Assembly (NCBI GenBank): GCA_002310415.1
Contig: DBYN01000001.1
Coordinates: 4,332 to 68,331, forward strand
Reading direction: 5' to 3'
From: Alphaproteobacteria bacterium UBA1185
GTDB taxonomy: Bacteria; Pseudomonadota; Alphaproteobacteria; Rs-D84
DNA length: 64,000 nucleotides
Shown: one piece after another, positions 1 to 64,000 of the stretch
Position numbering within the stretch: position 1 is the first letter of the stretch
Layout: each line of letters begins with the position of its first letter
Notes under the pieces: model-generated
What the model saw: only the letters and a program-made list of their open reading frames with translations
What the model was told of the DNA's origin: nothing
The model's database searches: none
Position numbers and translations under genes: made by a program

Positions 1-209
1 GTACCATCTGGCAACGCAGAATGCTCAACATGTCCACGCGGTACAATGATGTAATCACTAGGACTTTCGCCAGATGCCCATTCAACACTACGCGCAACTA
101 TGTTTGCGCCATCTGCAGACTTTAATGTGATTCCTGTACAGGAATCTGCTTGGTGATGTATTCCAACAATCGCCAGAATCATCAAAAAAGTAAATGTTTT
201 CGTTTTCAT
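1..209 (-). CDS. Choloylglycine hydrolase / linear amide C-N hydrolase (Ntn-hydrolase) family protein, 5' part only (gene continues beyond window start)
   Basis: Hand translation of the minus strand from ATG at 207-209 gives MKTKTFTFLMILAIVGIHHQADSCTGITLKSADGANIVARSVEWASGESPSDYIIVPRGH... A signal peptide is followed by the Cys-Thr-Gly...DG...R..(E/D)W context typical of bile-salt hydrolase / penicillin V acylase N-terminal nucleophile enzymes. The frame is open to the window edge, so it is absent from the ORF track. Confidence 0.55.
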   Translation of the reverse strand, partial: MKTKTFTFLMILAIVGIHHQADSCTGITLKSADGANIVARSVEWASGESPSDYIIVPRGHVEHSALPDG

Positions 210-294
210 ACTTTACATTGTACGCATACGAAAAACAAATTCATCAGGAACGTATTCAAATCAAAAATCGCACAAATCTGCGTTTTTTTTAATA

Positions 295-3200
295 TTATAT
301 ACCCAAACGATGATGTATTTTAAACATTAAAATCGATTCGTTTCCGAATACATCCATATTATTCGGATTTATACGATATATCAAACCAACACCAGCATCT
401 GTAAATTCGCCCAATGCACGTTTATAAGAAGTTGAAAATCTTAACTCACGTTTTTGAACAGACAAATCAATGTATTCAGTATGTGCATTATTAACCGCAA
501 TTTCATACTTCCCACCATTTTCAACAACATCAAAATCTGCATAACCATAACCCAACTTGCCGTCTGTCACAGCCAAAGGCAAAGCAAATGTAAATTCAAA
601 GCCACCAAAATCCATTCCAAATGCAAAAGCATTTGATTTGATATCTGATATTTGCGAAATAAATTCACTTTGATTATCTGCACTGGTTAACGCGAACGTT
701 CCACGCAAAGATAACTTTACGTTATCAAATGGTTTATAAGTTGCCAGCGCATCAACATAGTTCGTTTTTGCATTATTCATCGCCAGCATTCCGTCAGTCA
801 ACATACCCAACACTGTATTATTTTCATACATGACACCGAACGACATATTCAACCCAAATTTATCATTAACATACTTTGCATCAAAAGAACCACCATTTGT
901 CAACCCTAAACGCATTGGTTCAAATTGAGATGACACAGTTGGATCTGTATCCAATAAATTTTCATCAGTCATCGCACCAACAAAACCACGACCACCAAAT
1001 GCAAAATGCCCTATTTTATACATTGTATTTGCAGAAAGCGTATCAGACATCAACCCCAATACAGCATTTGCACGACCATTAAATCTGGATTCCCCATCTG
1101 TCAAATAACGTTGATATTCTGTTGAAAAATCAAAACTGTCATTTGCCCAAGAAATACGCATATTATCCAAACCATTCAAATTATCATTATAAGCACGTGT
1201 TGACATAGCCATATCTATTCTTAAATTGCCAATTTGATTTGAATGTTTATTTGTCGAATCAATATTAAAATCACCCAGCACATCACCCATATACAAACCA
1301 TGTTTATTATCAACAAAACCCAATGTAAAAGTATTTTTCCAAACACGTGGCAAAGACAAAGTTCCATCCATGCTTTCCATAATATCATAGAATGAAATAT
1401 TTACATCACCACGTCCAGCCAATGACAAAGCGCCAGATGAACGATACGATGTCGTTGCAGAACGCCAATACGCCGTTTTACCTGAACTGGAAACAATCGT
1501 ATTTTTATCAGCATTATACACATACACATTTGTTCCAGGTCTTGTTGCACGTTCCAAATTTATCATACCATAGCCAAAAACTTGTTTAAAATTATCCAAA
1601 TAGTTTGCATTTGTTACATCAAATTCCCCCGGCAACGTATACATATTTTTAAGATATGTTATTAATTCATCAGTATCTGTCCAATTGTTACCAGTATCTG
1701 GATTAGTTCCCAAATATGGACCATCAGCAGTCAAAGCCAATAATAAAAATATCTGTTTTGGCGATGCATAACTAAACGCACTTTGAACCAGCGCAACCCC
1801 ACCAGCCATCGCAGCAGTTGCATCTATATTGGTAACCCCCGGTGCTGTAAAACACCACGGATTAACGGCACCGTCATTTCCAGTACCTGTTAATCCACAA
1901 ATGCGAGACCTGTAAGTTACACCATCTTCCACCCAATTTGATAATACTATTTTATTTTTATCGGTTGGCGCATACCCATCAATAGTAATATTATCTGTCC
2001 CTTTGTTTGGAAAAGCGGATACTACCGTTACAAATAAATTTTGTAATTTTGTAAAAATTGCAGGGGCAAAATTTTCAAATGTTGCAACCTGAGCAGCCAC
2101 ACTTGCATCCAAAGCCCCTGCATACTTGGACCATCCCGCAGGATTTATCAACATATATTGCTCATCATCTCGTTGATAATCACTTATATATTCAAAGACA
2201 TATTTTGCATCAGTTGCAGGCGCATTCAAATTATCATTTGTTTGTAAATCATAATATTTGTTTATCAAACTATAATACTGTTGAAGCGCCACAGTTTCAT
2301 TATGAGCATTTAATGCGAGATTATATGAAGCCTTTGCACTGCTTACTGTATCATATTCCAGATTATTTGAACTATCCGGCAAAGACAAATTAGCAATAAT
2401 ATTTGTAACATTTTTATTATCATCACCTTGCAGTTGTAATGCATCACGCATTGCGTAATAATTTCTGTAATCCGACGGAGTTGTTGACAATTCTTTAATC
2501 AAAGTCATCGCATTATCTGTCGTACTAAATTCATATATCTGATTTATATTACCATCCGCCAAAGAATCTATATACAATTTGTTGTTAATGATATAAGCAT
2601 TGTAAATCTTGGAATTATCATTTTGCGCGACCGCCGTTACCAACGATCCATCAACAGAATCTTCTGCTACATCTGTAATCCTTAATACCGTTCCATCCGC
2701 CAAAGTAAGGGTATCATCTTCACTTAACACCATACCAGCAAGAGTATAACTGCCTGTAACCGCAGAACCCTGTTCGGGTTCGACCCAATTACTGCCAGCG
2801 CCAGTTTTGTAAACAGTCAATTGTCCATTAGGAATAAAACCATAATAATCGCCGGATGCACGACCACCGTATTCCCAACCGGCGATTATTTTTGCCGACG
2901 TTGTATCTTGTTTATTTGCCACCCCAAACACTATTCCAGAACCTGATAAATCAAATTTCGTATCATCTTGACCAACAATACTATGGCTTACTTTGTAATC
3001 TTCATTATAATACTTATTTGACGTCTTCGTTGCGGCACTTAAAGCATTATAACAAAGCGCACTATTGTTTCCGTTTGCATTACACACAGATTGCACAGTT
3101 GGGATACTGGCTGCATCAACCCATGTAATTGTACCATTTGCAGAACTATCTGTGTTTTTAACGTTAACCCCACTGCCCGTTATCATGGCAACATTTACAG

Positions 3201-4005
3201 GTTTACCGCCATCCACAGGATTTTTGTTATTAACATTGGCTTCTACATATGGTAATAAACTTAAATTAAAAGGTGTTTTATCGTCCGCTATTCTAACAGT
3301 ACTCATTCCCAAATACCCACGCACAAAAGAATTATACGCATGCGACACCATCAAATAATTAAAACCATTGTCGGACATATAATCGAAATCTTGGTTATTT
3401 TTTTCCCACACCGAAAAATCAGTCGGACATGATGTAGCGCTATCACACGCTGGTCCATAAGGTAAATCCAAGGCAAACAATTTGCTTGCTTCGCCAGAAC
3501 CATTACCACCGCTACCACCACTACCACTGCCATGTGAACCACCAGACGAAGATGCATTATTATTATTCTCTGAATCAAAAGCATCGGTCAACAATGCCAC
3601 CCCACCAATAACCGCGGCCACCCCAACAGCAGACAACGCAACAACATGCGAAGAAGACAATCCACTGAAAAAGTCATATTCTTCACCCTTGGTTGCGACA
3701 TTCGTTTTGCGTTTATATTGCTTAATCTGTTTATCACAATCTGATGCATCTGCGCCATATCGCTGTAAAATCTGAATCGTGCGCTTATCATTATTCATAA
3801 CAGCGGTACAAACCAAAGATAACCCCGTAGAATCAACATAATTAACATCTGCCCCGGCGGTAATCAAAGCCTGAACCGTTTGCATATCACCACGTCGCGC
3901 AGCAGATAACAATTTCGTAGCATTTTGGAAATCAGAACCAGTCGCCCCAAATACATTGCAAGGAACCAACAAGCCCACAAACAGCCAAAACCTGATGTTT
4001 TTCAT
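295..4005 (-). CDS. Large secreted ankyrin-repeat protein with subtilase(S8)-like central region (catalytic residues apparently not conserved) and C-terminal beta-barrel, autotransporter-like
   Basis: 1236-aa ORF with signal peptide MKNIRFWLFVGLLVPCNVFGA. Two ANK repeats are present (LLSAARRGDMQTVQALITAGADVNYVDSTGLSLVCTAVMNNDKRTIQILQRYGAD), followed by an N/G/S-rich linker. GKPVNVAMITGSGVN resembles the S8 Asp-box, and DATAAMAGGVALVQSAFSYASPKQIFLLLALTAD resembles the S8 Ser-box region. The last ~280 aa show alternating G/F/Y/N-rich strands like an outer-membrane barrel. Confidence 0.6.
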   Translation of the reverse strand: MKNIRFWLFVGLLVPCNVFGATGSDFQNATKLLSAARRGDMQTVQALITAGADVNYVDSTGLSLVCTAVMNNDKRTIQILQRYGADASDCDKQIKQYKRKTNVATKGEEYDFFSGLSSSHVVALSAVGVAAVIGGVALLTDAFDSENNNNASSSGGSHGSGSGGSGGNGSGEASKLFALDLPYGPACDSATSCPTDFSVWEKNNQDFDYMSDNGFNYLMVSHAYNSFVRGYLGMSTVRIADDKTPFNLSLLPYVEANVNNKNPVDGGKPVNVAMITGSGVNVKNTDSSANGTITWVDAASIPTVQSVCNANGNNSALCYNALSAATKTSNKYYNEDYKVSHSIVGQDDTKFDLSGSGIVFGVANKQDTTSAKIIAGWEYGGRASGDYYGFIPNGQLTVYKTGAGSNWVEPEQGSAVTGSYTLAGMVLSEDDTLTLADGTVLRITDVAEDSVDGSLVTAVAQNDNSKIYNAYIINNKLYIDSLADGNINQIYEFSTTDNAMTLIKELSTTPSDYRNYYAMRDALQLQGDDNKNVTNIIANLSLPDSSNNLEYDTVSSAKASYNLALNAHNETVALQQYYSLINKYYDLQTNDNLNAPATDAKYVFEYISDYQRDDEQYMLINPAGWSKYAGALDASVAAQVATFENFAPAIFTKLQNLFVTVVSAFPNKGTDNITIDGYAPTDKNKIVLSNWVEDGVTYRSRICGLTGTGNDGAVNPWCFTAPGVTNIDATAAMAGGVALVQSAFSYASPKQIFLLLALTADGPYLGTNPDTGNNWTDTDELITYLKNMYTLPGEFDVTNANYLDNFKQVFGYGMINLERATRPGTNVYVYNADKNTIVSSSGKTAYWRSATTSYRSSGALSLAGRGDVNISFYDIMESMDGTLSLPRVWKNTFTLGFVDNKHGLYMGDVLGDFNIDSTNKHSNQIGNLRIDMAMSTRAYNDNLNGLDNMRISWANDSFDFSTEYQRYLTDGESRFNGRANAVLGLMSDTLSANTMYKIGHFAFGGRGFVGAMTDENLLDTDPTVSSQFEPMRLGLTNGGSFDAKYVNDKFGLNMSFGVMYENNTVLGMLTDGMLAMNNAKTNYVDALATYKPFDNVKLSLRGTFALTSADNQSEFISQISDIKSNAFAFGMDFGGFEFTFALPLAVTDGKLGYGYADFDVVENGGKYEIAVNNAHTEYIDLSVQKRELRFSTSYKRALGEFTDAGVGLIYRINPNNMDVFGNESILMFKIHHRLGI

Positions 4006-4094
4006 GAAACTACTCTCTCTATCAAGTAAACTTTAACATAAATTGACATATTGTGTCCAGCGTTTTTAATTGCACAAATAACATATTTTTTTCG

Positions 4095-4123
4095 TTGCGT
4101 TGATATGCAATTTTTGATATACT
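4095..4123 (+). promoter_or_regulatory. Sigma70-like promoter for the 4141-8748 operon
   Basis: TTGCGT (4095-4100), a 17-nt spacer, then TATACT (4118-4123), about 18 nt upstream of the ATG at 4141. A GAGAG Shine-Dalgarno-like element precedes the ATG. Confidence 0.45.
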
Positions 4124-4140
4124 GAAACGCAAGAGAGAAA

Positions 4141-5115
4141 ATGAAATATCGTAATTTGTTTTTAACAATGGGATTGTTGTTCGTACCGCACGTTGTGTTT
4201 GGTGCGTGTTCTACTGCAAATTTAACACGTTGTTTGGATTCTGTATGTGCAATAAACATTGGTGCAAATCCTGCCGCCCGGTGTCAATATTGTGGATCGG
4301 CTACTTTTGGTGAATCAAAAACCGAAGGTGTGATGAAAAACGTAACTGCGGGCAGTGCTGCTAAATACACGATTTCTGACAAAGAATTGAAAAAGGCCCC
4401 CAAAGACCAGGGTCAACGTTATATATGGGCGACAGAACAATGTTTAAAGAAAGTCAAAGACTGCACCCAAGAAAATGTTGATGAAATTTACGACCCATTG
4501 ATTGAACAATCTTGCAAATCTGCTGGAATTTCTTTTGATGTGAAAAATTTGGCACAAAAGGCAACACAAACAAAAACTAAATCTGCATGCTCAACTGAAA
4601 TAACGGCTTGTGTTATTGCAGAAAATCATTGTATGGCAAATTATGGCAATTGTGAACTGGATGCTGATTTTGATAAACATTTTTCGGAATGTGCCCTTGT
4701 TGCAAGTGGTTGTGATGAATTTTCCAAAGACATACGTTCAACATTGGCATCTGCACGCAATACCGCATTTAAAAACGCAGAAAGTGCACTGGAAGGTATT
4801 GTGTTGGCGCACCAGGAAGCCCGCGAAACAAAATTAAATCAGGTTCAAGCGGCATGCACAGATCAATATGCAAAACAAAAGTGTGTATCAGACGTATGCG
4901 AAAATTATATGCCGAATAAATGCAGCCCGATGACATTGGCTATAAATTTGGGTTCAGAAGACCAAGATAAATATAAAATCGAACGTGCCTTGGCGGAAGA
5001 GTTTTGTTTATATCACGATACAGCATGCAGTCGTTTACCACCAACATTCAAACTAATAAAACCTATACAACTAAATCCGAACATCGATTTAGTAAAACAA
5101 GCAAAACGGAAGTAA
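4141..5115 (+). CDS. Secreted cysteine-rich protein, unknown family (P1 of four-gene operon)
   Basis: Signal peptide MKYRNLFLTMGLLFVPHVVFGA. The Cys module repeats as CSTANLTRCLDSVCAINIGANPAARC, CSTEITACVIAENHCMANYGNC and CTDQYAKQKCVSDVCENYMPNKC. No enzymatic motif recognised. Confidence 0.8.
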   Translation: MKYRNLFLTMGLLFVPHVVFGACSTANLTRCLDSVCAINIGANPAARCQYCGSATFGESKTEGVMKNVTAGSAAKYTISDKELKKAPKDQGQRYIWATEQCLKKVKDCTQENVDEIYDPLIEQSCKSAGISFDVKNLAQKATQTKTKSACSTEITACVIAENHCMANYGNCELDADFDKHFSECALVASGCDEFSKDIRSTLASARNTAFKNAESALEGIVLAHQEARETKLNQVQAACTDQYAKQKCVSDVCENYMPNKCSPMTLAINLGSEDQDKYKIERALAEEFCLYHDTACSRLPPTFKLIKPIQLNPNIDLVKQAKRK

Positions 5116-5118
5116 CAG

Positions 5119-6582
5119 ATGAAATATGTTAACAAAAGATTTTCAATGTCGGCATTACTGATTGCATCCGCAATATGTTCTTTGTTTGTTATTTCTGAAA
5201 ATGTAAGCGCGGCCCCACGCGCTGCAATTCGTGGCAGCGGTGTGGCACGTCAATCGGCGCAAAAGGCCACAACTCAAAATGTTACAGAAGAAACCGATTC
5301 GGAATTGCTTGAACCAGAAGAAGAGATATCAGAAACAGTTGATGTGGAAATTGATACCCCCGAACCCACTGCAAATAAATCAAAAAAATTTGATGCGGTT
5401 GCAACATCTGCATCCACAACATCATCTAAATCTGCGTCTGGCAATAATATGGCGGAAATGATTCGCAAAGAACGCGCCGCACATGCTGCAAAAGATGCAA
5501 TGTATGCCGCAGATGAACAGGCACGAAAGGCATCAAGCGGTTTAAATCAATGCGATCTTGGATTACGCGAATGCATGAAAAAAACATGTGGTGATGGTTT
5601 TATAAAATGTGCATTGGACGGGGATACAGATTTTGGTGCAAAAATAAATAAATGTAAACGCGATTTGCCATGCTCTGGCAAAGAAGTTAATTTGTTTTCC
5701 ACTGAAATCAAGGCTGACCGCGATTTAAATGTCCAAATTGCATCATATAATGCGGTAATTGATTGTGCTAATCTTTACAACAAATGTATAATATCAGAAT
5801 GTGGTACAACATTTGATAAATGTCTGGGCAAAAGTGCCGAAAATGCCGCATTAAATAAATGTAAAGATATTGCAACAAAATGCAAAGAATACGATTCTGG
5901 TTTACCTGCACGTGCCGGCAAAGTTATTGCGGGCTTGCGTCAAAATGCAGAAATAAATATCAAAAAAGACGAACAACGTTTGTATGATTTGCGTGAATTA
6001 ATGCAAAATGCATGCAAAAAATTGGGGGCATCATTTGATGAACGCAGTTTTGATTGTGTATATACTGTGGAATTTTTTGCCGGCGAAGACAACCCAGATA
6101 TCCCAAAGGCATCACGTAAATTATATGCAGGTGATATGTTTACATGTACCCAGGAATATTTTGGAATCGATGTTACAACATATCGTGAAAATGCTTTACG
6201 TGAAACACGTGCACAAAAGGCTGCATCTTCTGCTATGTTGGGTGCTGGGGCTGGTGTGGCGGCTGGCGCAATTGCATCTGGCGCAATAGGTCGTGCAATT
6301 GAAACAGACAAAGCCAAGAAAGAAGTAAACGAAGCCGAAAAAGAAAAATCAAAAGTAGAATGTGAAAATGCCAGTAATTATTGGGTTAATAACAAGGAAT
6401 GTGTAAAAGATGGTGCCGAATGTTCAACTGGTGTGGCGGGCAGTAGTAAAGGCACAGGAACATGGAAAAAAGATGCATCAGGTCCATATTGTCATGTTAC
6501 AGAATGTAACACAAAATTGGGCTGGAAACCCGCCAAAGACGGAAAAAGTTGCGCTTTCTTGAAAAAGAACCAAGCACAATAA
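5119..6582 (+). CDS. Secreted cysteine-rich protein with glycine-zipper hydrophobic segment, unknown family (P2)
   Basis: Starts 3 nt after P1. Signal peptide MKYVNKRFSMSALLIASAICSLFVISENVSA, then an acidic/Ser-rich linker. Cys modules are CDLGLRECMKKTCGDGFIKC and CANLYNKCIISECGTTFDKC. A Gly/Ala-rich segment (AMLGAGAGVAAGAIASGAIG) is followed by a second Cys-rich tail. Confidence 0.8.
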   Translation: MKYVNKRFSMSALLIASAICSLFVISENVSAAPRAAIRGSGVARQSAQKATTQNVTEETDSELLEPEEEISETVDVEIDTPEPTANKSKKFDAVATSASTTSSKSASGNNMAEMIRKERAAHAAKDAMYAADEQARKASSGLNQCDLGLRECMKKTCGDGFIKCALDGDTDFGAKINKCKRDLPCSGKEVNLFSTEIKADRDLNVQIASYNAVIDCANLYNKCIISECGTTFDKCLGKSAENAALNKCKDIATKCKEYDSGLPARAGKVIAGLRQNAEINIKKDEQRLYDLRELMQNACKKLGASFDERSFDCVYTVEFFAGEDNPDIPKASRKLYAGDMFTCTQEYFGIDVTTYRENALRETRAQKAASSAMLGAGAGVAAGAIASGAIGRAIETDKAKKEVNEAEKEKSKVECENASNYWVNNKECVKDGAECSTGVAGSSKGTGTWKKDASGPYCHVTECNTKLGWKPAKDGKSCAFLKKNQAQ

Positions 6583-6607
6583 ACAAAAAATAATAAAATA
6601 AAGAAAA

Positions 6608-7954
6608 ATGAAAATAACAAATAAAATTTTAATCGCCATATTAATGTGTATGCCATTGGTTGCATGGGGTACTGTTACACAAGAAACGTTACAAGCAATT
6701 GAAAACGCAGAGTCTGTGGAGACGGCAAAGCAACGCGCAACCGAAGCACTAACAAAATCAAAGCAACAATATCCAAAAGCCAACAATACAAATATTATAG
6801 ACGAAGCACAAAATACGATAAAATCGGCAAGTGGTGGTAATGGCAACAAAGCTGACTCTGAAAAAAAATCTATTGAACAACCAAAGGAAGAAGATTCCCA
6901 AGAACCCGCACCCCAAAAGGATGACATAGACCAGGCCGCAGAATCTGTCGAAGTAGCACCTGAAGAAAACAACGGCGACAAACCTGAAAAAGACAAAGCC
7001 GCAGAGGATAAAGCTGCAAATCCAGACGCAGAGAAACAAGATAAACTGGATGAAGCCCAATCTAAAATTGATGCCGCCAAAGATAAATTAGCGGCTGCTG
7101 AAGATAACCAAAATTCATGGCAGAATCGTTTGTTAAATGGTTTAACAATAGCTGCAACTGGTATTGGTGGCATGCAATTGGCCCAGGGTATTGCCGAAAA
7201 GTCTGCTGACAGCGCCGCAGACAAAGATATGGAAGCATATATGAAAACTATGTATTGTAAATACGGTGGTATGCATACTGTGCCGTTTGGTATCGACCCT
7301 GTTGAATTGCCCGGTGGAAATGACAGCGAAGTAATGCAATACCGTAATGAATATCTTGCCAAGGCTGCATCTTTGAAGACCCGCAAAGAAGCATTGGGAT
7401 TAAAACCAGGTATTGAATCCGAAGAAATTTTGGACAGGGCAAGTATGGGATTATATGATGATGAAAATCGTGGTGTAACTGGCGGACATTACGCATCACG
7501 TTATCGTGCCGAAACGGGTAGCGAAGATGACAAGAAAGGTTTGGATTCTGCCAAGAAAGAAGCCAAAACACGTATGATTGCCGGTGGTGTTGTAGCGGGT
7601 GTCGGAATCGTTGGTGGTATTGTCGGCAACAGTATTATAAATGGCAGATTGGGCAAATTAATCAAAGAAAAGAATTCTGATTTTGACAAAGATGATAACG
7701 ACAAAGCAATACGCAAAATCAAAGCCGTAATGGAAGATGCAGGTATTAAAGGCACAGATAGATTAAATCTTACCAATTTGGACGTTCGTGATTTGGGCGA
7801 TGAAGCCGATAATCTTAAATTTAAAACATCCGTCAAGGGCAAATATGCAACCAGCCTGTTTAAAACCAGCAGCGCCAGTGCATTTACAGACAGTTTGTAT
7901 GAACACTTGACCTCGGACAGTAAAAAGGAAATAGATGGTGCTGGTGCAAAATAG
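6608..7954 (+). CDS. Secreted acidic/Lys-rich protein with glycine-zipper segments, unknown family (P3)
   Basis: Signal peptide MKITNKILIAILMCMPLVAWG. A long E/K/D/A-rich low-complexity region follows. Hydrophobic Gly-rich segments are LTIAATGIGGMQLAQGIA and MIAGGVVAGVGIVGGIVGNSIING. The 302-aa antisense ORF is judged a shadow. Confidence 0.75.
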   Translation: MKITNKILIAILMCMPLVAWGTVTQETLQAIENAESVETAKQRATEALTKSKQQYPKANNTNIIDEAQNTIKSASGGNGNKADSEKKSIEQPKEEDSQEPAPQKDDIDQAAESVEVAPEENNGDKPEKDKAAEDKAANPDAEKQDKLDEAQSKIDAAKDKLAAAEDNQNSWQNRLLNGLTIAATGIGGMQLAQGIAEKSADSAADKDMEAYMKTMYCKYGGMHTVPFGIDPVELPGGNDSEVMQYRNEYLAKAASLKTRKEALGLKPGIESEEILDRASMGLYDDENRGVTGGHYASRYRAETGSEDDKKGLDSAKKEAKTRMIAGGVVAGVGIVGGIVGNSIINGRLGKLIKEKNSDFDKDDNDKAIRKIKAVMEDAGIKGTDRLNLTNLDVRDLGDEADNLKFKTSVKGKYATSLFKTSSASAFTDSLYEHLTSDSKKEIDGAGAK

Positions 7955-7983
7955 AATAAGATAAACCAACAGGATTTAAAATT

Positions 7984-8748
7984 ATGAAATACAACAAACC
8001 CAGAATTTTTATAGCATTCCTTTGTCTGGCTATATTACCGGTTTCAAATGTTTTTGCTGCATCTTGTTTTGAAATGGTGACGGAAGATGTGAAGGCTATA
8101 TTAGAAGACCGTAATGCTAAACTAAAATATCTGGAACTAGATGACAACGACATAGAAAAAATACAAAAACTATATGACGAAGATAACCAATGTGAACAAG
8201 AACACAATTGTCCCCAGGTAATTGCTGCTGCTTTGGAATCAGATATATGTCCACAAGTGTTAATGGGCATTTGTGGTGAAATTTCGGGTACTATGACACA
8301 AGATAAACAATCTTGTGGTAAACGTGAAACACCTGCAAACAAATCATTATCCGACATAAAACAAGAAATTGAAGAAGCAGAACAACGGATAAAGTCAACT
8401 GATTTCTTTGAATCTTGTGAACAAAGCGCATCATCATCAAAATACTATACATTAATTTGCAGAAATAGCCCATATAAATTAGAAATATTATACGACCTTA
8501 GCAACGCAACTTGTCCAGATGGACAAGAAGTATATAAAGGCGAATGTCGCGAAAAAGAAAAGACCGAACAAAAACCAGATGAACTGGAAGAATCTAAACC
8601 TGCTGAACAGGAACAAGAAAAAACGGATGAAGCAGAACAAAACGACAAAGAACAATCGGCAGAATACGATAATGAAAAACTACAACAAGATGTTGATGCG
8701 ATTATGCGTGCATTCAATAACAATCCACACGTACAAACAAGCAAATAA
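7984..8748 (+). CDS. Secreted Cys-containing protein with acidic C-terminal tail, unknown family (P4)
   Basis: Signal peptide MKYNKPRIFIAFLCLAILPVSNVFA. Cysteines are scattered through the protein (CEQEHNCPQV..ICPQVLMGICGE..). The C-terminus is E/K/Q-rich. It is the last gene of the co-directional cluster. Confidence 0.7.
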   Translation: MKYNKPRIFIAFLCLAILPVSNVFAASCFEMVTEDVKAILEDRNAKLKYLELDDNDIEKIQKLYDEDNQCEQEHNCPQVIAAALESDICPQVLMGICGEISGTMTQDKQSCGKRETPANKSLSDIKQEIEEAEQRIKSTDFFESCEQSASSSKYYTLICRNSPYKLEILYDLSNATCPDGQEVYKGECREKEKTEQKPDELEESKPAEQEQEKTDEAEQNDKEQSAEYDNEKLQQDVDAIMRAFNNNPHVQTSK

Positions 8749-8767
8749 TGCGCCTGAAATAATCAAG

Positions 8768-9304
8768 TTATTTAGATACAACAACCATTGCTGGTCGCAA
8801 GACTGTATCACCAAACATATATCCGGTCTGCATTTCTTCAACAATTGTATTTGTTGCAGTTTCTGGATTTGGTTTATCAATCATTTGAATTGCATTATGA
8901 AACTGTGGATTCAAAATTTCACCAACAGAATCAATTTTCACAATACCAATTTGTGCAAACGCGCTTTCAATTGACTTTTGCAAAGATTTAATTCCTTCGT
9001 CATCTGGATTATGTTTTACCGCCGCAATAACAGCATCCATAACAGGTAAAAATTTTTCTGCAACCCCCATAGCCCTATTCCGCGAAACAGATTCTATATC
9101 CAAACTTGCACGACGACGTGTGTTTTCTAACTCGGCTGCGACCCGCAAATATTTATCATTTGTTTCTGCAATCTTGGCATTTAAATCCTCAATAATCTTT
9201 ACCGTTTTATCTGTTTCAGAAGATTTTGATTCTGTTTTTTTACCGTCAACAGAAACAGATTCAATTTCAACTTCTTTTTTTGTGTTTTCTTGTTTATCTT
9301 CCAT
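8768..9304 (-). CDS. grpE: Nucleotide exchange factor GrpE
   Basis: 178 aa. Acidic N-terminus, then a coiled-coil with LRVAAELENTRRRASLD and FLPVMDAV, then a C-terminal beta domain (IQMIDKPNPE..GYMFGDTVLRPAMVVVSK). These are typical GrpE motifs. Confidence 0.9.
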   Translation of the reverse strand: MEDKQENTKKEVEIESVSVDGKKTESKSSETDKTVKIIEDLNAKIAETNDKYLRVAAELENTRRRASLDIESVSRNRAMGVAEKFLPVMDAVIAAVKHNPDDEGIKSLQKSIESAFAQIGIVKIDSVGEILNPQFHNAIQMIDKPNPETATNTIVEEMQTGYMFGDTVLRPAMVVVSK

Positions 9305-9321
9305 GATTCAATCCTATTTTT

Positions 9322-10020
9322 TTAATTCATATTTTTTATTATAGGTACAAATGTTTCAGATTTCAAGGATGCCCGTCCAACCATAAACCCATCAACATGC
9401 GGTATATCTATAAAATCGGTTGTATTTCCCGCATTCACACTGCCACCGTATAAAACAGGCATCTTTTCACAATGTATCGTTTTCAGTGTTTCAAATATTA
9501 TTTTGTGAATTGATTCTATTTCTTTTGCCGTTGGGGTTACACCAGTACCAATCGCCCAACGGGGTTCATACGCAACGATAAATTTACCAACCTCAGGAAC
9601 AGATTCCAATAACATTCTCTTTATTACTGACCTTGTTTTGCCTTGTTTATGCTCGATTTCAGATTCGCCTATGCAAACAATGGGGATAATACCATTTTGA
9701 AGTGCTATATTTGCTTTGTTTTTTACAATTGCGTTTGTTTCATGATGGTAACGTCGCCGTTCACTGTGTCCAACAATAACATATTTTACCCCCAAATCTT
9801 TTAACATAGTACCAGAAATATCACCTGTAAAAGCCCCATTTGGATACAAACTGATATCCTGGGCGCCAAGTGCAATTTTAGTTTTTGTATCATTTAATAA
9901 CGTAAATGGCAGACATAAAATCACTTTTGTCTTGGGTTTCAAATGATTTAGCGAACCTAAAAGTCGCTTTTTTTCTTTGATATTTCCATTAGATTTCCAA
10001 TTTCCAACCAAAAATTTCAT
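9322..10020 (-). CDS. tpiA: Triosephosphate isomerase
   Basis: MKFLVGNWKSNG, VIVGHSERRRYHHE, AYEPRWAIGTG and YGGSVN are canonical TIM motifs. Confidence 0.9.
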   Translation of the reverse strand: MKFLVGNWKSNGNIKEKKRLLGSLNHLKPKTKVILCLPFTLLNDTKTKIALGAQDISLYPNGAFTGDISGTMLKDLGVKYVIVGHSERRRYHHETNAIVKNKANIALQNGIIPIVCIGESEIEHKQGKTRSVIKRMLLESVPEVGKFIVAYEPRWAIGTGVTPTAKEIESIHKIIFETLKTIHCEKMPVLYGGSVNAGNTTDFIDIPHVDGFMVGRASLKSETFVPIIKNMN

Positions 10021-10085
10021 AATATTTTCCTTTTTTATTGATTTTATCTATATTATTCTGCTATGTTATCGCAAAAGGTGGAAAA

Positions 10086-11498
10086 ATGCTAGAATATTTA
10101 CGTAATGCCGCAGAAAAAACTTGGGCAAAGATTTTAATGTTTGTTTTGATTTTCAGTTTTGTTGGCTGGGGGGCTGCTGAATGGATTTTCAGTGGCGCAT
10201 CACGCGATACTACTTTGGTTCGTGTTGGGGGTGCTGACATTTCGGTTCAACAGTTTAATAATGAACGCTCTCGTCAGTTGGCTACTATGTCCAAAGAAGA
10301 ACAGCGCACCACGTATACAGATTCTGCAAAATCTGCTGCACTAACACAAAAGGTTATTGGAACGCTAACTATGAATCAATTGGCATTAAATCGCGCAAAA
10401 GATTTGGGATATTTTGTTTCTGATAAACGAATCGCTGATGAAATTCGTTCTTACCCGCAATTCCAGAATAACGGTCATTTTGAACCTTGGATGTTTGATA
10501 TGGTCTTGCAAAATTCTGGTTTGACAGAACGTGATTTTGCGAACATATTGCGCAACGATGTTTTACGCCAAATGTCCCTTGGCGCGGTCAGCACACCAAT
10601 TGATGTCCCCGAATTTGCAGTTAACGCACTTTACAATGCACGTTATGCAAAGCGTGAAATAAAATATTTACCTGTGAAATTTTCTGATTTCACTGTCAAT
10701 GAACCAACAGTTGAACAATTAAAAACTTATTATGCACAAAATCCGAAGATTGTACCTGAACAACGTTCTGTGTCATATGTCTTTGTTTCTGCGGATATGA
10801 ATAAACCAGATGAATACGATGCTGGATTTAAAAAGGCTCAACAGGTTGAAGATATGATTATATCTGGCTCTTCTATGCAAGAAGCCGCGGATAAATTCAA
10901 AATTAAATACGTAACAATTCCTGCCTTTGCACGTAATGCCAACATTGATGACAAGGTTTTATCTGAAAATTTGGTGAACAAGGTATTTAGTATGAATGCA
11001 GGTATGGAAAGCGAATTAATGGAATTAAAAGACGGATTTGTTATCTTACGTGTTGATGATATTGTGGCTGAACATAACGCAGATTTTGAATCTGTTCAAA
11101 ACACCTTGATTGCAAATTGGAAAAAGGCAGAACAACGCAAAAACGCGTATATCAAAGCAAACGAAATATTAGTTGAATTGAACAAAGGTGGCGACTTTAA
11201 AAATGCTAAATCTGCAACAGTATCCAGAACAGAAGGCGCACCAATAGTTGTATTAAATTCCGCATTTGCGCAACGTAATGGCGAAAATATTATCACAGAA
11301 GATACTGATGCTTTCTATGTTTTGCATATTGATAAAAATGTAGCACCCAAAATGGATTCTACAAAACACGAAGCGATTCGCAAAGAATTGAAAAATATGA
11401 CCGCACGCTATGTTAGTGATGATTATGGACAATTTTTGAAACGCAAATATCCTGTAAAAATAAACCAAAGAACTTTTGACAGGTTTATTACAAAATAA
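10086..11498 (+). CDS. PpiD-like periplasmic chaperone (SurA N-terminal domain protein)
   Basis: Start moved to the ATG at 10086, preceded by AAAGGTGG. The N-terminus MLEYLRNAAEKTWAKILMFVLIFSFVGWG (membrane anchor) and overall layout resemble PpiD. No clear parvulin catalytic motif seen. Confidence 0.65.
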   Translation: MLEYLRNAAEKTWAKILMFVLIFSFVGWGAAEWIFSGASRDTTLVRVGGADISVQQFNNERSRQLATMSKEEQRTTYTDSAKSAALTQKVIGTLTMNQLALNRAKDLGYFVSDKRIADEIRSYPQFQNNGHFEPWMFDMVLQNSGLTERDFANILRNDVLRQMSLGAVSTPIDVPEFAVNALYNARYAKREIKYLPVKFSDFTVNEPTVEQLKTYYAQNPKIVPEQRSVSYVFVSADMNKPDEYDAGFKKAQQVEDMIISGSSMQEAADKFKIKYVTIPAFARNANIDDKVLSENLVNKVFSMNAGMESELMELKDGFVILRVDDIVAEHNADFESVQNTLIANWKKAEQRKNAYIKANEILVELNKGGDFKNAKSATVSRTEGAPIVVLNSAFAQRNGENIITEDTDAFYVLHIDKNVAPKMDSTKHEAIRKELKNMTARYVSDDYGQFLKRKYPVKINQRTFDRFITK

Positions 11499-11558
11499 AA
11501 GTTGCCCATTTGGGCGATTTTTATTTATAACATATTTAATATCTACTATAATTTACCT

Positions 11559-12206
11559 ATGCAAATTGAAAGTGTCGGAATTTTAATAAGCATGTATCCG
11601 TTTTCAGAACGCGATATGATTGCACATATTTTCACCAAAGATGCCGGTGTTTGGGTTGGTGTATTGCGTGGTGCTGTGATTGCAAAAAAAAATAAACCTT
11701 TGGTTGGTCAATTTGGCGCAGTATCTTGGAATGCACGTCTGGATTCACAACTTGGAACATTTCATTGGGAATCAGAAAAAAATTTATCTGCACCGTTAAT
11801 GCAAGATAATAATTTATTAAAATTAATGAATTCGGCATTTGCGTTGATTACTACTTTGATTCCAGAACGCGAATCATATGAACGATTATACATAGATACT
11901 TTGCAATTGTTAAAAGATTTGGCTATGTCCGATTCACCAAATGATATTTATTTGAAATGGGAAATTGATTTATTGACAGAATTGGGGTATGCATTAGATT
12001 TATCAAAATGTTCTGGATGTAAATGTCAAAATAATTTACGCTATGTTTCCCCAAAAACGGGGCGTGCAGTTTGCGCAGACTGCGGCAAACCGTATCACGA
12101 TAAACTTTATAAATTACCATTATCTTTGGACATAACCGGGCATTTTATATCTGATATTTGCCAAACTCAAGGGGTTGAAATTCCACTTGCACGAAAAATG
12201 TTATAA
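11559..12206 (+). CDS. recO: DNA repair protein RecO
   Basis: Start set at MQIESVGILISMYPFSERDMIAHIFT, which is the RecO OB-fold N-terminus. The C-terminal Cys4 zinc motif is CSGCKC..x..CADC. Confidence 0.8.
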   Translation: MQIESVGILISMYPFSERDMIAHIFTKDAGVWVGVLRGAVIAKKNKPLVGQFGAVSWNARLDSQLGTFHWESEKNLSAPLMQDNNLLKLMNSAFALITTLIPERESYERLYIDTLQLLKDLAMSDSPNDIYLKWEIDLLTELGYALDLSKCSGCKCQNNLRYVSPKTGRAVCADCGKPYHDKLYKLPLSLDITGHFISDICQTQGVEIPLARKML

Positions 12207-12222
12207 TTTTCAAATTTTTTTG

Positions 12223-12251
12223 TTGCATGGGAATATTTTTTTTTCTAATAT
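12223..12251 (+). promoter_or_regulatory. Sigma70-like promoter upstream of the DsbA-like gene
   Basis: TTGCAT (12223-12228), a 17-nt spacer containing a T9 run, then TAATAT (12246-12251). AAAGGAG Shine-Dalgarno before the ATG at 12279. Confidence 0.4.
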
Positions 12252-12278
12252 TTTCTTGTTCAAACAAAGGAGAAAATT

Positions 12279-13100
12279 ATGACTTGGACAATAATCATCC
12301 TGATTGCCGCGATTGCATTGTATATGTTTGGGCATATATTGCTAAAACGCGACAACAAGAAAACATCTTTAATGGATGTTGTTATGCACAAAGGCATCTC
12401 TGCAATCGCAATTATTTTGATTGCTGGTTGTATGGTTCGCCTGGTTGTACCTGTGTACTTGACCAAAACAAATCCTGCTATATTGCAAGAAATGGTTACG
12501 TCTATGCAGGCTCAGCAAGAACAAGAAAAGAACAAAGTTGTTCGCAAATACGTCAAAGATCATGCTAATGATATGATTGGTGATGCACCAATTGCTGGTA
12601 ACGTAGATGCAACCAAGACAATATTCTTGTGGTCTGACTATTCTTGCCCATATTGCCGTCGTGTACATGGTGATTTGATGCGTGTATTGGCGGAACGTAA
12701 CGACGTTCGTTTGGTGTTGAAAAACTTCTCTATTCATGGCGCATTGTCTGATGCACCAGCCAAAGCAGTTATCGCTGCTAAAATCCAAGATAATGCAAAA
12801 GCAGTTGCATTGGATAAATTGTTGATGGATAAAGAATATTATTCACACGAAGATATGAAAGACAAAGACAAATTGGCTAGCAAAATCGAAGCAAATGTTA
12901 TGAAATTAGCAAAAGAAGCTGGTTTGGATACAAAAAAATTGGCAGAAGATATGAAAGGCGATGTTGTTAAAAACGAATTGAAACAAGTTCGTGAATTGGC
13001 ACAACGTTTTGAAATCAGCGGTACACCATATTTGATTATCGGTGAACAAGCGTTCCCTGGTGCTATCCCATATGCCAAAATTATCGAAGCATTGAAATAA
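12279..13100 (+). CDS. Membrane-anchored DsbA-family thiol:disulfide oxidoreductase
   Basis: N-terminal TM helices (WTIIILIAAIALYMFGHILL; AIAIILIAGCMVRLVV) and a thioredoxin-fold CPYC active site in LWSDYSCPYCRRVH. The tail GTPYLIIGEQAFPGAIPY carries the cis-Pro loop context. Confidence 0.8.
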   Translation: MTWTIIILIAAIALYMFGHILLKRDNKKTSLMDVVMHKGISAIAIILIAGCMVRLVVPVYLTKTNPAILQEMVTSMQAQQEQEKNKVVRKYVKDHANDMIGDAPIAGNVDATKTIFLWSDYSCPYCRRVHGDLMRVLAERNDVRLVLKNFSIHGALSDAPAKAVIAAKIQDNAKAVALDKLLMDKEYYSHEDMKDKDKLASKIEANVMKLAKEAGLDTKKLAEDMKGDVVKNELKQVRELAQRFEISGTPYLIIGEQAFPGAIPYAKIIEALK

Positions 13101-13117
13101 TATTTGTGCAATTTAAT

Positions 13118-13144
13118 ACACCCGCGATTCGCGGGTGTTTTTTA
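13118..13144 (+). terminator. Rho-independent terminator after the DsbA-like gene
   Basis: ACACCCGCG-ATTC-GCGGGTGT stem-loop followed by a T run. Confidence 0.8.
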
Positions 13145-13216
13145 TGCTATATTAAAATTCTTGACTTTTTATTATTTTTGTCTATAATTATACAAACGTT
13201 AACCAAAGGAATACAA

Positions 13217-13507
13217 ATGTCAAAAAGTTATCATGAATTAGAAATAGAAAACCAAGAATTAAAAAAGCATATTTTACAACAACAACAAGAATTGCAAGAT
13301 TTGCAAACTGTTGTTCAACATCAAAAACAAGACATATTTGATAAACAACAAGGCATTACCGATCGCGATATGTTATTAGTCGCTTTTAAAAACAGATTAG
13401 TTTTTAAAAAACATTGGTGGCAACGCATTATACAAAATAAAAGTGATACAAACTATCTGTTAACACAGTTGACTAACTTGTGGACCAACCACAAACAAAA
13501 ACAGTAA
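13217..13507 (+). CDS. Small Gln-rich coiled-coil protein, unknown function
   Basis: Start set at the ATG at 13217 after AAGGAATAC. Sequence begins MSKSYHELEIENQELKKHILQQQQELQDLQTVVQHQKQ with heptad-like character. The upstream part of the tracked ORF overlaps the terminator. Confidence 0.45.
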   Translation: MSKSYHELEIENQELKKHILQQQQELQDLQTVVQHQKQDIFDKQQGITDRDMLLVAFKNRLVFKKHWWQRIIQNKSDTNYLLTQLTNLWTNHKQKQ

Positions 13508-13592
13508 GTATTCGTAATAACACGACAAGAATATTTTTTACCAACAAACACTGCAAAGCATCGTTATTTGCTTATTAAATAATATCCACGCT

Positions 13593-14816
13593 TTAATTAT
13601 CAAAACCCATACATCTTCTGTATGATTGCCTGTCGCGTTTTGTCCAACATTGTTTAAACAAAGAATCCTTTGCACCCTTGTCTTTAAGTGGTCCATAATA
13701 CAAATCCAAATAACCTATTGATGTAATTTTGCATTTACCGTCTACATTTTTCCCCTTATACATACACCGACACTCCGACAAATCTTCGTTAGGTTCTTGC
13801 AACAACGGACATTTTTTTACCTGTTTAAGCGGTGGAATATTAATAACATTTCCTTTGTTATCGGTTGTTGTAGCTGGTCCGCCAGGACAATACAAGCGCC
13901 CTTCTTGCGCAGTTTTTACCCACTCGGGATTAGAATCACATCTTACACACTTGCTATTCGCATGGACATAAACATTACCAGCTTCACATGATGGGGCAAA
14001 TTTAAAAGTCGGATTTACACTGCCATTTCCCCAATTATTATAATGTACTTCGTTTTTTGTTATTCCCTGAGGCACATCTTTAATTTCAGTCACGACGACA
14101 TCACCAGGACAATCGTAGTCCATTGTACAAGACTCACAACAGCTTATTGTATCTGTATTCTGTTTAATCCTATTTATAAACGTTGAACGATCTGGAACAT
14201 GATATCTAGTGGAACAAGCAAATTTACCAACTACTTCAAACGTTTCTGTATTAATATATACATCACCCCAACTAGTATTCCTTCCTCTCTCATTCGGATC
14301 ACATTTTACAATCTTGGTACATTTTGCAGAACACGAATTACAATCTGTCACATTATAAGTATACTCATGCTCAGAATATTTATTACATTTAAACGTCGTT
14401 ACAACACAAGCGGTTTTAGCATCATTGACATTCCATTCAACTTCAGCCATACTTGATACATCATAACCTGCTTTTGCCTTCTTAAGACATTGTTGTTTTT
14501 CGGTATCATTTGTATTTGTAGTGCTACAATTGCATTTGCCATGCTCTTCGTTAAATTCATCCACATCACCATCACAAACTTCAGCACCTTCAAACTCATA
14601 ACCCGTACACACCATCCCACTTGGACAATCTACACACTTAGACACCCCATTTTTTATCTGGAGATATTTTCCTGGCTTACATTTCTGCGGCTCTATATAA
14701 GTAGAGTCACACGAACCACCCCCATAACAATTTGGAACCAAAAACAAAAACATGGTAAAGAACACCAGGCAACGCTTTAATTTTGTATGTAGTTCTGCGG
14801 GTTCCAGCATACTCAT
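13593..14816 (-). CDS. Secreted cysteine-rich protein with furin-like / ephrin-receptor-like repeats
   Basis: Signal-like N-terminus (CLVFFTMFLFLVPNCYG). I count about 30 Cys in the mature part by hand. Repeats of the type CKPGKYLQIKNGVSKCVDCPSGMVCTG and NSKCVRCDSNPEW..GRLYCPGG are present. Confidence 0.7.
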   Translation of the reverse strand: MSMLEPAELHTKLKRCLVFFTMFLFLVPNCYGGGSCDSTYIEPQKCKPGKYLQIKNGVSKCVDCPSGMVCTGYEFEGAEVCDGDVDEFNEEHGKCNCSTTNTNDTEKQQCLKKAKAGYDVSSMAEVEWNVNDAKTACVVTTFKCNKYSEHEYTYNVTDCNSCSAKCTKIVKCDPNERGRNTSWGDVYINTETFEVVGKFACSTRYHVPDRSTFINRIKQNTDTISCCESCTMDYDCPGDVVVTEIKDVPQGITKNEVHYNNWGNGSVNPTFKFAPSCEAGNVYVHANSKCVRCDSNPEWVKTAQEGRLYCPGGPATTTDNKGNVINIPPLKQVKKCPLLQEPNEDLSECRCMYKGKNVDGKCKITSIGYLDLYYGPLKDKGAKDSLFKQCWTKRDRQSYRRCMGFDN

Positions 14817-14976
14817 GTACTTTTTTATTCCTTTACTTTCTTTATATTACTTTTTCGCATTATATCTTATTCTACTATTTCATGACAAGAACTTTTATCA
14901 TATTTTCATAAATAACACATCGGAAAAATTTCAAAACACAAACACTACGCACATAAATACCAAGTAATTTGCAACA

Positions 14977-15858
14977 TTACTTTGCATTACCCTGCCCTGA
15001 TTTCACAACGATTTCAACAGGCATCTGATGACGAGGAAATTGAAACAAATCATTTATATCTGGCATTTCTATTTTTGTTTCATATTTTGTTTTTGCCTGC
15101 ACGATGGCATCATCAAAAAATTTTTTCTTTTCAATTGCGTATCTTGGGTTTATATTTAGCAAAATTTTTATTGCATCCAAAGCATCTTCGCAAATACATT
15201 TTACTTTATACGCATATTTAGTTGCATAATCTTTATTCCCAGAAGGACGATTATTACGAAATTCCACAGGCAATTTTTCCATTTCAATAATTTTAGCGTA
15301 ACATTGTTCTACAATTTTTGTTGCTATTTTACTGTCCATATCATAACGCATTTTCAGCAAAGCATTTAAATCAGCAACTGTGGCATGCTTATTATTAGCC
15401 AACATAGTTAACGCACGCACTTTGTCTGATGTGCGCAAACATTCAGTATGATTTGCAAATGCATGCATAATGTAATACTGGGCTTTGGTACTTTGAAATA
15501 AATCTTTGACACCCAACAAACACTTAAAAGCCGAAACAGAATCCAGTGGTCGTTTTTTATTTGGAAACAAGAAATACACAGATTGCCATAATTCAATCAA
15601 AGATTTAGTGTGTGGTGAATTTGGATTATTCGCACAAAAAATTGCCGCCCTTGCCAAATAAGCATTAGCCGCATCCCTTTCTGAATATTCTTTGACCGAA
15701 ACAAGTTTTTCCAGATTTGTCAGAATCTTTTTGTCATTATCAGTCATCTCTCTGAACCCAGCAATACAATCAAACAAATCTTTCTTGAAATCCCAAGCCA
15801 TATCCAAGGCCCATGCAAAAGTGTTTTTATTAAACACGAAATTTGGTGTCTGTGTCAT
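14977..15858 (-). CDS. Hypothetical all-alpha protein
   Basis: Start set at the ATG at 15856-15858 (MTQTPNFVFNK) with AAGAGG upstream. No signal peptide and no motif recognised. Confidence 0.55.
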   Translation of the reverse strand: MTQTPNFVFNKNTFAWALDMAWDFKKDLFDCIAGFREMTDNDKKILTNLEKLVSVKEYSERDAANAYLARAAIFCANNPNSPHTKSLIELWQSVYFLFPNKKRPLDSVSAFKCLLGVKDLFQSTKAQYYIMHAFANHTECLRTSDKVRALTMLANNKHATVADLNALLKMRYDMDSKIATKIVEQCYAKIIEMEKLPVEFRNNRPSGNKDYATKYAYKVKCICEDALDAIKILLNINPRYAIEKKKFFDDAIVQAKTKYETKIEMPDINDLFQFPRHQMPVEIVVKSGQGNAK

Positions 15859-15974
15859 ATCAAACCTCTTGTTTTGTGTTTGTTTTGTTACCCACCCTGT
15901 TGTAATCATAATTAACCACCCGAATCGATTTGTCAAACAGTATTAGTCCAAAACATAAATTTTTGTATTTTCGG

Positions 15975-16002
15975 TTGCATTATTAAAAAAAATGTTTATA
16001 AT
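15975..16002 (+). promoter_or_regulatory. Sigma70-like promoter of tRNA-Pro(UGG)
   Basis: TTGCAT (15975-15980), a 16-nt spacer, then TATAAT (15997-16002), 12 nt before the tRNA 5' end. Confidence 0.55.
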
Positions 16003-16014
16003 AACTCTCGTTTT

Positions 16015-16091
16015 CGGAGCGTAGCTCAGTCTGGTAGAGTACTTGGTTTGGGACCAAGGTGTCGAAGGTTCGAATCCTTTCGCTCCGACCA
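16015..16091 (+). tRNA. tRNA-Pro (anticodon UGG)
   Basis: Manual cloverleaf. Acceptor CGGAGCG/CGCTCCG, D arm GCTC-AGTCTGGTA-GAGT, anticodon arm CTTGG-TTTGGGA-CCAAG (TGG at 34-36, G37), T arm GAAGG-TTCGAAT-CCTTT, encoded CCA. Confidence 0.9.
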
Positions 16092-16100
16092 CAAAATTTA

Positions 16101-16130
16101 AACCACCACTTTTATGGTGGTTTTAATTTT
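16101..16130 (+). terminator. Rho-independent terminator after tRNA-Pro(UGG)
   Basis: AACCACCA-CTTTTA-TGGTGGTT stem-loop followed by TTAATTTT. Confidence 0.65.
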
Positions 16131-16173
16131 GTGTTCTGGCGAAATTTGGATTTGACACATTACAACGAAGTTG

Positions 16174-16202
16174 TCAGGTTCGACAAGCAGTAGATTTTGC
16201 AA
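16174..16202 (+). repeat. Conserved 29-nt element, copy A (copy B at 20345-20373)
   Basis: TCAGGTTCGACAAGCAGTAGATTTTGCAA compared with TCAGGTTCGACAACAAGTAGATTTCACAA gives 25/29 identical by hand alignment. Both copies lie downstream of a tRNA-Pro terminator in the same orientation. Confidence 0.6.
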
Positions 16203-16253
16203 GCGCCAGCGCAGCGAAATCGTCACGATTGCCCCGCAGGGCTTTGCCCGAGG

Positions 16254-16307
16254 GAATCTTTCGCTCCGACCACGAAATTCAAAACCGCCATTAAAGGCGG
16301 TTTTTTG
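16254..16307 (+). repeat. Direct duplication of the tRNA-Pro(UGG) 3' end plus terminator (att-like scar)
   Basis: GAATCTTTCGCTCCGACCACGAAATTC (16254-16280) matches tRNA positions 16072-16099 (GAATCCTTTCGCTCCGACCACAAAATTT), with an exact 15-nt run TTTCGCTCCGACCAC. A second, similar terminator hairpin follows: ACCGCC-ATTAAA-GGCGGT plus a T run. Confidence 0.7.
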
Positions 16308-16416
16308 TTTGGTTTCAAATATCTTCGCTAAGTTCGAATGTCGTATTTTTTCAAACAGCAATTTTCAGTGCATTTTCGAACTTTTTATGATAAAATATGG
16401 AACAAAAAGGTGAATT

Positions 16417-17133
16417 ATGCCAGACCAAGAAATTATTGACAAAGTTAATAGTGTTTTAAAAGATATTGGTAATTTTTTCGACCAAGCGAATATTATCCCT
16501 GAATCTTATAAAAGAATGGCGGAACGAACTGGGACGACAGACGAATTTTTCTATCGAAATTTGTGGTTAAATGATAAAAATCATAAATACAAACCAAATC
16601 AAAATATGTTTTCATTTAATGCTAATGAAATTGAAAAATACAGGATACCTTCATATGTCGTTGGATGTTCTGGTCGGGCCAATTTATTTGCAAAATATGC
16701 CCAAGAAGGCAAAAACGCTATAAGTCCAACAGATATACGCATTATCCCATGCATACAAATATCCAGTATTGGAACAAAACCAATGCATGGTCATCAAATA
16801 ATAGCCATCAAAATGTCAAATGGTTGGCAACTTATAAATGAAAATAAACGCGACATAACCAACGCAAAAATAGACATAGGAAATACCAACATACAAGATA
16901 TTAATTCTATAATTGGACAAGACATAGACGCTTTAAATCATGGTAAACCAGAATTTAGAGTTGCCGCCGTATTAACACCGGAAGAACATTTGCAAATAAA
17001 TTCTTCTGAAAAATTACAGGATGTTTATGCTATGAAAGCATACAAATTCAAATCTGGTGCCAAAGCAATCCAAGATGAAGAAATTTCACAATTTCAAAAT
17101 ATGAATTTTATAAATCAACAGCAAAACAATTAA
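16417..17133 (+). CDS. Hypothetical protein, possible papain/transglutaminase-like Cys-His fold
   Basis: 238 aa with no signal peptide. YVVGCSGRANLFAKYA (Cys at a helix N-terminus), then PMHGHQIIAIKMSNGWQLINEN (His in a strand, downstream Asn/Glu). The C-terminus is Q/N-rich. The fold assignment is inference only. Confidence 0.35.
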   Translation: MPDQEIIDKVNSVLKDIGNFFDQANIIPESYKRMAERTGTTDEFFYRNLWLNDKNHKYKPNQNMFSFNANEIEKYRIPSYVVGCSGRANLFAKYAQEGKNAISPTDIRIIPCIQISSIGTKPMHGHQIIAIKMSNGWQLINENKRDITNAKIDIGNTNIQDINSIIGQDIDALNHGKPEFRVAAVLTPEEHLQINSSEKLQDVYAMKAYKFKSGAKAIQDEEISQFQNMNFINQQQNN

Positions 17134-17231
17134 TTCACATTTAATTTTTTCATCAGACAATCTCAAAATATACAGTTCAAAAATTACTATTTTTATACCA
17201 TTTTCGAACTTGCTGTGTTATAATATTCCAC

Positions 17232-17873
17232 ATGAAACGTGATATTTATATTTTCAGGCATGGTGAAACAGATTATAATGTAAACAAACGTATGCAGGGC
17301 TGGTTGGATATCCCCCTTAACGAAAACGGTATCGCTCAAGCACATTTATTATCTAAAAAAATGTCCAATATAAATTTGGATTGTGTTTATTCTTCTCCGC
17401 TGTCTCGTGCATTAGATACGGCAAAAATAGTCGCACCAAATACTAAAATCATAACCAACGACGGTTTAAAAGAATGGAACCTTGGTGTATTCAATGGCAA
17501 AATTATACACATAACCGCAGAGTCAGCAAACACACCAATTGATATGGATTCTGATATTGTAAATATTCCATTAAGCCTATGTTCTGATGATGACTGGTTA
17601 CCAAACGATGGTGAAAGTCGCAACATGTTAAAACAACGTGTATGCGATACAGTTATCGACATATTGCAAAATACAGATGCAAAGACAATCGGAATTTCCA
17701 CACATGGGGGTGTAATAAAAGTTTTAGTAAAACATTTCACAAATTTAAATTGGCCTCGCGATGGTATTCCAAATGCAGAATATTTAAAAATGCAATGGGA
17801 TGGGAAAAAACTTATTGTGTCAACTCCATATCCAAATTGGTTATTTCCAATCAATGATTTAGCGGCAAAATAA
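17232..17873 (+). CDS. Histidine phosphatase family protein (phosphoglycerate mutase-like)
   Basis: IYIFRHGETDYN is the catalytic RHG motif. LSRALDTA and ISTHGGVIK provide the second His. Confidence 0.8.
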   Translation: MKRDIYIFRHGETDYNVNKRMQGWLDIPLNENGIAQAHLLSKKMSNINLDCVYSSPLSRALDTAKIVAPNTKIITNDGLKEWNLGVFNGKIIHITAESANTPIDMDSDIVNIPLSLCSDDDWLPNDGESRNMLKQRVCDTVIDILQNTDAKTIGISTHGGVIKVLVKHFTNLNWPRDGIPNAEYLKMQWDGKKLIVSTPYPNWLFPINDLAAK

Positions 17874-17988
17874 CAGACAGATAAAAATTTTTTTACATCT
17901 GCAATCTTTTGCCCTATCCCAACAATCTCAGTTCAAGAATTTTTCACCCAGCACGACCAGATTAAATAAAAACCAAAGCCAAAATTAT

Positions 17989-18405
17989 CTAACTATCCAC
18001 TTTCTGTTTTAAAGAATGCAGATCAGGTTTATGATAATTTGGGCCTTTCATAATTTTTCCATCTTCACGATAAATAGGTTTCCCGTCCAAACCAAGTTTT
18101 GACATATTACTTTCATGTGTCAAATCAAAGGCTTGTTCAATAGGAAGTCCAAAAGAAACACTGAAACCCGATAAAACATATTGCACATCAGATATTTCTT
18201 TACAAATATTTTCAAATAATTCTTGAGAAACCTTCTCACCTTTTTGTGTTAATTCTATTGCAGAATCCAATTCAACGAACAATTCGTCAATTTCTTCTTG
18301 TAACAAACGTTTACGCAATGTCAACAAATCCGTGCTAAATGGCGCATTTACAGGCAAATTCATAGCTCTGCTGAATTGCTCAACTTTATCTTCGTATTTA
18401 CTCAT
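17989..18405 (-). CDS. MazG-like all-alpha nucleotide pyrophosphohydrolase domain protein
   Basis: Start set at the ATG at 18403-18405 (MSKYEDKVEQF). LLQEEIDELFVELD and KEISDVQYVL resemble the E-x2-E...E-x2-D metal-binding helices of MazG/HisE-type NTP-PPases. Confidence 0.55.
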   Translation of the reverse strand: MSKYEDKVEQFSRAMNLPVNAPFSTDLLTLRKRLLQEEIDELFVELDSAIELTQKGEKVSQELFENICKEISDVQYVLSGFSVSFGLPIEQAFDLTHESNMSKLGLDGKPIYREDGKIMKGPNYHKPDLHSLKQKVDS

Positions 18406-18615
18406 TTTTTCACCTTTGTATACCGTGACTATATTCCAATATGTTTTATTTTTCAATATTTAATAGTCATGCCATCTTCTCAGTCTCTCTTCCAACTTAT
18501 ATAATCTTGGCTCAAAAACCGCCAAACCAACGCAACGAAATCATTTCTGTAAATCTAAATTTGCTTTTCTGGACATAAAAAGGTAAAATACAATCTTGAA
18601 AGGAACATACAAAAG

Positions 18616-19275
18616 ATGGCAACTATACAAAAAAACGATTATTTGATTTATAAAAACGCATCAGGCAAACTTGAACGTATCCCTGTAATTATTGAAAATA
18701 TGGAAATAACACAAGGCAAAGAATGGGGGCTTAGTGTGGTAAACCCCGACACCAAAGAACTTTTAGGTACAGTAACGTGTTGGAAAATCAACAACAAACT
18801 AAAATTTGAAGGGCTTATATCTCATGTTGACGGCAAAGGGGTTGGTACAAAACTTATTTTGGAACTTATAAACATCAGTAAAAATCTTGGTGCAGACGGT
18901 ATTTTAATAGCAGGAGCAAGTCCTTCCCCTGGTTCACAAATTAAAAAACCACTAACAAATATCCCTTTTTATTACAAACTGGGATTTCAAGCAATGAATT
19001 CTGATAAACACAACGCAATCAAGAAACTTTTGGATGAAAAAAAAGATATTCCTTTGGGATTAAATGTATTTACTGATATTGAACTGTCCAAAGAAGCGGC
19101 CGCTAAATTAGAACAAAAAGCAACCGCACTGCAACAGGCTTTCGAAAAACAAAACACAACAAACGCTTCTCAAACCGAACAATTCAAAAAGGCAACTGAC
19201 GATTTGTCAGAAAAAATCGTTTTACAAACAGCAAAAACGAAACAACACAAACAGAACAAAGACAACAATCGTTAA
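18616..19275 (+). CDS. GNAT-like acetyltransferase-fold protein with Lys/Gln-rich C-terminal extension
   Basis: HVDGKGVGTKLILELI is a Q/R-x-x-G-x-G/A-like acetyl-CoA loop. FYYKLGFQA is the typical GNAT C-terminal strand. The call is inferred from motifs. Confidence 0.45.
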   Translation: MATIQKNDYLIYKNASGKLERIPVIIENMEITQGKEWGLSVVNPDTKELLGTVTCWKINNKLKFEGLISHVDGKGVGTKLILELINISKNLGADGILIAGASPSPGSQIKKPLTNIPFYYKLGFQAMNSDKHNAIKKLLDEKKDIPLGLNVFTDIELSKEAAAKLEQKATALQQAFEKQNTTNASQTEQFKKATDDLSEKIVLQTAKTKQHKQNKDNNR

Positions 19276-19295
19276 TTTTGTTGACTGTGACAACA

Positions 19296-20048
19296 TTAAA
19301 CTGTTTTGACCCGCTGTTTATCCTGTTTTTTCTTTTTCACTAATTTCTCATAAATCTTTGATTTTGGCAAATCACGAAAAGTTAAATACCAACTTTGCTT
19401 GTTTTTATTTTTAATATTTGTCGCAATACGTTTTTGCATTTCTTGATTTGTTTGTGGCAAAGATTCTGTAACTGGCATTCCAGGCATCCAATCTGCTGGC
19501 GTAGATACCCCAAACGCATTATTTGTTTGCAACGCAATTAAAATTCGTAAAATTTCTTGAATATTTCGCCCTGTGGTTTGTGGATAATATAATATAGTCC
19601 GTATGATTCCATGTGGATCAATAATAAATACTGCGCGCACAGTTTTTGTATCTGACGTATTTGGGTGAATCATGCCGTATAGTTTTGAAACGTGCAAATC
19701 CATATCCGCAATCACTGGAAAAGTTATTTTGACATTTTTCCAATCTTTGAAATTGATTTCTTCGTATACAGAACGAAACCATGCCAAATGCGATGGGATT
19801 GCCCCAACAGATAAACCAACAAGTTCCGTATTAAATTTCTTGAATTCATACAACATTGATTGAAAAGATAAAAATTCTGTTGTACAAACAGGTGTAAAAT
19901 CCATAGGATGAGAAAATAAAATCACCCAACGCCCAGCATAATCATTTGGAAATGTTATACGACCATTCGTTGTATTTGCAACAAATTGCGGTGCTTTGTC
20001 GCCAATTAGTGGGAAACTTGTTATACAATCTTGGATATCATAATGCAT
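19296..20048 (-). CDS. Peroxiredoxin (1-Cys / Prx6-like)
   Basis: GDKAPQFVANTTNG..WVILFSHPMDFTPVCTTEF is the peroxidatic Cys motif, and ..FIIDP.. is also present. A basic C-terminal tail follows. Confidence 0.85.
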   Translation of the reverse strand: MHYDIQDCITSFPLIGDKAPQFVANTTNGRITFPNDYAGRWVILFSHPMDFTPVCTTEFLSFQSMLYEFKKFNTELVGLSVGAIPSHLAWFRSVYEEINFKDWKNVKITFPVIADMDLHVSKLYGMIHPNTSDTKTVRAVFIIDPHGIIRTILYYPQTTGRNIQEILRILIALQTNNAFGVSTPADWMPGMPVTESLPQTNQEMQKRIATNIKNKNKQSWYLTFRDLPKSKIYEKLVKKKKQDKQRVKTV

Positions 20049-20147
20049 ATAAAATACCTTTGTAATACAACCAACAAAGTATCATGGTATTTACGTTTTT
20101 TATATAAGACTGTTTTCTTGTCCGAACAGAAAAACGTAAAATCTACC

Positions 20148-20176
20148 TTGCACTGACATTTTTGTTTTGTTATTAT
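20148..20176 (+). promoter_or_regulatory. Sigma70-like promoter of tRNA-Pro(GGG)
   Basis: TTGCAC (20148-20153), a 17-nt spacer, then TATTAT (20171-20176), 11 nt before the tRNA 5' end. Confidence 0.45.
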
Positions 20177-20187
20177 ACTGTCCATAT

Positions 20188-20264
20188 CGGGGTGTAGCGC
20201 AGCCTGGTAGCGCGTTTGTCTGGGGGGCAAAAGGTCGCGGGTTCGAACCCCGCCACTCCGACCA
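20188..20264 (+). tRNA. tRNA-Pro (anticodon GGG)
   Basis: Manual cloverleaf. Acceptor CGGGGTG/CACTCCG, D arm GCGC-AGCCTGGTA-GCGC, anticodon arm TTTGT-CTGGGGG-GCAAA (GGG at 34-36, G37), T arm GCGGG-TTCGAAC-CCCGC, encoded CCA. Confidence 0.85.
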
Positions 20265-20273
20265 AAATGAACA

Positions 20274-20299
20274 AAATATCACGTTGTGATATTTTTTTA
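20274..20299 (+). terminator. Rho-independent terminator after tRNA-Pro(GGG)
   Basis: AATATCAC-GTT-GTGATATT hairpin followed by a T run. Confidence 0.65.
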
Positions 20300-20344
20300 T
20301 TTTGTTGTGGTGTTAAGGTTTGAATCCGTTTTTGTGAAACAAAT

Positions 20345-20373
20345 TCAGGTTCGACAACAAGTAGATTTCACAA
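20345..20373 (+). repeat. Conserved 29-nt element, copy B (copy A at 16174-16202)
   Basis: See copy A. In copy B the core is enclosed by a 9-bp inverted repeat, TTTGTGAAA (20331-20339) / TTTCACAAA (20366-20374). Confidence 0.6.
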
Positions 20374-20410
20374 ATGCCCCCAATCAAACCAACCAGAAAA
20401 ATTAAGCATT

Positions 20411-22204
20411 TTATTTATAGTTTAAAAAACCACCGCTTTGCATTTGCCATAATTGGTAATATTTACCTTTTTTACGCAACAATTGCTGATGGGTTCCTTG
20501 TTCTACGATTTGTCCTTTGTCCAGAACAATAATCCTGTCCATATTGCGTAAGGTTGACAATCTGTGTGCTATTGCGATTGTCGTTCTACCTTTGGATAGT
20601 TTTTCAAAAGATTCTTGAATTGTTGCCTCGGTTTCGCTGTCCAGTGCAGATGTTGCTTCGTCCAGAACCAATATTGGCGCATCTTTAAGAAAAGCACGCG
20701 CGATTGCTATTCTTTGTTTTTGACCACCCGACAGTTTTATTCCGCGTTCCCCAACCAAAGAATTATATTTCTTTTCTGTTGCCATAATAAATTCATCAGC
20801 AGATGCATTTTTTGCTGCTTTGCGAATTTCCGTCGGTGTCGCGCCAAATTTACCATACCCAATATTTTCACCAATTGTTCGATTAAACATTGATGGGTCT
20901 TGGGGTATAAAGGCAATTTGTGAACGCAAAGAATCTTGTGTAACATCTGCAATATCTTGCCCGTCAATCAAAATATGACCGCGCTTTGGTTCATAAAAAC
21001 GCATTAGCAAATTTACTAATGTTGATTTACCCGCACCACTTGACCCAACAATACCCACGCGTTCCCCAGGTTTAATACGCAACATTAAATCGGTCAACAC
21101 AGGACGATTGCGATACCCAAACGCAACATGTCTAAATTCAATCAAACCCTTCTTTACGTGCAAATCCGGCGCATTTGGTTTATCAACAACAGAAATCGGC
21201 ATAACTAAATCTTTGTATGCCTTGCCAGCATCCGCAATTTTAGTAAGCAACGGAGAAATCATCTCGACAATCCAGTCGACATTAGTCATAACAGAATGAT
21301 ATACCCCCAAAGTATAAACTATTTCATCCAAACGCATTTTGCCATGCTGATAAAGCATTATACAAAATAATATTGTTACACCGAACAAAATATGTCCTAT
21401 CAACCCAGGTACAAACCAAAATAATCTTTCAACATTATGTTTTACGATATACGTTTTTATAACCCTATTTCTAGGTTCTGTTAATGCTTGCTCCTCCTTT
21501 GTGGCACCAGCAAAATATTTAACAATTGAATAATTCGCAAGGCTGTCTACTATCTTACCAGTTAAACTACTGCTTGCACCCGATGCCTCTTTACTTTTTT
21601 CCTTTATAGGCTTGCGTAATTTCAACACATATACAGCACGAAAAACAAAAGCAAAAATAAATAAATATGCAACGTATTTATTTAAATTTAACAATATCGC
21701 CCCATTGATTAACACCCCCAACGTACACCCCAAAATAACACCGCTTTCCCAGAAAACACCAATACAATCAGTAATTAAATTAATCTGATTATTCACAGAA
21801 CCAGACATTCTGCCAGACCAAAATTTCATTGATTGATTATGAACATAATTCATCAACACTTTTGACATATGTTGGGTAATTTTTGGTTTGGTGTTATCCC
21901 ACAAAGCAGTACGTGTAAAAAATAACATACTATCAAGACACAACAATACCGTTATCATTATAATTGTTGGTGTTGCATGTTGTAATAATGTCATACCCGC
22001 TGGAACAGAACTGTTAATAATCCCAATTATCCATTTATCAACATATGGCCAAAGAACATTTGCTACAACATTTGTCAATGGTATCAACACAGCCAAAACA
22101 GTCAACATGAATTTAAAATCTTTGAACATAAACTGTTTGTAAAATTGCCAAAGCGACAAAGGCAAATTTGAAGCATTAGTCGTATTTTTATTTTTAAATT
22201 GCAT
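20411..22204 (-). CDS. ABC transporter, fused permease/ATP-binding protein (type I exporter, MsbA-like)
   Basis: N-terminal six-TM-type domain. Walker A GSSGAGKST, signature LSGGQKQRIAIARAF, Walker B ILVLDEATSALD. Confidence 0.85.
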   Translation of the reverse strand: MQFKNKNTTNASNLPLSLWQFYKQFMFKDFKFMLTVLAVLIPLTNVVANVLWPYVDKWIIGIINSSVPAGMTLLQHATPTIIMITVLLCLDSMLFFTRTALWDNTKPKITQHMSKVLMNYVHNQSMKFWSGRMSGSVNNQINLITDCIGVFWESGVILGCTLGVLINGAILLNLNKYVAYLFIFAFVFRAVYVLKLRKPIKEKSKEASGASSSLTGKIVDSLANYSIVKYFAGATKEEQALTEPRNRVIKTYIVKHNVERLFWFVPGLIGHILFGVTILFCIMLYQHGKMRLDEIVYTLGVYHSVMTNVDWIVEMISPLLTKIADAGKAYKDLVMPISVVDKPNAPDLHVKKGLIEFRHVAFGYRNRPVLTDLMLRIKPGERVGIVGSSGAGKSTLVNLLMRFYEPKRGHILIDGQDIADVTQDSLRSQIAFIPQDPSMFNRTIGENIGYGKFGATPTEIRKAAKNASADEFIMATEKKYNSLVGERGIKLSGGQKQRIAIARAFLKDAPILVLDEATSALDSETEATIQESFEKLSKGRTTIAIAHRLSTLRNMDRIIVLDKGQIVEQGTHQQLLRKKGKYYQLWQMQSGGFLNYK

Positions 22205-22307
22205 GTTTTTAATCCTCTTGATATGCAGAATTTATTCCCACACTACCGCCAACCAAAAGTATACAGTATGGAATTTTTTTATCAAGAATAAAACTTGATA
22301 TTTTTAA

Positions 22308-24071
22308 TTACTTCACAATTTCATGAAATATTACGGCAGGTAATACCCCACCAGTTATTTTTGAAGACATCGGTGTAAAATCATCATTACCAACCCAAAC
22401 CCCAATTACATAATCTGATGTTGCCCCCACAAACCATGCATCACGATTATTGTTACTGGTTCCAGTTTTCCCACCAAATACATTTTTAGTATATGCGCGT
22501 TTACCTGTTCCATTTACAACAACATCATATAATAACTGTTTCATATATTCAATTGTGGTTTCAGACAAAATCTGAATCTCGTCAGACGGATTACGTTCAT
22601 AGATTGTATTTCCATTTGCATCTTGGATTTTTGTAATTGAATACGGATGCACAGATTGACCATCATTCCAAATTACTGAATAAATTGTTGTTAAATCCAA
22701 CAAACTCATCTCAGAAGCCCCCAAAACCGTCGAATATTCACGTTTTAATTTGTGTCCCACTCCCAAACGAGATGCCATATTTAAAACCGAATCTATACCA
22801 TATTGCTTTGTTAATTTTAGCGGAACAGAATTAACACTTTTGGCAAAAGCAGTTGCCAACGTTATATCGCCATAGTATTTATCGTTATAATTTTTTGGGT
22901 TATAATCCCCAATTGCAAATTGTGAATCATTAACTAAAGATTCTGGTGTCATACCATTTTCCAGCGCAACCAAATACACTACTGGCTTAAATGCAGAACC
23001 AGGTTGGCGCAAAGCCAAAACACGATTAAATTGACTTGCCTGATAATCATCACCACCAACCATCGCTTGGATTGCGCCATCACGCGCAACCGATACAATT
23101 GCCCCCTGATATTCGCCAACGTTTGCCGACAAAGCAGATGCAATACGCGATTGTAATTTTTTATTCATAGTTGTATAAACATACAAGTCTTTGTTTATAT
23201 TACCAATTCTGGATTCTATTTCATCCATAACAAAATCAGTCCAATACCGATATATGTTTTTATCTTGCTTTATATTTACAGCCTTTAATTCTTTGGCGGC
23301 ACGTTGAGCCGTTTCCAACGTTATATATCCTTGTTTTACCATTTCAACCAGCACAACACGCGCACGTTGAATATTTCGATCTGGATTTTTTAACGGACTG
23401 TATGTAGTGGGTGCCTTTAACATCGCTGCTATCTGAGCGGATTCTGCCACAGACATTTTATTAGCCCCATGACCAAACAACAACATAGATGCCGCATCTA
23501 TACCACGCAAGCCCCCCACCAAAGAAATTCGATTCATATATAAATCCAGAATTTGATTTTTATTAAACCTGTTTTCTAACCAATAAGACAATATTAATTC
23601 TTGAACTTTGCGTGAAACCTTTTTATCACGTGATAAAAATACATTTTTAGCGGTCTGTTGAGTTATAGTTGATCCACCCGCAGCAAATTTACCACGAAAT
23701 AAATTTACAATCAAAGCCCTGAAAGTTCCACGATATGAAAGCGCACCATGTTTATAAAAATTTTTGTCTTCTATTGCCAAAATTGCCTGATATACATGTG
23801 ATGGCAAATTCTGCACAGAAACGGGTGTACCCATTATACGACCACTGGACCGAATTTCTTCACCATCTTTATCTAAAAATATTATTGCTGGTTCGCGCGT
23901 TTCATGCAATATAGCATCTAAGGAGGGCATCTGTAAAAACACAAACAAAACATACAAACCGCAAATTGCAACAAAAATCAGTCCGATATTAAAGACAAAC
24001 GAAAACAGTCGCGCTTTAAATGATTTACGCTTTTCAGATTTTACATCTTTGCGCACATTACTATTTTGCAC
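22308..24071 (-). CDS. Class A penicillin-binding protein (glycosyltransferase + transpeptidase)
   Basis: N-terminal TM anchor. GT51 motifs AILAIEDKNFYKHG and GGSTITQQTAKN. Transpeptidase motifs are the SxxK in PGSAFKP and KTGTSNN. Confidence 0.85.
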   Translation of the reverse strand: MQNSNVRKDVKSEKRKSFKARLFSFVFNIGLIFVAICGLYVLFVFLQMPSLDAILHETREPAIIFLDKDGEEIRSSGRIMGTPVSVQNLPSHVYQAILAIEDKNFYKHGALSYRGTFRALIVNLFRGKFAAGGSTITQQTAKNVFLSRDKKVSRKVQELILSYWLENRFNKNQILDLYMNRISLVGGLRGIDAASMLLFGHGANKMSVAESAQIAAMLKAPTTYSPLKNPDRNIQRARVVLVEMVKQGYITLETAQRAAKELKAVNIKQDKNIYRYWTDFVMDEIESRIGNINKDLYVYTTMNKKLQSRIASALSANVGEYQGAIVSVARDGAIQAMVGGDDYQASQFNRVLALRQPGSAFKPVVYLVALENGMTPESLVNDSQFAIGDYNPKNYNDKYYGDITLATAFAKSVNSVPLKLTKQYGIDSVLNMASRLGVGHKLKREYSTVLGASEMSLLDLTTIYSVIWNDGQSVHPYSITKIQDANGNTIYERNPSDEIQILSETTIEYMKQLLYDVVVNGTGKRAYTKNVFGGKTGTSNNNRDAWFVGATSDYVIGVWVGNDDFTPMSSKITGGVLPAVIFHEIVK

Positions 24072-24085
24072 GACTGCCCCCTACA

Positions 24086-26152
<2,067 letters not shown>

Positions 26153-26214
26153 TCACCAGAAACTAGCGAATAAATAACCACTTTACACAACAATTATTGC
26201 ATACAATATTTAAT

Positions 26215-26427
26215 CTAATTTGCGCCCATATTTTTGGCAGACTGTAAAGATTGTATCAATGTTTCCTTGGCAATTTGACAGATTCTTTGTGCCAAAGGAC
26301 GCATATTCATTGCCTCGGCCAGTGCATCGCCAAAATGTTTTGAAATATAATCTATCTGCGTTGGGGCTATGTGAAAAATCTCACTGGAAATATTAGAAAT
26401 TTGTAATTCTTGAACATCTGTTTTCAT
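26215..26427 (-). CDS. Small hypothetical protein
   Basis: 70-73 aa. AGGTGG lies 5 nt upstream of the ATG at 26427 (MKTDVQELQ...). Helical composition, no motif recognised. Confidence 0.4.
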   Translation of the reverse strand: MKTDVQELQISNISSEIFHIAPTQIDYISKHFGDALAEAMNMRPLAQRICQIAKETLIQSLQSAKNMGAN

Positions 26428-26537
26428 ATCTGCCACCTACTTTTTTATTACCACCACAATAATATCACAAAAAAGACAAAACAAAAATGAAAATTTTTTG
26501 CTTGTTTATTCTTGTCAAAAAACTTAAAATAACAACT

Positions 26538-27518
26538 ATGAGGAAAGGATTTTTTATCGCTTTTTTGTTGTGTTTGTTTTCGTCGTCTGGATTTGCGGCG
26601 AATGGTTATGTTCCAAAACAATTTAGTAACACAAGCACTGGGGACGGTTTGTATCCATATTCTTTGAATAATCGACGTCAAGATATGATTGGCACACCAA
26701 AAAATAATATACCTGGTATTGGTGGGGCAAGCCCTATGCAGTCAACTGGTAAACGCGGTGTTATAAAACGACCAACCAAGGCGCGCGCTTCAACAACAAA
26801 TTCAATACCAATGCAATATAATAATGCAAATAATCGTCGGGTTGTTCCACGTTCTGGTTCTGCACGCAGCGCGATAAATACAAATAACTATAAAAATAAT
26901 TCTGGTAATCGCGGTGTTACTTCGCGCAGTGCAAAGCAACAAAATAATTATTATGTGCGCACATCTAATACAAGGCGCGAATCGGTTCCACAAACGACTT
27001 ATTCTGGCACCAAGGTGTCTTCTCAAAAATGCTTTGCAAATTACAAAGAATGTATGGAAACTTACTGTCGACGCGAAGATATGCCATATAATCGCTGTTA
27101 TTGCAGTGCAAGATTGGCACAGATAGATTCAAAATATCAAAATAAAATTGATGATTTGATCAAACAAATAATAGTCTTGCAAAACACCACAACAACAGAA
27201 TCCGACGAAGATTTACCACCTTTGCGCGACTTTTGGGAAGCAAACATTAGTAAATACACCGGATCCAATGCATGGGACGATTTGGAAGATGCTTTAAAGA
27301 TAGATTGGCCAGACCAAGAAACTCGTTTTCAGGGTCAAAATGCGTTTAACATCGGTCATCAATATTGTGTAAACTATTTGCGCGCTTGTTCGTATATGGC
27401 ATCAAATCTACGTGATGCGTACAAATCTGAGATTGCACGCGATTGCGCTACATACGAAGAAAGTTTACAAGGCATAAAAAACGTCGCAGAAAGCGTAATT
27501 GAAAATTATAAAAAATAA
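26538..27518 (+). CDS. Secreted protein carrying the same cysteine module as P1/P2 (paralog, P5)
   Basis: Start set at MRKGFFIAFLLCLFSSSGFA (signal peptide). An N/R/S/T-rich low-complexity region follows. Then comes CFANYKECMETYCRREDMPYNRCYC, which fits C-x6-C-x4-C-x9-C. Later cysteines occur in YCVNYLRACSY and ARDCATY. Confidence 0.75.
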   Translation: MRKGFFIAFLLCLFSSSGFAANGYVPKQFSNTSTGDGLYPYSLNNRRQDMIGTPKNNIPGIGGASPMQSTGKRGVIKRPTKARASTTNSIPMQYNNANNRRVVPRSGSARSAINTNNYKNNSGNRGVTSRSAKQQNNYYVRTSNTRRESVPQTTYSGTKVSSQKCFANYKECMETYCRREDMPYNRCYCSARLAQIDSKYQNKIDDLIKQIIVLQNTTTTESDEDLPPLRDFWEANISKYTGSNAWDDLEDALKIDWPDQETRFQGQNAFNIGHQYCVNYLRACSYMASNLRDAYKSEIARDCATYEESLQGIKNVAESVIENYKK

Positions 27519-27521
27519 TTG

Positions 27522-27719
27522 TCAATTATCCCTCTGTTGATTTTTACATTGTAAATTATGCTTATATATATTTCTGGCTAAATCATCACTTATGTTAACC
27601 CAATCTGATGTATGACCATATATTGGTTCGCAATAGCAAAAAACTTTATTCGCTGATTGTGTATTCAGATTGCAAGATACGACGAATATCAGCCACACCA
27701 GTTTTATACACTTTTTCAT
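27522..27719 (-). CDS. Small putative lipoprotein, o-spanin-like position
   Basis: MKKCIKLVWLIFVVSC has a lipobox-like VVSC. The mature part is ~49 aa with 3 further Cys. The start lies inside the 27646-27885 gene in another frame, and the ORF extends past its stop. Confidence 0.4.
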   Translation of the reverse strand: MKKCIKLVWLIFVVSCNLNTQSANKVFCYCEPIYGHTSDWVNISDDLARNIYKHNLQCKNQQRDN

Positions 27720-27885
27720 TTAAATTCCTGTTGTTTATCAAAGATTGTTCAGTTTGTTTTTTTAATTCCATAACAAATTGTGCGTGACACTTTGCATCTG
27801 CAATTTTGCCACCACAATAAAAAGCCCCGATTACACAACACCCCAACATACAAACAAAATAAAACTTGTACATAATATCCCCCAT
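27646..27885 (-). CDS. Small N-terminally anchored membrane protein, i-spanin-like position
   Basis: Hydrophobic N-terminus YKFYFVCMLGCCVIGAFYCGG, then a charged helical region (ELKKQTEQSLINNRNLNEKV..). It overlaps the downstream lipoprotein ORF by 74 nt. Confidence 0.4.
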   Translation of the reverse strand: MGDIMYKFYFVCMLGCCVIGAFYCGGKIADAKCHAQFVMELKKQTEQSLINNRNLNEKVYKTGVADIRRILQSEYTISE

Positions 27886-27919
27886 ACAAAAAATCTGCTG
27901 TTAATAAAAACAGCAGATA
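27886..27919 (-). terminator. Rho-independent terminator downstream of rho
   Basis: On the minus strand, ATCTGCTGTT-TTTATT-AACAGCAGAT is followed by TTTTTT. Confidence 0.7.
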
Positions 27920-27945
27920 AGCATTTATATATTACAATAAAAATT

Positions 27946-29214
27946 TTATTGGTTCATCGCGGAAAAGAAATCATCGTTTGTTTTCGTTAAACGCAATTTA
28001 TCTAATAAAAATTCCATTGCCTCCAATGTTCCCATTGGATTGATTATGCGACGCAAAACATACATTTTCGACAAAGTATCTTTGGAAACCAACAAATCTT
28101 CCTTTCTGGTACCAGATTTTGTAATATCAATAGCGGGATATACACGTTTATCAGACAATTTTCTGTCTAAAATAATTTCGCTGTTACCCGTCCCTTTAAA
28201 TTCTTCAAAAACAACTTCGTCCATCTTGGAACCCGTATCTATCAAAGCAGTTGCGATAATTGTCAATGAACCGCCACCTTCGATATTACGCGCTGCCCCA
28301 AAGAAACGCTTTGGACGTTGTAATGCATACGCATCAACACCACCGGTCAAAACTTTACCACTGGACGGGACGACCGTATTGTATGCACGCCCCAATCGTG
28401 TAATAGAATCCAATAAAATGACAACATCTTGACCCGCTTCAACCAAACGTTTTGCCTTTTCAATAACCATTTCTGCGACCTGGATATGACGTGTTGCAGG
28501 TTCATCAAATGTAGAAGATATCACTTCACCACGAACACTGCGTTGCATATCTGTAACTTCTTCTGGACGTTCATCAATCAATAAAACTATTAATTTAACA
28601 TCCGGATAATTGGTCGCAATAGAATGTGCAATATTCTGCAACATAACAGTTTTACCAGTTCTTGGTGGCGCAACAATTAACGAACGTTGCCCCTTACCTG
28701 TTGGGGAAATCAAATCGATAACACGCGCAGATAAATTACGTCCTTTGTCGGTATCATCAACAACTTCCATTTTTAATTGTTCATCTGGATAAAGAGGTGT
28801 CATATCATCAAACGAAATACGATGACGTAAATTTTCGGGATCGCCACCATTAACGCGCTCTATCGTCTCCAAAGCAAAATAACGTTCAGATTCATTTTGG
28901 GGTGCCTGAATTTGACCTTCGACATAATCACCAGTTTTTAAACCATATTTTTTAATTAAATTTGGCGAAACATACAAATCATCTGGCCCCGCCAAATAAT
29001 TACTTTCCGGAGCCCGTAAAAAACCAAAGCCGTCCTGCATACGTTCCAGAACGCCATCCCCGATTAAAGTAATAGATTTATCAGCAGCATAAACGCGCAT
29101 CACAGCAAAACGCAGTTGCTGAACATTCAATTGTGATGGATTTTCAATTCCCATATCTTCCGCCATCTTCAACAATTGTTGAGGTGACTTTGTCTTTAAT
29201 TCATTTACATGCAT
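27946..29214 (-). CDS. rho: Transcription termination factor Rho
   Basis: N-terminal [27 protein letters not shown]-binding [16 protein letters not shown], Walker A PPRTGKT, and ..LIDERPEEV.. Confidence 0.95.
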
Positions 29215-29354
29215 AAAAAAACCTTTTGGAAACGCAACCAGAGAATTCCGTTGCTTTATTGCTGTTAATTATAATTCAAATCAACACAAAAGTCAAGTCA
29301 TCAAAAAAGTGGCCACAAACGACCACTTAATCTTTACCTGCATTCAGCCAACAA

Positions 29355-29477
29355 TTACATTTTAGTAACATCAATTCCAAATTCTGCAAATTTTTTAACC
29401 AAATTGTATTTTGGCTTGTCCTCGTTAAGACGTGCAGCCTTAGCTTTTCCTTTATTAAAAGAGTCTTTCATGTCCAT
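29355..29477 (-). CDS. Possible 40-aa Lys-rich small protein
   Basis: Hand translation gives MDMKDSFNKGKAKAARLNEDKPKYNLVKKFAEFGIDVTKM. GAGGTG lies 6 nt upstream of the ATG. The ORF is below the track length cutoff and I see no homology evidence. Confidence 0.3.
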   Translation of the reverse strand: MDMKDSFNKGKAKAARLNEDKPKYNLVKKFAEFGIDVTKM

Positions 29478-29553
29478 TTTAGCACCTCTAAATAATATCG
29501 TTCGTTACTATAATACACCAAGTAATATTTTTGTCAATAACAAAATTACATTT

Positions 29554-30999
29554 CTACAAGTTTTCTTCACAATCTTCACAATCGTCAGTTTCAGAATATT
29601 CTTCAACCATAATCGGGGCCGCCTTGGCTGGTTCAGTATAATGTACCTCTTTCACAACACGAACCCGCCGATTCTCAGCATTTGGTGTATTGTTTGGTGT
29701 AGGTATTTTTAAATCCTCTTCGCCCGCTGACACAGCGATAATTTGCGAAGCAGGTATACCATATTCAATCAGCATTTTTTGAACAGCCTCTGCACGACGA
29801 CCACCAAGCGCATAATTATAAGAACTTGAACCAGCCGTATCGGTATGCCCAACCACAGAAACCTTGATATTTTTATTCGCTTGGGTTGTAGAAGCCAATT
29901 TTCTGATTAATTCTTCGTATTCAGGCTTTATTGTTGCCTTGTTAAAGTCGAATCTAATTTCAAAAACTTCTTCCATAACGTGTTGTTTTGGTTCTAATGG
30001 GATTTGTTGTACTTTGATAACCGTCTTATCGCCAGAATTACCCATTTCATCCAAACGTTTGTTTATATTTGCCAACTCGGCACGCATAGACATCATCATT
30101 TCAATAAATTCATCACGCGATACATACTCATCATCAGTATCTGCCCCGCCATTATTAGTAGCATTTTCTTCACCACCATAAATATTCTGGTTAAATACAA
30201 ACGGTTGCTGGGTTGGTTGCGGTACAGCGACAGGAACCGGCTGCTGTTGATTATGAACATTAACAGATACAGGAACCGGTTGCACCAAATTAGATGGGAT
30301 ATTAACATTATTCACAATTATCACACCATCACGTGTCCGCGTTTCTCCAGCCATAGCATTCAAACGACGGGTTTCCGGATAATATTTTTCAACTTCTGTG
30401 CTTTGCTCAACATTTTCAACGACTTGTTCAACTTCTTTGGTTGCAGCAACCATTTTACCATCTCTGCAATCTTTTATTGCCTGCAAAGTATCAATAAAAC
30501 GTTGTCTGCATTCGCGCGCAGTAGATTGTTGTCCACTGGCTGCGGCAGACAACCAACAATCAAATTTTGCCTGGGCCTCTGCCGACAATTTTGGTTGTGC
30601 ATCCACAGCATCATTTTTAAATTCGTTCAGCAAATCGTTATAAGCAGTATAAATTTCAAACCTTTCATTATCATCAGTTATATTCCAATTATCCAAAGTT
30701 TCAGGAAACGGTGTTTCACCAGAAAACGCGCTAACTGCTTTTTGAGCAAACAATTCACCAACCATCGGGTACCCACTGGTACGAGCATTATAAATCGCAT
30801 AAGACCGATAATTCATAGCCAACTGATTTAAAAAAGAATCCTGGTGTGGCGCATCATTAACATTTAAACTTTCAACATAATCAACAGTTGGTGTTTCATG
30901 TTCCACAACATCCCCCTGTTTATCAGTTGTATTAACACAACCAGCCAATACGAACACCGACAACAATGCCAACACTGACACAGAACTCTTGTTTTTCAT
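29554..30999 (-). CDS. OmpA-family peptidoglycan-binding lipoprotein
   Basis: Lipobox LSVFVLAGC. A Pro/Gln-rich linker (QQQPVPVAVPQPTQQP). C-terminal OmpA-like domain VSVVGHTDTAGSSSYNYALGGRRAEAV..NRRVRV. Confidence 0.85.
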   Translation of the reverse strand: MKNKSSVSVLALLSVFVLAGCVNTTDKQGDVVEHETPTVDYVESLNVNDAPHQDSFLNQLAMNYRSYAIYNARTSGYPMVGELFAQKAVSAFSGETPFPETLDNWNITDDNERFEIYTAYNDLLNEFKNDAVDAQPKLSAEAQAKFDCWLSAAASGQQSTARECRQRFIDTLQAIKDCRDGKMVAATKEVEQVVENVEQSTEVEKYYPETRRLNAMAGETRTRDGVIIVNNVNIPSNLVQPVPVSVNVHNQQQPVPVAVPQPTQQPFVFNQNIYGGEENATNNGGADTDDEYVSRDEFIEMMMSMRAELANINKRLDEMGNSGDKTVIKVQQIPLEPKQHVMEEVFEIRFDFNKATIKPEYEELIRKLASTTQANKNIKVSVVGHTDTAGSSSYNYALGGRRAEAVQKMLIEYGIPASQIIAVSAGEEDLKIPTPNNTPNAENRRVRVVKEVHYTEPAKAAPIMVEEYSETDDCEDCEENL

Positions 31000-31083
31000 A
31001 CCAGATTCCTTTCCTTATTAAATCTATGATGATTATATACTTTTTTCATCATTTAGTAAAGCAAAAAAACACAACCAACATAT

Positions 31084-31908
31084 TTATTTATTGAATGATT
31101 GTAAAGCCTGGCCACCAAACGAAGACAACACCGTTGAAATTCCACCAGCGCCACTGGTCGCACCCAGCGATTGAGCCATACCAACAACATCAGACACACC
31201 CGCAGCCCCGGTTGAACTGCCCACGCTACTGATTGTACCAACCAAGAAATTTCCCCACAATTCACGTTTCTTTTTACTGATAGTATCCGGCGCACATCTT
31301 TCTGCTTTTTCTAACAAACCACGCACTTTTGACAACTCTGATTCCGTATAATCTTCGGGACCAAACGGTATCTTGCCCAATACTATATATATATTTGAAA
31401 TATCTTTTTTATTATCCAGTTTTCCACTACTTGCCTTTGGATATCCAGCCCAGATATAATATTGATCCGGTCCTTTATTGTCTTTAAATTTCTCATAACA
31501 ACCGTCTTTGTCGGCATCAGCCATACAATTTTCATAACTACTATAATCACCATCTTCAACATTTTGACCACCAACGCTGTCGCGTGCACCAGCGGCACTG
31601 GTATCACCAATCTTTGCCCATTCTTTGACCAAATTATTAACTACTTCCTTATCACTAGATGATGGAGCACATCCAGCACTTAATTCATGTTGGTCTTTTT
31701 TTAATTTCTGAATACCTTGGACCAATCCCATAACACTGCCCAGTACACCAGTCGCACTTTGCAATCCGCCCGCCAAGCCACCAGACGATTCACTGGCAAC
31801 AGGTGCAGCCTTCTTAACAGCCGATTGTTTTTGAACAACAATCGCACCCAACGACACAGATGGTGCCAAAATACATAAACTAATAAAGACAGACAGTAAT
31901 CTTTTCAT
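31084..31908 (-). CDS. Secreted Gly/Ser-rich protein with glycine-zipper-like ends, unknown family (P6)
   Basis: Signal peptide MKRLLSVFISLCILAPSVSLGA. N-terminal GGLAGGLQSATGVLGSVMGLVQG and C-terminal GTISSVGSSTGAAGVSDVVGMAQSLGATSGAGG segments flank a central region with four Cys. Confidence 0.65.
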   Translation of the reverse strand: MKRLLSVFISLCILAPSVSLGAIVVQKQSAVKKAAPVASESSGGLAGGLQSATGVLGSVMGLVQGIQKLKKDQHELSAGCAPSSSDKEVVNNLVKEWAKIGDTSAAGARDSVGGQNVEDGDYSSYENCMADADKDGCYEKFKDNKGPDQYYIWAGYPKASSGKLDNKKDISNIYIVLGKIPFGPEDYTESELSKVRGLLEKAERCAPDTISKKKRELWGNFLVGTISSVGSSTGAAGVSDVVGMAQSLGATSGAGGISTVLSSFGGQALQSFNK

Positions 31909-31995
31909 TCTCTCTTGGATACCATTATATCACAAAAAAAATATTATAGAAATATAAAAATTGCATTTTTATTTACAAAATATTAAACTGAAAGC

Positions 31996-32471
31996 ATGAA
32001 ACAAAATCAGCGTAACCTTATAATAATATCAAAACACAAACGATTAACCAGATTGTGGCAGTTTTTCTTTACTGGTTGGGGATTGGTTATGCTGGCTGTT
32101 TTGGTTGCGGCATCTTTGTTTACCAAGCAGATTTTATGGACCCCTATAACTGCGATAAATATGAAAGATGTTGTTCATAATCAATTCAAGATGACAAACG
32201 CAACATTTGTTGGTACAGATAAAGACAATAATCCTTTTAAAATAAAAGCCGTATCTGGCAACCAAGAATATGATAAACCAGATATTGTTTTTTTAGAAAA
32301 GCCATCTGGAACAGTTGTTCGCAACACCCCAACTGGCAAAGTAACAGATAACATCTCTGCAATGCGCGGGCAGTTTAACCACAAAGAAAAAACACTGAAA
32401 TTAAACGGTAAAGTGCGTGTAAATTCAAGTAATGGTGATAAAATATTAACAGACGAAATGGTGATAAAATT

Positions 32472-32475
<4 letters not shown>
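31996..32475 (+). CDS. lptC: LPS export system protein LptC-like
   Basis: N-terminal TM anchor followed by a beta-jellyroll-like sequence (NPFKIKAVSGNQEY..VFLEKPSGTV..LKLNGKVRV). Its stop overlaps the lptB start (ATGA). Confidence 0.55.
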
Positions 32476-34509
<2,034 letters not shown>

Positions 34510-34515
34510 TGTATT

Positions 34516-34728
34516 GTGAAAATGATATACGGTATAAACATATTGGTGCTTGTTAAATATGCTGCGATTATATTTATTTTCGTATGCATTATATTTGCGC
34601 CCGTTTATATCGCATGTGCAAACAACCGTTCGGCTTATGATTTAATGCGAACAAGAATGGGTAGTTGGATGTTCGGCTGGTCAATCATCGGCTGGCTTTT
34701 TGCATTATTTGTATCGTCAAAAAAATAA
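34516..34728 (+). CDS. Small two-TM membrane protein, superinfection-immunity (Imm)-like motif
   Basis: 70 aa. FAPVYIACANNR...GWSIIGWLFALFVS resembles the F-x-P-x-x-I-A...GW-x-x-IGW-x-x-AL pattern of the Imm superinfection-exclusion family. Start (GTG 34516 or ATG 34522) uncertain. Confidence 0.45.
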   Translation: MKMIYGINILVLVKYAAIIFIFVCIIFAPVYIACANNRSAYDLMRTRMGSWMFGWSIIGWLFALFVSSKK

Positions 34729-34758
34729 AAAAATGTCCCGTCAAAAGGGACATTTTTA
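34727..34758. terminator. Bidirectional rho-independent terminator
   Basis: ATGTCCC-GTCAAAA-GGGACAT is flanked by an A run upstream and a T run downstream. It sits between convergent genes. Confidence 0.7.
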
Positions 34759-34768
34759 TAAGAAGTAT

Positions 34769-35122
34769 TTATTTTGTATATGGATACATATAATCCCTGA
34801 TTAATTTAGCATTCATTTGTACAGGATTTACAGGTTCATAAACCATCAAACTAGACAATTTACTGTTGTTTTGTTCATCCTTTATTTTTATATCAAAATC
34901 CATTTTACACAAAATCGCTTTAATACCAGAAACGTCTGAATTTATACATTCAACGGTTTTAACTTCACGAAAATCTACAACGCCATTTAATCCTGTAACA
35001 TTTTCTAAAACCAGCCACTTTACACCTTTGACACCAGTCATTTTAGATACATCAGCACCAGCAATTCTTGCCCAATCTATTCCTTTGTAATCTACCATTC
35101 CAACATAAGTTTTCTTTATCAT
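34769..35122 (-). CDS. Hypothetical protein
   Basis: 117-aa ORF downstream of the PcfJ-like gene on the same strand. No motif recognised. Confidence 0.5.
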   Translation of the reverse strand: MIKKTYVGMVDYKGIDWARIAGADVSKMTGVKGVKWLVLENVTGLNGVVDFREVKTVECINSDVSGIKAILCKMDFDIKIKDEQNNSKLSSLMVYEPVNPVQMNAKLIRDYMYPYTK

Positions 35123-35223
35123 TTATTACCCTTTATTGTTTTTTTATTTATGCACAACGACCGTCATTGTAGACATACATTCCCAGAAAATCAAGGCTAA
35201 AACATTTGAACACTATACTACAT

Positions 35224-36906
35224 TTACATCTTTTCATTATCAGAACGATTGTGTCCTTGCAATACATTATTTTTTAATTTTTCACTTGCTGTGCTTATTT
35301 TATCTTTTATTGCCAAAACCGCATTTTTAAACACATCTAATGTTGAAATTTCACCGAATATTTTTATTTTACTTGCATTTGTACCACCGTTTTTTCTATA
35401 TATGTAAGCATTATCATATTCCCAACCATATTCTGTTACTTTGGTCTGTGGTCCAATAATTATATTATCTTTGACCCATACGTTTTTTTCAAAAACAATA
35501 TCTTTTACATCACTAAAATCATAGTTACCCACCATCAATACGTTTTGCAAACCTATCTTTGTTGCATGCGGGTTAATTTTAAATTGTTTGCTATCAACCG
35601 TAAGTAAACCCCAATCATCTTCATATAAATATAACGCATCTACATTATTGAAATCGTATTCCGGGTCAGGAAATTTACATTTGTACAAAACAAGTTCTTT
35701 GACATCCATACCTTTGAAATCTATTGCTTGTACAGATTCATTTCGTGCCCACAATTCATGTATTGATTTTATTTTTTTTATATCTATTCCCCGGGTAAAC
35801 AGTAGATTATATGGAACACTTTTCAATTCTACATCTTGCGGTAAATCAAACATATCAACAACACCACCATGTACATCTTCAACAAAGCCTATGTTTTCTG
35901 TATCAACTATTAGACGTTTATTATCTGGATTTTCCTTTGGATAGCGATAAGCCTGTCTGAAAGTACCATCTTCGTTCCTTTCCACCAAGTCTTTATTAGT
36001 AATTCTTGCACGTTCTTCCGCTGTAAACTCATTTGGGAAAGCACAGTTTAAATAATTTTTTAAAAATTCACGAACTTGTTTGATATATTTACCATTTACC
36101 GGTCCATTGGCTTTACCTTTAATCTGATGCACAACATTTCTTCTGACCTCTATTGTGGCATGAGAACCATTACTGTTACGTACAGAGTATATTTGTGATG
36201 CACCTTTTTTGACACCTTCATCATATACACCATCTCCAATACACACCCCCATTGCATTACCCTCGTAATCCAATGCTTCTGGTGTTATTAATTGAAAAAC
36301 AGATAACCCATTGCCCAAATCCATTACAAATTTTGTACCAGTATCTGCTTTTTCTTTTTGTTCCAGGGTCATGGCATTTTTTGCATTATTTGACAATTCA
36401 TTGTGCCAATCACGAGCCTGTTGAACAACATTGTCAATAGTCTGGTATTTAGCATTTTTCTTTAAATAATCATATTCTATACGTAATTGTTTTTTACCAT
36501 TTGATAATTCGACATCTTTTAATTCTTTTTTAATATAATCCACCGCCACAGAATATAAATAATCACGAATTTCCAATAATTCATTACGAAATTCATTTGG
36601 AACTTTGCCAGCATCAAATTCATAAATATCTTCACCACGTGCAAAAGTAGTTTTGGTCCATTCTGGTAAACCAGAACGCGTTTTGTCCACTTTTACAAAA
36701 CATGGTAATTCTGTGCGCGAAATACTGTAATCACGCACTCTGCGTTTAACATATTGAAATAAGATATTACGAGCAATTGCATCTATATTTTCACGTGCTA
36801 TTTCAACGTTTTCAACCCGGATAATCGTTGGGGCGCCACCATCATAAACCAAATCTTGCAAATATCTGTTTAATGATTTTTCTTCCAAAAGATTTATTAC
36901 AGCCAT
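35224..36906 (-). CDS. PcfJ-like domain protein with repeat-containing C-terminal half
   Basis: 560 aa. EGNAMGVCIGDGVYDEGVKKGASQIYSVRNSNGSHATIEVRRNVVHQIKGKANG resembles the conserved core of PcfJ-like proteins of conjugative elements (E..M.hC.g..Y...g...iySlR...g.p..TiE.....i.Q.kG..N). Assigned from memory of the family, not from a search. Confidence 0.5.
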   Translation of the reverse strand: MAVINLLEEKSLNRYLQDLVYDGGAPTIIRVENVEIARENIDAIARNILFQYVKRRVRDYSISRTELPCFVKVDKTRSGLPEWTKTTFARGEDIYEFDAGKVPNEFRNELLEIRDYLYSVAVDYIKKELKDVELSNGKKQLRIEYDYLKKNAKYQTIDNVVQQARDWHNELSNNAKNAMTLEQKEKADTGTKFVMDLGNGLSVFQLITPEALDYEGNAMGVCIGDGVYDEGVKKGASQIYSVRNSNGSHATIEVRRNVVHQIKGKANGPVNGKYIKQVREFLKNYLNCAFPNEFTAEERARITNKDLVERNEDGTFRQAYRYPKENPDNKRLIVDTENIGFVEDVHGGVVDMFDLPQDVELKSVPYNLLFTRGIDIKKIKSIHELWARNESVQAIDFKGMDVKELVLYKCKFPDPEYDFNNVDALYLYEDDWGLLTVDSKQFKINPHATKIGLQNVLMVGNYDFSDVKDIVFEKNVWVKDNIIIGPQTKVTEYGWEYDNAYIYRKNGGTNASKIKIFGEISTLDVFKNAVLAIKDKISTASEKLKNNVLQGHNRSDNEKM

Positions 36907-36932
36907 GCAAGCCCCCTTTCCTTTGTACGATT

Positions 36933-38234
36933 TTACAATCGCATAATTTGGGTTGGATTTTCTTTTAAAGAATTTATAGTATTATCCAATTGCTGTTTAT
37001 ATTCCATAAATGTCTTTTTGTTTGCTGCATCCAAATTATTTATCGCCGGCAATTTAACAGTCATCGGATTTACATGCTGACCATTTTTAATAATTTCATA
37101 ATGCAAATGTGGTCCTGTTGATAATCCAGTTGAACCAGAATATCCGATTATTTGCCCCTGACGAACAACCGTACCAACATTGACACCTTTGGCAAAACGC
37201 GACATATGTGCATATAATGTTTCGAATGTTCCATTATGTCGTATTTTCACAAAATTACCATGTCCACGATTAAAACTGCGTGCAACTACGCGCCCTGCCC
37301 CAGCTGCTGGAATTGGAGTTCCCGTTGGTGCGCGGAAATCGACACCTTTGTGCGCGCGGGTAAAACCCAGCACTGGGTGTTTTCTGCGACCAGAAAAACT
37401 GGACGTAATTTTTGCATTATTTATCGGTGTACGTTTCAAAGATTTAATTGCGCCATTTCCGTGTTCATCATAATAACCAACTCCACCATCTGATTTTACA
37501 AAACGATACATTTGAACATTACCACGCAATGCTTCAAAAGAAACTGCTAAAACATGCCCTGTATCCACCATTTTTTCAGATGCATAATTTTCTTCATACA
37601 AAACATAGAAATGCTGACCCGCCCGAACATCACGTTCAAAGTCCATTTCAAAAGCCAATAAATCATAAACGTCTGCCAATATTCCCGCAGGTATTCCCGC
37701 ACGCATACCAGCCAAATAAAAACTGTCCCCGTCCAAAATTTCACCTGTTTTATAAGTGACACGAGTATCCCGCTGGATATCAATTTTTTGACATTCCCAA
37801 GTCCCCGTTTCACCACAACTTAATTCCATCTGACGCCACGGACCATTTTTAATCACAATTTTTGAAATCGGCTGATTTTCATCTTTCTGCACAAATTCAA
37901 ATTTATCGCGTCCTGGTCGCAAAGTTACAAAATCCGCATCTTTTTTTAATGTCTTGGAAATTGTATCTATATCCCGCATAGAAAAACCTTTGCCCCCCAA
38001 GATTTTAGACAAAGTATCACCAGATTTAACCTCTACCACCGTCTTGACCTCAGGAGGTATAAAAACAGCATCTCTGACAGGTTTATAAAACAATACCACA
38101 CCCAAAGCCACAAGAACCATCAAACCAGCGCACCATAAAATAATGCGAGATAGAACTTTTACATCACCAACTTTCTTACAAGATTTTGTCAAACCGACAG
38201 TCATCTTTCTTATAATATATTTTGCTTTTTTCAT
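36933..38234 (-). CDS. M23 family metallopeptidase (murein DD-endopeptidase-like)
   Basis: Start set at MKKAKYIIRK, with an N-terminal TM anchor. HKGVDFRAPTGTPI, GHGNFVKIRH and GSTGLSTGPHLHYEI are M23 zinc-site motifs. Confidence 0.85.
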   Translation of the reverse strand: MKKAKYIIRKMTVGLTKSCKKVGDVKVLSRIILWCAGLMVLVALGVVLFYKPVRDAVFIPPEVKTVVEVKSGDTLSKILGGKGFSMRDIDTISKTLKKDADFVTLRPGRDKFEFVQKDENQPISKIVIKNGPWRQMELSCGETGTWECQKIDIQRDTRVTYKTGEILDGDSFYLAGMRAGIPAGILADVYDLLAFEMDFERDVRAGQHFYVLYEENYASEKMVDTGHVLAVSFEALRGNVQMYRFVKSDGGVGYYDEHGNGAIKSLKRTPINNAKITSSFSGRRKHPVLGFTRAHKGVDFRAPTGTPIPAAGAGRVVARSFNRGHGNFVKIRHNGTFETLYAHMSRFAKGVNVGTVVRQGQIIGYSGSTGLSTGPHLHYEIIKNGQHVNPMTVKLPAINNLDAANKKTFMEYKQQLDNTINSLKENPTQIMRL

Positions 38235-38255
38235 AGGGGCTATTATAATAAAAAT

Positions 38256-39023
38256 ATGAATATAAATCAAGCATTCACAATTTTACAAAAATCTGGTGGG
38301 GTTCGCGCCGCACGTATAATTACTGAAAAGTATAAAAAAATGTCTTTTTTCAGAGTGATACATTATGCACATAAATTGCGTCGCGGTATGCCAGTTGCAA
38401 AAATTATTCATTCAAAATGGTTTTACGGACTGGAATTTTATACCAACAAACACACATTGGACCCACGACCAGATACAGAAACATTGGTATCCGCGGTTAT
38501 AAATGATTGTCGCGAAACCAAAGAACGTAAAATATTAGATATGGGAACTGGGACGGGTTGTATAATATGCGCACTTTGTAAAAATATTAATGGACTTTCT
38601 GGAATTGCGATTGATAAATCAAGACCTGCCCTGCACATCGCAAAAAGAAATATCAAACAATTATCTTTACGTGATAAAATAAAAGCCATACATGCTGATT
38701 TTGGCACATTTAAATCAACAGAAAAATTCGACATAATTGTTTCTAATCCACCATATATAAAATACGGTGATACACGAGTTAACAGGGGTGCACAACACGA
38801 TCCAAAAATTGCACTATATGCCAAAAATGATGGTTTATACGCTTATGAACAAATTGCAAAAAACGCACCAAATTTATTAAAACAAGATGGCAAAATATAT
38901 CTGGAAATTGGTATAGGTATGGCAAATCAGGTTATAAAAATATTCAATTATTTTGGCTGGAAGTTTGAGAGAACAGAAAAAGATTTAGCAGGCCTTAATC
39001 GTGTATTGGTTTTTATGCTTTGA
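38256..39023 (+). CDS. prmC: Peptide chain release factor N5-glutamine methyltransferase
   Basis: RPDTE, SAM motif ILDMGTGTGCI, and catalytic IVSNPPYI (NPPY). Confidence 0.8.
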   Translation: MNINQAFTILQKSGGVRAARIITEKYKKMSFFRVIHYAHKLRRGMPVAKIIHSKWFYGLEFYTNKHTLDPRPDTETLVSAVINDCRETKERKILDMGTGTGCIICALCKNINGLSGIAIDKSRPALHIAKRNIKQLSLRDKIKAIHADFGTFKSTEKFDIIVSNPPYIKYGDTRVNRGAQHDPKIALYAKNDGLYAYEQIAKNAPNLLKQDGKIYLEIGIGMANQVIKIFNYFGWKFERTEKDLAGLNRVLVFML

Positions 39024-39660
39024 AAAATTTATTGCGTTTCTTTAACCAATCAATTGATGTTTCCATACCATGTCCATGAATAACCCATGTTCCATTTGGC
39101 AAATCTTTTTTGTATAATTTGCCAATAGATTCAAATAATTGTTTTTCATCGCCACCCGGAAAAGCGGTATTACCATAACTTTCTTGGAATAAAGTATCAC
39201 CAACCAGTAAAATGTTATATTTTGGAAAATAAAACATTAAACCACCAGGTGTATGACCCGGGCTTTCCATTACTTCCATATCCATACCAGGCAAAATTTC
39301 AATTGTCCCAAATGGTATATTTTTTGGTTTTTTATAATCTGGTGCAATTTGTGGAATATTAAACATATCTAATAGTCCATTTCCCCAACCAATTAAAAAA
39401 TTATCTTTTTCATTTAAAAACCAATCAACATTAAATTCGCGTGACAATGCCGGAGCGGCGGCTATATGGTCAGGATGTCCATGTGTCGCATATATCGCAC
39501 GTAATTTTAACCCACGTTCCGATAAAACATTTTCCCAATCAAATGCCCGACCCCACGCATCAAAAATCACAGCATCATCACCAACAGATACCAACACAGA
39601 AACGGTATTTTCAGGTGGCATACGCAAAAGTTCAAATTTTACAGCATTATTTTTTGGCAT
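39013..39660 (-). CDS. MBL-fold metallo-hydrolase
   Basis: Start set at MPKNNAVKF (ATG at 39658-39660), which overlaps the ftsH stop by 14 nt. ATHGHPDHIAAAP is the HxHxDH motif, and a later ESPGHTPGG is present. Confidence 0.8.
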   Translation of the reverse strand: MPKNNAVKFELLRMPPENTVSVLVSVGDDAVIFDAWGRAFDWENVLSERGLKLRAIYATHGHPDHIAAAPALSREFNVDWFLNEKDNFLIGWGNGLLDMFNIPQIAPDYKKPKNIPFGTIEILPGMDMEVMESPGHTPGGLMFYFPKYNILLVGDTLFQESYGNTAFPGGDEKQLFESIGKLYKKDLPNGTWVIHGHGMETSIDWLKKRNKFFKA

Positions 39661-41593
39661 TTGTTTTTTTAGATGCGGATTTTGTAGCTGTCTTTTTGAC
39701 TGTTGCCTTTTTACCAAAAACAATTTCTTTGATTTCTTCACCAGACAAAGTTTCTTTGTCCAATAATGCCTGTGCCAATTTATCAACAACTGCTTTACCT
39801 TTGGTCAATATAGATTTGGCATCTTTGTGTGCATTATCTAACCAATCGCGAATTTCATTATCAACAATTTCTGCTGTCTTTTCAGAAGCATTTTCCAATG
39901 CAATTCTTTGACCAAAAGTATTTGCTTGATTGACAGCAACCAAACCAATTTTATTTGACAAACCAGCAGTTGTTATTGAATAACGAGCCAAACGCGTAGC
40001 CATCGCAATATCACTTTCCGCACCAGTTGTTATTTTATTTGCACCAAAGAATATTTCTTCTGATGCACGTCCCGCCAACGCCACAGCCAGATTTGCCTGT
40101 ACTTCATCCAAAGTCATAGATACTTTGTCATCAATCGGTAAATGTTGCACCATACCCAAAGCGCGACCACGCGGTATAATTGTCGCCTTGTGAATTGGAT
40201 CTGTTATATCTTTGTAATGCAGACTAACGAACGCATGCCCTGCTTCGTGATAAGCGGTCAATTTAATATCTTCTGGGCGCATCTTGCGGTTCTTTTTTGG
40301 TCCCATTAAAATTTTATCGCGCGCTTCTTCTACATCACTTTGCTCCACAACCTTGTGTTCGCTGCGTACCGCATGCAACGCCGCCTCGTTCAGCAGATTT
40401 TCCAAATCTGCACCAGAAAAGCCCGTTGTACCACGCGCAACATCCATCATATTTACAGATTCACCAATTTTAAATTTTTTCGCATGCAAATCTAAAATTT
40501 CACGACGACCTTCCAGATTAGGTAATTCTATGTTTATCTGTCTGTCAAAACGACCAGGACGCAACAATGCGGCATCCAACATATCAGGACGATTTGTTGC
40601 AGCAATAACAATTATACCTGTATCATTCGCAAAACCATCCATTTCAATCAACAATTGGTTCAAAGTTTGTTCGCGGTCATTATCGTTTAACGAATGTTTA
40701 CTTCTGCTTTGGCCAATCGCATCAATTTCATCAATAAATAAAATACAAGGCGCATTACGTTTTGCCAATTCAAAAATCTCTTTGATTTTTGCGACACCTA
40801 AACCAACAATTATCCCCGAAAAATCACTGCCTGATGTGGCAAAGAACGGAACATTTGCTTCACCAGCAACCGCACGTGCCAACAAAGTTTTACCCGTTCC
40901 TGGTTCACCAGACAACAATATACCACGTGGAACACGAGCCCCAAGTGCTTTGAATTTGGCTTGATTTTTCAAAAAATCAACAACTTCCATCAATTCTTGT
41001 TTTTCAGAATCTATACCTGCAACATCTTTGAAAGTCGTTTTCGTTTTTCCTGTGGTAATTTTTGTTGGGTTTTGACCAATCAAACTACGTGTAATGCCGC
41101 CACTACCACCAGCGGCCCCGCCACGCATTAAACGCAACAACCAGACAAAAAATAAAACCCCAACTACAATCGGTACCCATCTGGCAATTACATCAAATAA
41201 AGAATCTCGATTACTGATTGATACAGTTGCACCATTTTTAGAAATCTTTTCCAACAATTCAGGATTATAAGTAATCGTAGCCCTATATGGGGTACCATCT
41301 GATAATCTGCCTGTTGCAACATTATCACGATTAATTTCCATTGTTTTAATATCTGATGCTTTGCGTAATACATCTGAAAAAGATAATTCGATTGGTGCCT
41401 TGATGGTTTTGCCATCAATATCATTTGTTTTCATTTCCCCAACAAACAAAACCCGCGCAATCAACGCAATAAAAAGGGCAACAAATACCATCAAATAAAA
41501 CTTTGAACCATCTTTCTTATTTGTGTTAAAACTATTGCTTTTTCCGTTTTTCATATCTTTTCCTAAAAGTTGTTCTTTTTCCTTCGGGAACAA
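39647..41593 (-). CDS. ftsH: ATP-dependent zinc metalloprotease FtsH
   Basis: Two N-terminal TMs. AAA+ Walker A GEPGTGKT and Walker B ILFIDEIDA, the SRH region, and the zinc site HEAGHA. Start is ambiguous (41593 or ATG 41554). Confidence 0.95.
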   Translation of the reverse strand: MFPKEKEQLLGKDMKNGKSNSFNTNKKDGSKFYLMVFVALFIALIARVLFVGEMKTNDIDGKTIKAPIELSFSDVLRKASDIKTMEINRDNVATGRLSDGTPYRATITYNPELLEKISKNGATVSISNRDSLFDVIARWVPIVVGVLFFVWLLRLMRGGAAGGSGGITRSLIGQNPTKITTGKTKTTFKDVAGIDSEKQELMEVVDFLKNQAKFKALGARVPRGILLSGEPGTGKTLLARAVAGEANVPFFATSGSDFSGIIVGLGVAKIKEIFELAKRNAPCILFIDEIDAIGQSRSKHSLNDNDREQTLNQLLIEMDGFANDTGIIVIAATNRPDMLDAALLRPGRFDRQINIELPNLEGRREILDLHAKKFKIGESVNMMDVARGTTGFSGADLENLLNEAALHAVRSEHKVVEQSDVEEARDKILMGPKKNRKMRPEDIKLTAYHEAGHAFVSLHYKDITDPIHKATIIPRGRALGMVQHLPIDDKVSMTLDEVQANLAVALAGRASEEIFFGANKITTGAESDIAMATRLARYSITTAGLSNKIGLVAVNQANTFGQRIALENASEKTAEIVDNEIRDWLDNAHKDAKSILTKGKAVVDKLAQALLDKETLSGEEIKEIVFGKKATVKKTATKSASKKTNAKK

Positions 41594-42515
41594 TCAAAAT
41601 TCGATTGTTAAATCTGCGAATCGTACAATGCCCCAACGTGAATTGACAATCACTTTGTAATTTACATAGTGCTTGCTGTAAAGAATTCAAGCGCGGTAAA
41701 TAATCATCACCACCAATCTTTTGAATTGCCAATCCCAATAACTTTAATCTAATTTCGTCCGCTTCGTCAAACAAAAAAGATTCCGCGAACATCGTCCCCC
41801 ATGGTCGTAAAATAATTTCCAATCGGTTTGTGATGTATTTATCCATCCATTGACGTGTTCGCCCCAAATTTTGAATTGCTAACAGTATTCTGGAATCACT
41901 TATACCCAAATTATCATTTAACAACTGTCTGTTTTTACGAATTTTTACCCTGGTATAATGTTCATCACTGTTCATTGAATCAACAAAATATTTAATATGA
42001 TTATCATCACAATATTGTTGTATTTCTTCACGAGATACATCCAACAATGGGCGTAAGATTTTAATCCCATTGCGCAAAGATTCTTGCATCATACCAGATA
42101 AACCATATAAACCACTGCCCCTAGATAAATTCATTAAAAATGTCTCAATTTGATCATCACTTTGATGTGCAGTCAACAAATATTCTATTCCATTTTGTGC
42201 ACAAAAATCTGTCATCATTCTATAACGATTTTCACGTGCAGCCGCTTCCAGACCTGATTTTGGTTTATCCCCGTCCCATATAAAAACATGACAAGGAATA
42301 TTTAATTTTTTACAAATATCTTGAACATAACTTGTTTCCGTATCGGCTTCTGGTCGCAATTTATGGTTAACATGTAAACAAACAATATCCGCCCCAACTT
42401 CATGTAACCAATAAAGTAAACACACAGAATCAACGCCACCACTGACACCAACAGCCATTTTTTTGCCTTGATATTTACGCATAAAATCTTTAAATTTTGT
42501 ATTCATAGTAAACAT
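41532..42515 (-). CDS. tilS: tRNA(Ile)-lysidine synthase
   Basis: PP-loop VGVSGGVDSV. The tilS-ftsH gene order is typical. Confidence 0.85.
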   Translation of the reverse strand: MFTMNTKFKDFMRKYQGKKMAVGVSGGVDSVCLLYWLHEVGADIVCLHVNHKLRPEADTETSYVQDICKKLNIPCHVFIWDGDKPKSGLEAAARENRYRMMTDFCAQNGIEYLLTAHQSDDQIETFLMNLSRGSGLYGLSGMMQESLRNGIKILRPLLDVSREEIQQYCDDNHIKYFVDSMNSDEHYTRVKIRKNRQLLNDNLGISDSRILLAIQNLGRTRQWMDKYITNRLEIILRPWGTMFAESFLFDEADEIRLKLLGLAIQKIGGDDYLPRLNSLQQALCKLQSDCQFTLGHCTIRRFNNRILIVPEGKRTTFRKRYEKRKKQ

Positions 42516-42556
42516 ATTTTATGGTATAATTTCGAAAAATAAAGGAAAAAGACAAA

Positions 42557-43138
42557 ATGGCTCATAAAATCAAATCAGTAGCAGTCTATTGTGGACACGA
42601 AGACGGTAACAACCCAGAATATGCACGCGATGCACGCAAAATTGGCGAATTATTGGCACGAAATAAAATCACTTTTGTATTTGGTGGGGGAAACGTGGGT
42701 TTAATGGGCGCCGCCGCGGAATCCGCATTACAAAACGGCGGTGAAGTAATTGGTATATCAACACCACACGTAATGTCAAAACAAGAACCCGTTCTTGAAG
42801 GTATAGACACAAAAATAGTCGACGGAATAAGTGCCCGCAAAGAAGAAATGTTTGATTTATCCGATGCTTTTATCATTTTGCCGGGCGGAATCGGGACGTT
42901 GAATGAATTGACAGATATACTGACCAAACAACAAGTTGGCGAATCTTGTAAACCTATTATATTTATGAACACCGCAAAATATTGGGATTTTTTGGGACAA
43001 GTAATGACACATATGGATCACGAAGGTTTCATTGAAAGCATGGACGATTACAACATAATTGTTGCAAACACCCCCGAAGAATTGATACGGAAATTATTGG
43101 ATGACGACAATCTTGTTACGACTTGTCGCACCCTTTGA
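42557..43138 (+). CDS. LOG family protein (TIGR00730-type, cytokinin riboside 5'-monophosphate phosphoribohydrolase-like)
   Basis: VYCGHEDG, FGGGNVGLMG and PGGIGTLNEL motifs. Confidence 0.8.
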   Translation: MAHKIKSVAVYCGHEDGNNPEYARDARKIGELLARNKITFVFGGGNVGLMGAAAESALQNGGEVIGISTPHVMSKQEPVLEGIDTKIVDGISARKEEMFDLSDAFIILPGGIGTLNELTDILTKQQVGESCKPIIFMNTAKYWDFLGQVMTHMDHEGFIESMDDYNIIVANTPEELIRKLLDDDNLVTTCRTL

Positions 43139-43324
43139 AATCACAATTCGCGACTTTGCAATTGACAAATATTCAGATAATAAATCAATAACCGCCCTGT
43201 TGGCACGACCATTTTCAGGGGCGGTCGTAGTATACACACGTAAAACATCGCCATCTAAAACAACTTTGTTTTGCTTTGCATGGGGAATTACACGTATATT
43301 AAAAATCTTCTTGGAATCGTTCAT
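43094..43324 (-). CDS. DUF167 (YggU-like) family protein
   Basis: RVIPHAKQNKV..LRVYTTTAPENGRANRAVIDLLSEYL...KGATSRNKIV is the typical UPF0235 pattern. Confidence 0.7.
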   Translation of the reverse strand: MNDSKKIFNIRVIPHAKQNKVVLDGDVLRVYTTTAPENGRANRAVIDLLSEYLSIAKSRIVISKGATSRNKIVVIQ

Positions 43325-43646
43325 CGCTCATAATATGGATATGAAAATGCATAACAGATTGCCCTGACCCACGCCCAGTATTTGCAACAGTTCTGAAATT
43401 ATTATTCAAATTTAATTTTTCAACAGTATTACGAAAGCCTTTCCAGAATGCTGTTTGTTCTGTGACAGATGCATTTTTTGTAAAATCCATGATATCAGTA
43501 TATTCGCCACGCGGTATTACCAACACATGCACACGCGCACGTGGTGACACATCATAGAAAGCCAATACATTATCATCACTGTAAACAGTTTTATTTGGGA
43601 TTTCACCACGTAAAATTTTGGCAAAGACATTATTTTTATCATACAT
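43299..43646 (-). CDS. HIT family (histidine triad) protein
   Basis: Start set at MYDKNNVFAKILRGEIP. HVLVIPRG and the histidine triad QSVMHFHIHIM are present. Confidence 0.85.
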   Translation of the reverse strand: MYDKNNVFAKILRGEIPNKTVYSDDNVLAFYDVSPRARVHVLVIPRGEYTDIMDFTKNASVTEQTAFWKGFRNTVEKLNLNNNFRTVANTGRGSGQSVMHFHIHIMSDERFQEDF

Positions 43647-43723
43647 TATACACACCTTTGTTTTACAACTAAATAATACAATCAAAATAAAGAAAAAATC
43701 AAGTCATGAAATAATTTTTTAAT

Positions 43724-44323
43724 TTACCATTCCATACGTTTTATAAATCTGATAACCGTAGTATATTGAACATTCATGACCTTGGCAATTTTATATGCAG
43801 ACATACCAGAATCTAATAACCTGCGCACTTTTAAAGCATTATCGGTCATTTTTAATTTTTTTGATTGCGCAGACAACGGCCGCCCCAAATGCTTACCAGC
43901 AGCACGAATATTATCTAATGACGATTTTGTACGTTGACTGATAAGTTGCCTTTCAATTTCTGCCGATATACCAAATGCGAAAGCCATAACTTTTGATTGT
44001 ATATCATCGCCTAATTTGTAACTTTCTTTGATGGTCCAAACCTGACAATTTTTATTCAAACAATTTTCTAATATACGCATAACTTCCAACAAAGAACGTC
44101 CCAACCGAGATATTTCGGCCGATATTAAAATATCGTTTGCCTGTAATTCATTTAATAATTGCCCCAGTTGTCGTTTATGTAACGGCTGTCGCGAAGAAAT
44201 AGTTTCTTTGACCCACATATCTATTTTAATATTATTCCGTTTAGCAAATTGTTGTATTTCAAATCGCTGATGTTCAACAGTTTGTTTATTTGATGATACA
44301 CGAATATATCCAATAATCGACAT
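43724..44323 (-). CDS. Small serine recombinase (resolvase/invertase family)
   Basis: 199 aa. IGYIRVSSNKQ carries the catalytic Ser context. ISRLGRS and the Arg-rich E-helix region are present. The C-terminal HTH is GMSAYKIAKVMNVQYTTVIRFIKR. Confidence 0.85.
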   Translation of the reverse strand: MSIIGYIRVSSNKQTVEHQRFEIQQFAKRNNIKIDMWVKETISSRQPLHKRQLGQLLNELQANDILISAEISRLGRSLLEVMRILENCLNKNCQVWTIKESYKLGDDIQSKVMAFAFGISAEIERQLISQRTKSSLDNIRAAGKHLGRPLSAQSKKLKMTDNALKVRRLLDSGMSAYKIAKVMNVQYTTVIRFIKRMEW

Positions 44324-44587
44324 TTTATAACTCCTTGATATTAAAGATTTTTTTTGATATTTTTTCTTGTATTTTAATAGTACGTTTAAATCAACATATT
44401 TTTTAATTTTTTTTTCATTTTTTATTTTACATACAAAAAAACCAGAAAACCGGCTTTTTTTGAATCTTTATAAACTTCATGTCAACATATACTAGCGTTT
44501 GTTACACAAACGTACCTTTGTGCAACAATTATTTTTGTAACGATAATTCGTTTACTTTTTAATTAATTAAAAACAAAGGAAAACAAA

Positions 44588-46540
44588 ATGAAAAAAACTT
44601 TATGTTTAACATCCTTGCTTGCAATTATGGCAACCAATGCTGCAATTGCAAATACAGATGTAACTTTTGGTGGTAAATATTTATTGCCAGATGGGACAGA
44701 AGCAAACGTCAGCACAAATGTTGGCGACACCACATATACCTATACTAAAACTGATGGTTCCAATGCGACCGCAGCATATGATGAAGACCCAAATTTAACA
44801 TATTTTACATATACAAACAAAGATGGTATTACCGCTAATTTATCATCTGGAACTGGTTTGACACAATCTGATTTTAATGCAGACAGTGCCGCAACAGGTG
44901 ATGTAATAACAACACAAACAATAGCAGCAGGCGAAACCGCAGATAGAGCAAATTATACATACGTAAATGGTAAAGGTAATACTGTTGTATTGGGTGACGC
45001 TAAACAATCTTTCACAGAATCATACAATTTATTAACAGGTTTACCAATTTCTAACGATTATACTATCGCATTGGCTGATAATTATATCACCTCTGTTGAT
45101 GTCACAGATGGCACACCAGATAACACTTTGGATGGTACACACTATATTTTACATGCATCTAATAACAATGATTACAGACTGAACGAAGACGGAACTGAAA
45201 TCAGAAAAGTCAGCGACGGCAGTATTGTTAATATTGCAGATTTTCCAGATATAAGTTCAGAATTAACTGCTTTACAAAATGCATACACTTCAGATGTCTC
45301 TGCAATCAACAATTTGAGAACACAAACCGGTGACTGGGCCGCCGATGAAACAACAGCATGGGGGACCGCTGATACAATATTTAATACCGATTCAAATAAA
45401 ATTAACACATTGAATGGATATTATACAGAATACACCGATGCATTAAGCGCATTGGATGCAGCAAATTCAGCAAAAGCAGATGCTGTTGAAGCAAATACAG
45501 AAAATATTGCCTATCAAACCGCTGCACGCGATTTGTATAATTCATCAATTGAAACGACATTAGCAAGTGTAGAACAAAATGCCAAAGATTACGCGGACAA
45601 TTTGGCATCTAATTATGATGCAGCAGGTTCTGCAAATACTGCTGAACAAAACGCCAAAGATTACGCAGACAATTTAGCATCTAATTATGATGCAGCGGGT
45701 TCTGCAAATACTGCTGAACAAAATGCCAAAGATTACGCAGACAATTTGGCATCTAATTATGATGCTGCCGGAACATCTGCCACAGAAACCGCACGTGCAA
45801 CAGCAGAAGAAGCATCTATTCGTTCGGATTTTGCGACTGCGGATACTGCGACATTAACTGCTGCAAATGGTTATACAGATACGGCTGTATCGGTCGAAGC
45901 AGCACGTGTTGATGCAACAATGGGTACAATCCATGGATTGGTTGGAAACGCAAACGCACCTACAACATCTAATGGTAAAAAATACAATGGCAACTTGGCA
46001 GTTGGTACAACAGTTGAAGACCATTTATTAGCATTAGATGATTCAATCGGTGACAGAAGAACCTTGAACGGTAATCATGTGTCTAAATCTGTTTCCGTTG
46101 TTGAAAACCTGCAATCTTTGAATGACGATTTAGATGCAGAAATTGCACGTGCAACAGCAGAAGAAGCATCTATCCGTTCAGATTTTGCAGCTGCTGATGC
46201 TTTGACTTTAAACCAAGCAAAAGCATATGCAGATAACATTAATGCATTGAACTTGCAGGCGGCCAAATCTTATACAGATGAACGTATTCAAAAATTAGAC
46301 AAAGATTTGTCTGCTGGTATCGCCAGTTCTGTTGCTTTATCTTCTGTATCTGTATCAAATGTTCAAAAAGGCGAAGTATCCGTCGGTGCAGGTTACGGAT
46401 TATATAACGGTCAATCCGCAATGGCATTTGGTGCAGCAATGGGCTTGTCTAACAACTGGTCTGTAAATGCCGGTGCCGGAATTTCTAATTCGGATTTTTC
46501 GTTCCGCGCAGGTACAAATTATAAATTCAAATTATTTTAA
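44588..46540 (+). CDS. Trimeric autotransporter adhesin (YadA-like C-terminal anchor)
   Basis: Signal peptide MKKTLCLTSLLAIMATNAAIA. A Thr/Asn/Asp-rich passenger is followed by repeated stalk motifs (ARATAEEASIRSDFA.AD twice). The C-terminal anchor is AGIASSVALSSVS...SVGAGYGLYNGQSAMAFGAAMGLSNNWSVNAGAGIS..FRAGTNYKFKLF. Confidence 0.85.
   Translation: MKKTLCLTSLLAIMATNAAIANTDVTFGGKYLLPDGTEANVSTNVGDTTYTYTKTDGSNATAAYDEDPNLTYFTYTNKDGITANLSSGTGLTQSDFNADSAATGDVITTQTIAAGETADRANYTYVNGKGNTVVLGDAKQSFTESYNLLTGLPISNDYTIALADNYITSVDVTDGTPDNTLDGTHYILHASNNNDYRLNEDGTEIRKVSDGSIVNIADFPDISSELTALQNAYTSDVSAINNLRTQTGDWAADETTAWGTADTIFNTDSNKINTLNGYYTEYTDALSALDAANSAKADAVEANTENIAYQTAARDLYNSSIETTLASVEQNAKDYADNLASNYDAAGSANTAEQNAKDYADNLASNYDAAGSANTAEQNAKDYADNLASNYDAAGTSATETARATAEEASIRSDFATADTATLTAANGYTDTAVSVEAARVDATMGTIHGLVGNANAPTTSNGKKYNGNLAVGTTVEDHLLALDDSIGDRRTLNGNHVSKSVSVVENLQSLNDDLDAEIARATAEEASIRSDFAAADALTLNQAKAYADNINALNLQAAKSYTDERIQKLDKDLSAGIASSVALSSVSVSNVQKGEVSVGAGYGLYNGQSAMAFGAAMGLSNNWSVNAGAGISNSDFSFRAGTNYKFKLF
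45572..45770 (+). repeat. 72-nt in-frame tandem repeat (~2.75 copies) inside the adhesin gene
   Basis: Units start at 45572, 45644 and 45716 and encode EQNAKDYADNLASNYDAAGSANTA. Copies differ at only a few, mostly synonymous, positions. Confidence 0.9.
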
Positions 46541-46563
46541 TATAATTTTGATTTTATAAAGAC

Positions 46564-46597
46564 AAATCCGCTGAATTTTAATTCAGCGGATTTTTTT
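46564..46597. terminator. Bidirectional terminator between the adhesin gene and the methyltransferase remnant
   Basis: The 11-bp stem TCCGCTGAATT-TTA-AATTCAGCGGA is flanked by an A-rich run and a T run. Confidence 0.75.
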
Positions 46598-46850
46598 CAA
46601 AAACAAATATAGCAGCCTTTTGACCTGATAATAAAATATCATATTTTGCAATTAACCCAAAAGCGCTTGGAATATTTTGCATTTTTTCTTTCTGGGCGGT
46701 CAACAATACCAATCTACCTTTTGGTTTTATAACACGTAACAATTCCGCAAATATTAAATCATAAAAGTTATCATCTATATTTTGAAAATACCCCCAAGGT
46801 GGATCGGTAACAATTACATCAATAAAGTTATCTTGAAAAGAATTATGCAA
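46578..46850 (-). pseudogene. Truncated class I methyltransferase (C-terminal part only, DPPW motif IV)
   Basis: IDVIVTDPPWGYF is motif IV of N6-adenine/N2-guanine type methyltransferases. The frame has only ~16 codons upstream before an in-frame stop (46899-46901), no ATG and no SAM-binding GxGxG motif. The tracked start is TTG. Confidence 0.6.
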
Positions 46851-46906
46851 AAAATCTGCAAATATTTTTTTACCCCCAGAAACAAAAGTAGATAAATATC
46901 ACATTG

Positions 46907-47665
46907 TTATTTTTTTCTATGTAATTCTTTGAATTCATTTGCAGTTATTCCACTTTCTACATGAAACAAATTGAATTCGCTATCCATATCGCGTAATTGT
47001 TTAACCATTATATCTTCAATTTCTTGACGTTTTTTTTCCAGTGCTTCACCATGCAAAGATGCATCAACATAAATGGGTGCACCAATATTAACAGTTATTG
47101 TTCCAAATAATTTTGGAATTAATAACCTGTCCCAACGATTAAGAAGATGCGCACGCGATGCAGAAAAACAACACGGAACAATCGGTGCCCCAGTCATACG
47201 CGCAAAATACAAAGCACCATTTTGAACATGCAAAGCAGGTCCACTTGGCCCATCAACAGATATACAAACTGACCGTTTTTTTTCACGAATAACACGCACA
47301 CCTTCACGTAAAACAGAAACAGCACCTTCGGATGTACTGCCATAAATCGGGCGCAAACCGAAAAACTTCTGTAACTGCGCCATCATTCGACCATCTTTAT
47401 GCCGCGAAGTAACACAATATGCCGGTACACCCGCACATTTAATGGTCGGTGACAACATTACAGTTCGACCATGAAAAAACACAAAAATAACAGGCTTTTT
47501 ACGATACTGCTTTAAAGATTTAACATTTGTAAAACGATGCTTTGATGTAAAAAATATAAACCATATCATCAATGCAACCAACCCCATCAAAACCCATTGA
47601 ATAACCGGGCTACGTAAAATTGGTCGCCAAAATTTTTTCCAAATTCTTTTGAATATTTTTTTCAT
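46907..47665 (-). CDS. DUF374 / lysophospholipid acyltransferase-like family protein
   Basis: N-terminal TM. FFHGRTVML, SRHKDGRMMA, GSTSEGAVSVLRE and VDGPSGP are typical DUF374 motifs. Confidence 0.7.
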   Translation of the reverse strand: MKKIFKRIWKKFWRPILRSPVIQWVLMGLVALMIWFIFFTSKHRFTNVKSLKQYRKKPVIFVFFHGRTVMLSPTIKCAGVPAYCVTSRHKDGRMMAQLQKFFGLRPIYGSTSEGAVSVLREGVRVIREKKRSVCISVDGPSGPALHVQNGALYFARMTGAPIVPCCFSASRAHLLNRWDRLLIPKLFGTITVNIGAPIYVDASLHGEALEKKRQEIEDIMVKQLRDMDSEFNLFHVESGITANEFKELHRKK

Positions 47666-47763
47666 AACAATGACATATTATCAATAAAAACCTTAAAATG
47701 CAAGAACAGCAGATTATGCAAACACATAACATGCTGTTCTTTAATTTATCTACAAATATAACC

Positions 47764-49380
47764 TTACATCATTCCTGGCATACCACCACTCTGTGGTGAC
47801 ACAGGTTTTTCTTCTGGGATTTCATTCATAACTGCCCCCGTTGTCAATAACAACCCAGCGGTCGACGCAGCGGCCTGAATTGCGGTTTTTACAACCTTTG
47901 CCGGATCGATAATTCCAGATTTCATCATATCAACATATTCATCTGTTTGAGCGTTATATCCAAAGTTATATTCTTTGTTTTCCATGATTTTTCCAACAAC
48001 GATTTCACCAGATACACCTGCGTTTTCAGCAATCTGCATACATGGCGCAACAATTGCTTTGCGAACAATATCAATGCCGACATTTTGATCTGTGTTATCA
48101 CCTTTGATATCCGCAAGTGCACTAACAGCACGCACCAAAGCAACACCACCACCCGCAACAATGCCATCTTCCACCGCAGCACGAGTAGCAGCCAAAGCAT
48201 CGTCAACACGGTCTTTCTTTTCTTTAACTTCCACTTCCGTCATGCCCCCAACATGAATTACTGCGACACCACCAACCAATTTAGCCAAACGTTCAGCCAA
48301 TTTTTCTTTATCATATTCACTGGTTGCGTTAGATAATGTTTGGCGAATTTCATCTGCACGATTTGCAATTGCTTCTTTATCACCATTGCCATTAACTAAC
48401 AAAGTTTTATCTTTGGAAACAACAACACGTTTCGCACCACCCAACACAGCAGGTGTGATATTATCAAACGTCATTCCCATATCATCGGATATAACCGTTG
48501 CACCTGTAACAATTGCGATATCTTTCAACATTTCTTTACGTCTATCGCCAAAACCTGGTGCTTTGACAGCACATACTTTTAATCCGCCACGCAAACGGTT
48601 TAACACCAAAGTCGCCAACGCTTCACTTTCAACATCATCTGCAATTATCAACAAAGGACGACCAGATTGAGCAACTGGTTCCAATATTGGCAATAATGCT
48701 TGCAGACCCGTAATTTTCTTTTCAGAAACCAAAATTTGAGCATTTTCCAATTCTGCCAACATTTTCTCACTGTTTGTTACAAAATAAGGTGACATAAAAC
48801 CTTGGTCAAATTGCATACCTTCAACAATATCAATTTCTGTATTTAAACCTTTGGCTTCCTGAACAGTGATAACACCTTCTTTACCAACTTTGTCCATAGC
48901 ATCAGCAATCTTTTGTCCAATTTCTGAATCACTGTTTGCAGAAATTGTCGCAACTTGTGCTATTTCAGAAGAATCTTTAACAGGACGAGCGTGCTTTTCT
49001 ATATCCGCCACAACAGCATTAACCGCGATGTCAATACCACGTTTAATATCCATAGGATTCATACCCGCAGCAATAACACGTCTGCCTTCGCGGAAAATAT
49101 TTTGTGCCAACACGGTCGCGGTCGTTGTTCCGTCCCCTGCACTGTCGCCCGCACGTTTGGCTACTTCCTGAATCATTTTTGCGCCTATGTTTTCAGCGGG
49201 GTCTTTCAAAGACACTTCCTTGGCCACAGTTACACCATCTTTGGTAGCGATTGGCGCACCATATGGGCGTTCAATAACAACCGTACGTCCCTTGGGCCCC
49301 ATAGTAATTTTTACGGCATTTGCCAATTTATCAATACCAGATGCTAATTTATCTGTATTAAAAACAATATCTTTTGCCAT
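47764..49380 (-). CDS. groL: Chaperonin GroEL
   Basis: MAKDIVFN..., [13 protein letters not shown], and the C-terminal GGMPGMM tail. Confidence 0.97.
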
Positions 49381-49392
49381 AATATCATCCTT

Positions 49393-49677
49393 TTATAAAA
49401 TACCTAAAATATCAGATTCTTTAATTAGAACATAATCTGTTCCATCAATTTTAACTTCATTCGCAGATGCAGCCCATTTAGCAAACAAAACCATATCGCC
49501 AGGTTTGACCGACATTGGTATTTTTTGACCGTTTTCAAAAACCCCATCGCCAACCACAATAACGCGACCACGAACAGGTTTTTCTTTTGCTGTATCTGGA
49601 ATAATAATACCACCCGCTGTTTTATTTTCTTCTTCTATTCTTGTCAGCAGGACATAATTATGCAATGGTTTAAACAT
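49393..49677 (-). CDS. groS: Co-chaperonin GroES
   Basis: Start set at [28 protein letters not shown] (ATG at 49675-49677) after AAAGGAG. 94 aa. Confidence 0.95.
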
Positions 49678-49702
49678 AATAACAACTCCTTTGCTATGCA
49701 GG

Positions 49703-49732
49703 AAATATAATTCAAAAAAAACACATTTCAAG
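49703..49732 (-). promoter_or_regulatory. Possible RpoH (sigma32)-type promoter of groES-groEL
   Basis: The minus strand reads CTTGAAA (49732-49726), a 16-nt spacer, then TATATTT (49709-49703). CTTGAAA is the sigma32 -35 core. I see no CIRCE inverted repeat. Confidence 0.4.
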
Positions 49733-49751
49733 CCCCAATTGTTGACTTAAT

Positions 49752-49781
49752 AATAAAAAACACCGCAAAAAATGCGGTGTT
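49752..49781 (-). terminator. Rho-independent terminator downstream of rplI
   Basis: The minus strand reads ACACCGCA-TTTTT-TGCGGTGT followed by a T run. Confidence 0.8.
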
Positions 49782-49805
49782 GTGAAATTGTTCACTGTTA
49801 CTAAA

Positions 49806-50402
49806 TTATTCTGCAACAGTTTCTTGTTTTGATTCTGCTTCCACAGATTCAGTTTTTTCTGTTGCTTTTTCTTCAACAACCTCTTCCACTGGTCCTTCAA
49901 CTTTTTTGGTTCCAAAAGTCAATTTTTTACCCGCAACCAACGCATCAATTTCATCTTGAGATTGTGCAACATAAACCTTTACATCAACGATAACATCTGG
50001 ATGCAAAGCAATTTTTGTGTCGAACACACCCACAGATTTAATTGGAGAACCCAACATAACCTGAGCAGAACCGACATTAACACCCGCGATTTCTTTCAAC
50101 GCAACAGCGATATCACGAGAAGATACGGAACCGTACAATTGACCTGTGTCACCAGCTTGACGAATCATATGCAATTTTGCATTTTTAACAACATCAACCT
50201 TGCTTTGTGCATCTGCTTTGGCTTTTTCATGACGAGCAATCAATTCAGCCTTTTGCGCTTCGAACAAAGCAACATTTTCTTTTGTAAAACGCATAGCCTT
50301 GTTGTTTGGCAACAAATAATTACGGGCATAACCGGTTTTAACTTCGACTGTATCGCCGATGTTACCCAATTTTGTAATCTTTTCTGTCAAAATAACTTTC
50401 AT
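49806..50402 (-). CDS. rplI: 50S ribosomal protein L9 with acidic C-terminal extension
   Basis: MKVILTEKITKLGNIGDTVEVKTGYARNYLLPNNKA. An additional ~45-aa E/K/V-rich tail is present. Confidence 0.9.
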   Translation of the reverse strand: MKVILTEKITKLGNIGDTVEVKTGYARNYLLPNNKAMRFTKENVALFEAQKAELIARHEKAKADAQSKVDVVKNAKLHMIRQAGDTGQLYGSVSSRDIAVALKEIAGVNVGSAQVMLGSPIKSVGVFDTKIALHPDVIVDVKVYVAQSQDEIDALVAGKKLTFGTKKVEGPVEEVVEEKATEKTESVEAESKQETVAE

Positions 50403-50456
50403 TTTATCTGTCCTTTATTTTATTAAAGTTAGGGATATAAAAATCCGCCAATCGCA

Positions 50457-50684
50457 TTAACCCAGATTATTGCGAACGAACGGCATTAATCCCAAATGAC
50501 GTGCACGTTTGATGGCTTTTGCCAATGCACGTTGATCTTTCTGAGATACCCCAGAAATACGAGATGGAACGATTTTTCCACGTTCTGTAATATAGTGAGA
50601 CAATAATTTTACATCTTTGTAATCAATAACCTTGCCCTTTAACGGATTAGATTTTTTACGATAAATTGCTGCACGAACTGCCAT
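50457..50684 (-). CDS. rpsR: 30S ribosomal protein S18
   Basis: [50 protein letters not shown]. Confidence 0.95.
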
Positions 50685-51025
50685 TATGCCACCTCTTCTT
50701 CTGTATTTTTCTTCATCATAATGGACGGTGTTTTAGATAATTCTTCAACACGAACGTTCAAGAAACGAATAACATCTTCATCAATTCTGGAACGACGTTC
50801 CAATTCAGTAATTTGAGAACCAGGCAATTCAACATTCAACATCACATAATGTGCTTTGCGATTCTTGCGAATTACATAAGCCAGATTTTTCAATCCCCAA
50901 AATTCTGTGGATTTTACATCGCCACCCAATTCTTTGATAATTTCTGTAAACTTTGCCGCCTTGTCTTTTACTTGCGGTTCAGTCAAATCTTGGCGAAAAA
51001 CCAAGACACTTTCATAATAAGCCAT
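50684..51025 (-). CDS. rpsF: 30S ribosomal protein S6
   Basis: [14 protein letters not shown]...[23 protein letters not shown]. The stop overlaps the rpsR start. Confidence 0.9.
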
Positions 51026-51180
51026 TTTATTTCCTTTGGTTTATAACAGCCAATGACCCCATGCCATCAGCAGGAACAAACCACATTATGCAGATTTTTT
51101 ATAAAAATGCAAGTTTTTTTACAAATATGTATTAAATCTCTATTGACATAAACCTTTAAATTTTACTACCATTTCATTGA

Positions 51181-52344
51181 ATGAGGGATTTAATGATGAA
51201 GAAATTTCACAGAAATCTTAATATAATGTCCATTTTCACAGCATTATTGTTGGTTGGTATTTTGCTGTTTTGGCACACGTTTATGAATATCGCTATATCT
51301 AATATCTTGTTAAATGGCATTATTATCGGCACAACGATTTTCGGCATCGGGTTGTGTTTTGTAAACATTTTTAATTTATTACCCGAATATAAATGGTTAC
51401 ATGCATATTTTGACGGACGCGCAGATTCTGGTTTTATACCAAAATTATTGCGTCCTATTGCCTTGGCTTTACACAACAGACACGTGCATATTACTACAAC
51501 CAATTTAACAGAATTATTAGATTTGGTTTCTATACGAATTGAAGACGAACGTGATTCTGTAAGATATGTTACCAATACATTGATTTTTTTGGGATTGCTT
51601 GGCACATTTTGGGGATTGATTTTAACAGTTGGTGGATTTGCAGATTTGTTAATGCACTTGGATTTTGATGATTCTGCGGTTTTGAATAATATGCAAATGG
51701 GAATGGCGAAACCATTAGCTGGTATGGCAACCGCATTTACGAGTTCCTTACTTGGTCTTGCGGGCAGTTTGGTTGTTGGATTTTTGGGTCTGCAGTTACA
51801 ATTTGCACAAAATACTATTTTTCAAGATTTAACCGATTTAATGTCAAAGTATGTTTTAAAACGTCCAGATATGGGTGAAAAAGCAATGGAGTTATCAGAA
51901 AAAGCCCCCGTAACAGAAGGGATATACGAAAAAATATCCAACATATACGACATATTCACGAATAACGGGTATGAAATATGTGATTTAATACGAATTGATG
52001 GAAAACATCCCGCGGTCGTTGCATTGGGCAATAATGAAACCTTGTTCATCGGAACAACGGGTGTTGATAACGAAACATTGAAAAACACGTTAAAACGAAT
52101 CGAATTGTGTTTTGCAGATACACTGGAAGGAATCAAAATAAACACTAAAATATTATGCATATCAGGAAACAAAGAAACTGTCGATGACAATATTATGCAT
52201 TTTGTTTCCGCTGGAACAATGCGCAAATACATGGAACAACACAAAAACGTTCGCCCACAAACAAAACAAGATTGGGAAACATTTGATGCGTATGCTGAAT
52301 ACATTCGCATAGCAATTGAATACTTGTTTAAACCAAATAAATAA
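51181..52344 (+). CDS. MotA/TolQ/ExbB-family proton-channel protein with ~170-aa C-terminal soluble extension
   Basis: Four predicted TMs. Family-typical LIFLGLLGTFWGL and GMATAFTSSLLGLAGSLVVGF are present. A C-terminal domain of unknown family is unusual for TolQ/ExbB/MotA. Confidence 0.7.
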   Translation: MRDLMMKKFHRNLNIMSIFTALLLVGILLFWHTFMNIAISNILLNGIIIGTTIFGIGLCFVNIFNLLPEYKWLHAYFDGRADSGFIPKLLRPIALALHNRHVHITTTNLTELLDLVSIRIEDERDSVRYVTNTLIFLGLLGTFWGLILTVGGFADLLMHLDFDDSAVLNNMQMGMAKPLAGMATAFTSSLLGLAGSLVVGFLGLQLQFAQNTIFQDLTDLMSKYVLKRPDMGEKAMELSEKAPVTEGIYEKISNIYDIFTNNGYEICDLIRIDGKHPAVVALGNNETLFIGTTGVDNETLKNTLKRIELCFADTLEGIKINTKILCISGNKETVDDNIMHFVSAGTMRKYMEQHKNVRPQTKQDWETFDAYAEYIRIAIEYLFKPNK

Positions 52345-52364
52345 ATATTTAAAGGAGAGAGACA

Positions 52365-53522
52365 ATGATGAATATACGCTTTCGTGAAAAAACAAATGCA
52401 TGGCCGGGCTTTGTAGATTTGTTTTCAAATCTGGTTATTATTTTGATTTTCTTATTAATTGTGTTTGTATTTTTATGGACAACGACCAGTGTATTTAATA
52501 AGCATTCTGACGCCCAAAAAGTTGCCGCATTGGAACAAGCAACACAAGAACAAGCGGAACAAATTGTTCAAATGCAAGCGGATGACGAAACTGCCACACA
52601 ACTTTTATTACAGGCACGTGATGCATTGGAAAATCAAGAGGCAGAAAAAGCACAAATGGCTGACACTTTTGAAAAACAAAAGGAAGATATTGCCAATGCT
52701 TATGAACAACAACTTTCTGAATTAGAAGGTCAAAAGGTTGATATTGCAAAAGATTATGAAAATCAAATTGCAGAATTAACTGCGACACAACAAGCAATGT
52801 CTGATGAAATTGCAGAATTAAAGCAACAATTGGAACAAGCCACAATTTCCAAAAGCGAATTGGAGAAAATGGAGGCAGAACGCCATGATATGACCGATAA
52901 ATTGTTGGCTGAAAAGACCGAATTAAACAATCAAATTAACGAATTAACCGCTAAATTGGACAAGGCCGAACAATTAGCCAAACAGCAGGACGTAGAATAT
53001 GTCGAAATGTCGAATCGGTTAAACAAAGCATTAGCTGATAAAATCGCAGAATTAAACACAATGGCACAGTATCAATCTGCATTCTATAAACAGGTCAAAG
53101 ATGCACTGGGTGACAGAACAACAATCAAACAAGAAGGCGACAGATTTATCGTATCCAGCGATATTTTATTCCCCAGTGGTTCGTACAAAATATCAGCAGA
53201 TGGTAAAAAACAGTTGAAATTGTTGGCGAACATAATCAAAGAATTTGAAGAAAAAATTCCAACTGATATTGATTGGATAATTCGCGTTGACGGACATACT
53301 GATAACAAGGCTGTTGTTGCCGGCACACCGGGGTACAAAGATAACATGCAATTATCATTATTACGTGCAACTGCTGTTACAAACGAATTGGTTAAAAACG
53401 GTGTATCGAAAAGACGCTTGGTTCCATCTGGATTTGGTGAATTGCACCCGATTGCTTTGGGTGATGATCCCGCAGATTTACAGAAAAACCGTCGTATAGA
53501 ATTGCAATTAACAAACAAATAA
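52365..53522 (+). CDS. MotB/OmpA-like protein with long coiled-coil linker
   Basis: The N-terminal AWPGFVDLFSNLVIILIFLLIV is a MotB-type TM plug region. About 190 aa of Q/E/K/L-rich coiled coil follow. The C-terminal OmpA-like domain is IRVDGHTDN..LSLLRATAV..GFGELHP..NRRIELQL. Confidence 0.75.
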   Translation: MMNIRFREKTNAWPGFVDLFSNLVIILIFLLIVFVFLWTTTSVFNKHSDAQKVAALEQATQEQAEQIVQMQADDETATQLLLQARDALENQEAEKAQMADTFEKQKEDIANAYEQQLSELEGQKVDIAKDYENQIAELTATQQAMSDEIAELKQQLEQATISKSELEKMEAERHDMTDKLLAEKTELNNQINELTAKLDKAEQLAKQQDVEYVEMSNRLNKALADKIAELNTMAQYQSAFYKQVKDALGDRTTIKQEGDRFIVSSDILFPSGSYKISADGKKQLKLLANIIKEFEEKIPTDIDWIIRVDGHTDNKAVVAGTPGYKDNMQLSLLRATAVTNELVKNGVSKRRLVPSGFGELHPIALGDDPADLQKNRRIELQLTNK

Positions 53523-53523
53523 C

Positions 53524-53557
53524 AAAAAAACACCGCCAAATTGGCGGTGTTTTTTTG
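53524..53557. terminator. Bidirectional rho-independent terminator
   Basis: A run, then CACCGCC-AAATT-GGCGGTG, then a T run, between convergent genes. Confidence 0.8.
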
Positions 53558-53571
53558 GTATGTCGTTTATA

Positions 53572-54198
53572 TTAACGACTAAATTTACCTTTTTGTTGAT
53601 AATATCTTTTAACGTTAATTATCGATGGAACACTATTGCATACCGCGCGCACTGTTGCGGTATTGCCTTTACCAGCGATAATTTTGTCTATTTGGCAACT
53701 AGGAAACTTCCTTTCCAAGCCAGCACGACCGTATATCGGTTCTTTTTTGACTGAGAATTCGCATTTGCCATTTTTAAACTTAGCGCCTAAATCCAAACAA
53801 ATATCTTTCAAGTTTTTAAGCTTGTCGCATCTAACCATTCTGTTATCATCTTCTGGGTTATCGCACCAAATGCCACTTGCCTTCATTTCGCGTAATATAT
53901 CATACTTTTTATATGGATTGCATTTTTTACCCAATTGTTTCAGCGATTCTACTAAATACTGATTATTGCATGGATTGTCCGAACTAGCTAAAAATTTTTC
54001 TTCCTCTTCAAGCTCTTTTCTTTCCTCCATATCACGTTCCCATGCGTACATTCCTAAATCTTCGACCCAGGTATCACCACGCTCTACATCTGAATCATCA
54101 CAACGATCACAAATAACCACACAAATAATCAAAAGAAGGAACAATCCCATACCGGCACAACCAAGTCCAGCATTTTTCGATTTTTCTTGATTTTTCAT
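53572..54198 (-). CDS. N-terminally anchored cysteine-rich protein, unknown family
   Basis: TM segment GLGCAGMGLFLLLIICVVIC, an acidic stretch (EERKELEEEEK), then spaced cysteines (PCNNQY..KKCNPY..IWCDNP..VRCDKL..ICLDLG..GKCEF..PSCQ..AVCNS). Confidence 0.6.
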   Translation of the reverse strand: MKNQEKSKNAGLGCAGMGLFLLLIICVVICDRCDDSDVERGDTWVEDLGMYAWERDMEERKELEEEEKFLASSDNPCNNQYLVESLKQLGKKCNPYKKYDILREMKASGIWCDNPEDDNRMVRCDKLKNLKDICLDLGAKFKNGKCEFSVKKEPIYGRAGLERKFPSCQIDKIIAGKGNTATVRAVCNSVPSIINVKRYYQQKGKFSR

Positions 54199-54310
54199 TT
54201 TTTTACCTTTAGTTTATTTTGTTATTTTCAGGGCGTTACCCCTCTATCGACACAAACAATATAACACAAAAAAAATAAATGTCAATAGGTTCTACAAAAA
54301 AAATCTGTAC

Positions 54311-54346
54311 AAAAAACACCCAGACCTCGTCATACAAAGTCTGGGC
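54311..54346 (-). terminator. Rho-independent terminator downstream of ssb
   Basis: The minus strand reads CCCAGAC-(13-nt loop)-GTCTGGG followed by TGTTTTTT. Confidence 0.55.
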
Positions 54347-54371
54347 ATTTTGCTCTTAGTAATATTAAAAA

Positions 54372-54818
54372 CTAAAACGGAATATCGTCAGCAATATCTT
54401 CTATATGAACCTCTTCACGTGGTTGCGATGCAGTTGCGTTTGAATCTGTGCCACCATCCATCGCCTTTGCACCAGACAAAATAACCATTTGACCAGAATA
54501 AGGATTCAATACGACTTCTGTTGTAAAAGTATCAACCCCTTGCTGATTTTGCCATTTACGGGTACGCAAAGAACCTTCCAAATATAATTTAGTACCCTTT
54601 TGTAACATACGTTCCGCAACATCCACTAAACTTGGGTTAAAAATCACAACGCGATGCCATTCTGTCTGTTCCTTTTGTTCACCTGTCTGCCTGTCGCGCC
54701 ATCTGTCCGACGTAGCCAATGAAAAAGTTACAACTTTTTGACCACTTTGCATCGTACGCACCTGTGGTTCCTGACCAATATTTCCGACTAATATTACTTT
54801 GTTTATACTGCCTGCCAT
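54372..54818 (-). CDS. ssb: Single-stranded DNA-binding protein
   Basis: MAGSINKVILVGNIGQEPQVR is the OB fold, TEWHRVVIF is present, and the acidic tail ends DDIPF. Confidence 0.95.
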   Translation of the reverse strand: MAGSINKVILVGNIGQEPQVRTMQSGQKVVTFSLATSDRWRDRQTGEQKEQTEWHRVVIFNPSLVDVAERMLQKGTKLYLEGSLRTRKWQNQQGVDTFTTEVVLNPYSGQMVILSGAKAMDGGTDSNATASQPREEVHIEDIADDIPF

Positions 54819-54910
54819 TTTTTACTTCCTTTGTTAGACCATAATCAAATGATTGCGAAAAAAAGATATAAACACAAGAAAAAAACGCATCAAAAACGAT
54901 GCGTTAAAAA

Positions 54911-55477
54911 TTATTCTTCTTCGTCTTCTGTTTCTTCAACATCTTCATCTTCTTCAACCGCATTTAAATCAATTTCCTTTGGCACACCCAAAATATCTTC
55001 GATTTTTTCGGATGCCGCATCTAAATCCATTTTATGTAAAACCGCAAATTCTTGTGCCATACGTTCCAACGCACGCAAATATAACTGACGTGCAGAAAAC
55101 GTCATCGTATCAGTTGCTGTCCGCCTTTGCAGGTCACGCACAACCTCTGCCAATTTCATTGGGTCACCAGAATTAATATTTTCTTCATACTGTGCGGCAC
55201 GACGCGCCCAAATCATACGTTTGGCACCTGCTTTACCCTTTGCGGAAGCAATTGCTTCATCCATTTTTTTGACACTAGACAGCGGACGTAATCCAGATAA
55301 TTCAGCACGTTCCAACGGAACACGTAATGTCATATGATTTCTATCAAAATCAATGACCATCATTTTTATTTTCTGGCCACCAATTGTTTGTTCTTCTATA
55401 CGAAGCAATTTACCAACACCTTGGGTTGGATAAACAACATACTGACCAGATTTAAAATCCATTTTTTTTGTCGGCAT
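54911..55477 (-). CDS. carD: CarD-family transcriptional regulator with acidic C-terminal tail
   Basis: FKSGQYVVYPTQGVGKLLRIEEQTIGGQKIKMMVIDF is the CarD/TRCF RID-like N-terminal domain. The tail is poly-Glu/Asp. Confidence 0.85.
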   Translation of the reverse strand: MPTKKMDFKSGQYVVYPTQGVGKLLRIEEQTIGGQKIKMMVIDFDRNHMTLRVPLERAELSGLRPLSSVKKMDEAIASAKGKAGAKRMIWARRAAQYEENINSGDPMKLAEVVRDLQRRTATDTMTFSARQLYLRALERMAQEFAVLHKMDLDAASEKIEDILGVPKEIDLNAVEEDEDVEETEDEEE

Positions 55478-55561
55478 ATCTTACAACTCTTATCTGTTGC
55501 CATTCTCTCATGATACTGATTATAACACAAAAAATTGAAAAAACAAATATTTGACACAAAA

Positions 55562-55984
55562 TTATTGTCCAAGTCCCGCTGGCGAAAAACGTCCAATATT
55601 ATTAAACAATTCTTCCAAAGCATTTAACTCTATGGCCGCAGGTATATCAGTTTCGCCTTTTGCCATTTTAATATCTTTCAAATCATCATCATGTAAAACC
55701 TGAGTTTTTACAATTTGATTACCTTTTACCCACACCAACAGTGCAGTTTTATTGTCATATTTTACCGGCAAAGGCCCACGCATAGTTTCATCCGCCCCGT
55801 AATATACCCAAACTTCATCGCCATGAACAGTTTTGACTTGTGGGTCACCAATAGAATCTTGCAATTGAGTAGTTGTCTTTATAGCCACCAATTTATCATC
55901 TAAATCATCTGGGAAAACATACCCACGATGCTTCGTTTGACAGGCACACAAAACCAACAACACAAATAATAAAATTTTTTTCAT
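55562..55984 (-). CDS. bamE: Outer membrane protein assembly factor BamE (SmpA/OmlA family lipoprotein)
   Basis: Lipobox LLVLCAC. HRGYVFPDD..L..I..TTQLQDSIGDPQVKT..GDEVWVYY is the BamE pattern. Confidence 0.7.
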   Translation of the reverse strand: MKKILLFVLLVLCACQTKHRGYVFPDDLDDKLVAIKTTTQLQDSIGDPQVKTVHGDEVWVYYGADETMRGPLPVKYDNKTALLVWVKGNQIVKTQVLHDDDLKDIKMAKGETDIPAAIELNALEELFNNIGRFSPAGLGQ

Positions 55985-56874
55985 TTTTCTTTATCCTTTG
56001 CATTCATACATTTAAGAACATTTTCTGTTTCTATTTGTTTCAGTACATTACTTTGATATTCTGTTGAATTTAGTAACTTATCCGCATCCATACCAATTTC
56101 TTTCGCTAATTCTTTGACAAACCATTGTTTACCAAATTTAATATTACGGTATAATTCTAAAAATTTTTGTGTTGCAGAAACGCGTGATAAATTGGATGTT
56201 AACCGAATGTGTTCAACAACCGCCCTAACCCACAAATAAGATGACATATATGATGGCTGAAAAGAACACGTCATATGTGGAACACTATCAGAAAACTCAA
56301 TGCTGCTTAATAATTCATTTGCAGTATATATTTTATTCATTGAACGCATAGCACCAACATGAATCGGATTTTTTTTATCATATTCCATAACATACCATGG
56401 AACCAATTCCGCAAAACCTTCCCCAAACATTTGAGCATCTGAACCAAACAAGTGTTGTATTAAATGCGCATATTCATGTATGTTGTTTATGTGCTGTTCC
56501 ATACTAATTGGTCTATCCGAAATCAACAAATTTTGACTTGAACCATACGCGGTATTAAATCCGTCCATATCATAGCAATCCACAGGTCTGCCCCCACCTT
56601 TTCTATCTTTATATGGATACCGCAACAATTCTGCAAAATTTTCATCTGGAACAATATACAAATAAAATATAGGTTTTGCGTTTGCAGGATATCTTATTTG
56701 CATCTTGTTCAATTCGTTAATGCATTTTTTATGCTCTGCAATTTGTATATCATAGCGCCCCGCATCAAAATTCTTTGCGATATCAGATGACATACGCGCA
56801 CAAAACACCCCGTCAATAATCACACGATATTCAGATTCTTTTATATAGTCTCGCAAAGCATCATGTGTTTGCAT
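55981..56874 (-). CDS. Putative gluzincin-type metallopeptidase (HExxH ... EGFAE), unknown family
   Basis: HEYAHLIQHLFGSDAQMFGEGFAE gives an HExxH with a downstream E-G-F-A-E third-ligand context. No signal peptide. The stop overlaps the bamE start by 4 nt, and the gene begins 3 nt after the PFOR stop. Confidence 0.5.
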   Translation of the reverse strand: MQTHDALRDYIKESEYRVIIDGVFCARMSSDIAKNFDAGRYDIQIAEHKKCINELNKMQIRYPANAKPIFYLYIVPDENFAELLRYPYKDRKGGGRPVDCYDMDGFNTAYGSSQNLLISDRPISMEQHINNIHEYAHLIQHLFGSDAQMFGEGFAELVPWYVMEYDKKNPIHVGAMRSMNKIYTANELLSSIEFSDSVPHMTCSFQPSYMSSYLWVRAVVEHIRLTSNLSRVSATQKFLELYRNIKFGKQWFVKELAKEIGMDADKLLNSTEYQSNVLKQIETENVLKCMNAKDKEK

Positions 56875-56877
56875 AAA

Positions 56878-59800
56878 TCAACCCTCCCCATTATCTTTTT
56901 TTACTTTGACTGCAAAATTAGCAATATGTTGTTTTAATTCCACTTTGTATAAATTGTTAGATTTTGCTTGTTCCACCAACTTGTCAAAATTCGGGTTCAC
57001 AGACCGAGCAGCAGCAAATCGTGTTTCAGATTTCATAAATTCTTCCAATGGGAATGGTGTATCAACACACGAATCCATCGTCAAAGGATTTTTCCCATCA
57101 CTTATAACAGATGGATTAAATCTGAACAACGGCCATGCCCCCGTATTAACTAAATTTATTTGATGTTCAACTGCATTCTGCAATGCAAATCCATGTGCTA
57201 TACATGGCGCATACGCCAAAATAATAGATGGACCGTCAAACTCTTCCGCTTCTTTAAATGCACGTATTGCCTGTGCCTGGTTTGCCCCCAATGCAATTTG
57301 CGCCACATATGCCCCAGACATCATCGCAATCAACCCCAAATCTTTTTTAGCATGCGTTTTGCCACCAATCGCAAATTTCATAGATGCACCAAACGGCGTA
57401 GATTTAGATTGCTGACCACCAGTATTTGAATACCCTTCTGTATCCAATACCAAAATATTAACATTTTCACCACTGTGCAAAATATGATCCAAACCACCAT
57501 AACCAATATCGTATGCCCAACCATCACCCCCAACAATCCATACAGATTTATCAACAATTGCATCTAATAAACTTTCTGCATACCTGGCACGATTATCGGA
57601 TATTTGTGATAATTGTTTCTGTAAATCCCGCATAATCTGGCGTTGGTTACCGACATTCTTTTCTGCAAACAAAGATTCTACATTTGAAATATTCAATTCA
57701 AACAAAACACTTCTTAATGCAGAACGCTTTTGGTTCAAAGCGATTCGCATACCTAAACCATATTCTGCATTATCTTCGAACAAAGAATTAGACCATGCTG
57801 GTCCGCGCCCATTTTCATCACATGTCCATGGTGTAGTTGGCAAATTTCCACCATAAATAGATGAACAACCAGTCGCATTTGCAACAACCATTTTGTCACC
57901 AAACAATTGCGCCATCAAACGAATATACGGCGTTTCGCCACATCCCGAACACGCACCTGGAAATTCAAAATAATGTGGCAACAATTCAACATGCTTTGGA
58001 ATATTTAAATTTAATTTTTGTTTATCTATATCCGGAATTTTTAAAGCCAAATCAAAAGGCTTCTGATTTTTAATTCCATCTTTCATAGGTATCAAAGAAA
58101 TCGCCTCTACTGGACAATTCTTCATACATAAACCGCATCCAGTACAATCGGACGGCGATATGTTTAAAGTATAAAATAAATCAGCACCCAATTCAGGCGT
58201 TTTCATAGGAACAACCACAATACCATTTTTTTGTGCCTTTTCCATATCTGTTTTATTCATAACCTTGATACGAATTGCACCATGCGGGCAAAGCATAGAA
58301 CATTTTCCACACTGAATACATTTGCTTAAATCACAATTTGCGACACGTGTTGCCAGCGCACGTTTTTCATATTTAGCGGTTCCAACAGGATATTGTCCTG
58401 CCCCAAAATTTCCATCAATTTTAAACCTGGATACAGGTATATCATCGCCACGTCCAGCCGCCATTTCACCCAAAGTGCCAGCAATTTCAGTGGGTGTATC
58501 CAATGTCATAGCCGGTATAAAATCAGGTGCCAATTCAGAAACAGAAGATGGAAAATCATATTTTGTTAAATAAGTGTCTGCCCTGTCCACTGCATCCCAG
58601 TTTGCTTGAACAACATCCATACCTTTCTTTTTGTACGTTTTTTCTATTGCAGATTTTGCGGCATCTTTTGCAACATTCACATCTATGACATTTGTTAAAT
58701 TAAAGAAATTTAACATAATGAAAGTATTTATTCGATTACCCAACCCCAATTCATTTGCCGCCCGATTAGCATCCAGAAAATATAAATTTGCTCGCATACG
58801 AATCAGATGCTCTTGGGCAGATTTGGGCAAATTTATGAATGCCTCATCTGGATTCATAGACGTATTTATCATAACCGTTCCACCTGGACGCAAAGCACTA
58901 AACACATCAAATCTTTGTGCAATCATAAAATTAGAAACACAAATAAAATCGGCAGATTCCACTAAATACTCACTTTTTATTGGCTTGTGCGAAAATCTGA
59001 TATGAGACTGCGTTACCCCACCAGATTTCTTGGAATCGTACACCGCATAAGATTGCGGATATAAATCAGAATTTTCCCCGACAATTTTAACAATATTTTT
59101 AACCGCACCGACCGTCCCATCACTGCCAATTCCATATAAAATCGCTGTTTTGACATCTGGGTTTTCAATTGTAAAAGATTTGTCAGTATTCAAAGACAAA
59201 TGCGTTAAATCGTCATCTATACCCACAGTAAAATTATGATGTAATTCACCACGCATCATATATTCAACGATTGCTTTGACATCACGCGGTTTAAATTCTT
59301 TTGACCCCAAACCATAACGTCCACCAAATACAGCAATTTTTGAATCAACAATTGCCCGAACATTTTGATATAGCGGCTCACCTATTGAACCCGCCTCTTT
59401 TGTTCTGTCCAATACAGCAATTTGTTGTACTGAATGTGGCAAAGCCTTTAAAAACGCTTTGACAGGAAATGGATTGAATAAATGAATTCGCATTAACCCA
59501 ACCCCTGCTGGTAAAAAATTCAAAGTCTCTTCAATTGTTTCACAACTTGACCCCATTGCAACAATCACATACTTTGCGTTTTTATCACCTACATAATGCA
59601 CCAATCCATATTTACGACCTGTTAATTTGGCAAATTCATCCATGCAATTTTGAACAATATCTGGAACATTATCATATAGCGAATTAGCAGCCTCTCGACT
59701 TTGGAAATAAACATCTGGATTTTGAGCAGTTCCCCGAATTTTTGGTTTTTCAGGATTCATACCGCGCGCACGATTTTGTGCAACCAGGTCATCTGGAATC

Positions 59801-60375
59801 AATTTACGTAAAACATCATCTTCTATACGAACCAGCGCAGATTCTTCATGACTTGTTCTGAATCCATCAAAGAAATGCAAAAACGGAACACGTGTCCGCA
59901 ATGTAGCCATATGCGCAATTGCCGCCATATCATGTGCCTGTTGCACATTATGCGAAGATAACAAAGCAAAACCAGTTTGACGTACAGCCATAACATCACT
60001 GTGATCACCAAAAATAGATAATGCATGTGTAGCCAACGCACGCGCCGCAACATGTATGACACAAGGTGTCTGTTCACCTGCTATCTTGTACATATTTGGA
60101 ATCATCAACAACAAACCCTGGGATGCAGTAAAAGTTGTTGCAATGGAACCCATTTGTAAAACACCATGCAAAGCACCCGCTGCACCGGCTTCTGATTGCA
60201 TTTCGATTATATCAGGTATTACCCCCCAAATATTTTTTTTATGTTGAAAAGACCATTCGTCAGACAATTCACCCATTGTACTGCTGGGGGTTATTGGATA
60301 AATCGCAGCACAATCAACACATCTGTATGCAACATCAGCCGCCGCCCAGTTTCCATCAACTATCAATTTTGCCAT
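56878..60375 (-). CDS. nifJ: Pyruvate:ferredoxin (flavodoxin) oxidoreductase
   Basis: Start set at MAKLIVDGNWAAADVAYRC (ATG at 60373-60375). Two 4Fe-4S ferredoxin motifs are present (CIQCGKCSMLCPHGA; CTGCGLCMKNCPVEA). The TPP domain has GGDGWAYDIGYGGLDH. About 1165 aa, typical for single-chain PFOR. Confidence 0.93.
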   Translation of the reverse strand: MAKLIVDGNWAAADVAYRCVDCAAIYPITPSSTMGELSDEWSFQHKKNIWGVIPDIIEMQSEAGAAGALHGVLQMGSIATTFTASQGLLLMIPNMYKIAGEQTPCVIHVAARALATHALSIFGDHSDVMAVRQTGFALLSSHNVQQAHDMAAIAHMATLRTRVPFLHFFDGFRTSHEESALVRIEDDVLRKLIPDDLVAQNRARGMNPEKPKIRGTAQNPDVYFQSREAANSLYDNVPDIVQNCMDEFAKLTGRKYGLVHYVGDKNAKYVIVAMGSSCETIEETLNFLPAGVGLMRIHLFNPFPVKAFLKALPHSVQQIAVLDRTKEAGSIGEPLYQNVRAIVDSKIAVFGGRYGLGSKEFKPRDVKAIVEYMMRGELHHNFTVGIDDDLTHLSLNTDKSFTIENPDVKTAILYGIGSDGTVGAVKNIVKIVGENSDLYPQSYAVYDSKKSGGVTQSHIRFSHKPIKSEYLVESADFICVSNFMIAQRFDVFSALRPGGTVMINTSMNPDEAFINLPKSAQEHLIRMRANLYFLDANRAANELGLGNRINTFIMLNFFNLTNVIDVNVAKDAAKSAIEKTYKKKGMDVVQANWDAVDRADTYLTKYDFPSSVSELAPDFIPAMTLDTPTEIAGTLGEMAAGRGDDIPVSRFKIDGNFGAGQYPVGTAKYEKRALATRVANCDLSKCIQCGKCSMLCPHGAIRIKVMNKTDMEKAQKNGIVVVPMKTPELGADLFYTLNISPSDCTGCGLCMKNCPVEAISLIPMKDGIKNQKPFDLALKIPDIDKQKLNLNIPKHVELLPHYFEFPGACSGCGETPYIRLMAQLFGDKMVVANATGCSSIYGGNLPTTPWTCDENGRGPAWSNSLFEDNAEYGLGMRIALNQKRSALRSVLFELNISNVESLFAEKNVGNQRQIMRDLQKQLSQISDNRARYAESLLDAIVDKSVWIVGGDGWAYDIGYGGLDHILHSGENVNILVLDTEGYSNTGGQQSKSTPFGASMKFAIGGKTHAKKDLGLIAMMSGAYVAQIALGANQAQAIRAFKEAEEFDGPSIILAYAPCIAHGFALQNAVEHQINLVNTGAWPLFRFNPSVISDGKNPLTMDSCVDTPFPLEEFMKSETRFAAARSVNPNFDKLVEQAKSNNLYKVELKQHIANFAVKVKKDNGEG

Positions 60376-60451
60376 ATTAAAAAAACCTTTGCTTTCGAAC
60401 ACATATTTATCTGGCACAAATCTTACCGCTTTTGGCAAATGAAAGCAAGTT

Positions 60452-63400
60452 TTATTCTACTGATTCATCATGTGCATACCATGTTCCACCAGAATCAATA
60501 ATTACCAACTGATTATCTGATTCAGACGTTATTGTGTGTACAGTTTGTGACAATAACATGTGATATGTCTGACCGTCCTTGCGTGCAATCAAAGCCTTGG
60601 TATTGACACCCGGCAAACCATCAATCAAACACATCGTCGCGCCCATAACCGCCATTTCTGTACAATTGGATGCAGGTTCTGATTGAACAAGGCATCCACC
60701 AGTTTGTGCATCATATATGCAAATTATTTCATCACCTGTTTCGACATCAGTGTATACCAACCATAATGTTGGTTGATTTGGACAATTCGGTTCACCAGAA
60801 CAAGACTCACATTGCCCAGATATTTCTGGCTTTTGTCCGGCACCACACACAACAGAGGTATTAGCAGGAATACACGAAACCTTGCCAGACCAATCGGATT
60901 CAAAACCGGTTGTGTATTGAATCAACGGCGCAGTACACGATGTATCAAGATTGGTTCCTTCAAATATATATTCCATTGGGTCGTCGCCTGTATCAGGATA
61001 CGGATTTGGTGCCGTTAAATTTGCAAACAATGTTGGTGGCACATATCCGGACAAATTGGTCGCATCCATAAACATACCATAAAACATACCTTCTGCCGGT
61101 GTACCGGTAATATTCGGGAATAAACTGTTCGGCAGTTGTGTCAACGACGTACACCCATAAAAAGTAGCCCCAAACATACTCTGAACCCCTGTTACATCAC
61201 CCACCCCGGGGAACAGGTTTTCCGGTATTGATTGCAACGATGTACAATTAAAAAATGTATACGAATACATACCATCCGCCGCACCGGTTACGTGTTCAAA
61301 CAAAGTTGCAGGAATTGGGTTAGTTATTTTCGGATCTGCACCCAATTCCGTACATCCTTCGAATGTACCCCAAAACATGAAGTCTGCTGCATTTGTAATA
61401 CCATTGAATAAGCCCGCTGGGATAAATGTTATTTGGGTCTCTGCAAAAGTCATATAAAACATATATTCTGCCCCACCGGTTACATGTTCAAACAAAGTTT
61501 CAGGAATAGATGTTATCGGTGTATAAGCAAAAGTCATATAAAACATACCTTCTGCCCCACCGGTTACATGTTCAAACAAAGTTTCAGGAATAGATGTTAT
61601 CGGTGTATAAGCAAATGTCCCAGAAAACATACCTTCTGCCGCACCGGTTACACCGTCAAACAAATTTGCAGAAATTGATTTCAACGATGTACAACCATAA
61701 AATGTATTAAAAAATAAAGGTTGAGCAATTATTTGGTTATTTGAATTACGTATTGTTGGAAATACATGTCCCAAAGACCCACGCAATGCCGCAACAAACT
61801 CTCTTCCGTTTTCATAATATAATACACCTTCTACTTCGGAATAATCAGTGGCGGTTCCACCAATACTGATAGTATACGATTGCTGAGTCTCGTACGTATG
61901 TGTTATTGAAAGTCCAGAATCTTTTGATGTGGGTATAAACTCTACCGGACTGTTGTCACCCCAATCTATGAAAAATTTTCCAGCCGCAGATATATATAAA
62001 GTAAATTCACCAACTGTATCACTTGTTGTATCAATAAAGAATTCGTATTGTGGAATGGCTTCACATGAAACTTTGCCATTTAAATCATATTCTGGATTAT
62101 ATTGAAAGGTATTTGACGGACACGATTCCAACAACCCCGTATTACGAAATGTGTCATTATTGGCATAATTTTCGACTTCTTGGTCAAATGTCATGTTATC
62201 AAATATGCTGGCCGGTATATAATATGTACTGCTGCCATTAACCGCATTTTTACCAAGATTCGTATCGCCTGTAAACGTTTTTTCAAAAATTGAACCATCT
62301 ACTTCTGTACCACTTAAATTACCAAATAAATGATCTGGTATTGGCCCATACAAATTTTGGTTGTTATTAAATGTATATGCAAACATGTTGGGGGCAGGAT
62401 TGCCATAAATACCGGTAAACAAATTATCCGGTATTGTTCCAGTCAGATTTGGCAACCCATAAAATGTAAAAATAAATCGTGGCTGTACTTCTAATAAATC
62501 TGTACCAGTTAAATTTGCCGTATTATCCGACAAAGTTGGGAATATAGCCCCCAATGAACCATGTATACCGGTAACAATGTCTGAATCAAATCTGATTGCA
62601 GACGGTGGAATATCGTTTAATACAAACTCACTAGTTGGATACCCAGTTGCCAAACCGGTAATACTGATGGTGTGCTGTCCCGAATTCCAATAGTGACAAC
62701 AAACGCTACTTATATTTTCATCTGCATCCAATCTTGCGAAATAACCTTGGTAATAATCGGCCCATAAACCACCAACATCACCACAATCAAAAAAGAATTC
62801 CCCGGCGGCACCTACATCAAAACAAACTCTACCATACACCCCATCTTCATTTGGTTCGTCATTCGTGGTTACCGTTAATGTAAATGGAAAATTATTTGGT
62901 CGATCTACACATTCGGTGTACGCAGAATTAGCAACTTTACCATTTGGACATGCCGTACAAGCCTCTCTGCCTGAAAACCACTCTTCAAAACCTGTTTCGT
63001 ACGATATAGACGTTGGTGGACACATATCCACACCAGAATTTTCAAATACATCCGACATCTGATATTTTGCCGATTTTACGGGATCATTATTAATACCCGC
63101 AAATAAATCCGGTGGCACAGTTCCCGTTAAATTCCAACAATTATCAAACGTATATGCAAACATGTATTCTGCGGGGTCACCAGAAATGCCATAATACGTG
63201 CCATTAATTTTACGTCCAAACAAAGTACCAGGGATATTACCAGTTAAATTTTCACACGCTTCAAATGTCATCTCAAACATAGACGGTTGTGGGGTGCCTT
63301 TAATACCGTGATATGTACCATTAATAACCCGACCAAACAAGTTTCCCGGTATTGATCCTGATAAGCCCGAACAATTCGCAAAAGTCTTCGCAAACATACT

Positions 63401-64000
63401 TTCTTTTGCATCACCATTTATGCCAGCAAATAAATTTTCTGGAATAGATCCGGTCAATCCAGAACAATTCCAAAAAGTTCCATCAAACAGATTATTGGTT
63501 GGTGAGCCTTTGACACCATAATACGTTCCATTAACATAACGCCCAAACAAAGTTTCTGGAATTGAACCAGTTAAATTGTTATCACCACTAAAAGTTTCAC
63601 TAAACATAGAAAACGCCACACCATCAATACCAGAATACTCACCATTAACAACACGTCCGAACAAATCACCCGGGATAGTACCTCTTAACTCATTGCACCC
63701 TGCAAATGTGGAATCAAACATAAGGGCAGAAACACCGGTTATACCGGTAAACAAAGTTGGCGGAATTGCATAATATTTACCCGGATTATTTGGATCTGGT
63801 TCATCTGTATCAGCCATAAGTTCACATCCAAAAAATGTTTGATTGAATCTTGGGTTGGCAACTTCATTCGTACCAACGTTATTGCTTGTCGGGAATAAAG
63901 CCCCCAAAGATCCTTTGATCTTATATATATTTTGCGGTGTTCCTACACCATCGATATTTGCAAAAGTAATTGCAGGCAGATAACCAAGACCATTGTAACC
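60452..64000 (-). CDS. Giant surface protein with LRR-like (F-x-x-C-x-x-L-T-G-x-I-P-x-x-LF) repeats and Cys-rich inserts; 5' end lies beyond the window
   Basis: More than 1180 codons are open. The tracked start at 63907 is TTG, and hand translation upstream (..GYNGLGYLPAITFANIDGVGTPQNIYKIKGS-LGALFPT..) stays open to position 64000. There are dozens of repeats such as MFAKTFANCSGLSGSIPGNLFGRVINGTYHGIKG, reminiscent of BspA/LRR-type bacterial surface proteins. Cys-rich segments include ACTACPNGKVANSAYTEC and CGAGQKPEISGQCESCSGEPNCP. Confidence 0.75.
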   Translation of the reverse strand, partial: GYNGLGYLPAITFANIDGVGTPQNIYKIKGSLGALFPTSNNVGTNEVANPRFNQTFFGCELMADTDEPDPNNPGKYYAIPPTLFTGITGVSALMFDSTFAGCNELRGTIPGDLFGRVVNGEYSGIDGVAFSMFSETFSGDNNLTGSIPETLFGRYVNGTYYGVKGSPTNNLFDGTFWNCSGLTGSIPENLFAGINGDAKESMFAKTFANCSGLSGSIPGNLFGRVINGTYHGIKGTPQPSMFEMTFEACENLTGNIPGTLFGRKINGTYYGISGDPAEYMFAYTFDNCWNLTGTVPPDLFAGINNDPVKSAKYQMSDVFENSGVDMCPPTSISYETGFEEWFSGREACTACPNGKVANSAYTECVDRPNNFPFTLTVTTNDEPNEDGVYGRVCFDVGAAGEFFFDCGDVGGLWADYYQGYFARLDADENISSVCCHYWNSGQHTISITGLATGYPTSEFVLNDIPPSAIRFDSDIVTGIHGSLGAIFPTLSDNTANLTGTDLLEVQPRFIFTFYGLPNLTGTIPDNLFTGIYGNPAPNMFAYTFNNNQNLYGPIPDHLFGNLSGTEVDGSIFEKTFTGDTNLGKNAVNGSSTYYIPASIFDNMTFDQEVENYANNDTFRNTGLLESCPSNTFQYNPEYDLNGKVSCEAIPQYEFFIDTTSDTVGEFTLYISAAGKFFIDWGDNSPVEFIPTSKDSGLSITHTYETQQSYTISIGGTATDYSEVEGVLYYENGREFVAALRGSLGHVFPTIRNSNNQIIAQPLFFNTFYGCTSLKSISANLFDGVTGAAEGMFSGTFAYTPITSIPETLFEHVTGGAEGMFYMTFAYTPITSIPETLFEHVTGGAEYMFYMTFAETQITFIPAGLFNGITNAADFMFWGTFEGCTELGADPKITNPIPATLFEHVTGAADGMYSYTFFNCTSLQSIPENLFPGVGDVTGVQSMFGATFYGCTSLTQLPNSLFPNITGTPAEGMFYGMFMDATNLSGYVPPTLFANLTAPNPYPDTGDDPMEYIFEGTNLDTSCTAPLIQYTTGFESDWSGKVSCIPANTSVVCGAGQKPEISGQCESCSGEPNCPNQPTLWLVYTDVETGDEIICIYDAQTGGCLVQSEPASNCTEMAVMGATMCLIDGLPGVNTKALIARKDGQTYHMLLSQTVHTITSESDNQLVIIDSGGTWYAHDESVE
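61443..61694 (-). repeat. 84-nt in-frame tandem repeat (3 units, first two nearly identical) within the giant surface-protein gene
   Basis: Units start at 61443, 61527 and 61611 on the plus strand and encode ITSIPETLFEHVTGGAEGMFYMTFAYTP. Units 1 and 2 differ at only a few bases. Confidence 0.9.

Follow-up and report, generated by a model that had tools for sequence, protein, structure and literature searches.

In subtilisin-like type Va autotransporters (Group 15: fusolisin, NalP, SphB1 and Ssp), one polypeptide combines a signal peptide with a passenger of the S8 fold and, at its C-terminus, an outer-membrane barrel. In two of them, NalP and SphB1, N-terminal lipidation keeps the protein at the cell surface (PMC9289746). 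The 1236-aa protein analysed here, encoded in a window of 64,000 nucleotides (the whole stretch of DNA under study), shares these three parts. Unlike the Group 15 proteins, it lacks a PF03797 translocator, a pore-spanning α-helix and a β-helical stalk, its barrel is modelled with ~19 strands instead of 12, its catalytic residues have been lost and ankyrin (ANK) repeats have been added. A further similarity may lie in the N-terminal membrane tether of NalP and SphB1, a lipid anchor, to which the hydrophobic segment near the N-terminus of the 1236-aa protein would correspond. Binding, and not substrate turnover, is the biological role of the S8-fold domain of PCSK9, a soluble eukaryotic protein which retains its triad for autoprocessing; the 1236-aa protein, by contrast, has no triad left, and its S8-fold domain is joined to a predicted bacterial outer-membrane barrel. 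Among type IV-secreted ankyrin effectors, Legionella AnkY and AnkH give weak NCBIfam matches to the ANK region. However, the 1236-aa protein differs from a soluble injected effector: it starts with a Sec signal peptide, contains no more than two repeats and is covalently joined to an outer-membrane barrel.

The best overall explanation, to which we give a probability of roughly 60%, is that this protein is an exported outer-membrane pseudo-protease duplicate which would bind its partners rather than cut them. Newly recognised here are an active S8-barrel paralogue of ~615 aa, the relation of the pseudo-protease to it as a duplicate, and the genetic linkage between this protein and a set of orphan secreted proteins, two or three in number and rich in Cys.

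Distribution of the gene and its N-terminal part

The open reading frame singled out by the first-pass annotation is borne out as a real gene, with 309 full-length homologues at 45-62% identity. It is found as a single copy in 128 species-level genomes, and each of its 80 listed loci lies in a different assembly. The carriers, Alphaproteobacteria of the order Rs-D84 (Ca. Enterousia), are uncultured inhabitants of gut and rumen with genomes smaller than 1 Mb (PMC12306168), and the protein is a core, single-copy component of these gut bacteria. A search of RNA runs for its sequence gave no match. The features of the locus are collected in Table 1.

Table 1. Features of the 1236-aa protein gene and its divergent neighbours (positions in the window)
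Feature	Residues	Position	Strand	Remarks
Whole ORF	1236 aa	295..4005	minus	ATG start, stop codon 295-297; order: signal peptide, ANK, hydrophobic segment, linker, pseudo-S8, β-barrel
Signal peptide	1-20	3946..4005	minus	predicted cleavage between VFG and AT; hydropathy 1.5
Two ankyrin repeats with Lys/Arg-rich capping helix	~25-92; helix ~90-106	3688..3933	minus	
Ala/Gly-rich hydrophobic segment	108-143	3577..3684	minus	FFSGLS...VVALSAVGVAAVIGGVALL; conserved
Gly/Ser/Asn-rich flexible linker	144-175	3481..3576	minus	pLDDT <50; present in both families
Pseudo-subtilase (S8-fold) domain	176-837	1495..3480	minus	pLDDT ~90
Asp-box equivalent	269-281	3163..3201	minus	PVNVAMITGSGVN; D32 equivalent T276
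β-sandwich insertion in S8 fold	~395-506	2488..2823	minus	AF2 strands, pLDDT 86-95
Oxyanion-Asn box equivalent	618-626	2128..2154	minus	MLINPAGWS; N155 equivalent W625
Ser-box equivalent	721-746	1768..1845	minus	APGVTNIDATAAMAGGVALVQSAFSY; S221 equivalent I727
Linker from S8 to β-domain	838-866	1408..1494	minus	low confidence, no long helix
C-terminal outer-membrane β-barrel domain (predicted)	867-1236	298..1407	minus	19 DSSP strands (AF2)
Divergent intergenic region, gene to n1		4006..4140	.	135 bp; promoter-like matches at chance level
n1		4141-5115	plus	orphan signal-peptide protein, Cys-rich
n2		5119-6582	plus	orphan signal-peptide protein, Cys-rich; Gly/Ala-rich hydrophobic segment
n3		6608-7954	plus	orphan signal-peptide protein; Gly/Ala-rich hydrophobic segment
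Co-conserved divergent cluster n1-n3		4141..7954	plus	

The N-terminus (MKNIRFWLFVGLLVPCNVFG followed by AT) reads as n-, h- and c-regions with a V-x-G site at -3/-1, that is, as the Sec-type signal peptide originally proposed, and it is kept in all members of the family, the most divergent included. Cleavage would fall between VFG and AT, and the protein is accordingly predicted from its sequence to be exported. There is no lipobox, because P15 is invariant but C16 is not.

Two ANK repeats had been placed directly behind this peptide, and several lines of evidence agree with that assignment. The Pfam profiles Ank_2, Ank_4 and Ank match the window copy at E values of 1e-4 to 2e-3 (Ank_2, 1.1e-4; Ank_4, 3.9e-4), slightly below their gathering scores, and relatives score above the ankyrin cut-offs (one match, for instance, reaches 29.5 bits where 22.7 are required). 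The two repeats occupy residues ~29-92, DARPin chains align to residues 25-92, and the AlphaFold model has the expected helix pairs followed by the capping helix. With two helix-loop-helix repeats of ~33 residues that match ANK profiles, the protein belongs to the ankyrin repeat proteins. The region also contains an invariant, closely spaced Cys pair, C66 and C90, and its tail, 'ADASDC..I..Y.R', is common to the 1236-aa protein and the active S8 paralogue.

The dead subtilase and its active paralogue

The resemblance of the central region to S8 peptidases, which had been read by eye, is real but remote. Taken alone, the sequence of the window protein passes no S8 profile threshold and hits only the mycosin profile TIGR03921 (E=0.025). 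PF00082 is matched by 6 of 24 relatives, with a best E value of 2.3e-7 (relative P0073 scores 28.3 bits, the cut-off being 21.8). Fusolisin is the top PDB profile match to the passenger (E=0.085), and Foldseek retrieves fusolisin, MycP1 and mirolase at probabilities of 0.99-1.00. On these matches, and on the alignment to the active paralogue family given below, the protein belongs to S8 as a fold and homology family. The β-sandwich inserted in the fold is missing (gapped) in family variants of ~1120-1140 aa.

All four catalytic residues (Asp, His, oxyanion Asn and Ser) are absent in each of the 149 full-length members of the pseudo family over which the catalytic columns were counted. The equivalents of Asp and His were placed by motif and secondary structure, since the significant hhalign block begins at the Asn box. 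Position T276 was mapped by the motif GKPVNVAMITGSGVN and a β-strand at 271-276 in the AF2 model, and not by a significant alignment; its column holds Thr in 140 members, Ser in eight and Ile in one, in agreement with the Thr first noticed there. No clear H-G-T-H box had been seen either, and indeed, over the 149 members, His reaches a share of 50% nowhere in the passenger (residues 176-901), the candidate columns 283, 366 and 367 having no His. W625 aligns to the N of 'VWAAGN' in fusolisin and, in the active paralogue, to N250, which is invariant there; the column of W625 varies between D, R, H, E and W. The loss of the nucleophile was also correctly recognised, but the register was off by three: the equivalent of S221 is I727 and not T730. 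Its column contains L, E or M, never Ser, and the nucleophile loop itself has been deleted, as the loop of the paralogue ('ETGSSHLNGTSF') falls in a 12-residue gap. This register is given by HMMER with fusolisin, by hhalign with subtilisin, and by BLASTP and hhalign with the active paralogue. Thus, none of the residues that mark an active S8 enzyme (Asp D32, His H64, Asn N155 and the Ser of G-T-S-x-A-x-P) is present. Around the dead active site, ATFENFAP, NPWCFAAPG, A729 and A731 are invariant, and so is a second closely spaced Cys pair, C703/C718, located directly upstream of the Ser-box equivalent and common to the active paralogue.

This paralogue forms a family of ~595-635 aa in Rs-D84 (P0185-P0304), annotated as 'S8 family serine peptidase', and its ORFs neighbour the 1236-aa protein gene in three loci (L061, L056 and L068). 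It matches PF00082 with E=6.7e-27, retains D145, H152, N250 and S321 in 120 of 120 sequences and always ends in Phe. BLASTP connects the window protein to it at E=8e-5, and hhalign aligns the two families with a probability of 96% both over the passenger (E=3.6e-9) and over the barrel (E=2.2e-9), the last ~8 barrel strands of the 1236-aa protein having homologues in the barrel of the paralogue. Under relaxed settings, the two sequences align collinearly from 'ADASDC' through to their C-terminal ends: in both families the signal peptide is followed by the 'ADASDC' motif, the Ala/Gly-rich hydrophobic segment, the Gly linker, 'AY..RGY.G' and the S8 core, then by the 'S..CG..C.TAPG' Cys pair, 'YG.G..(N/D)LERATRP' and the C-terminal barrel. 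In contrast to the 1236-aa protein, the active paralogue keeps its catalytic residues, has neither ANK repeats nor ~250 aa of insertions, and has a barrel of ~230 instead of ~370 aa. Judged by these alignments, the two families are paralogous, and because of the collinearity the 1236-aa protein can be viewed as an expanded pseudo-protease duplicate to which ANK repeats were added.

The pseudo-protease reading put forward in the first-pass annotation is therefore supported at the sequence level by an S8 fold, by the family-wide loss of all four catalytic positions and by an active paralogue for direct comparison. The profile alignment that could have uncovered an intact D-H-S triad was run, and the triad was absent in 149 of 149 members. 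An ordinary active S8 autotransporter, whose triad loss would be an artefact of alignment, has in its favour fold similarity only and is extremely improbable: the Ser register is the same in the three independent alignments, the passenger has no conserved His, and the barrel differs in type from that of autotransporters. We consider it refuted by the catalytic columns, the paralogue alignment and the His scan. Several invariant Ser, Thr and Lys residues in the passenger could instead suggest an enzyme with a non-canonical nucleophile or dyad (e.g. the conserved T725/T730, S700, S742 or K331/K372). Such an activity seems quite unlikely, given that the four canonical positions were lost together, that the nucleophile loop is deleted, that the oxyanion position is variable and that an active paralogue co-exists in the same lineage.

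The 1236-aa protein probably arose by duplication of the active ~615-aa S8 protease-barrel protein of this lineage, which runs from its signal peptide and short disulfide motif through the hydrophobic segment and the Gly linker to a subtilase and a barrel. Downstream of its signal peptide, the duplicate would then have acquired a pair of ankyrin repeats, and its subtilase fold would have taken up insertions of ~250 aa (the variable β-sandwich and a helical bundle). Its barrel would have grown from ~230 to ~370 aa, and the nucleophile loop would have disappeared along with all four catalytic residues (Asp, His, oxyanion Asn and Ser).

The C-terminal barrel and the placement of the passenger

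The C-terminal domain had been described as an autotransporter-like barrel. An unusually large barrel is indeed predicted with confidence (AF2 pLDDT 86.6, pTM 0.84), but it is not of the autotransporter type. PF03797 gave no match at E<=1 to 22 C-terminal domains of the family, and two independent AF2 models contain 19 DSSP strands over ~370 aa. Between residues 838 and 920, the only helix has seven residues (906-912) and lies after the first β-hairpin, so that no pore-spanning helix precedes strand 1. A classical type Va translocator was rejected on these grounds, the strand count being that of the models. A type Vb/Vd translocator (Omp85-type, 16 strands, with POTRA) was rejected as well, since neither POTRA nor Bac_surface_Ag matched in the family and BamA ranked only 34th in the Foldseek search (probability 0.92). 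In the fold comparison of the C-terminal domain, in which porins of 16-18 strands came first, the autotransporter EstA ranked 33rd.

The best structural matches are porins of 16-18 strands and other large barrels (Omp32, BpsOmp38, OmpT, PorB, MOMP and BcsC). Their fold probability of 1.00 comes with a TM of only 0.4-0.5, a generic similarity; they have an even strand number, unlike the odd number in our models, none has an S8 or ANK passenger, and none is related in sequence to this barrel. A PDB sequence search with the C-terminal domain gave no match, nor was a recognised sequence family found for it, so that its location in the membrane and its dependence on BAM are predicted from the fold. 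The barrel ends in ...HHRLGI, but some divergent members have F or W as their last residue; such a terminal aromatic residue, invariant in the active family, speaks for the barrel. Pfam does detect a canonical YadA anchor in another part of the window.

The Ala/Gly-rich hydrophobic segment and the Gly/Ser linker, both overlooked in the first-pass annotation, lie between the ANK and S8 domains. The segment, conserved at residues ~112-143, has a mean KD hydropathy of 2.53 over 19 aa, with a rough biological-scale sum of only -0.5, and was not modelled by AF2 (pLDDT <50). It also occurs in the active paralogue, and in both families it always stands between the exported Cys motif and the flexible Gly linker. 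Its conservation has a β-like period of 2 in the pseudo family and an α-helical one in the active family. If the segment acted as an inner-membrane stop-transfer sequence, this would contradict the outer-membrane model favoured above.

Surface display of the ANK module, as first envisaged, may occur in one of at least three candidate topologies. Everything N-terminal of the barrel could be translocated as in classical type Va secretion. The ANK repeats would then sit at the far end of the passenger, where they could serve in adhesion or in contacts with a host, and the hydrophobic segment would tether the passenger to the surface much as lipid anchors at the N-terminus do in NalP and SphB1. 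This is possible, though it would not be our expectation: fusolisin, the closest characterised S8 relative, is an autotransporter, but PF03797, a 12-strand barrel and the pore helix are all missing, and an exposed hydrophobic segment at the cell surface would be unusual. Closely spaced Cys pairs are tolerated by autotransporter passengers, and those of the 1236-aa protein fit such a route. The odd number of 19 strands in both models further implies that the chain before strand 1 lies on the side opposite the C-terminus, an argument which is based on DSSP strings only.

Alternatively, the ANK repeats could be periplasmic and the hydrophobic segment an additional outer-membrane crossing, either a 20th strand or a helix within the wide barrel, leaving the pseudo-subtilase as a giant extracellular loop and both termini periplasmic as in ordinary outer-membrane proteins. 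One crossing added to 19 strands would give an even number, and the fixed position of the segment in both families, its β-like periodicity in the pseudo family and a biological-scale hydrophobicity that is only borderline for inner-membrane retention are all consistent with this arrangement. It is nevertheless rather doubtful, as AF2 docks the segment neither onto nor into the barrel, the active family has α-helical and not β periodicity, and we found no precedent.

Equally tentative is a periplasmic passenger. The barrel would be a porin-like anchor or channel, and the ANK repeats and pseudo-subtilase would form a platform for docking, similar to the TPR-barrel proteins BcsC and PgaA or the SLH-barrel protein OmpM; the partners contacted could be proteins of the inner membrane or the periplasm, n1-n3 among them. 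Large barrels commonly have N-terminal periplasmic domains, porins and BcsC are the best fold matches, and a translocation-type linker helix is absent; however, the odd strand number argues against both ends being periplasmic, and the active paralogue would have to be a barrel-tied periplasmic protease, unlike known S8-barrel proteins.

Linked genes and a putative binding role

Divergent from the gene lies the cluster n1-n3, which is co-conserved with it: n1 is linked in 79 of 83 loci, n2 in 78 and n3 in 51. The conserved flank of homologous loci also contains DsbA- and SurA-like genes. Together with the closely spaced Cys pairs C66/C90 and C703/C718, these neighbours suggest an extracytoplasmic protein. 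In the pseudo-protease model, Sec would export the protein and BAM would insert its C-terminal barrel in the outer membrane, an insertion predicted from the modelled fold. The dead subtilase would then probably serve in binding instead of proteolysis, as a non-catalytic binding or scaffold module, and the conserved region of the former active site, the β-sandwich insert and the ANK pair could provide binding surfaces. Candidate partners would be the co-inherited secreted proteins n1-n3, to which gene linkage by itself points, the substrates of the active paralogue, or both. The intergenic region between the gene and n1 contains one extended -10 site (4059-4030, minus strand).

A pseudo-subtilase family of gut Alphaproteobacteria

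The main gene starts at an ATG and encodes 1236 aa, in agreement with the first-pass annotation. Its full-length homologues form 309 clusters of 45-62% identity, every one of which comes from uncultured Alphaproteobacteria or from Candidatus Enterousia; among the species-representative genomes scanned, 128 contain relatives. The 80 listed loci, all from gut or rumen, derive from 80 different assemblies, which points to one copy per genome; the window sequence itself traces to bovine gut metagenomes, and no RNA-seq run was found to contain it. When a profile of the passenger (the subtilase-fold region preceding the C-terminal barrel) was searched exhaustively against 1.84 billion representative proteins, the 65 clusters recovered contained only members or fragments of this family, hereafter the pseudo family. 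Ca. Enterousia and the order Rs-D84 to which it belongs are uncultured and widespread in gut and rumen. Enterousia genomes are smaller than ~1 Mb and encode no TCA cycle, no respiration and none of the standard transporters (PMC12306168); a conserved gene of 3.7 kb is a big investment for a genome of this size. In public databases the homologues go by 'hypothetical protein' or 'ankyrin repeat domain-containing protein', names that conceal most of their content, and our literature search for this architecture found nothing. No paralogue of the main gene was found inside the 64-kb window, and a scan for promoters and terminators returned matches at chance level only.

The N-terminus has all the marks of a Sec signal peptide: it opens with MKNIR, continues with a hydrophobic core and ends in VFG/AT. 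The protein is predicted to be exported. A lipoprotein reading of the motif 'LLVPC' was rejected, as the Cys lacks conservation and has Pro at position -1. The signal peptide is followed by the two ankyrin repeats (ANK) already recognized by eye (residues ~29-92), which we could recover by three routes: the Pfam models Ank_2, Ank_4 and Ank score slightly below their cut-offs in the window copy and above them in relatives, DARPin chains align over residues 25-92, and AlphaFold predicts helix pairs, as expected for such repeats, with a Lys/Arg-rich capping helix behind them. Cytoplasmic repeats, with the second hydrophobic segment of the protein acting as a signal anchor, are unlikely because a canonical signal peptide precedes the repeats and their Cys pair is invariant.

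Loss of the catalytic residues and a surviving active paralogue

No Pfam model for subtilases (S8) or autotransporters matches the window protein, in which the sole S8 trace is a hit to the mycosin model TIGR03921 (E=0.025, residues 728-773). Because DARPins swamped the search of the PDB with the full-length profile, the ANK region was trimmed; the top match of the trimmed family profile was then fusolisin, an S8 autotransporter protease of Fusobacterium, at a marginal E=0.085, with the S8 boxes 'AAGN' and 'GSSYAAP' facing 'NPAG' and 'ATAAMAG'. Individually, 6 of 24 relatives match PF00082 (best E=2.3e-7), among them the homologue P0073 with 28.3 bits for a cut-off of 21.8. An AlphaFold model of residues 38-1236, built from a 120-sequence alignment, reaches a pLDDT of ~90 across residues 177-837, and Foldseek retrieved fusolisin, MycP1 and mirolase with this central region at probabilities of 0.99-1.00. 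The S8 resemblance that had been suspected from sequence motifs is therefore borne out by the PF00082 scores of relatives, by the fold matches and by the paralogue alignments described below. The domain carries a β-sandwich insertion (~395-506), missing from variants of 1120-1140 aa, and a helical insertion (~515-610). A profile of these short variants retrieved spurious TRAF2 matches only, and no S8 chain, from the PDB.

Residues at the catalytic positions were counted in 149 full-length members with identities down to ~28%. In subtilisin BPN' numbering, D32 corresponds to T276 of the window protein, in a column of 140 Thr, 8 Ser and 1 Ile; N155 corresponds to W625, in a column of Asp, Arg, His, Glu or Trp; and S221 corresponds to I727, in a column of Leu, Glu or Met, with Ser in none of the 149. 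No equivalent of H64 was found, and no passenger column has His in at least 50% of the members. The first-pass annotation had placed the Ser box in a register centred on T730, three residues away from the nucleophile position, which HMMER with fusolisin, hhalign with subtilisin, and BLASTP and hhalign with the active paralogue all set at 727. The hhalign comparison with subtilisins BPN' and Carlsberg consists of short local pieces at probabilities of 1-2% and served as a positional ruler only; the active paralogue later agreed with it.

This paralogue escaped the exhaustive passenger search and came to light when the barrel profile was run with a local hmmsearch across the ORFs of 83 related loci. 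It is absent from the 64-kb window; L061, L056 and L068, three loci from the clade that diverges most, have it just downstream of the pseudo-protease gene and in convergent orientation. These neighbours are bona fide subtilases (PF00082, E=6.7e-27), and their family comprises 785 clusters that carry the annotation 'S8 family serine peptidase [Alphaproteobacteria bacterium]'. In all 120 family sequences compared, D145, H152, N250, S321, two Cys pairs and the terminal Phe are invariant. BLASTP links the paralogue to residues 700-823 of the window protein (E=8e-5), and hhalign at the profile level aligns both the passengers (probability 96%, E=3.6e-9) and the last third of the barrels (probability 96%, E=2.2e-9) of the two families. 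In the passenger alignment, 'INPAGW625' of the window protein lies opposite 'VWAAGN250' of the paralogue, and the paralogue stretch 'ETGSSHLNGTS321F' sits in a 12-residue gap of the window protein, so that the nucleophile loop has been deleted from the latter. A relaxed alignment is collinear across essentially the entire paralogue. Both proteins show the same succession of elements. It opens with 'ADASDC', which in the window protein forms the end of the second ANK repeat; a hydrophobic segment rich in Ala and Gly comes next, then a Gly-rich linker, the motif 'AY..RGY.G' and the S8 core, after which the Cys pair 'S..CG...C.TAPG' and the motif 'YG.G..(N/D)LERATRP' lead up to the barrel. From these comparisons, the window protein appears to be an expanded, catalytically dead duplicate of a protease-barrel protein specific to the Rs-D84 lineage, to which ANK repeats have been added.

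The earlier proposal of a pseudo-protease thus holds: the catalytic residues are lost family-wide, the S8 fold is kept, and a live relative is available for comparison. An ordinary active S8 autotransporter is excluded, and a non-canonical catalytic mechanism operating in the retained fold seems unlikely as far as the sequence goes. The family offers a clean natural case of a bacterial pseudo-protease whose active paralogue survives.

The C-terminal barrel and the hydrophobic segment

A profile of residues 880-1236 has no match in the PDB or Pfam, and neither has the C-terminal domain of the paralogue. In a separate model of this part (residues 840-1236, 81 sequences), the domain folds with a pLDDT of 86.6 and a pTM of 0.84 into 19 DSSP strands, its sole helix being one of 7 residues after the first hairpin; the full-length model contains the same 19 strands. 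Foldseek matched it to outer-membrane barrels with probability 1.00, the best being porins of 16-18 strands and BcsC, at generic TM-scores of 0.4-0.5, and the autotransporter EstA ranked 33rd. One of 22 members hits Porin_3 (VDAC/Tom40; E=0.027), which we regard as a chance match; the top 50 fold matches include no VDAC. Type Va autotransporters have three defining features: the PF03797 translocator, a barrel of 12 strands and a helix in the pore (PMC9289746). As the domain has none of the three, it falls outside type Va, and of the 'autotransporter-like barrel' first proposed only the outer-membrane β-barrel can be retained: the models identify the domain as an outer-membrane barrel that is not of the autotransporter type. 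The last residue, Trp or Phe in several divergent pseudo members and always Phe in the active family, fits the β-signal of outer-membrane proteins.

The first-pass annotation overlooked a strongly conserved hydrophobic segment between ANK and S8 (FFSGLS...VVALSAVGVAAVIGGVALL, residues ~112-143). It has a Kyte-Doolittle mean of 2.5 over 19 residues and a summed biological-scale hydrophobicity of only about -0.5, and it is preceded by Lys/Arg-rich sequence and followed by acidic residues and a Gly/Ser linker. AlphaFold leaves it unmodelled, no glycine-zipper or other family of hydrophobic segments matches it, and its conservation periodicity is contradictory, being β-like in the pseudo family but α-like in the paralogue. 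Acting as an inner-membrane stop-transfer sequence behind a cleaved signal peptide, it would strand the S8 domain and barrel in the cytoplasm, an arrangement that would make no sense. On either side of the segment lies a Cys pair that is invariant and closely spaced (C66/C90 before it, C703/C718 after it; the paralogue has C26/C39), which suggests an extracytoplasmic location for both sides; a DsbA homologue is encoded in the conserved flank.

In the barrel model, short connections of 2-4 residues alternate with longer ones, mostly of 6-25 residues. With this regular alternation over 19 strands, the polypeptide ahead of strand 1 should be on the other side of the membrane from the periplasmic C-terminus. 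All that precedes the barrel may be outside, as in autotransporters; alternatively, the ANK repeats may be periplasmic, with the hydrophobic segment providing one extra crossing and the pseudo-protease forming a giant external loop; or all parts before the barrel may be periplasmic. The surface display of the ANK module implied by the first-pass annotation is therefore one possibility among several. By its predicted fold, the window protein is a passenger-barrel outer-membrane protein with three unusual traits: a subtilase that is dead family-wide while a live paralogue is extant, an orphan barrel far larger than the autotransporter translocator, and an N-terminal module of ANK repeats and a hydrophobic segment.

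Linked genes, possible role and surroundings

Only 135 bp separate the main gene from a divergent cluster of signal-peptide ORFs at its 5' side, n1-n4.

Features of the window and of related loci (positions count within the window unless a related locus, L, is named)
Feature	Position	Strand	Description
Main gene	295-4005	-	pseudo-subtilase
n1	4141-5115	+	orphan, signal peptide, 20 Cys
n2	5119-6582	+	orphan, signal peptide, 22 Cys, distributed before and after a Gly/Ala-rich hydrophobic segment
n3	6608-7954	+	orphan, signal peptide, Gly/Ala-rich hydrophobic segment
n4	7984-8748	+	254 aa, signal peptide, 11 Cys, acidic Lys-rich tail
Active paralogue	L061 7339-9180	-	~615 aa
Active paralogue	L056 8596-10419	-	~615 aa
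Active paralogue	L068 13990-15762	-	~615 aa
Downstream gene start	1-205	-	signal peptide, Cys-Thr-Gly motif
tRNA-Pro	16015-16091	+	anticodon TGG
tRNA-Pro	20188-20264	+	anticodon GGG
PcfJ-like gene	35224-36906	-	560 aa
YadA-anchored protein	44588-46540	+	650 aa, signal peptide
Repeat-rich ORF	60452-63907	-	1151 aa, maybe extending toward the window end

n1-n3 have no match in Pfam, NCBIfam or the PDB, and the hydrophobic segments of n2 and n3 resemble that of the main protein in being Gly/Ala-rich. Linkage to the main gene was found in 79 (n1), 78 (n2) and 51 (n3) of 83 loci; n4 has no detectable homologue in these loci, and we therefore consider it a strain-specific addition. Compared with the related loci L001 and L003, the unit formed by the main gene and n1-n4 (295-8748) is inverted relative to the flank encoding GrpE, TIM, SurA, RecO and DsbA, and in L004 and L027, which are the most closely related, the n-cluster is upstream of the main gene and points the same way. 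These differing orientations indicate that the unit moves together, and it appears to have been repeatedly rearranged yet kept together. Downstream of the main ORF, another gene starts (MKTKTFTFLMILAIVGIHHQADSCTGITLKS...), whose Cys-Thr-Gly motif resembles that of choloylglycine hydrolase and other Ntn hydrolases; L001 and L003 have a CBAH gene at the corresponding place, with an ORF of 147-150 aa intervening before the main gene.

The best supported role for the window protein would be that of a Sec-exported, barrel-anchored pseudo-subtilase acting as a binding or scaffold module; n1-n3 and the active paralogue's substrates, singly or together, are its most plausible partners. Being single-copy in 128 species genomes and linked to orphan secreted proteins, this 1236-aa envelope protein is a prime candidate for the interface of Ca. 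Enterousia/Rs-D84 with hosts or neighbours. It is tempting to go further, to a reading that we hold at roughly one chance in four: both paralogues could represent an undescribed type V-like passenger-barrel architecture, in which an orphan barrel of ~18-20 strands displays a globular subtilase fold without PF03797 translocator or pore helix, and the Ala/Gly-rich segment supplies the missing crossing or a tether. The ANK repeats would then be periplasmic and the dead protease outside, at the core of a surface complex that includes n1-n3 and mediates attachment to a partner cell or exchange with it, in a metabolically dependent gut bacterium with a genome below 1 Mb. More generally, both paralogues' barrels escape current autotransporter and porin profiles, which suggests a diversity of passenger-barrel fusions beyond what the type Va-Vf scheme covers.

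The remaining window is ordinary chromosome, encoding PBP1, LigA, FtsH, GroEL, PFOR and an ABC exporter. The 650-aa protein has a canonical YadA-like anchor (PF03895, E=1.8e-10) and is a trimeric autotransporter adhesin, so that the genome also has a standard type Vc system. The 1151-aa ORF has no Pfam match and contains many 'MF..TF..C..LTG.IP..LF.G' repeats (BspA-like leucine-rich, by eye) with Cys-rich spacers; it probably encodes another large surface protein. The PcfJ-like domain (E=2.2e-7) belongs to a family familiar from conjugative plasmids, and its gene may be a mobile-element remnant in this reduced genome. No RNA genes other than the two for tRNA-Pro, which lie 4 kb apart, were found in the window. 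GC content varies from 33 to 41%, and GC skew is negative in 27 of 32 two-kb windows, with a cumulative skew of -4.07 at the window end (1-64000).

Follow-up and report, generated by a model that had tools for sequence, protein, structure and literature searches.

Related envelope and surface systems

The chlamydial outer membrane complex (OmcA, OmcB, MOMP and Pmp) combines exported, cysteine-rich envelope proteins that are encoded by adjacent genes in a small-genome, host-dependent bacterium and are presumed to be cross-linked by disulfides. The complex includes the Pmp autotransporters. Subtilisin-like type Va autotransporters are represented by fusolisin of Fusobacterium (PDB 8axg), NalP and SphB1, the last two of which process surface proteins in other bacteria. 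Repeated small-xxx-small (GxxxG) hydrophobic segments occur in exported glycine-zipper proteins, such as the outer-membrane lipoproteins SlyB, Pcp and the rickettsial 17-kDa antigen, and in the N-terminal channel segment of VacA. A constant anchor is combined with a hypervariable, exposed part in streptococcal M protein, mycoplasma Vlp/Vsa and neisserial Opa.

Here, we compare these systems with a gene cluster of the Alphaproteobacteria bacterium UBA1185, order Rs-D84. The window, which is the whole stretch of 64,000 nucleotides that was analyzed, covers positions 4,332 to 68,331 on the forward strand of contig DBYN01000001.1 (assembly GCA_002310415.1). Rs-D84 genomes are smaller than about 1 Mb, most biosynthesis and the standard transporters being absent from them, and dependence on partner cells has been proposed (PMC12306168). 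The cluster is a good candidate for how such partner-dependent, uncultured gut bacteria with tiny genomes touch their partners.

Gene organization and conservation of the cluster

The first-pass annotation had proposed four co-directional genes, separated by 3, 25 and 29 nt and located next to a divergent ankyrin gene. The ORF coordinates agree with this arrangement, all four genes being on the plus strand, and the linkage to the ankyrin gene is also found in relatives.

295..4005, minus strand: AnkAT, 1236 aa, divergent from P1
4141-5115, plus strand: P1, ORF of 324 aa
5119-6582, plus strand: P2, ORF of 487 aa
6608-7954, plus strand: P3, ORF of 448 aa
7984-8748, plus strand: P4, ORF of 254 aa

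P1–P4 all have the MKY or MKI starts and the signal-peptide-like segments that had been noted, in which the n-region is basic, the h-region is hydrophobic (Kyte-Doolittle 1.9-2.4) and the residues at -3/-1 are small. The pattern is kept across homologues, with V/A-F/Y-G before and A-C-S after the putative cleavage site in P1, A-N-A before and A-P-R after it in P2, and A-W-G before it in P3. Searches with P1–P4 against Pfam, NCBIfam, PHROGs, PADLOC and PDB sequences gave no match, in agreement with the earlier remark that none belongs to a recognizable family, and the AlphaFold models of P2 and P3 matched no PDB fold. No Pfam domain was found in P1 homologues (0/678), and the only Pfam annotation among at least 498 P2 homologues was a low-complexity match to PF05262 on one protein cluster (P0107). 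An exhaustive search of 1.84 billion representative proteins with the P1 profile retrieved just 64 clusters, every one of them P1-like, as expected from the suggestion of a lineage-specific system. Judged from these searches, P1, P2 and P3 are new protein families.

The conservation and synteny of P1, P2 and P3 extend over about 40 species of Rs-D84 (Ca. Enterousia), an order with reduced genomes. P1 and P2 are neighbors in every fetched locus that has both on the contig. P3 is located downstream of P2 in 24 fetched loci, and its adjacency is missing in about 8 loci with adequate flanking sequence. AnkAT adjoins P1-P2 wherever the fetched sequence reaches far enough upstream, the most divergent locus (L043) being the sole exception. 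In two loci, L002 and L040, it has been relocated downstream on the plus strand, with its linkage to the cluster kept. A natural fusion joins aa 1-420 of P2 to the P3 core (cluster P0094, 23 member sequences). The four-gene synteny that had been anticipated thus holds for P1-P2-P3, but not for P4, which has no significant homologue beyond near-identical strains. The conserved unit is AnkAT, divergent from P1-P2-(variable genes)-P3, and not a four-gene operon.

The intergenic region between AnkAT and P1 contains the following elements.

4030..4059, minus strand: putative divergent AnkAT promoter, TGGACA, 18-nt spacer and TAAAGT, with TG, from the promoter scan
4095..4123, plus strand: putative P1-operon promoter, TTGCGT -35-like element, 17-nt spacer and TG-n-TATACT extended -10
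4131..4138, plus strand: Shine-Dalgarno-like block AAGAGAGA before the P1 start codon

The annotated TTGCGT-N17-TATACT promoter is present in the sequence (TTGCGT at 4095-4100, TATACT at 4118-4123) and the block is kept in relatives, but it has a consensus score of 8/12, which is under the scan threshold. The consensus scan showed no enrichment of promoter-like sites in the region, with 16 found and 17 expected. Footprinting over 41 loci showed that at least 80% of them keep the block cTTTGatTT..N..TTTTTGATATAnT, also where a rearrangement has put another gene upstream. The Shine-Dalgarno-like block and the block TGTCCAGA of the putative AnkAT promoter are kept at the same level among the 41 loci.

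The absence of known domains and the confinement of P4 homologues to its own strain lineage might be expected if four unrelated or spurious ORFs had come together by chance, without forming a functional unit. We consider this hardly credible, given the hundreds of homologues, the strong purifying selection on P1 and P2, the order and promoter blocks kept in about 40 species, the P2-P3 fusion and the confident P2 core model. For P1–P3, the homologues, synteny, fusion and P2 model contradict a spurious-ORF origin. Because of the adjacency, the AnkAT linkage after rearrangement, the shared promoter blocks and the fusion, we conclude that P1, P2, P3 and AnkAT are a real, co-inherited unit.

Conserved cysteine-rich cores

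P1 is a compact protein that is predicted to be exported. The cysteine modules reported for P1 and P2 were confirmed: all 20 cysteines of P1, mostly in Cx6C pairs, are invariant across 111 homologues, as are the 15 cysteines of the P2 core across 121 homologues. The P1 family has an almost fixed length of 287 aa, with an additional tail of about 25 aa in the window copy, and the residues G21-A22-C23-S24 are invariant. The dN/dS ratio of 0.05 indicates strong constraint on P1; the ratio is 0.28 for P2 and 0.15 for AnkAT.

P2 is ordered as a predicted signal peptide, a conserved Arg-rich N-terminal peptide, a disordered linker, a disulfide-rich helical core, a glycine zipper and a variable tail of cysteine modules. 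P3, with at least 268 homologues, has a predicted signal peptide, a variable N-terminal part, a coiled coil, a first Gly-rich segment, the core, a second segment that is a glycine zipper, and a non-conserved C-terminal helical domain. Cys217 is the sole invariant cysteine of the P3 core.

5536..6168, plus strand: P2 conserved core, aa ~140-350, helical hairpins with twin Cx6C motifs and a small sheet
6223..6294, plus strand: P2 glycine zipper, aa 369-392, AASSAMLGAGAGVAAGAIASGAIG, with invariant G375, G377 and G379
6361..6579, plus strand: P2 variable tail, aa 415-487, small cysteine modules such as CHVTECNTKLGWKPAKDGKSC
6680..7036, plus strand: P3 hypervariable N-terminal region, aa 25-143, densest at aa 79-143
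7085..7642, plus strand: P3 conserved core, aa ~160-345, with Gly-rich segments at aa 176-197 and 323-345
12279..13100, plus strand: membrane-anchored DsbA-like thiol:disulfide oxidoreductase with a CPYC motif, located outside the operon

The P2 core was modeled by AlphaFold with a pLDDT of about 85-95, the Cx6C pairs being placed on helices, and the fold had no match in the PDB or in BFVD. The DsbA-like protein matches PF01323 and PF13462, has been retained in a genome smaller than 1 Mb (PMC12306168) and is likely, from its sequence, to provide the disulfides. The window also encodes OmpA-family proteins, a YadA-type anchor and a class A PBP, which together with the DsbA-like protein shows that the envelope is diderm and contains peptidoglycan. 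Thus, based on the signal-peptide patterns, the invariant cysteines, the P2 core model and this DsbA-like and diderm context, the proteins are probably extracytoplasmic and of the disulfide type. The description of the cluster as disulfide-stabilized is compatible with the invariant cysteines and the nearby DsbA-like gene, although the bonding itself is something we infer.

The cluster shares with the chlamydial complex the features outlined above and also the association with a large, possibly autotransporter-like surface protein. The dense invariant cysteines, the strong constraint on P1 and the cores and the retained DsbA-like gene would suit a structural, disulfide cross-linked lattice of the chlamydial type, in which P1–P3 would rigidify or tether the envelope and the variable parts would be mere spacers. 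The odd cysteine counts (15 in the P2 core and 1 in P3) make intermolecular disulfides possible, and the linkage to AnkAT, which is of possible autotransporter ancestry, is comparable to that with the Pmp proteins. However, peptidoglycan synthesis and MreB/RodA have been kept by the organism (window genes; PMC12306168), so that the need for a protein corset is not obvious. The organism retains the class A PBP, MreB and RodA (window genes; PMC12306168), and a developmental cycle is not evident. No sequence, profile or fold similarity to the chlamydial proteins was detected, OmcA and OmcB included in the sequence and profile comparison, and the Enterousia proteins differ in being mostly helical, with Cx6C pairs, glycine-zipper segments and variable tails. 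A lattice also leaves unexplained why the P3 core carries trypsin-like and CarboxypepD_reg payloads, as well as the inserted variable genes and the dN/dS above 1 in the P3 N-terminus. We therefore regard a lattice as unlikely.

Glycine-zipper segments and the AnkAT protein

The Gly/Ala-rich segments previously pointed out in P2 (aa 369-392) and P3 (aa 323-345, with invariant G326 and G333) were recovered, in addition to the weaker first segment of P3 (aa 176-197, Kyte-Doolittle below 1.2). The P2 segment is weakly hydrophobic (Kyte-Doolittle maximum 1.6) and has a low pLDDT, and the Gly-rich segments of P3 were also modeled at low confidence. By analogy with described glycine-zipper proteins, the GxxxG segments suggest tight helix packing or membrane oligomerization. 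Unlike those proteins, P1–P4 do not match the Pfam glycine-zipper families, P2 and P3 have no lipobox, and the segments are single and internal, with large disulfide-type domains on both sides.

AnkAT consists of a predicted signal peptide, ankyrin repeats (aa ~25-100), a Gly/Ala-rich hydrophobic segment, a Gly/Ser linker, a large conserved region and a C-terminal part of about 360 aa.

3571..3672, minus strand: AnkAT Gly/Ala-rich hydrophobic segment, aa 112-145, SSHVVALSAVGVAAVIGGVALLTDAF, Kyte-Doolittle maximum 2.53
1576..2445, minus strand: AnkAT subtilase-like region, aa ~521-810, weakly similar to the fusolisin subtilase domain

Ank Pfam matches were obtained for 30/30 orthologues, and the invariant C66 and C90 are located inside the repeats. 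The hydrophobic segment is kept in the orthologues, with conserved cysteine pairs in the parts on either side. Against PDB sequences, the AnkAT profile matched fusolisin (8axg) at E=0.0031 over about 290 columns, with the motif order AAGN / VGA / APG / Ser-helix, and a weak match to mycosin, also a subtilase, was obtained at aa 728-773. No invariant or near-invariant histidine was found from aa 121 to 1174 across the 30 orthologues, nor a conserved catalytic serine in the subtilase-like region, which looks catalytically dead. AnkAT is comparable to the type Va autotransporters in its signal peptide, the weak alignment with the fusolisin domain, a long C-terminal region of barrel-compatible length and the genetic coupling to surface-type proteins. 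It differs by the lack of a conserved catalytic His or Ser, by the N-terminal ankyrin domain and strongly hydrophobic Gly/Ala segment, neither of which is known from these autotransporters, and by the absence of a barrel signature in its C-terminus in Pfam Autotransporter and PDB barrel searches with 30 orthologues. The label "autotransporter-like" was thus not substantiated, the sole link being the weak fusolisin similarity. Taken as a whole, the first-pass interpretation holds for an undescribed, lineage-specific, syntenic and ankyrin-linked cluster with invariant cysteines, but not for the four-gene unit or the autotransporter label.

The occurrence of disulfide-type domains on both sides of a putative membrane segment, which had been raised as a topological paradox for P2, is real and recurs in AnkAT and P3. 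The P2-P3 fusion would be consistent only with a P2 tail and a P3 N-terminus on the same side. The predicted topology fits either cores inside and variable parts outside, or all parts in one compartment, and would not fit a single-pass layout in the inner membrane.

Homo-oligomeric channels typically have glycine zippers, as in the N-terminus of the autotransporter toxin VacA, and eukaryotic partners are frequent targets of ankyrin repeats. The GxxxG-type zippers that are invariant in three linked proteins, and the ankyrin repeats of AnkAT, could thus belong to an oligomeric channel or toxin, in which the helices of AnkAT, P2 and P3 would form a pore for metabolite uptake in the cell's own outer membrane or in a partner membrane. 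Such a pore would be consistent with the lack of standard transporters and of many biosynthetic pathways in Rs-D84 genomes (PMC12306168). Nevertheless, no similarity to pore-forming families or folds was found, a classical membrane span would require more hydrophobicity than two of the four segments have, and most of the conserved mass is in soluble-type, disulfide-rich domains, with no sign of secretion away from the cell. We consider a channel less likely than a lattice.

Hypervariable regions and inserted genes

The alleles of near-identical strains revealed localized hypervariability. Among three such alleles, 58/119 columns of the P3 N-terminal region were variable, whereas 0/223 columns varied in the core, which had 1 nucleotide difference in 670 nt between strains. 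The 50 differences in the 195 nt encoding aa 79-143 contained no indel and were distributed 26:16:8 over the codon positions (chi-square p=0.0076), with a bias to positions 1 and 2. The dN/dS of the P3 N-terminus was about 2.2 across the three alleles. For the whole gene, dN/dS was 2.2, with 66 nonsynonymous and 8 synonymous differences (binomial p=0.017), in a test that included few allele pairs and gave p of about 0.01-0.02. The hypervariability in this acidic, probably disordered linker could in part reflect relaxed constraint and recombination, and not surface exposure. The sharp boundary between invariant and hypervariable N-terminal sequence in near-identical strains, the mosaic alleles and the excess of amino-acid-changing substitutions are reminiscent of M protein, Vlp/Vsa and Opa. 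The sequences and anchors are unrelated to these, the surface exposure of P3 is presumptive, and no repeats, phase-variation tracts, donor cassettes or DGR template were found within the window.

Differences in P2 between strains were concentrated in its tail, for which the model is strand-rich (pLDDT ~78). The cysteine-rich tail was correctly described as following the Gly-rich segment, but it is not conserved in the P2 family. In P3-core homologues, trypsin-like or CarboxypepD_reg domains plus Cys-repeat domains are placed N-terminal to the core. Relatives contain cysteine-rich signal-peptide genes of 130-1500 aa inserted between P2 and P3. The same types of small cysteine module recur in P2 tails, P3 N-termini and inserted genes, with a 10-40 times enrichment over other proteins.

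The variable genes located inside the cluster in many species have a common C-terminal motif, with which three further proteins that had not been part of the training set were retrieved (E 1.7e-6 to 3e-4). This observation, and the remote similarity of AnkAT to subtilase autotransporters, would be in line with a machine for export, anchoring or maturation, composed of P1, P2, P3 and AnkAT and acting on P4 and the inserted genes as substrates through the signal peptide or the C-terminal helix. Such a machine ranks below the channel and appears improbable: the subtilase-like region has no conserved His or catalytic Ser, no ATPase, barrel or known secretion component was detected in Pfam- and PDB-type searches, the C-terminal motif HMM is not significant on P4 of the window (E=3.4), and several species keep P1–P3 without any inserted variable gene.

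The constrained cores, as opposed to the hypervariable P3 N-terminus, the P2 tail, the inserted genes and the swapped domains on the P3 core, argue for a constant scaffold with a variable payload. Our preferred reading, which we hold tentatively and at somewhat less than an even chance, is that the cluster encodes an extracytoplasmic, DsbA-dependent scaffold specific to Rs-D84, by which diversifying domains are anchored and displayed. Its constant part would consist of P1 and the cores of P2 and P3, exported by Sec and folded as compact, mostly helical domains that DsbA-made disulfides staple together. The glycine-zipper segments of P2, P3 and AnkAT would keep the assembly within or attached to a membrane, for which the outer membrane is the most plausible choice, and would probably also drive oligomerization. 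The weak hydrophobicity of the P2 segment and the first P3 segment, and the low confidence of the modeled Gly-rich segments, count against this scaffold, and no route across the outer membrane was evident in the cluster, the AnkAT C-terminus included. Outward-facing, exchangeable and fast-evolving modules would lie beyond the zippers, in the tail of P2, the N-terminus of P3 and the products of additional variable genes, P4 among them. They would be made of small cysteine repeats, CarboxypepD_reg beta-sandwiches, trypsin-like proteases or acidic linkers. Such modules, in this reading adhesin-like repeats or proteases, may be in contact with partner or host cells, phages or immunity, or be under selection from them.

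P4 has a signal-peptide-like start, 11 cysteines and an acidic C-terminal half. A tblastn search in 43 loci gave no match; weak similarity was found to the first gene past P3 in two loci, namely L002 (phmmer E=0.0012) and L001. P4 is specific to its strain lineage and merely a positional analogue of the hypervariable, cysteine-rich cluster genes of relatives. It is present at 91% identity in L044-L047, where dN/dS is 0.76 and the changes are clustered at aa 94-148.

Organization of the gene cluster and its predicted products

The cluster comprises four co-directional ORFs separated by spacers of 3, 25 and 29 nt, in agreement with the first-pass annotation. The adjoining ankyrin gene is divergent from them.

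295-4005, reverse strand: AnkAT, ankyrin protein, 1236 aa
4141-5115, forward strand: P1, 324 aa
5119-6582, forward strand: P2, 487 aa
6608-7954, forward strand: P3, 448 aa
7984-8748, forward strand: P4, 254 aa

All four products of the cluster have signal-peptide-like starts: an initial MKY or MKI leads into a hydrophobic stretch, and the predicted -3 and -1 positions are occupied by small residues. The leader consensus is V/A-F/Y-G↓A-C-S in the P1 family, in which G21, A22, C23 and S24 are invariant, and the leaders A-N-A↓A-P-R and A-W-G↓ are conserved in the P2 and P3 families, respectively. A lipobox was not found in P2 or P3, which display AxA- or AxG-type signal peptidase I contexts with no cysteine at +1. 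The invariant F/Y-G-A-C of P1 is loosely lipobox-like; cleavage by signal peptidase I is favoured, yet ambiguous, because of the V/A at -3, the G at -1 before A22 and the even count of 20 cysteines. Directly after the predicted cleavage site of P2 lies an Arg-rich peptide (aa 32-45, window 5212-5253) with the consensus A-[PTS]-R-x-A-[VI]-R-G-T-x-A-A-R-K in 121 sequences. R34, R38 and R44 are nearly invariant, and a disordered linker follows. This peptide could be a binding or processing motif.

The cysteine modules quoted for P1 and P2 were recovered, with a total of 20 and 22 cysteines in the two proteins, as were the Gly/Ala-rich segments in P2 (aa 369-392) and P3 (aa 323-345). An additional, weaker Gly-rich segment was observed in P3 at aa 176-197.

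The suggested promoter string is present upstream of P1, with TTGCGT at 4095-4100, a 17-nt spacer and TATACT at 4118-4123, preceded by the TG of an extended -10. However, it agrees with the consensus at only 8 of 12 positions, and the region is not enriched in promoter-like sites over shuffled sequences. The picture given by this weak score changes when the 160 nt upstream of P1 are aligned across 41 loci. The -35/extended -10 block is kept in at least 80% of the sequences, and so are a Shine-Dalgarno-like block, AAGAGAGA, upstream of P1 and a TGGACA block oriented towards the divergent ankyrin gene. No terminator-like site was found on the forward strand within 4141-8748.

Conservation of the unit and its distribution

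Gene order was surveyed by tblastn and HMM searches of loci from relatives. P1 and P2 were adjacent in every locus with both genes on the contig. The P3 core, its conserved part, was located downstream in 24 loci and was absent nearby in approximately 8 loci with adequate flanking sequence. A homologue cluster of 23 member sequences (P0094) represents a natural fusion of P2 aa 1-420 to the P3 core. Wherever a fetched locus extends far enough upstream, AnkAT adjoins the cluster, with the single exception of the most divergent locus (L043); in L002 and L040 it is relocated downstream on the forward strand, yet still linked to the cluster. The proposed four-gene unit holds for P1-P2 and, in part, P3, which are syntenic in relatives, but not for P4, which had no match in any of the 43 loci and is carried by the near-identical strains L044-L047. 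The unit is revised to AnkAT divergent from P1-P2-(variable genes)-P3, with P4 as a strain-lineage variable add-on. It is a solid conclusion that P1-P3 and AnkAT form a selected unit that is inherited together and consists of new protein families. The opposite reading, that the genes form no functional unit, is contradicted for P1-P3 and is hardly credible.

A GrpE-TpiA-PpiD-RecO block follows P4 (window 8768-12206), a gene order unlike that of most relatives (L004, L011, L026 and others). In most species this block is found beyond AnkAT, on the opposite flank, and P3 is followed by rplI-rpsR-rpsF. The cluster was therefore relocated as a unit.

Homologues in a large protein collection number 678 for P1, at least 498 for P2 and at least 268 for P3, and those with names derive from metagenome-assembled genomes (MAGs) of uncultured Alphaproteobacteria. 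Pfam domains are nearly absent among them, apart from a single low-complexity match in one P2 homologue and from domains located N-terminally in certain P3 homologues. GTDB species representatives were scanned with exact peptide patterns, which biases the search towards close relatives. The scan gave 43 loci from gut and rumen MAGs, one of them from a termite gut, all labelled Candidatus Enterousia, Alphaproteobacteria or uncultured proteobacterium. Despite this bias, a restricted distribution is supported by an exhaustive HMMER search of 1.84 billion representative proteins with the P1 profile, which yielded no more than 64 clusters, 61 with E<=1e-10. All 64 were P1-sized or fragments, and thus the P1 family is sharp-edged, with no remote superfamily. 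The cluster is conserved across the order and has no relatives outside it.

The lineage (Rs-D84/Candidatus Enterousia) is widespread in the guts of horses, chickens, pigs, termites and humans and in the rumen. According to one study, Enterousia, a member of the GTDB order Rs-D84, has genomes mostly under 1 Mb, lacks amino acid, nucleotide and lipid biosynthesis as well as standard transporters and flagella, and is proposed to depend on partner organisms (PMC12306168). A second study places the lineage also in flagellate-free termites (PMC11257099). The portions available of the Enterousia and Rs-D84 literature do not describe the P1-P4 genes. With approximately 8.5 kb, the cluster and AnkAT occupy roughly 1% of such a genome, and they offer a specific, testable route to understanding how the lineage lives.

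Comparison with known families and folds

The earlier statement that the four proteins belong to no recognisable family was borne out, as Pfam, NCBIfam, PHROGs and PADLOC gave no significant match to P1-P4; for PHROGs and PADLOC, this means no match to phage or anti-phage defence models. Family profiles of P1, P2 and P3 matched no PDB sequence, and no paralogues of P1-P4 were found elsewhere in the window. An AlphaFold2 model of P2, built from an alignment of 121 sequences, was confident for the core at aa ~140-350 (pLDDT ~85-95). The core is predicted to be helical, with Cx6C pairs on the helices and a small sheet, followed by a Gly-rich segment of low confidence and a strand-rich tail (pLDDT ~78). 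Foldseek found no match to this model in PDB or BFVD (best E 1.5 and 0.05, query-normalised TM-scores ~0.1). The P3 model was weaker (mean pLDDT 63.6), and also had no Foldseek match in PDB (best E 1.9, TM ~0.1 query-normalised and 0.43 to a small target). Judged from the fold searches with the P2 and P3 models, the cluster adds at least three protein families with new folds.

Several more specific assignments were considered. P1 and P2 have a motif style in common, and were not accepted as paralogues, as hhalign gave similarity over a 41-column module only (E=1.2e-3, probability 19.5%). A heme or cytochrome reading of the cysteines was rejected in view of the lack of a CxxCH motif, the closest being CQYCG in P1. 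Like the Sel1-type and Helicobacter cysteine-rich proteins, P2 is helical with cysteine pairs; there was no match to Sel1 (PF08238), and Foldseek gave no repeat-protein match. P2 and P3 contain the small-xxx-small pattern of Gly-zipper lipoproteins, with repeated GxxxG in a hydrophobic stretch and invariant key glycines (G375xxxG379xxxG383 in P2; G327xxxG331, G333xxxG337 and G336xxxG340 in P3). Neither protein matched the Gly-zipper lipoprotein families (PF13488 and PF05433; SlyB, Pcp, 17-kDa antigen) in Pfam or NCBIfam at E<=1.

The C-terminal helical domain of P3 (aa ~340-420, window ~7625-7870, pLDDT >90) aligns weakly with residues 511-589 of P116/MG075, a Mycoplasma lipid uptake protein. 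The alignment is limited to the K/E-rich, non-conserved C-terminal part of P3 (E 0.046-0.84), and a relationship was rejected as the match is compositionally biased and Foldseek of the P3 model failed to recover P116; the similarity is notable only because the lineage has no lipid biosynthesis. An OmpA-like domain seen by eye at the C-terminus of the P3 homologue in L035 was undetected by Pfam at E<=0.01 and was dropped.

Constant and variable parts

We compared the window with strains sharing at least 98.5% protein identity with it in the housekeeping neighbours. The dN/dS ratios were 0.05 for P1, 0.15 for AnkAT and 0.28 for P2, as compared to 0.76 for P4, in which the changes cluster at aa 94-148. 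For P3, the ratio estimated from three alleles was 2.2, with 66 nonsynonymous versus 8 synonymous differences (binomial p=0.017). The segment at aa 79-143 contained 50 differences in 195 nt with no indel, distributed 26:16:8 over the codon positions (chi-square p=0.0076), as compared to a single difference in 670 nt at aa 144-366. The same block varies in the third allele (P0241), which has a mosaic appearance. Among the P3 alleles, 58 of 119 columns are variable in aa 25-143 versus none of 223 in the core. This hypervariable region could also be used for strain typing. Diversification by a diversity-generating retroelement (DGR) or by cassettes was not accepted, with no template or donor copy in the 64-kb window: the P3 and P4 variable regions have no second copy there (best blastn matches at chance level), and no reverse transcriptase was noticed among the window ORFs scanned against Pfam.

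Across the family, the P2 tail is unalignable, whereas the P2 core keeps 15 invariant cysteines. Proteins with a P3 core bear differing N-terminal domains, including trypsin-like proteases with intact SAGHC and GNSGGG motifs; other homologues have CarboxypepD_reg domains, followed by repeats of small cysteine modules. Many relatives contain one or more Cys-rich signal-peptide genes (130-1500 aa) between P2 and P3, and some of these also encode CarboxypepD_reg domains. Relative to other proteins from these loci, the density of two cysteine-module patterns was raised 10-40 times in P2 tails, P3 N-termini and inserted genes. A common C-terminal helix motif was found in ten inserted genes, and its HMM recovered three further members (E 1.7e-6 to 3e-4). 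Since this HMM scores P4 at only E=3.4, P4 was not accepted as a member of the class and is regarded as a rapidly evolving gene in an analogous position. It resembles most closely, albeit weakly, the gene immediately following P3 in L002 (phmmer E=0.0012) and in L001.

Constrained cores next to parts under diversifying pressure are the expected signature of an interface with a partner, a host or phages. The reading that we find best supported, and hold tentatively, is that P1, the P2 core and the P3 core would form a lineage-specific, disulfide-dependent extracytoplasmic scaffold acting with AnkAT. This scaffold would anchor and present exchangeable, diversifying modules, namely the P2 tail, the P3 N-terminus and additional genes, P4 among them. 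On another reading, which we consider very unlikely, the variable proteins would be the substrates of machinery dedicated to their export or anchoring. The first-pass interpretation of a lineage-specific envelope or surface assembly is supported in part: the protein families and the architecture are new, the four-gene unit is not retained, and the mechanism is inferred.

A protein of 407 aa encoded elsewhere in the window (13593-14816, reverse strand) has a signal peptide, 32 cysteines and no Pfam match. It is 92% identical to its orthologue in L044, as compared to approximately 99% for housekeeping neighbours, and its changes are concentrated in the first ~130 aa. This protein may be a further member of the diversifying class of Cys-rich exported proteins.

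AnkAT and the cell surface

By heuristic reading, AnkAT starts with a Sec signal peptide, MKNIRFWLFVGLLVPCNVFG with predicted cleavage before AT, in which a basic n-region precedes a hydrophobic core and the -3 and -1 residues are small; it is conserved in orthologues. Pfam identified ankyrin repeats only, in 30 of 30 orthologues. The profile of aa 150 to the end weakly matched a single PDB family, fusolisin (8axg, E=0.0031, ~290 columns), a subtilisin-like autotransporter protease of Fusobacterium, with the usual subtilase motifs in the usual order; a weak mycosin match was observed at the same place. The S8 subtilase fold with its Asp-His-Ser triad was not recovered, there being no Peptidase_S8 match in the 30 orthologues. 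The position of the Ser motif is variable and no invariant or near-invariant His was found in aa 121-1174, so the subtilase-like region, if homologous, is predicted to be catalytically dead.

The translocator of a type Va autotransporter is a C-terminal 12-stranded beta-barrel (PF03797 or equivalent). Sequence profiles of the C-terminal 360 aa of 30 orthologues gave no autotransporter or OMP match in Pfam at E<=1 and no PDB match at E<=10. The name "autotransporter-like", which had been given to the ankyrin gene, comes down to the weak fusolisin similarity. AnkAT is not accepted as a bona fide autotransporter, as neither barrel profiles nor the Peptidase_S8 profile matched it, and the term denotes a plausible ancestry only.

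The window encodes a membrane-anchored DsbA-like protein, a class A PBP, OmpA-family proteins and a YadA-type anchor, indicating a diderm cell with peptidoglycan. The last of these is the YadA-like membrane anchor (PF03895, E=1.8e-10) of a 650-aa protein (44588-46540, forward strand). The lineage thus possesses type V secretion and one or more conventional surface adhesins, this protein being a trimeric autotransporter adhesin. A PcfJ-like domain (PF14284, E=2e-7) was found in a 560-aa protein encoded among housekeeping genes (35224-36906, reverse strand); the PcfJ family is associated with conjugative or mobile elements.

Topology and disulfide bonds

AnkAT also contains a Gly/Ala-rich hydrophobic segment (aa 112-145, KD 2.5), flanked by the ankyrin domain with invariant C66 and C90 and by a large region with conserved short-range cysteine pairs. 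In AnkAT, P2 and P3 alike, the parts on either side of a zipper-like segment both have an extracytoplasmic appearance. This architecture is unusual and challenges standard topology rules. A single pass through the inner membrane would not fit, because disulfide-type modules would then be cytoplasmic and because the P3 core would lie on different sides in the stand-alone protein and in the fusion. Two layouts would fit. All parts may be located in a single extracytoplasmic compartment, with the zippers as peripheral or oligomerisation elements, or the helices may cross the outer membrane, with the conserved cores in the periplasm and the variable parts outside.

Carried further, the second layout would make the zipper helices of P2, P3 and AnkAT an alpha-helical oligomeric assembly spanning the outer membrane, with periplasmic cores and exchangeable modules on the outside. 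We consider this rather improbable. If true, it would represent a mechanism not previously described in diderms, in which proteins are anchored in or passed through the outer membrane with no beta-barrel, and a partner-dependent, transporter-poor bacterium would thereby attach to, and possibly take up material from, other cells. A channel of Gly-zipper helices, or another membrane-active system, by which material is taken up from partners is likewise quite unlikely; the invariant GxxxG glycines and the reported lack of standard transporters are consistent with it.

Invariant cysteines number 20 in P1, 15 in the P2 core and 1 in P3. The odd counts in the P2 core and P3 are suggestive of an intermolecular disulfide between the two, which their parity would allow. 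The odd counts would also be in keeping with an outer membrane complex of the chlamydial (COMC) type, which is cross-linked by intermolecular disulfides and insoluble in sarkosyl. P1 and P2 show no Pfam or NCBIfam match and no PDB sequence or fold match that would relate them to the chlamydial OmcA/OmcB, and we regard a cross-linked envelope lattice of this kind, with a purely structural role, as unlikely. The scaffold, lattice, channel and export-machine readings overlap; the novelty lies in the protein families and their architecture, the mechanism being a proposal.

Neighbouring genes

Two adjacent genes on the forward strand (51181-52344 and 52365-53522) resemble a MotA/ExbB-like channel, an assignment based on a weak match in the relatives' copy, and a MotB-like partner that has an OmpA domain at its C-terminus and a long coiled coil. 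In most relatives this pair is located just downstream of the P1-P3 cluster, after rplI-rpsR-rpsF. It occurs in a lineage reported to be without flagella (PMC12306168).

Directly downstream of AnkAT, on the same strand, 31 loci contain a gene for a secreted choloylglycine/Ntn hydrolase (CBAH, PF02275, E=3e-67), often accompanied by two small ORFs of unknown function (f10 and f14):

Window 1-~183, reverse strand: CBAH, expected 5' end only
L030 3660-4742: CBAH
L044 1051-2100: CBAH

The gene may be co-transcribed with AnkAT, and its product may hydrolyse bile salts or related amides.

Follow-up and report, generated by a model that had tools for sequence, protein, structure and literature searches.

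Recombinase and adhesin genes and the region between them

The window (the whole 64,000-nucleotide stretch of DNA that was analyzed) lies in a genome of 853 kb and 78% completeness that comes from a bovine rumen metagenome. Relatives of this genome are named Candidatus Enterousia or uncultured Alphaproteobacteria, and their order, Rs-D84, is genome-reduced (PMC12306168). The locus contains a small serine recombinase gene, whose product is designated P0001, and a divergently oriented adhesin gene, separated by an AT-rich intergenic gap of 264 nt (44324 to 44587) (Table 1). Housekeeping genes surround it, encoding HIT, LOG, TilS, and FtsH on one side and DUF374 and GroEL on the other, and the base composition of the locus resembles that of the remainder of the window. 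No transposase is encoded by the nine annotated open reading frames (ORFs) between 39647 and 49380. The gene content thus agrees with the initial annotation, which described a 199-amino-acid recombinase with a YIRVSS motif and a C-terminal helix-turn-helix (HTH), without an accompanying transposase and 264 nt of AT-rich DNA away from a divergent trimeric autotransporter gene.

TABLE 1 Features of the switch locus in the window and orphan switches elsewhere in the same genome (positions with a contig prefix lie outside the window)
Feature	Position	Strand	Basis or description
Small serine recombinase gene, 199 aa (P0001)	43724-44323	-	Pfam Resolvase E=1.4e-31 (R8/S10), C-terminal HTH
Proximal recombination site, TTGTATTTTAATAG-TA-CGTTTAAATCAACA	44367-44396		Centre TA 44381-82
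Invertible segment, 130 bp	44383-44512		Between the two centre dinucleotides
Distal recombination site, TTGTTACACAAACG-TA-CCTTTGTGCAACAA	44499-44528		Centre TA 44513-14
Fixed 5' leader of the adhesin gene	44529-44587	+	ViennaRNA folds
Trimeric autotransporter adhesin gene, 650 aa	44588-46540	+	Signal peptide, Pfam YadA_anchor E=1.8e-10
Orphan switch	C9:44294-44452		Core pair before large secreted-protein gene
Orphan switch	C9:16900-17034		Core pair before large secreted-protein gene
Orphan switch	C3:129665-129793		Core pair before large secreted-protein gene

P0001 has the architecture of a small serine recombinase, with an N-terminal catalytic domain that carries the serine nucleophile (Resolvase, residues 3 to 144) and a C-terminal HTH (about residues 147 to 198). 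Residues R8, S10, R73, and R76 are kept in P0001 and its relatives, and the YIRVSS and SRLGRS motifs are at least 90% conserved in an alignment of 20 family sequences. Among protein families, P0001 fits best to NCBIfam NF009949 ("master DNA invertase Mpi family"), with a score of 264.6 bits (264 in the genome search), which does not reach the curated whole-protein cut-off of 272 bits. Nine close homologues of P0001 score between 265 and 277 bits, three of them above 272, and NCBI names some close homologues as members of the Mpi family. Bacteroides thetaiotaomicron is the one control genome out of 14 to reach this cut-off. Judged by these scores, P0001 would be a borderline case, in the Mpi family or at its edge. 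The closest solved structure is that of the Gin invertase (4m6f, E=6e-9); the gamma-delta and Tn3 resolvases match more weakly in the PDB (E=5e-7 to 2e-4). In line with the best match to NF009949, the recombinase is Mpi-like rather than of the Hin/Gin/Pin type with which the initial annotation compared it. Moreover, no HTH_8 (Fis-type) protein was detected in the window's genome, which is 78% complete, and seven control genomes do match; a Fis-dependent mechanism of the Hin/Gin type is therefore unsupported.

The 650-residue product of the divergent gene combines a signal peptide, a tandem repeat in the stalk region (72 bp x 2.7, 45572 to 45765), and a YadA anchor at residues 593 to 647, and is therefore a trimeric autotransporter adhesin. 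Presumably, this gene is what the switch carries as its cargo. The fixed leader of this gene contains a hairpin (44537 to 44555), which is followed by U5 and then by the Shine-Dalgarno sequence AAAGGAAAA. The hairpin is kept when the leader of the window and five orthologous ones are folded with ViennaRNA, with one stem pair occurring as A-U, G-C, or G-U. The outer half of the distal site, CCUUUGUG, has the potential to pair with the Shine-Dalgarno sequence.

The intergenic region holds two dyad-symmetric sites of approximately 30 bp, which have the core GTACGTTT/AAACGTAC around a central TA in common. The outer half of the proximal site points toward the recombinase gene, with the centre of the site located 57 nt upstream of the recombinase ATG. 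The distal site is a near-perfect 30-bp palindrome, with its outer half toward the adhesin gene. The palindrome CGTTTGT-TAC-ACAAACG (44496 to 44512), spotted by eye in the initial annotation, is present and overlaps the inner half of the distal site. The invertible segment has a unique interior (44388 to 44507) and is rich in A/T tracts; it carries an A7-hairpin-T7 element (44437 to 44460) and the conserved box CAACATATACTAG (44483 to 44495). The orientation found in the window is defined as state A. Palindromes beside the distal site are present in the window and in three orthologous lineages; a second dyad at this position was rejected as a feature of the family, with a mean best arm of 3.7 versus 3.5 in shuffles.

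The core shared by the window's two sites is only 8 bp long (10/12 with flanks), shorter than the 13-bp repeat shared in the closest relatives, and the proximal outer half reads CTATTAAAA in the window versus CCTTTAAAA in those relatives. Shuffling the intergenic region 500 times yields a perfect inverted repeat of at least 9 nt in 224 cases, so that the 8-bp core is not above chance by itself and its significance rests on the comparison with other loci. The A/T tracts of the segments show a periodicity that peaks at a lag of 9 to 11 (z of about 9 to 10 versus shuffles), a value that is only indicative because the sequences compared are related. A periodicity of 10 to 11 bp would suit a very short loop that is intrinsically bent.

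Inversion of the intergenic segment in the species and its relatives

Contigs of the same locus from other samples were located via an exact look-up of the HIT protein. Two of these, L116 (ERZ28633640, 49.8 kb) and L117 (ERZ27298450, 26.6 kb), encode a recombinase identical to P0001 (199/199 residues) and show the gene order of the window (adhesin, switch, recombinase, HIT, LOG, TilS, FtsH), with flanks that are 98.5 to 98.8% identical to it. In both contigs, the block corresponding to 44380 to 44515 is reversed relative to the flanks, at 98.5% identity, and the sequence changes partner at exactly the proximal and distal sites; in L116, these state-B junctions span 1606 to 1667 and 1735 to 1796. 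In all observed cases, the inversion end points lie at 44380-87 and 44508-15. Relative to both HIT and the adhesin gene, the recombinase gene has the same orientation throughout, and the inverting DNA comprises the 130 bp of intergenic sequence only. Because the repeats (8 to 13 bp) are far shorter than assembly k-mers, these junctions must be present in the reads.

The same event is seen at syntenic loci of the next species. There, the recombinases of loci L108 and L109 are one and the same protein (P0003), and an exact inversion between the 13-bp repeats AAAGGAACGTTTA and TAAACGTTCCTTT sets the two loci apart. Likewise, the segments of L099 to L101 are inverted relative to those of the syntenic orthologous loci L105 to L107, with an exact inversion between L099 and L105. 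Orthologues of the adhesin (510 to 677 aa) are divergent from the recombinase gene in 13 related loci, and likewise in the syntenic L099, L105, L106, and L116; among adhesin-linked loci, eight are in state A versus seven in state B. The study from which the window comes has three assemblies of the locus (the window, L004, and L005), and in each of them the adhesin switch is in state A. Both orientations of the segment are present in natural populations of the species and its relatives. A scan of a metagenome collection that lacks this locus returned nothing for the predicted proximal junction of state B, and only unrelated DNA for a pattern covering both states of the distal junction, so these negatives carry no weight.

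Many contigs end at the sites (L006, L012, L083, L101 to L104, L110, and L119, the last of which starts with GTACTATTAAAA at the proximal site), and in L027 a state-B junction runs into a state-A segment. These breaks, as well as L027, would be the expected effect of mixed populations on assemblers. Together with the difference between contig L115 and the genome assembly from the same study, described below, they indicate indirectly that both orientations coexist within samples.

To place the locus in a broader context, 80 loci encoding relatives of the recombinase (66 to 76% identity) were fetched, and approximately 56 related loci were parsed for sites. In nearly all 80, the upstream gene is divergent and about 170 to 290 nt away; this gene is a homologue of the window's adhesin gene in 13 loci and a different gene elsewhere. 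The ~56 parsed loci, from many species of Candidatus Enterousia-like gut Alphaproteobacteria, share the order recombinase, proximal site, 110- to 145-bp segment, distal site, and divergent gene. The family proximal site, gGTTGATTTaATCG-TT-CTATTAAAttGAcc, occupies a fixed place 41 to 67 nt upstream of the recombinase ATG, and the distal site adjoining the divergent gene has the consensus aCACAAACC-AA-CGATTGTGt. Of 56 related loci linked to a recombinase, 53 have AA/TT as the centre dinucleotide, which makes the TA of the window unusual. State A is marked by homotypic palindromes at the two sites; in state B, the sites have traded their inner halves. Over the family, about 42 loci are in state A versus about 14 in state B, and the near-identical loci L013 and L014 carry the segment in opposite orientations.

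The module occurs in differing genomic contexts among species, in up to five recombinase copies per genome and usually with one copy per switch. Its cargo in the relatives consists mostly of surface proteins, including trimeric and classical autotransporters, an Opacity-like barrel protein, and pilin-like proteins, next to a C5 DNA methylase and many exported proteins without an assigned family. Such cargo types are usual targets of phase variation. As in invertons in general, inverted repeats, both orientations in populations, and an adjoining, putatively regulated gene are found here. We consider it quite likely, with a probability of roughly 0.85, that the locus is a DNA-inversion switch in which the gene of an Mpi-family serine recombinase adjoins the 130-bp segment and lies outside it.

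The initial annotation had instead suggested a Hin-like invertible segment (43681 to 44378) that includes the recombinase gene and is bounded by an imperfect A/T-rich repeat (43681 to 43703 and 44353 to 44378). A 24-nt, 75% complementary match does exist there, but it consists of A/T homopolymers and is at chance level: 157 inverted-repeat pairs, this one included, occur within 1.8 kb, and the best 23-nt gapless match of the proposed pair (17/23) is equalled in 66 of 300 shuffles of the flanks. The inversion end points, all of which fall at the two intergenic sites, and the constant orientation of the recombinase gene contradict this segment and leave the gene outside the invertible DNA, which makes this layout extremely improbable. 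Just as improbable is that the recombinase represents a resolvase or mobile-element remnant, concerned with transposon or plasmid cointegrate resolution, and that the intergenic repeats are unrelated to it. Its resolvase fold, the weak matches to the gamma-delta and Tn3 resolvases, and the varying genomic context of the module among species would fit such an origin. On the other hand, the annotated neighbors include no transposase, the composition is like that of the window, chromosomal synteny is kept in related species, and the best family match is Mpi. The sites are moreover inverted rather than direct, with inversion observed, and the marks of a Tn3/gamma-delta resolvase (direct-repeat res sites by a transposase, and resolution) are not found at the locus.

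Orphan switches and a second recombinase in the same genome

A scan of the window's genome with the core revealed three more core pairs, AAAGGTACGTTT ... AAACGTACCTTTAAA (Table 1). No recombinase gene lies beside any of these three, which are referred to here as orphan switches. The genes that follow them encode signal-peptide proteins of 1277, 764, and 523 aa, two of the three with a weak match to the Listeria-Bacteroides repeat. The switch at C9:44294-44452 is exactly inverted in L115, a contig from another run of the same bovine-rumen project: the interior is identical at 129/129 positions after reverse complementation, and the flanks are identical at 312/312 and 400/400 positions. The two others, at C9:16900-17034 and C3:129665-129793, contain runs of N (100 and 109) that are bounded exactly by the cores. 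The whole genome has five long N runs, two of which are thus located at orphan switches, where they would represent unresolved assembly bubbles.

In Bacteroides fragilis, the single enzyme Mpi governs 7 to 13 promoter inversions (PMC4747536, PMC10403206). On balance, we favor the view that P0001 similarly flips the three orphan switches in addition to its own, as a small-scale master invertase. The orphans and the window's adjacent sites have the 9-mer GGTACGTTT and the unusual TA centre in common, and among 150 genomes of the genus this core pair was found nowhere else; an AA centre is found in 53 of 56 recombinase-linked loci. This rare core variant, common to the adjacent sites and the orphans, therefore ties them into one system. 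Furthermore, the outer halves of the orphans match the proximal outer half of the switches of the closest relatives, AACG-TT-CCTTTAAAA.

It is possible, if doubtful, that P0001 acts only on its adjacent switch and that the orphans are flipped by another enzyme, such as a second Mpi-like paralogue encoded in the same genome (C6:19774-20391). This paralogue is intact, with a length of 205 aa, 47% identity to P0001, and an NF009949 score of 253.4 bits. A perfect inverted repeat of 13 bp, GGACGTTTAAATT / AATTTAAACGTCC, goes with the paralogue, and the half-sites of this repeat, AAACG-TC-CCTTAAAT, resemble the AAACG-TA-CCTTTAAAT of the orphans. The relatives also speak for such a division of labor, as most have one recombinase per switch. 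Against it stand the 9-mer, the TA centre, and the outer halves that link the orphans to the window's sites and to the switches of the closest relatives, as well as the candidate switch of the paralogue itself, which is in a single orientation in three assemblies.

A search of 60 relatives for symmetric orphan sites of the common family type gave matches at the control level. Two of these matches (G018 and G020) look real.

Proposed control of the adhesin and comparison with known switches

In the proposed mechanism, the adjacent recombinase would bind both sites as dimers and cut at the central dinucleotide via Ser10, after which the inner half-sites would rotate and the segment would flip. 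Two things make P0001 the presumed catalyst of the inversion: gene and sites are strictly linked in ~56 loci, and the chemistry of serine recombinases is established. The segment would carry a promoter or another orientation-dependent transcription signal, such that the divergent adhesin gene is on in one orientation and off in the other. We regard such on/off control of the adhesin as reasonably probable, and a promoter in the segment is expected by analogy with Mpi (PMC4747536, PMC10403206) and with the ipuS/UpaE system (PMC6083910). No sigma-70 promoter reached the scan threshold on either strand of the segment, and comparing the orthologous segments by hand, for both strands, revealed no -35/-10 pair that is conserved. 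The case for transcriptional control of the adhesin is consequently made by analogy only. A conserved box, CAACATATAC(T/A)AG, is directed at the cargo, here the adhesin gene, in state A. This weakly hints at the orientation of the window as the ON state. Expression of the recombinase may also shift with orientation, as the proximal site is just 57 nt away from its ATG. Of the phase-variable control put forward in the initial annotation, the stand-alone recombinase by an invertible element is borne out by L116, L117, and the relatives; the anatomy is a different one, and regulation of transcription is a likely consequence rather than an observed one.

An alternative that we consider unlikely accepts the inversion and its catalysis by the adjacent recombinase, but assumes a segment without an adhesin promoter. 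The segment would then set the expression of the recombinase, carry a terminator or protein-binding site, or affect translation through the 5' leader. Consistent with this, the segment lacks a detected sigma-70-like promoter and includes the A7-hairpin-T7 element, the short distance to the ATG could place the recombinase promoter within the segment or across it, and the leader hairpin with U5 is conserved, with CCUUUGUG able to pair with the Shine-Dalgarno sequence. However, the cargo varies from locus to locus while the switch and the recombinase persist, and it is of kinds that usually are phase varied. In addition, the orphan switches, beside which there is no recombinase gene that could be regulated, keep the same design before secreted-protein genes. 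Control of the adhesin by a transcription signal in the segment remains our preferred reading.

More speculatively, the recombinase, the two unlike dyad sites, and the 130-bp segment might form a portable, self-contained phase-variation cassette, which the lineage has put before many surface, pilus, and restriction-modification genes. Homotypic and hybrid states of the sites could bias the direction of switching, opposite toggling of cargo and recombinase could feed back on the switching rate, and the copy in the window could at the same time serve as the master invertase of the three orphans.

The switch is of a known kind, an invertible element with an Mpi-like serine recombinase, in a lineage that is apparently without an earlier report of one. 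No such report for this gut lineage was found in the literature, and the paper describing the lineage (PMC12306168) makes no mention of inversion, recombinase, adhesin, phase variation, or autotransporter. Members of Rs-D84, Candidatus Enterousia among them, are widespread uncultured gut and rumen bacteria with genomes below ~1 Mb, which are thought to depend on partners (PMC12306168). In genomes this small, up to five recombinase genes appear to be devoted to flipping short switches, and the cargo of these switches points to strong selection at the surface, by host immunity, phage, or partner choice. The ratio of orientations is a measurable read-out that could be followed in metagenomes. For the orphan switches, P0001 is the likely enzyme. 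The compact invertase/site pairs, with segments of 130 bp and no detectable Fis homologue, are also possible small genetic switches.

The closest parallel is Mpi (Ssr2) of B. fragilis, likewise a small serine recombinase of ~200 aa that acts on short intergenic invertible segments with short inverted repeats, located before genes for surface structures. Both genomes have several switches with one core, three of which are without an adjoining recombinase here, and the window core may be similar to the repeat consensus of B. fragilis Mpi. Unlike in B. fragilis, the recombinase gene directly adjoins one switch at a fixed distance, and relatives usually have one copy per switch. The local switch also has two unlike dyad sites, and the cargo comprises outer-membrane proteins and adhesins rather than capsule operons. 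Finally, the host is a genome-reduced alphaproteobacterium and not a member of the Bacteroidales, and P0001 scores slightly under the family cut-off.

Similarities to the Hin, Gin, Cin, and Pin invertases include the small serine recombinase with a C-terminal HTH, for which Gin (4m6f) provides the nearest solved structure, and the dyad-symmetric sites with a central dinucleotide. In those systems, the recombinase gene is located inside or at the edge of a segment of 1 to 3 kb, and an enhancer is bound by Fis. In contrast, the segment described here is 130 bp long with the gene outside, no HTH_8/Fis-type protein was found in the 78%-complete genome, and the sequence similarity of these invertases to P0001 is weak.

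With regard to cargo, the locus resembles ipuS of Escherichia coli CFT073, a 260-bp element with 7-bp inverted repeats and an internal promoter that makes the autotransporter UpaE phase variable (PMC6083910). In both cases, a recombinase gene adjoins a short invertible element and the cargo is an autotransporter adhesin. The differences are that IpuA and IpuB are tyrosine recombinases, that one ipuS repeat lies inside a recombinase gene, and that UpaE is a classical autotransporter, whereas the adhesin here is trimeric. The E. coli fimS element, which is 314 bp long and depends on IHF and Lrp, also adjoins a recombinase gene and has a surface adhesin as cargo, the promoter being putative in the locus described here. 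FimB and FimE differ from P0001 in being tyrosine recombinases, and the fimS repeats are 9 bp long (PMC6083910). As in fimS, the two end sites of the window's segment are unlike each other, which could give a directional bias.

Further candidate switches in the same genome

The genome carries two runs of N, 100 nt (C9:16917-17016) and 109 nt (C3:129677-129785) long, whose boundaries coincide precisely with the AAAGGTACGTTT / AAACGTACC cores of two orphan switches, i.e., core-bearing inverted-repeat pairs with no adjoining recombinase. These runs are probably assembly bubbles resulting from mixed orientations.

On contig C6, a second Mpi-like recombinase (205 aa) shares 47% identity with P0001, the recombinase of the window. 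After it come a perfect inverted repeat of 13 bp, GGACGTTTAAATT (20382-94) / AATTTAAACGTCC (20459-71), then a recombinase-like gene and finally a glycosyltransferase gene. The recombinase-like gene lacks R8, S10 and the RLGR motif. The repeat encloses a 64-bp segment, found in a single orientation across three assemblies, and is a candidate second switch in front of a sugar-transferase locus.

The solitary distal site on C4 has a state B-like inner half and precedes a lipoprotein-like gene. It lies 195 nt from the contig end, a stretch in which neither a proximal site nor a recombinase was found. Either its partner was lost in an assembly gap, or the site is a remnant.

Features of the switch family and the adhesin region
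Feature	Location	Strand	Detail
Second Mpi-like recombinase, repeat and two further genes	C6:19774-22072 (L090:4774-7072)		Own genome
Distal site, common family type (AA-centred)	C4:25392-25627 (L089)		Own genome; CACAAACC-AA-CGATTAAAACAACA
Segment with distal-type outer half at each end	G018:C6:28390-28523 (L097)
Segment with distal-type outer half at each end	G020:C3:18287-18422 (L094)
Recombinase-like cargo gene without catalytic serine	L007:4194-4811	minus
Recombinase-like cargo gene without catalytic serine	L010:1-221	minus
Recombinase-like cargo gene without catalytic serine	L033:4211-4828	minus
72-bp tandem repeat, adhesin stalk	Window 45572-45765		2.7 copies, 95% matches
90-aa ORF	Window 46578-46850	minus	Match to UPF0020/RMKL-type methyltransferase, C-terminal part only

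Variant sites and cargo in related genomes

In the G018 and G020 segments, the outer halves are of the distal type on both sides (CCAACG...); one inner half is TTGTG-type and the other AAATCAAC-type. Such segments may be switches sitting between two divergent cargo genes.

In some relatives the switch has as its cargo another recombinase-like gene, one that lacks the catalytic serine (MIYGMILLEHN...) and is similar to the dead paralogue on C6. The encoded proteins may act as accessory or regulatory partners of these inversion systems.

The adhesin gene and its surroundings

The adhesin 5' leader (window 44515-44587) contains a hairpin (44537-44555) followed by U5, in which one stem pair differs among orthologues (A-U, G-C or G-U). 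In addition, the distal site's outer half, CCUUUGUG, is able to pair with the adhesin Shine-Dalgarno region. The arrangement may constitute an attenuator or translational element.

The adhesin orthologues are between 510 and 677 aa long, so the number of stalk repeats and the passenger length vary between strains. Beyond the adhesin, the methyltransferase-like ORF is probably a gene remnant from rearrangement around the module; loci L108 and L109 have a full-length gene for such a methyltransferase (334 aa) after the recombinase.
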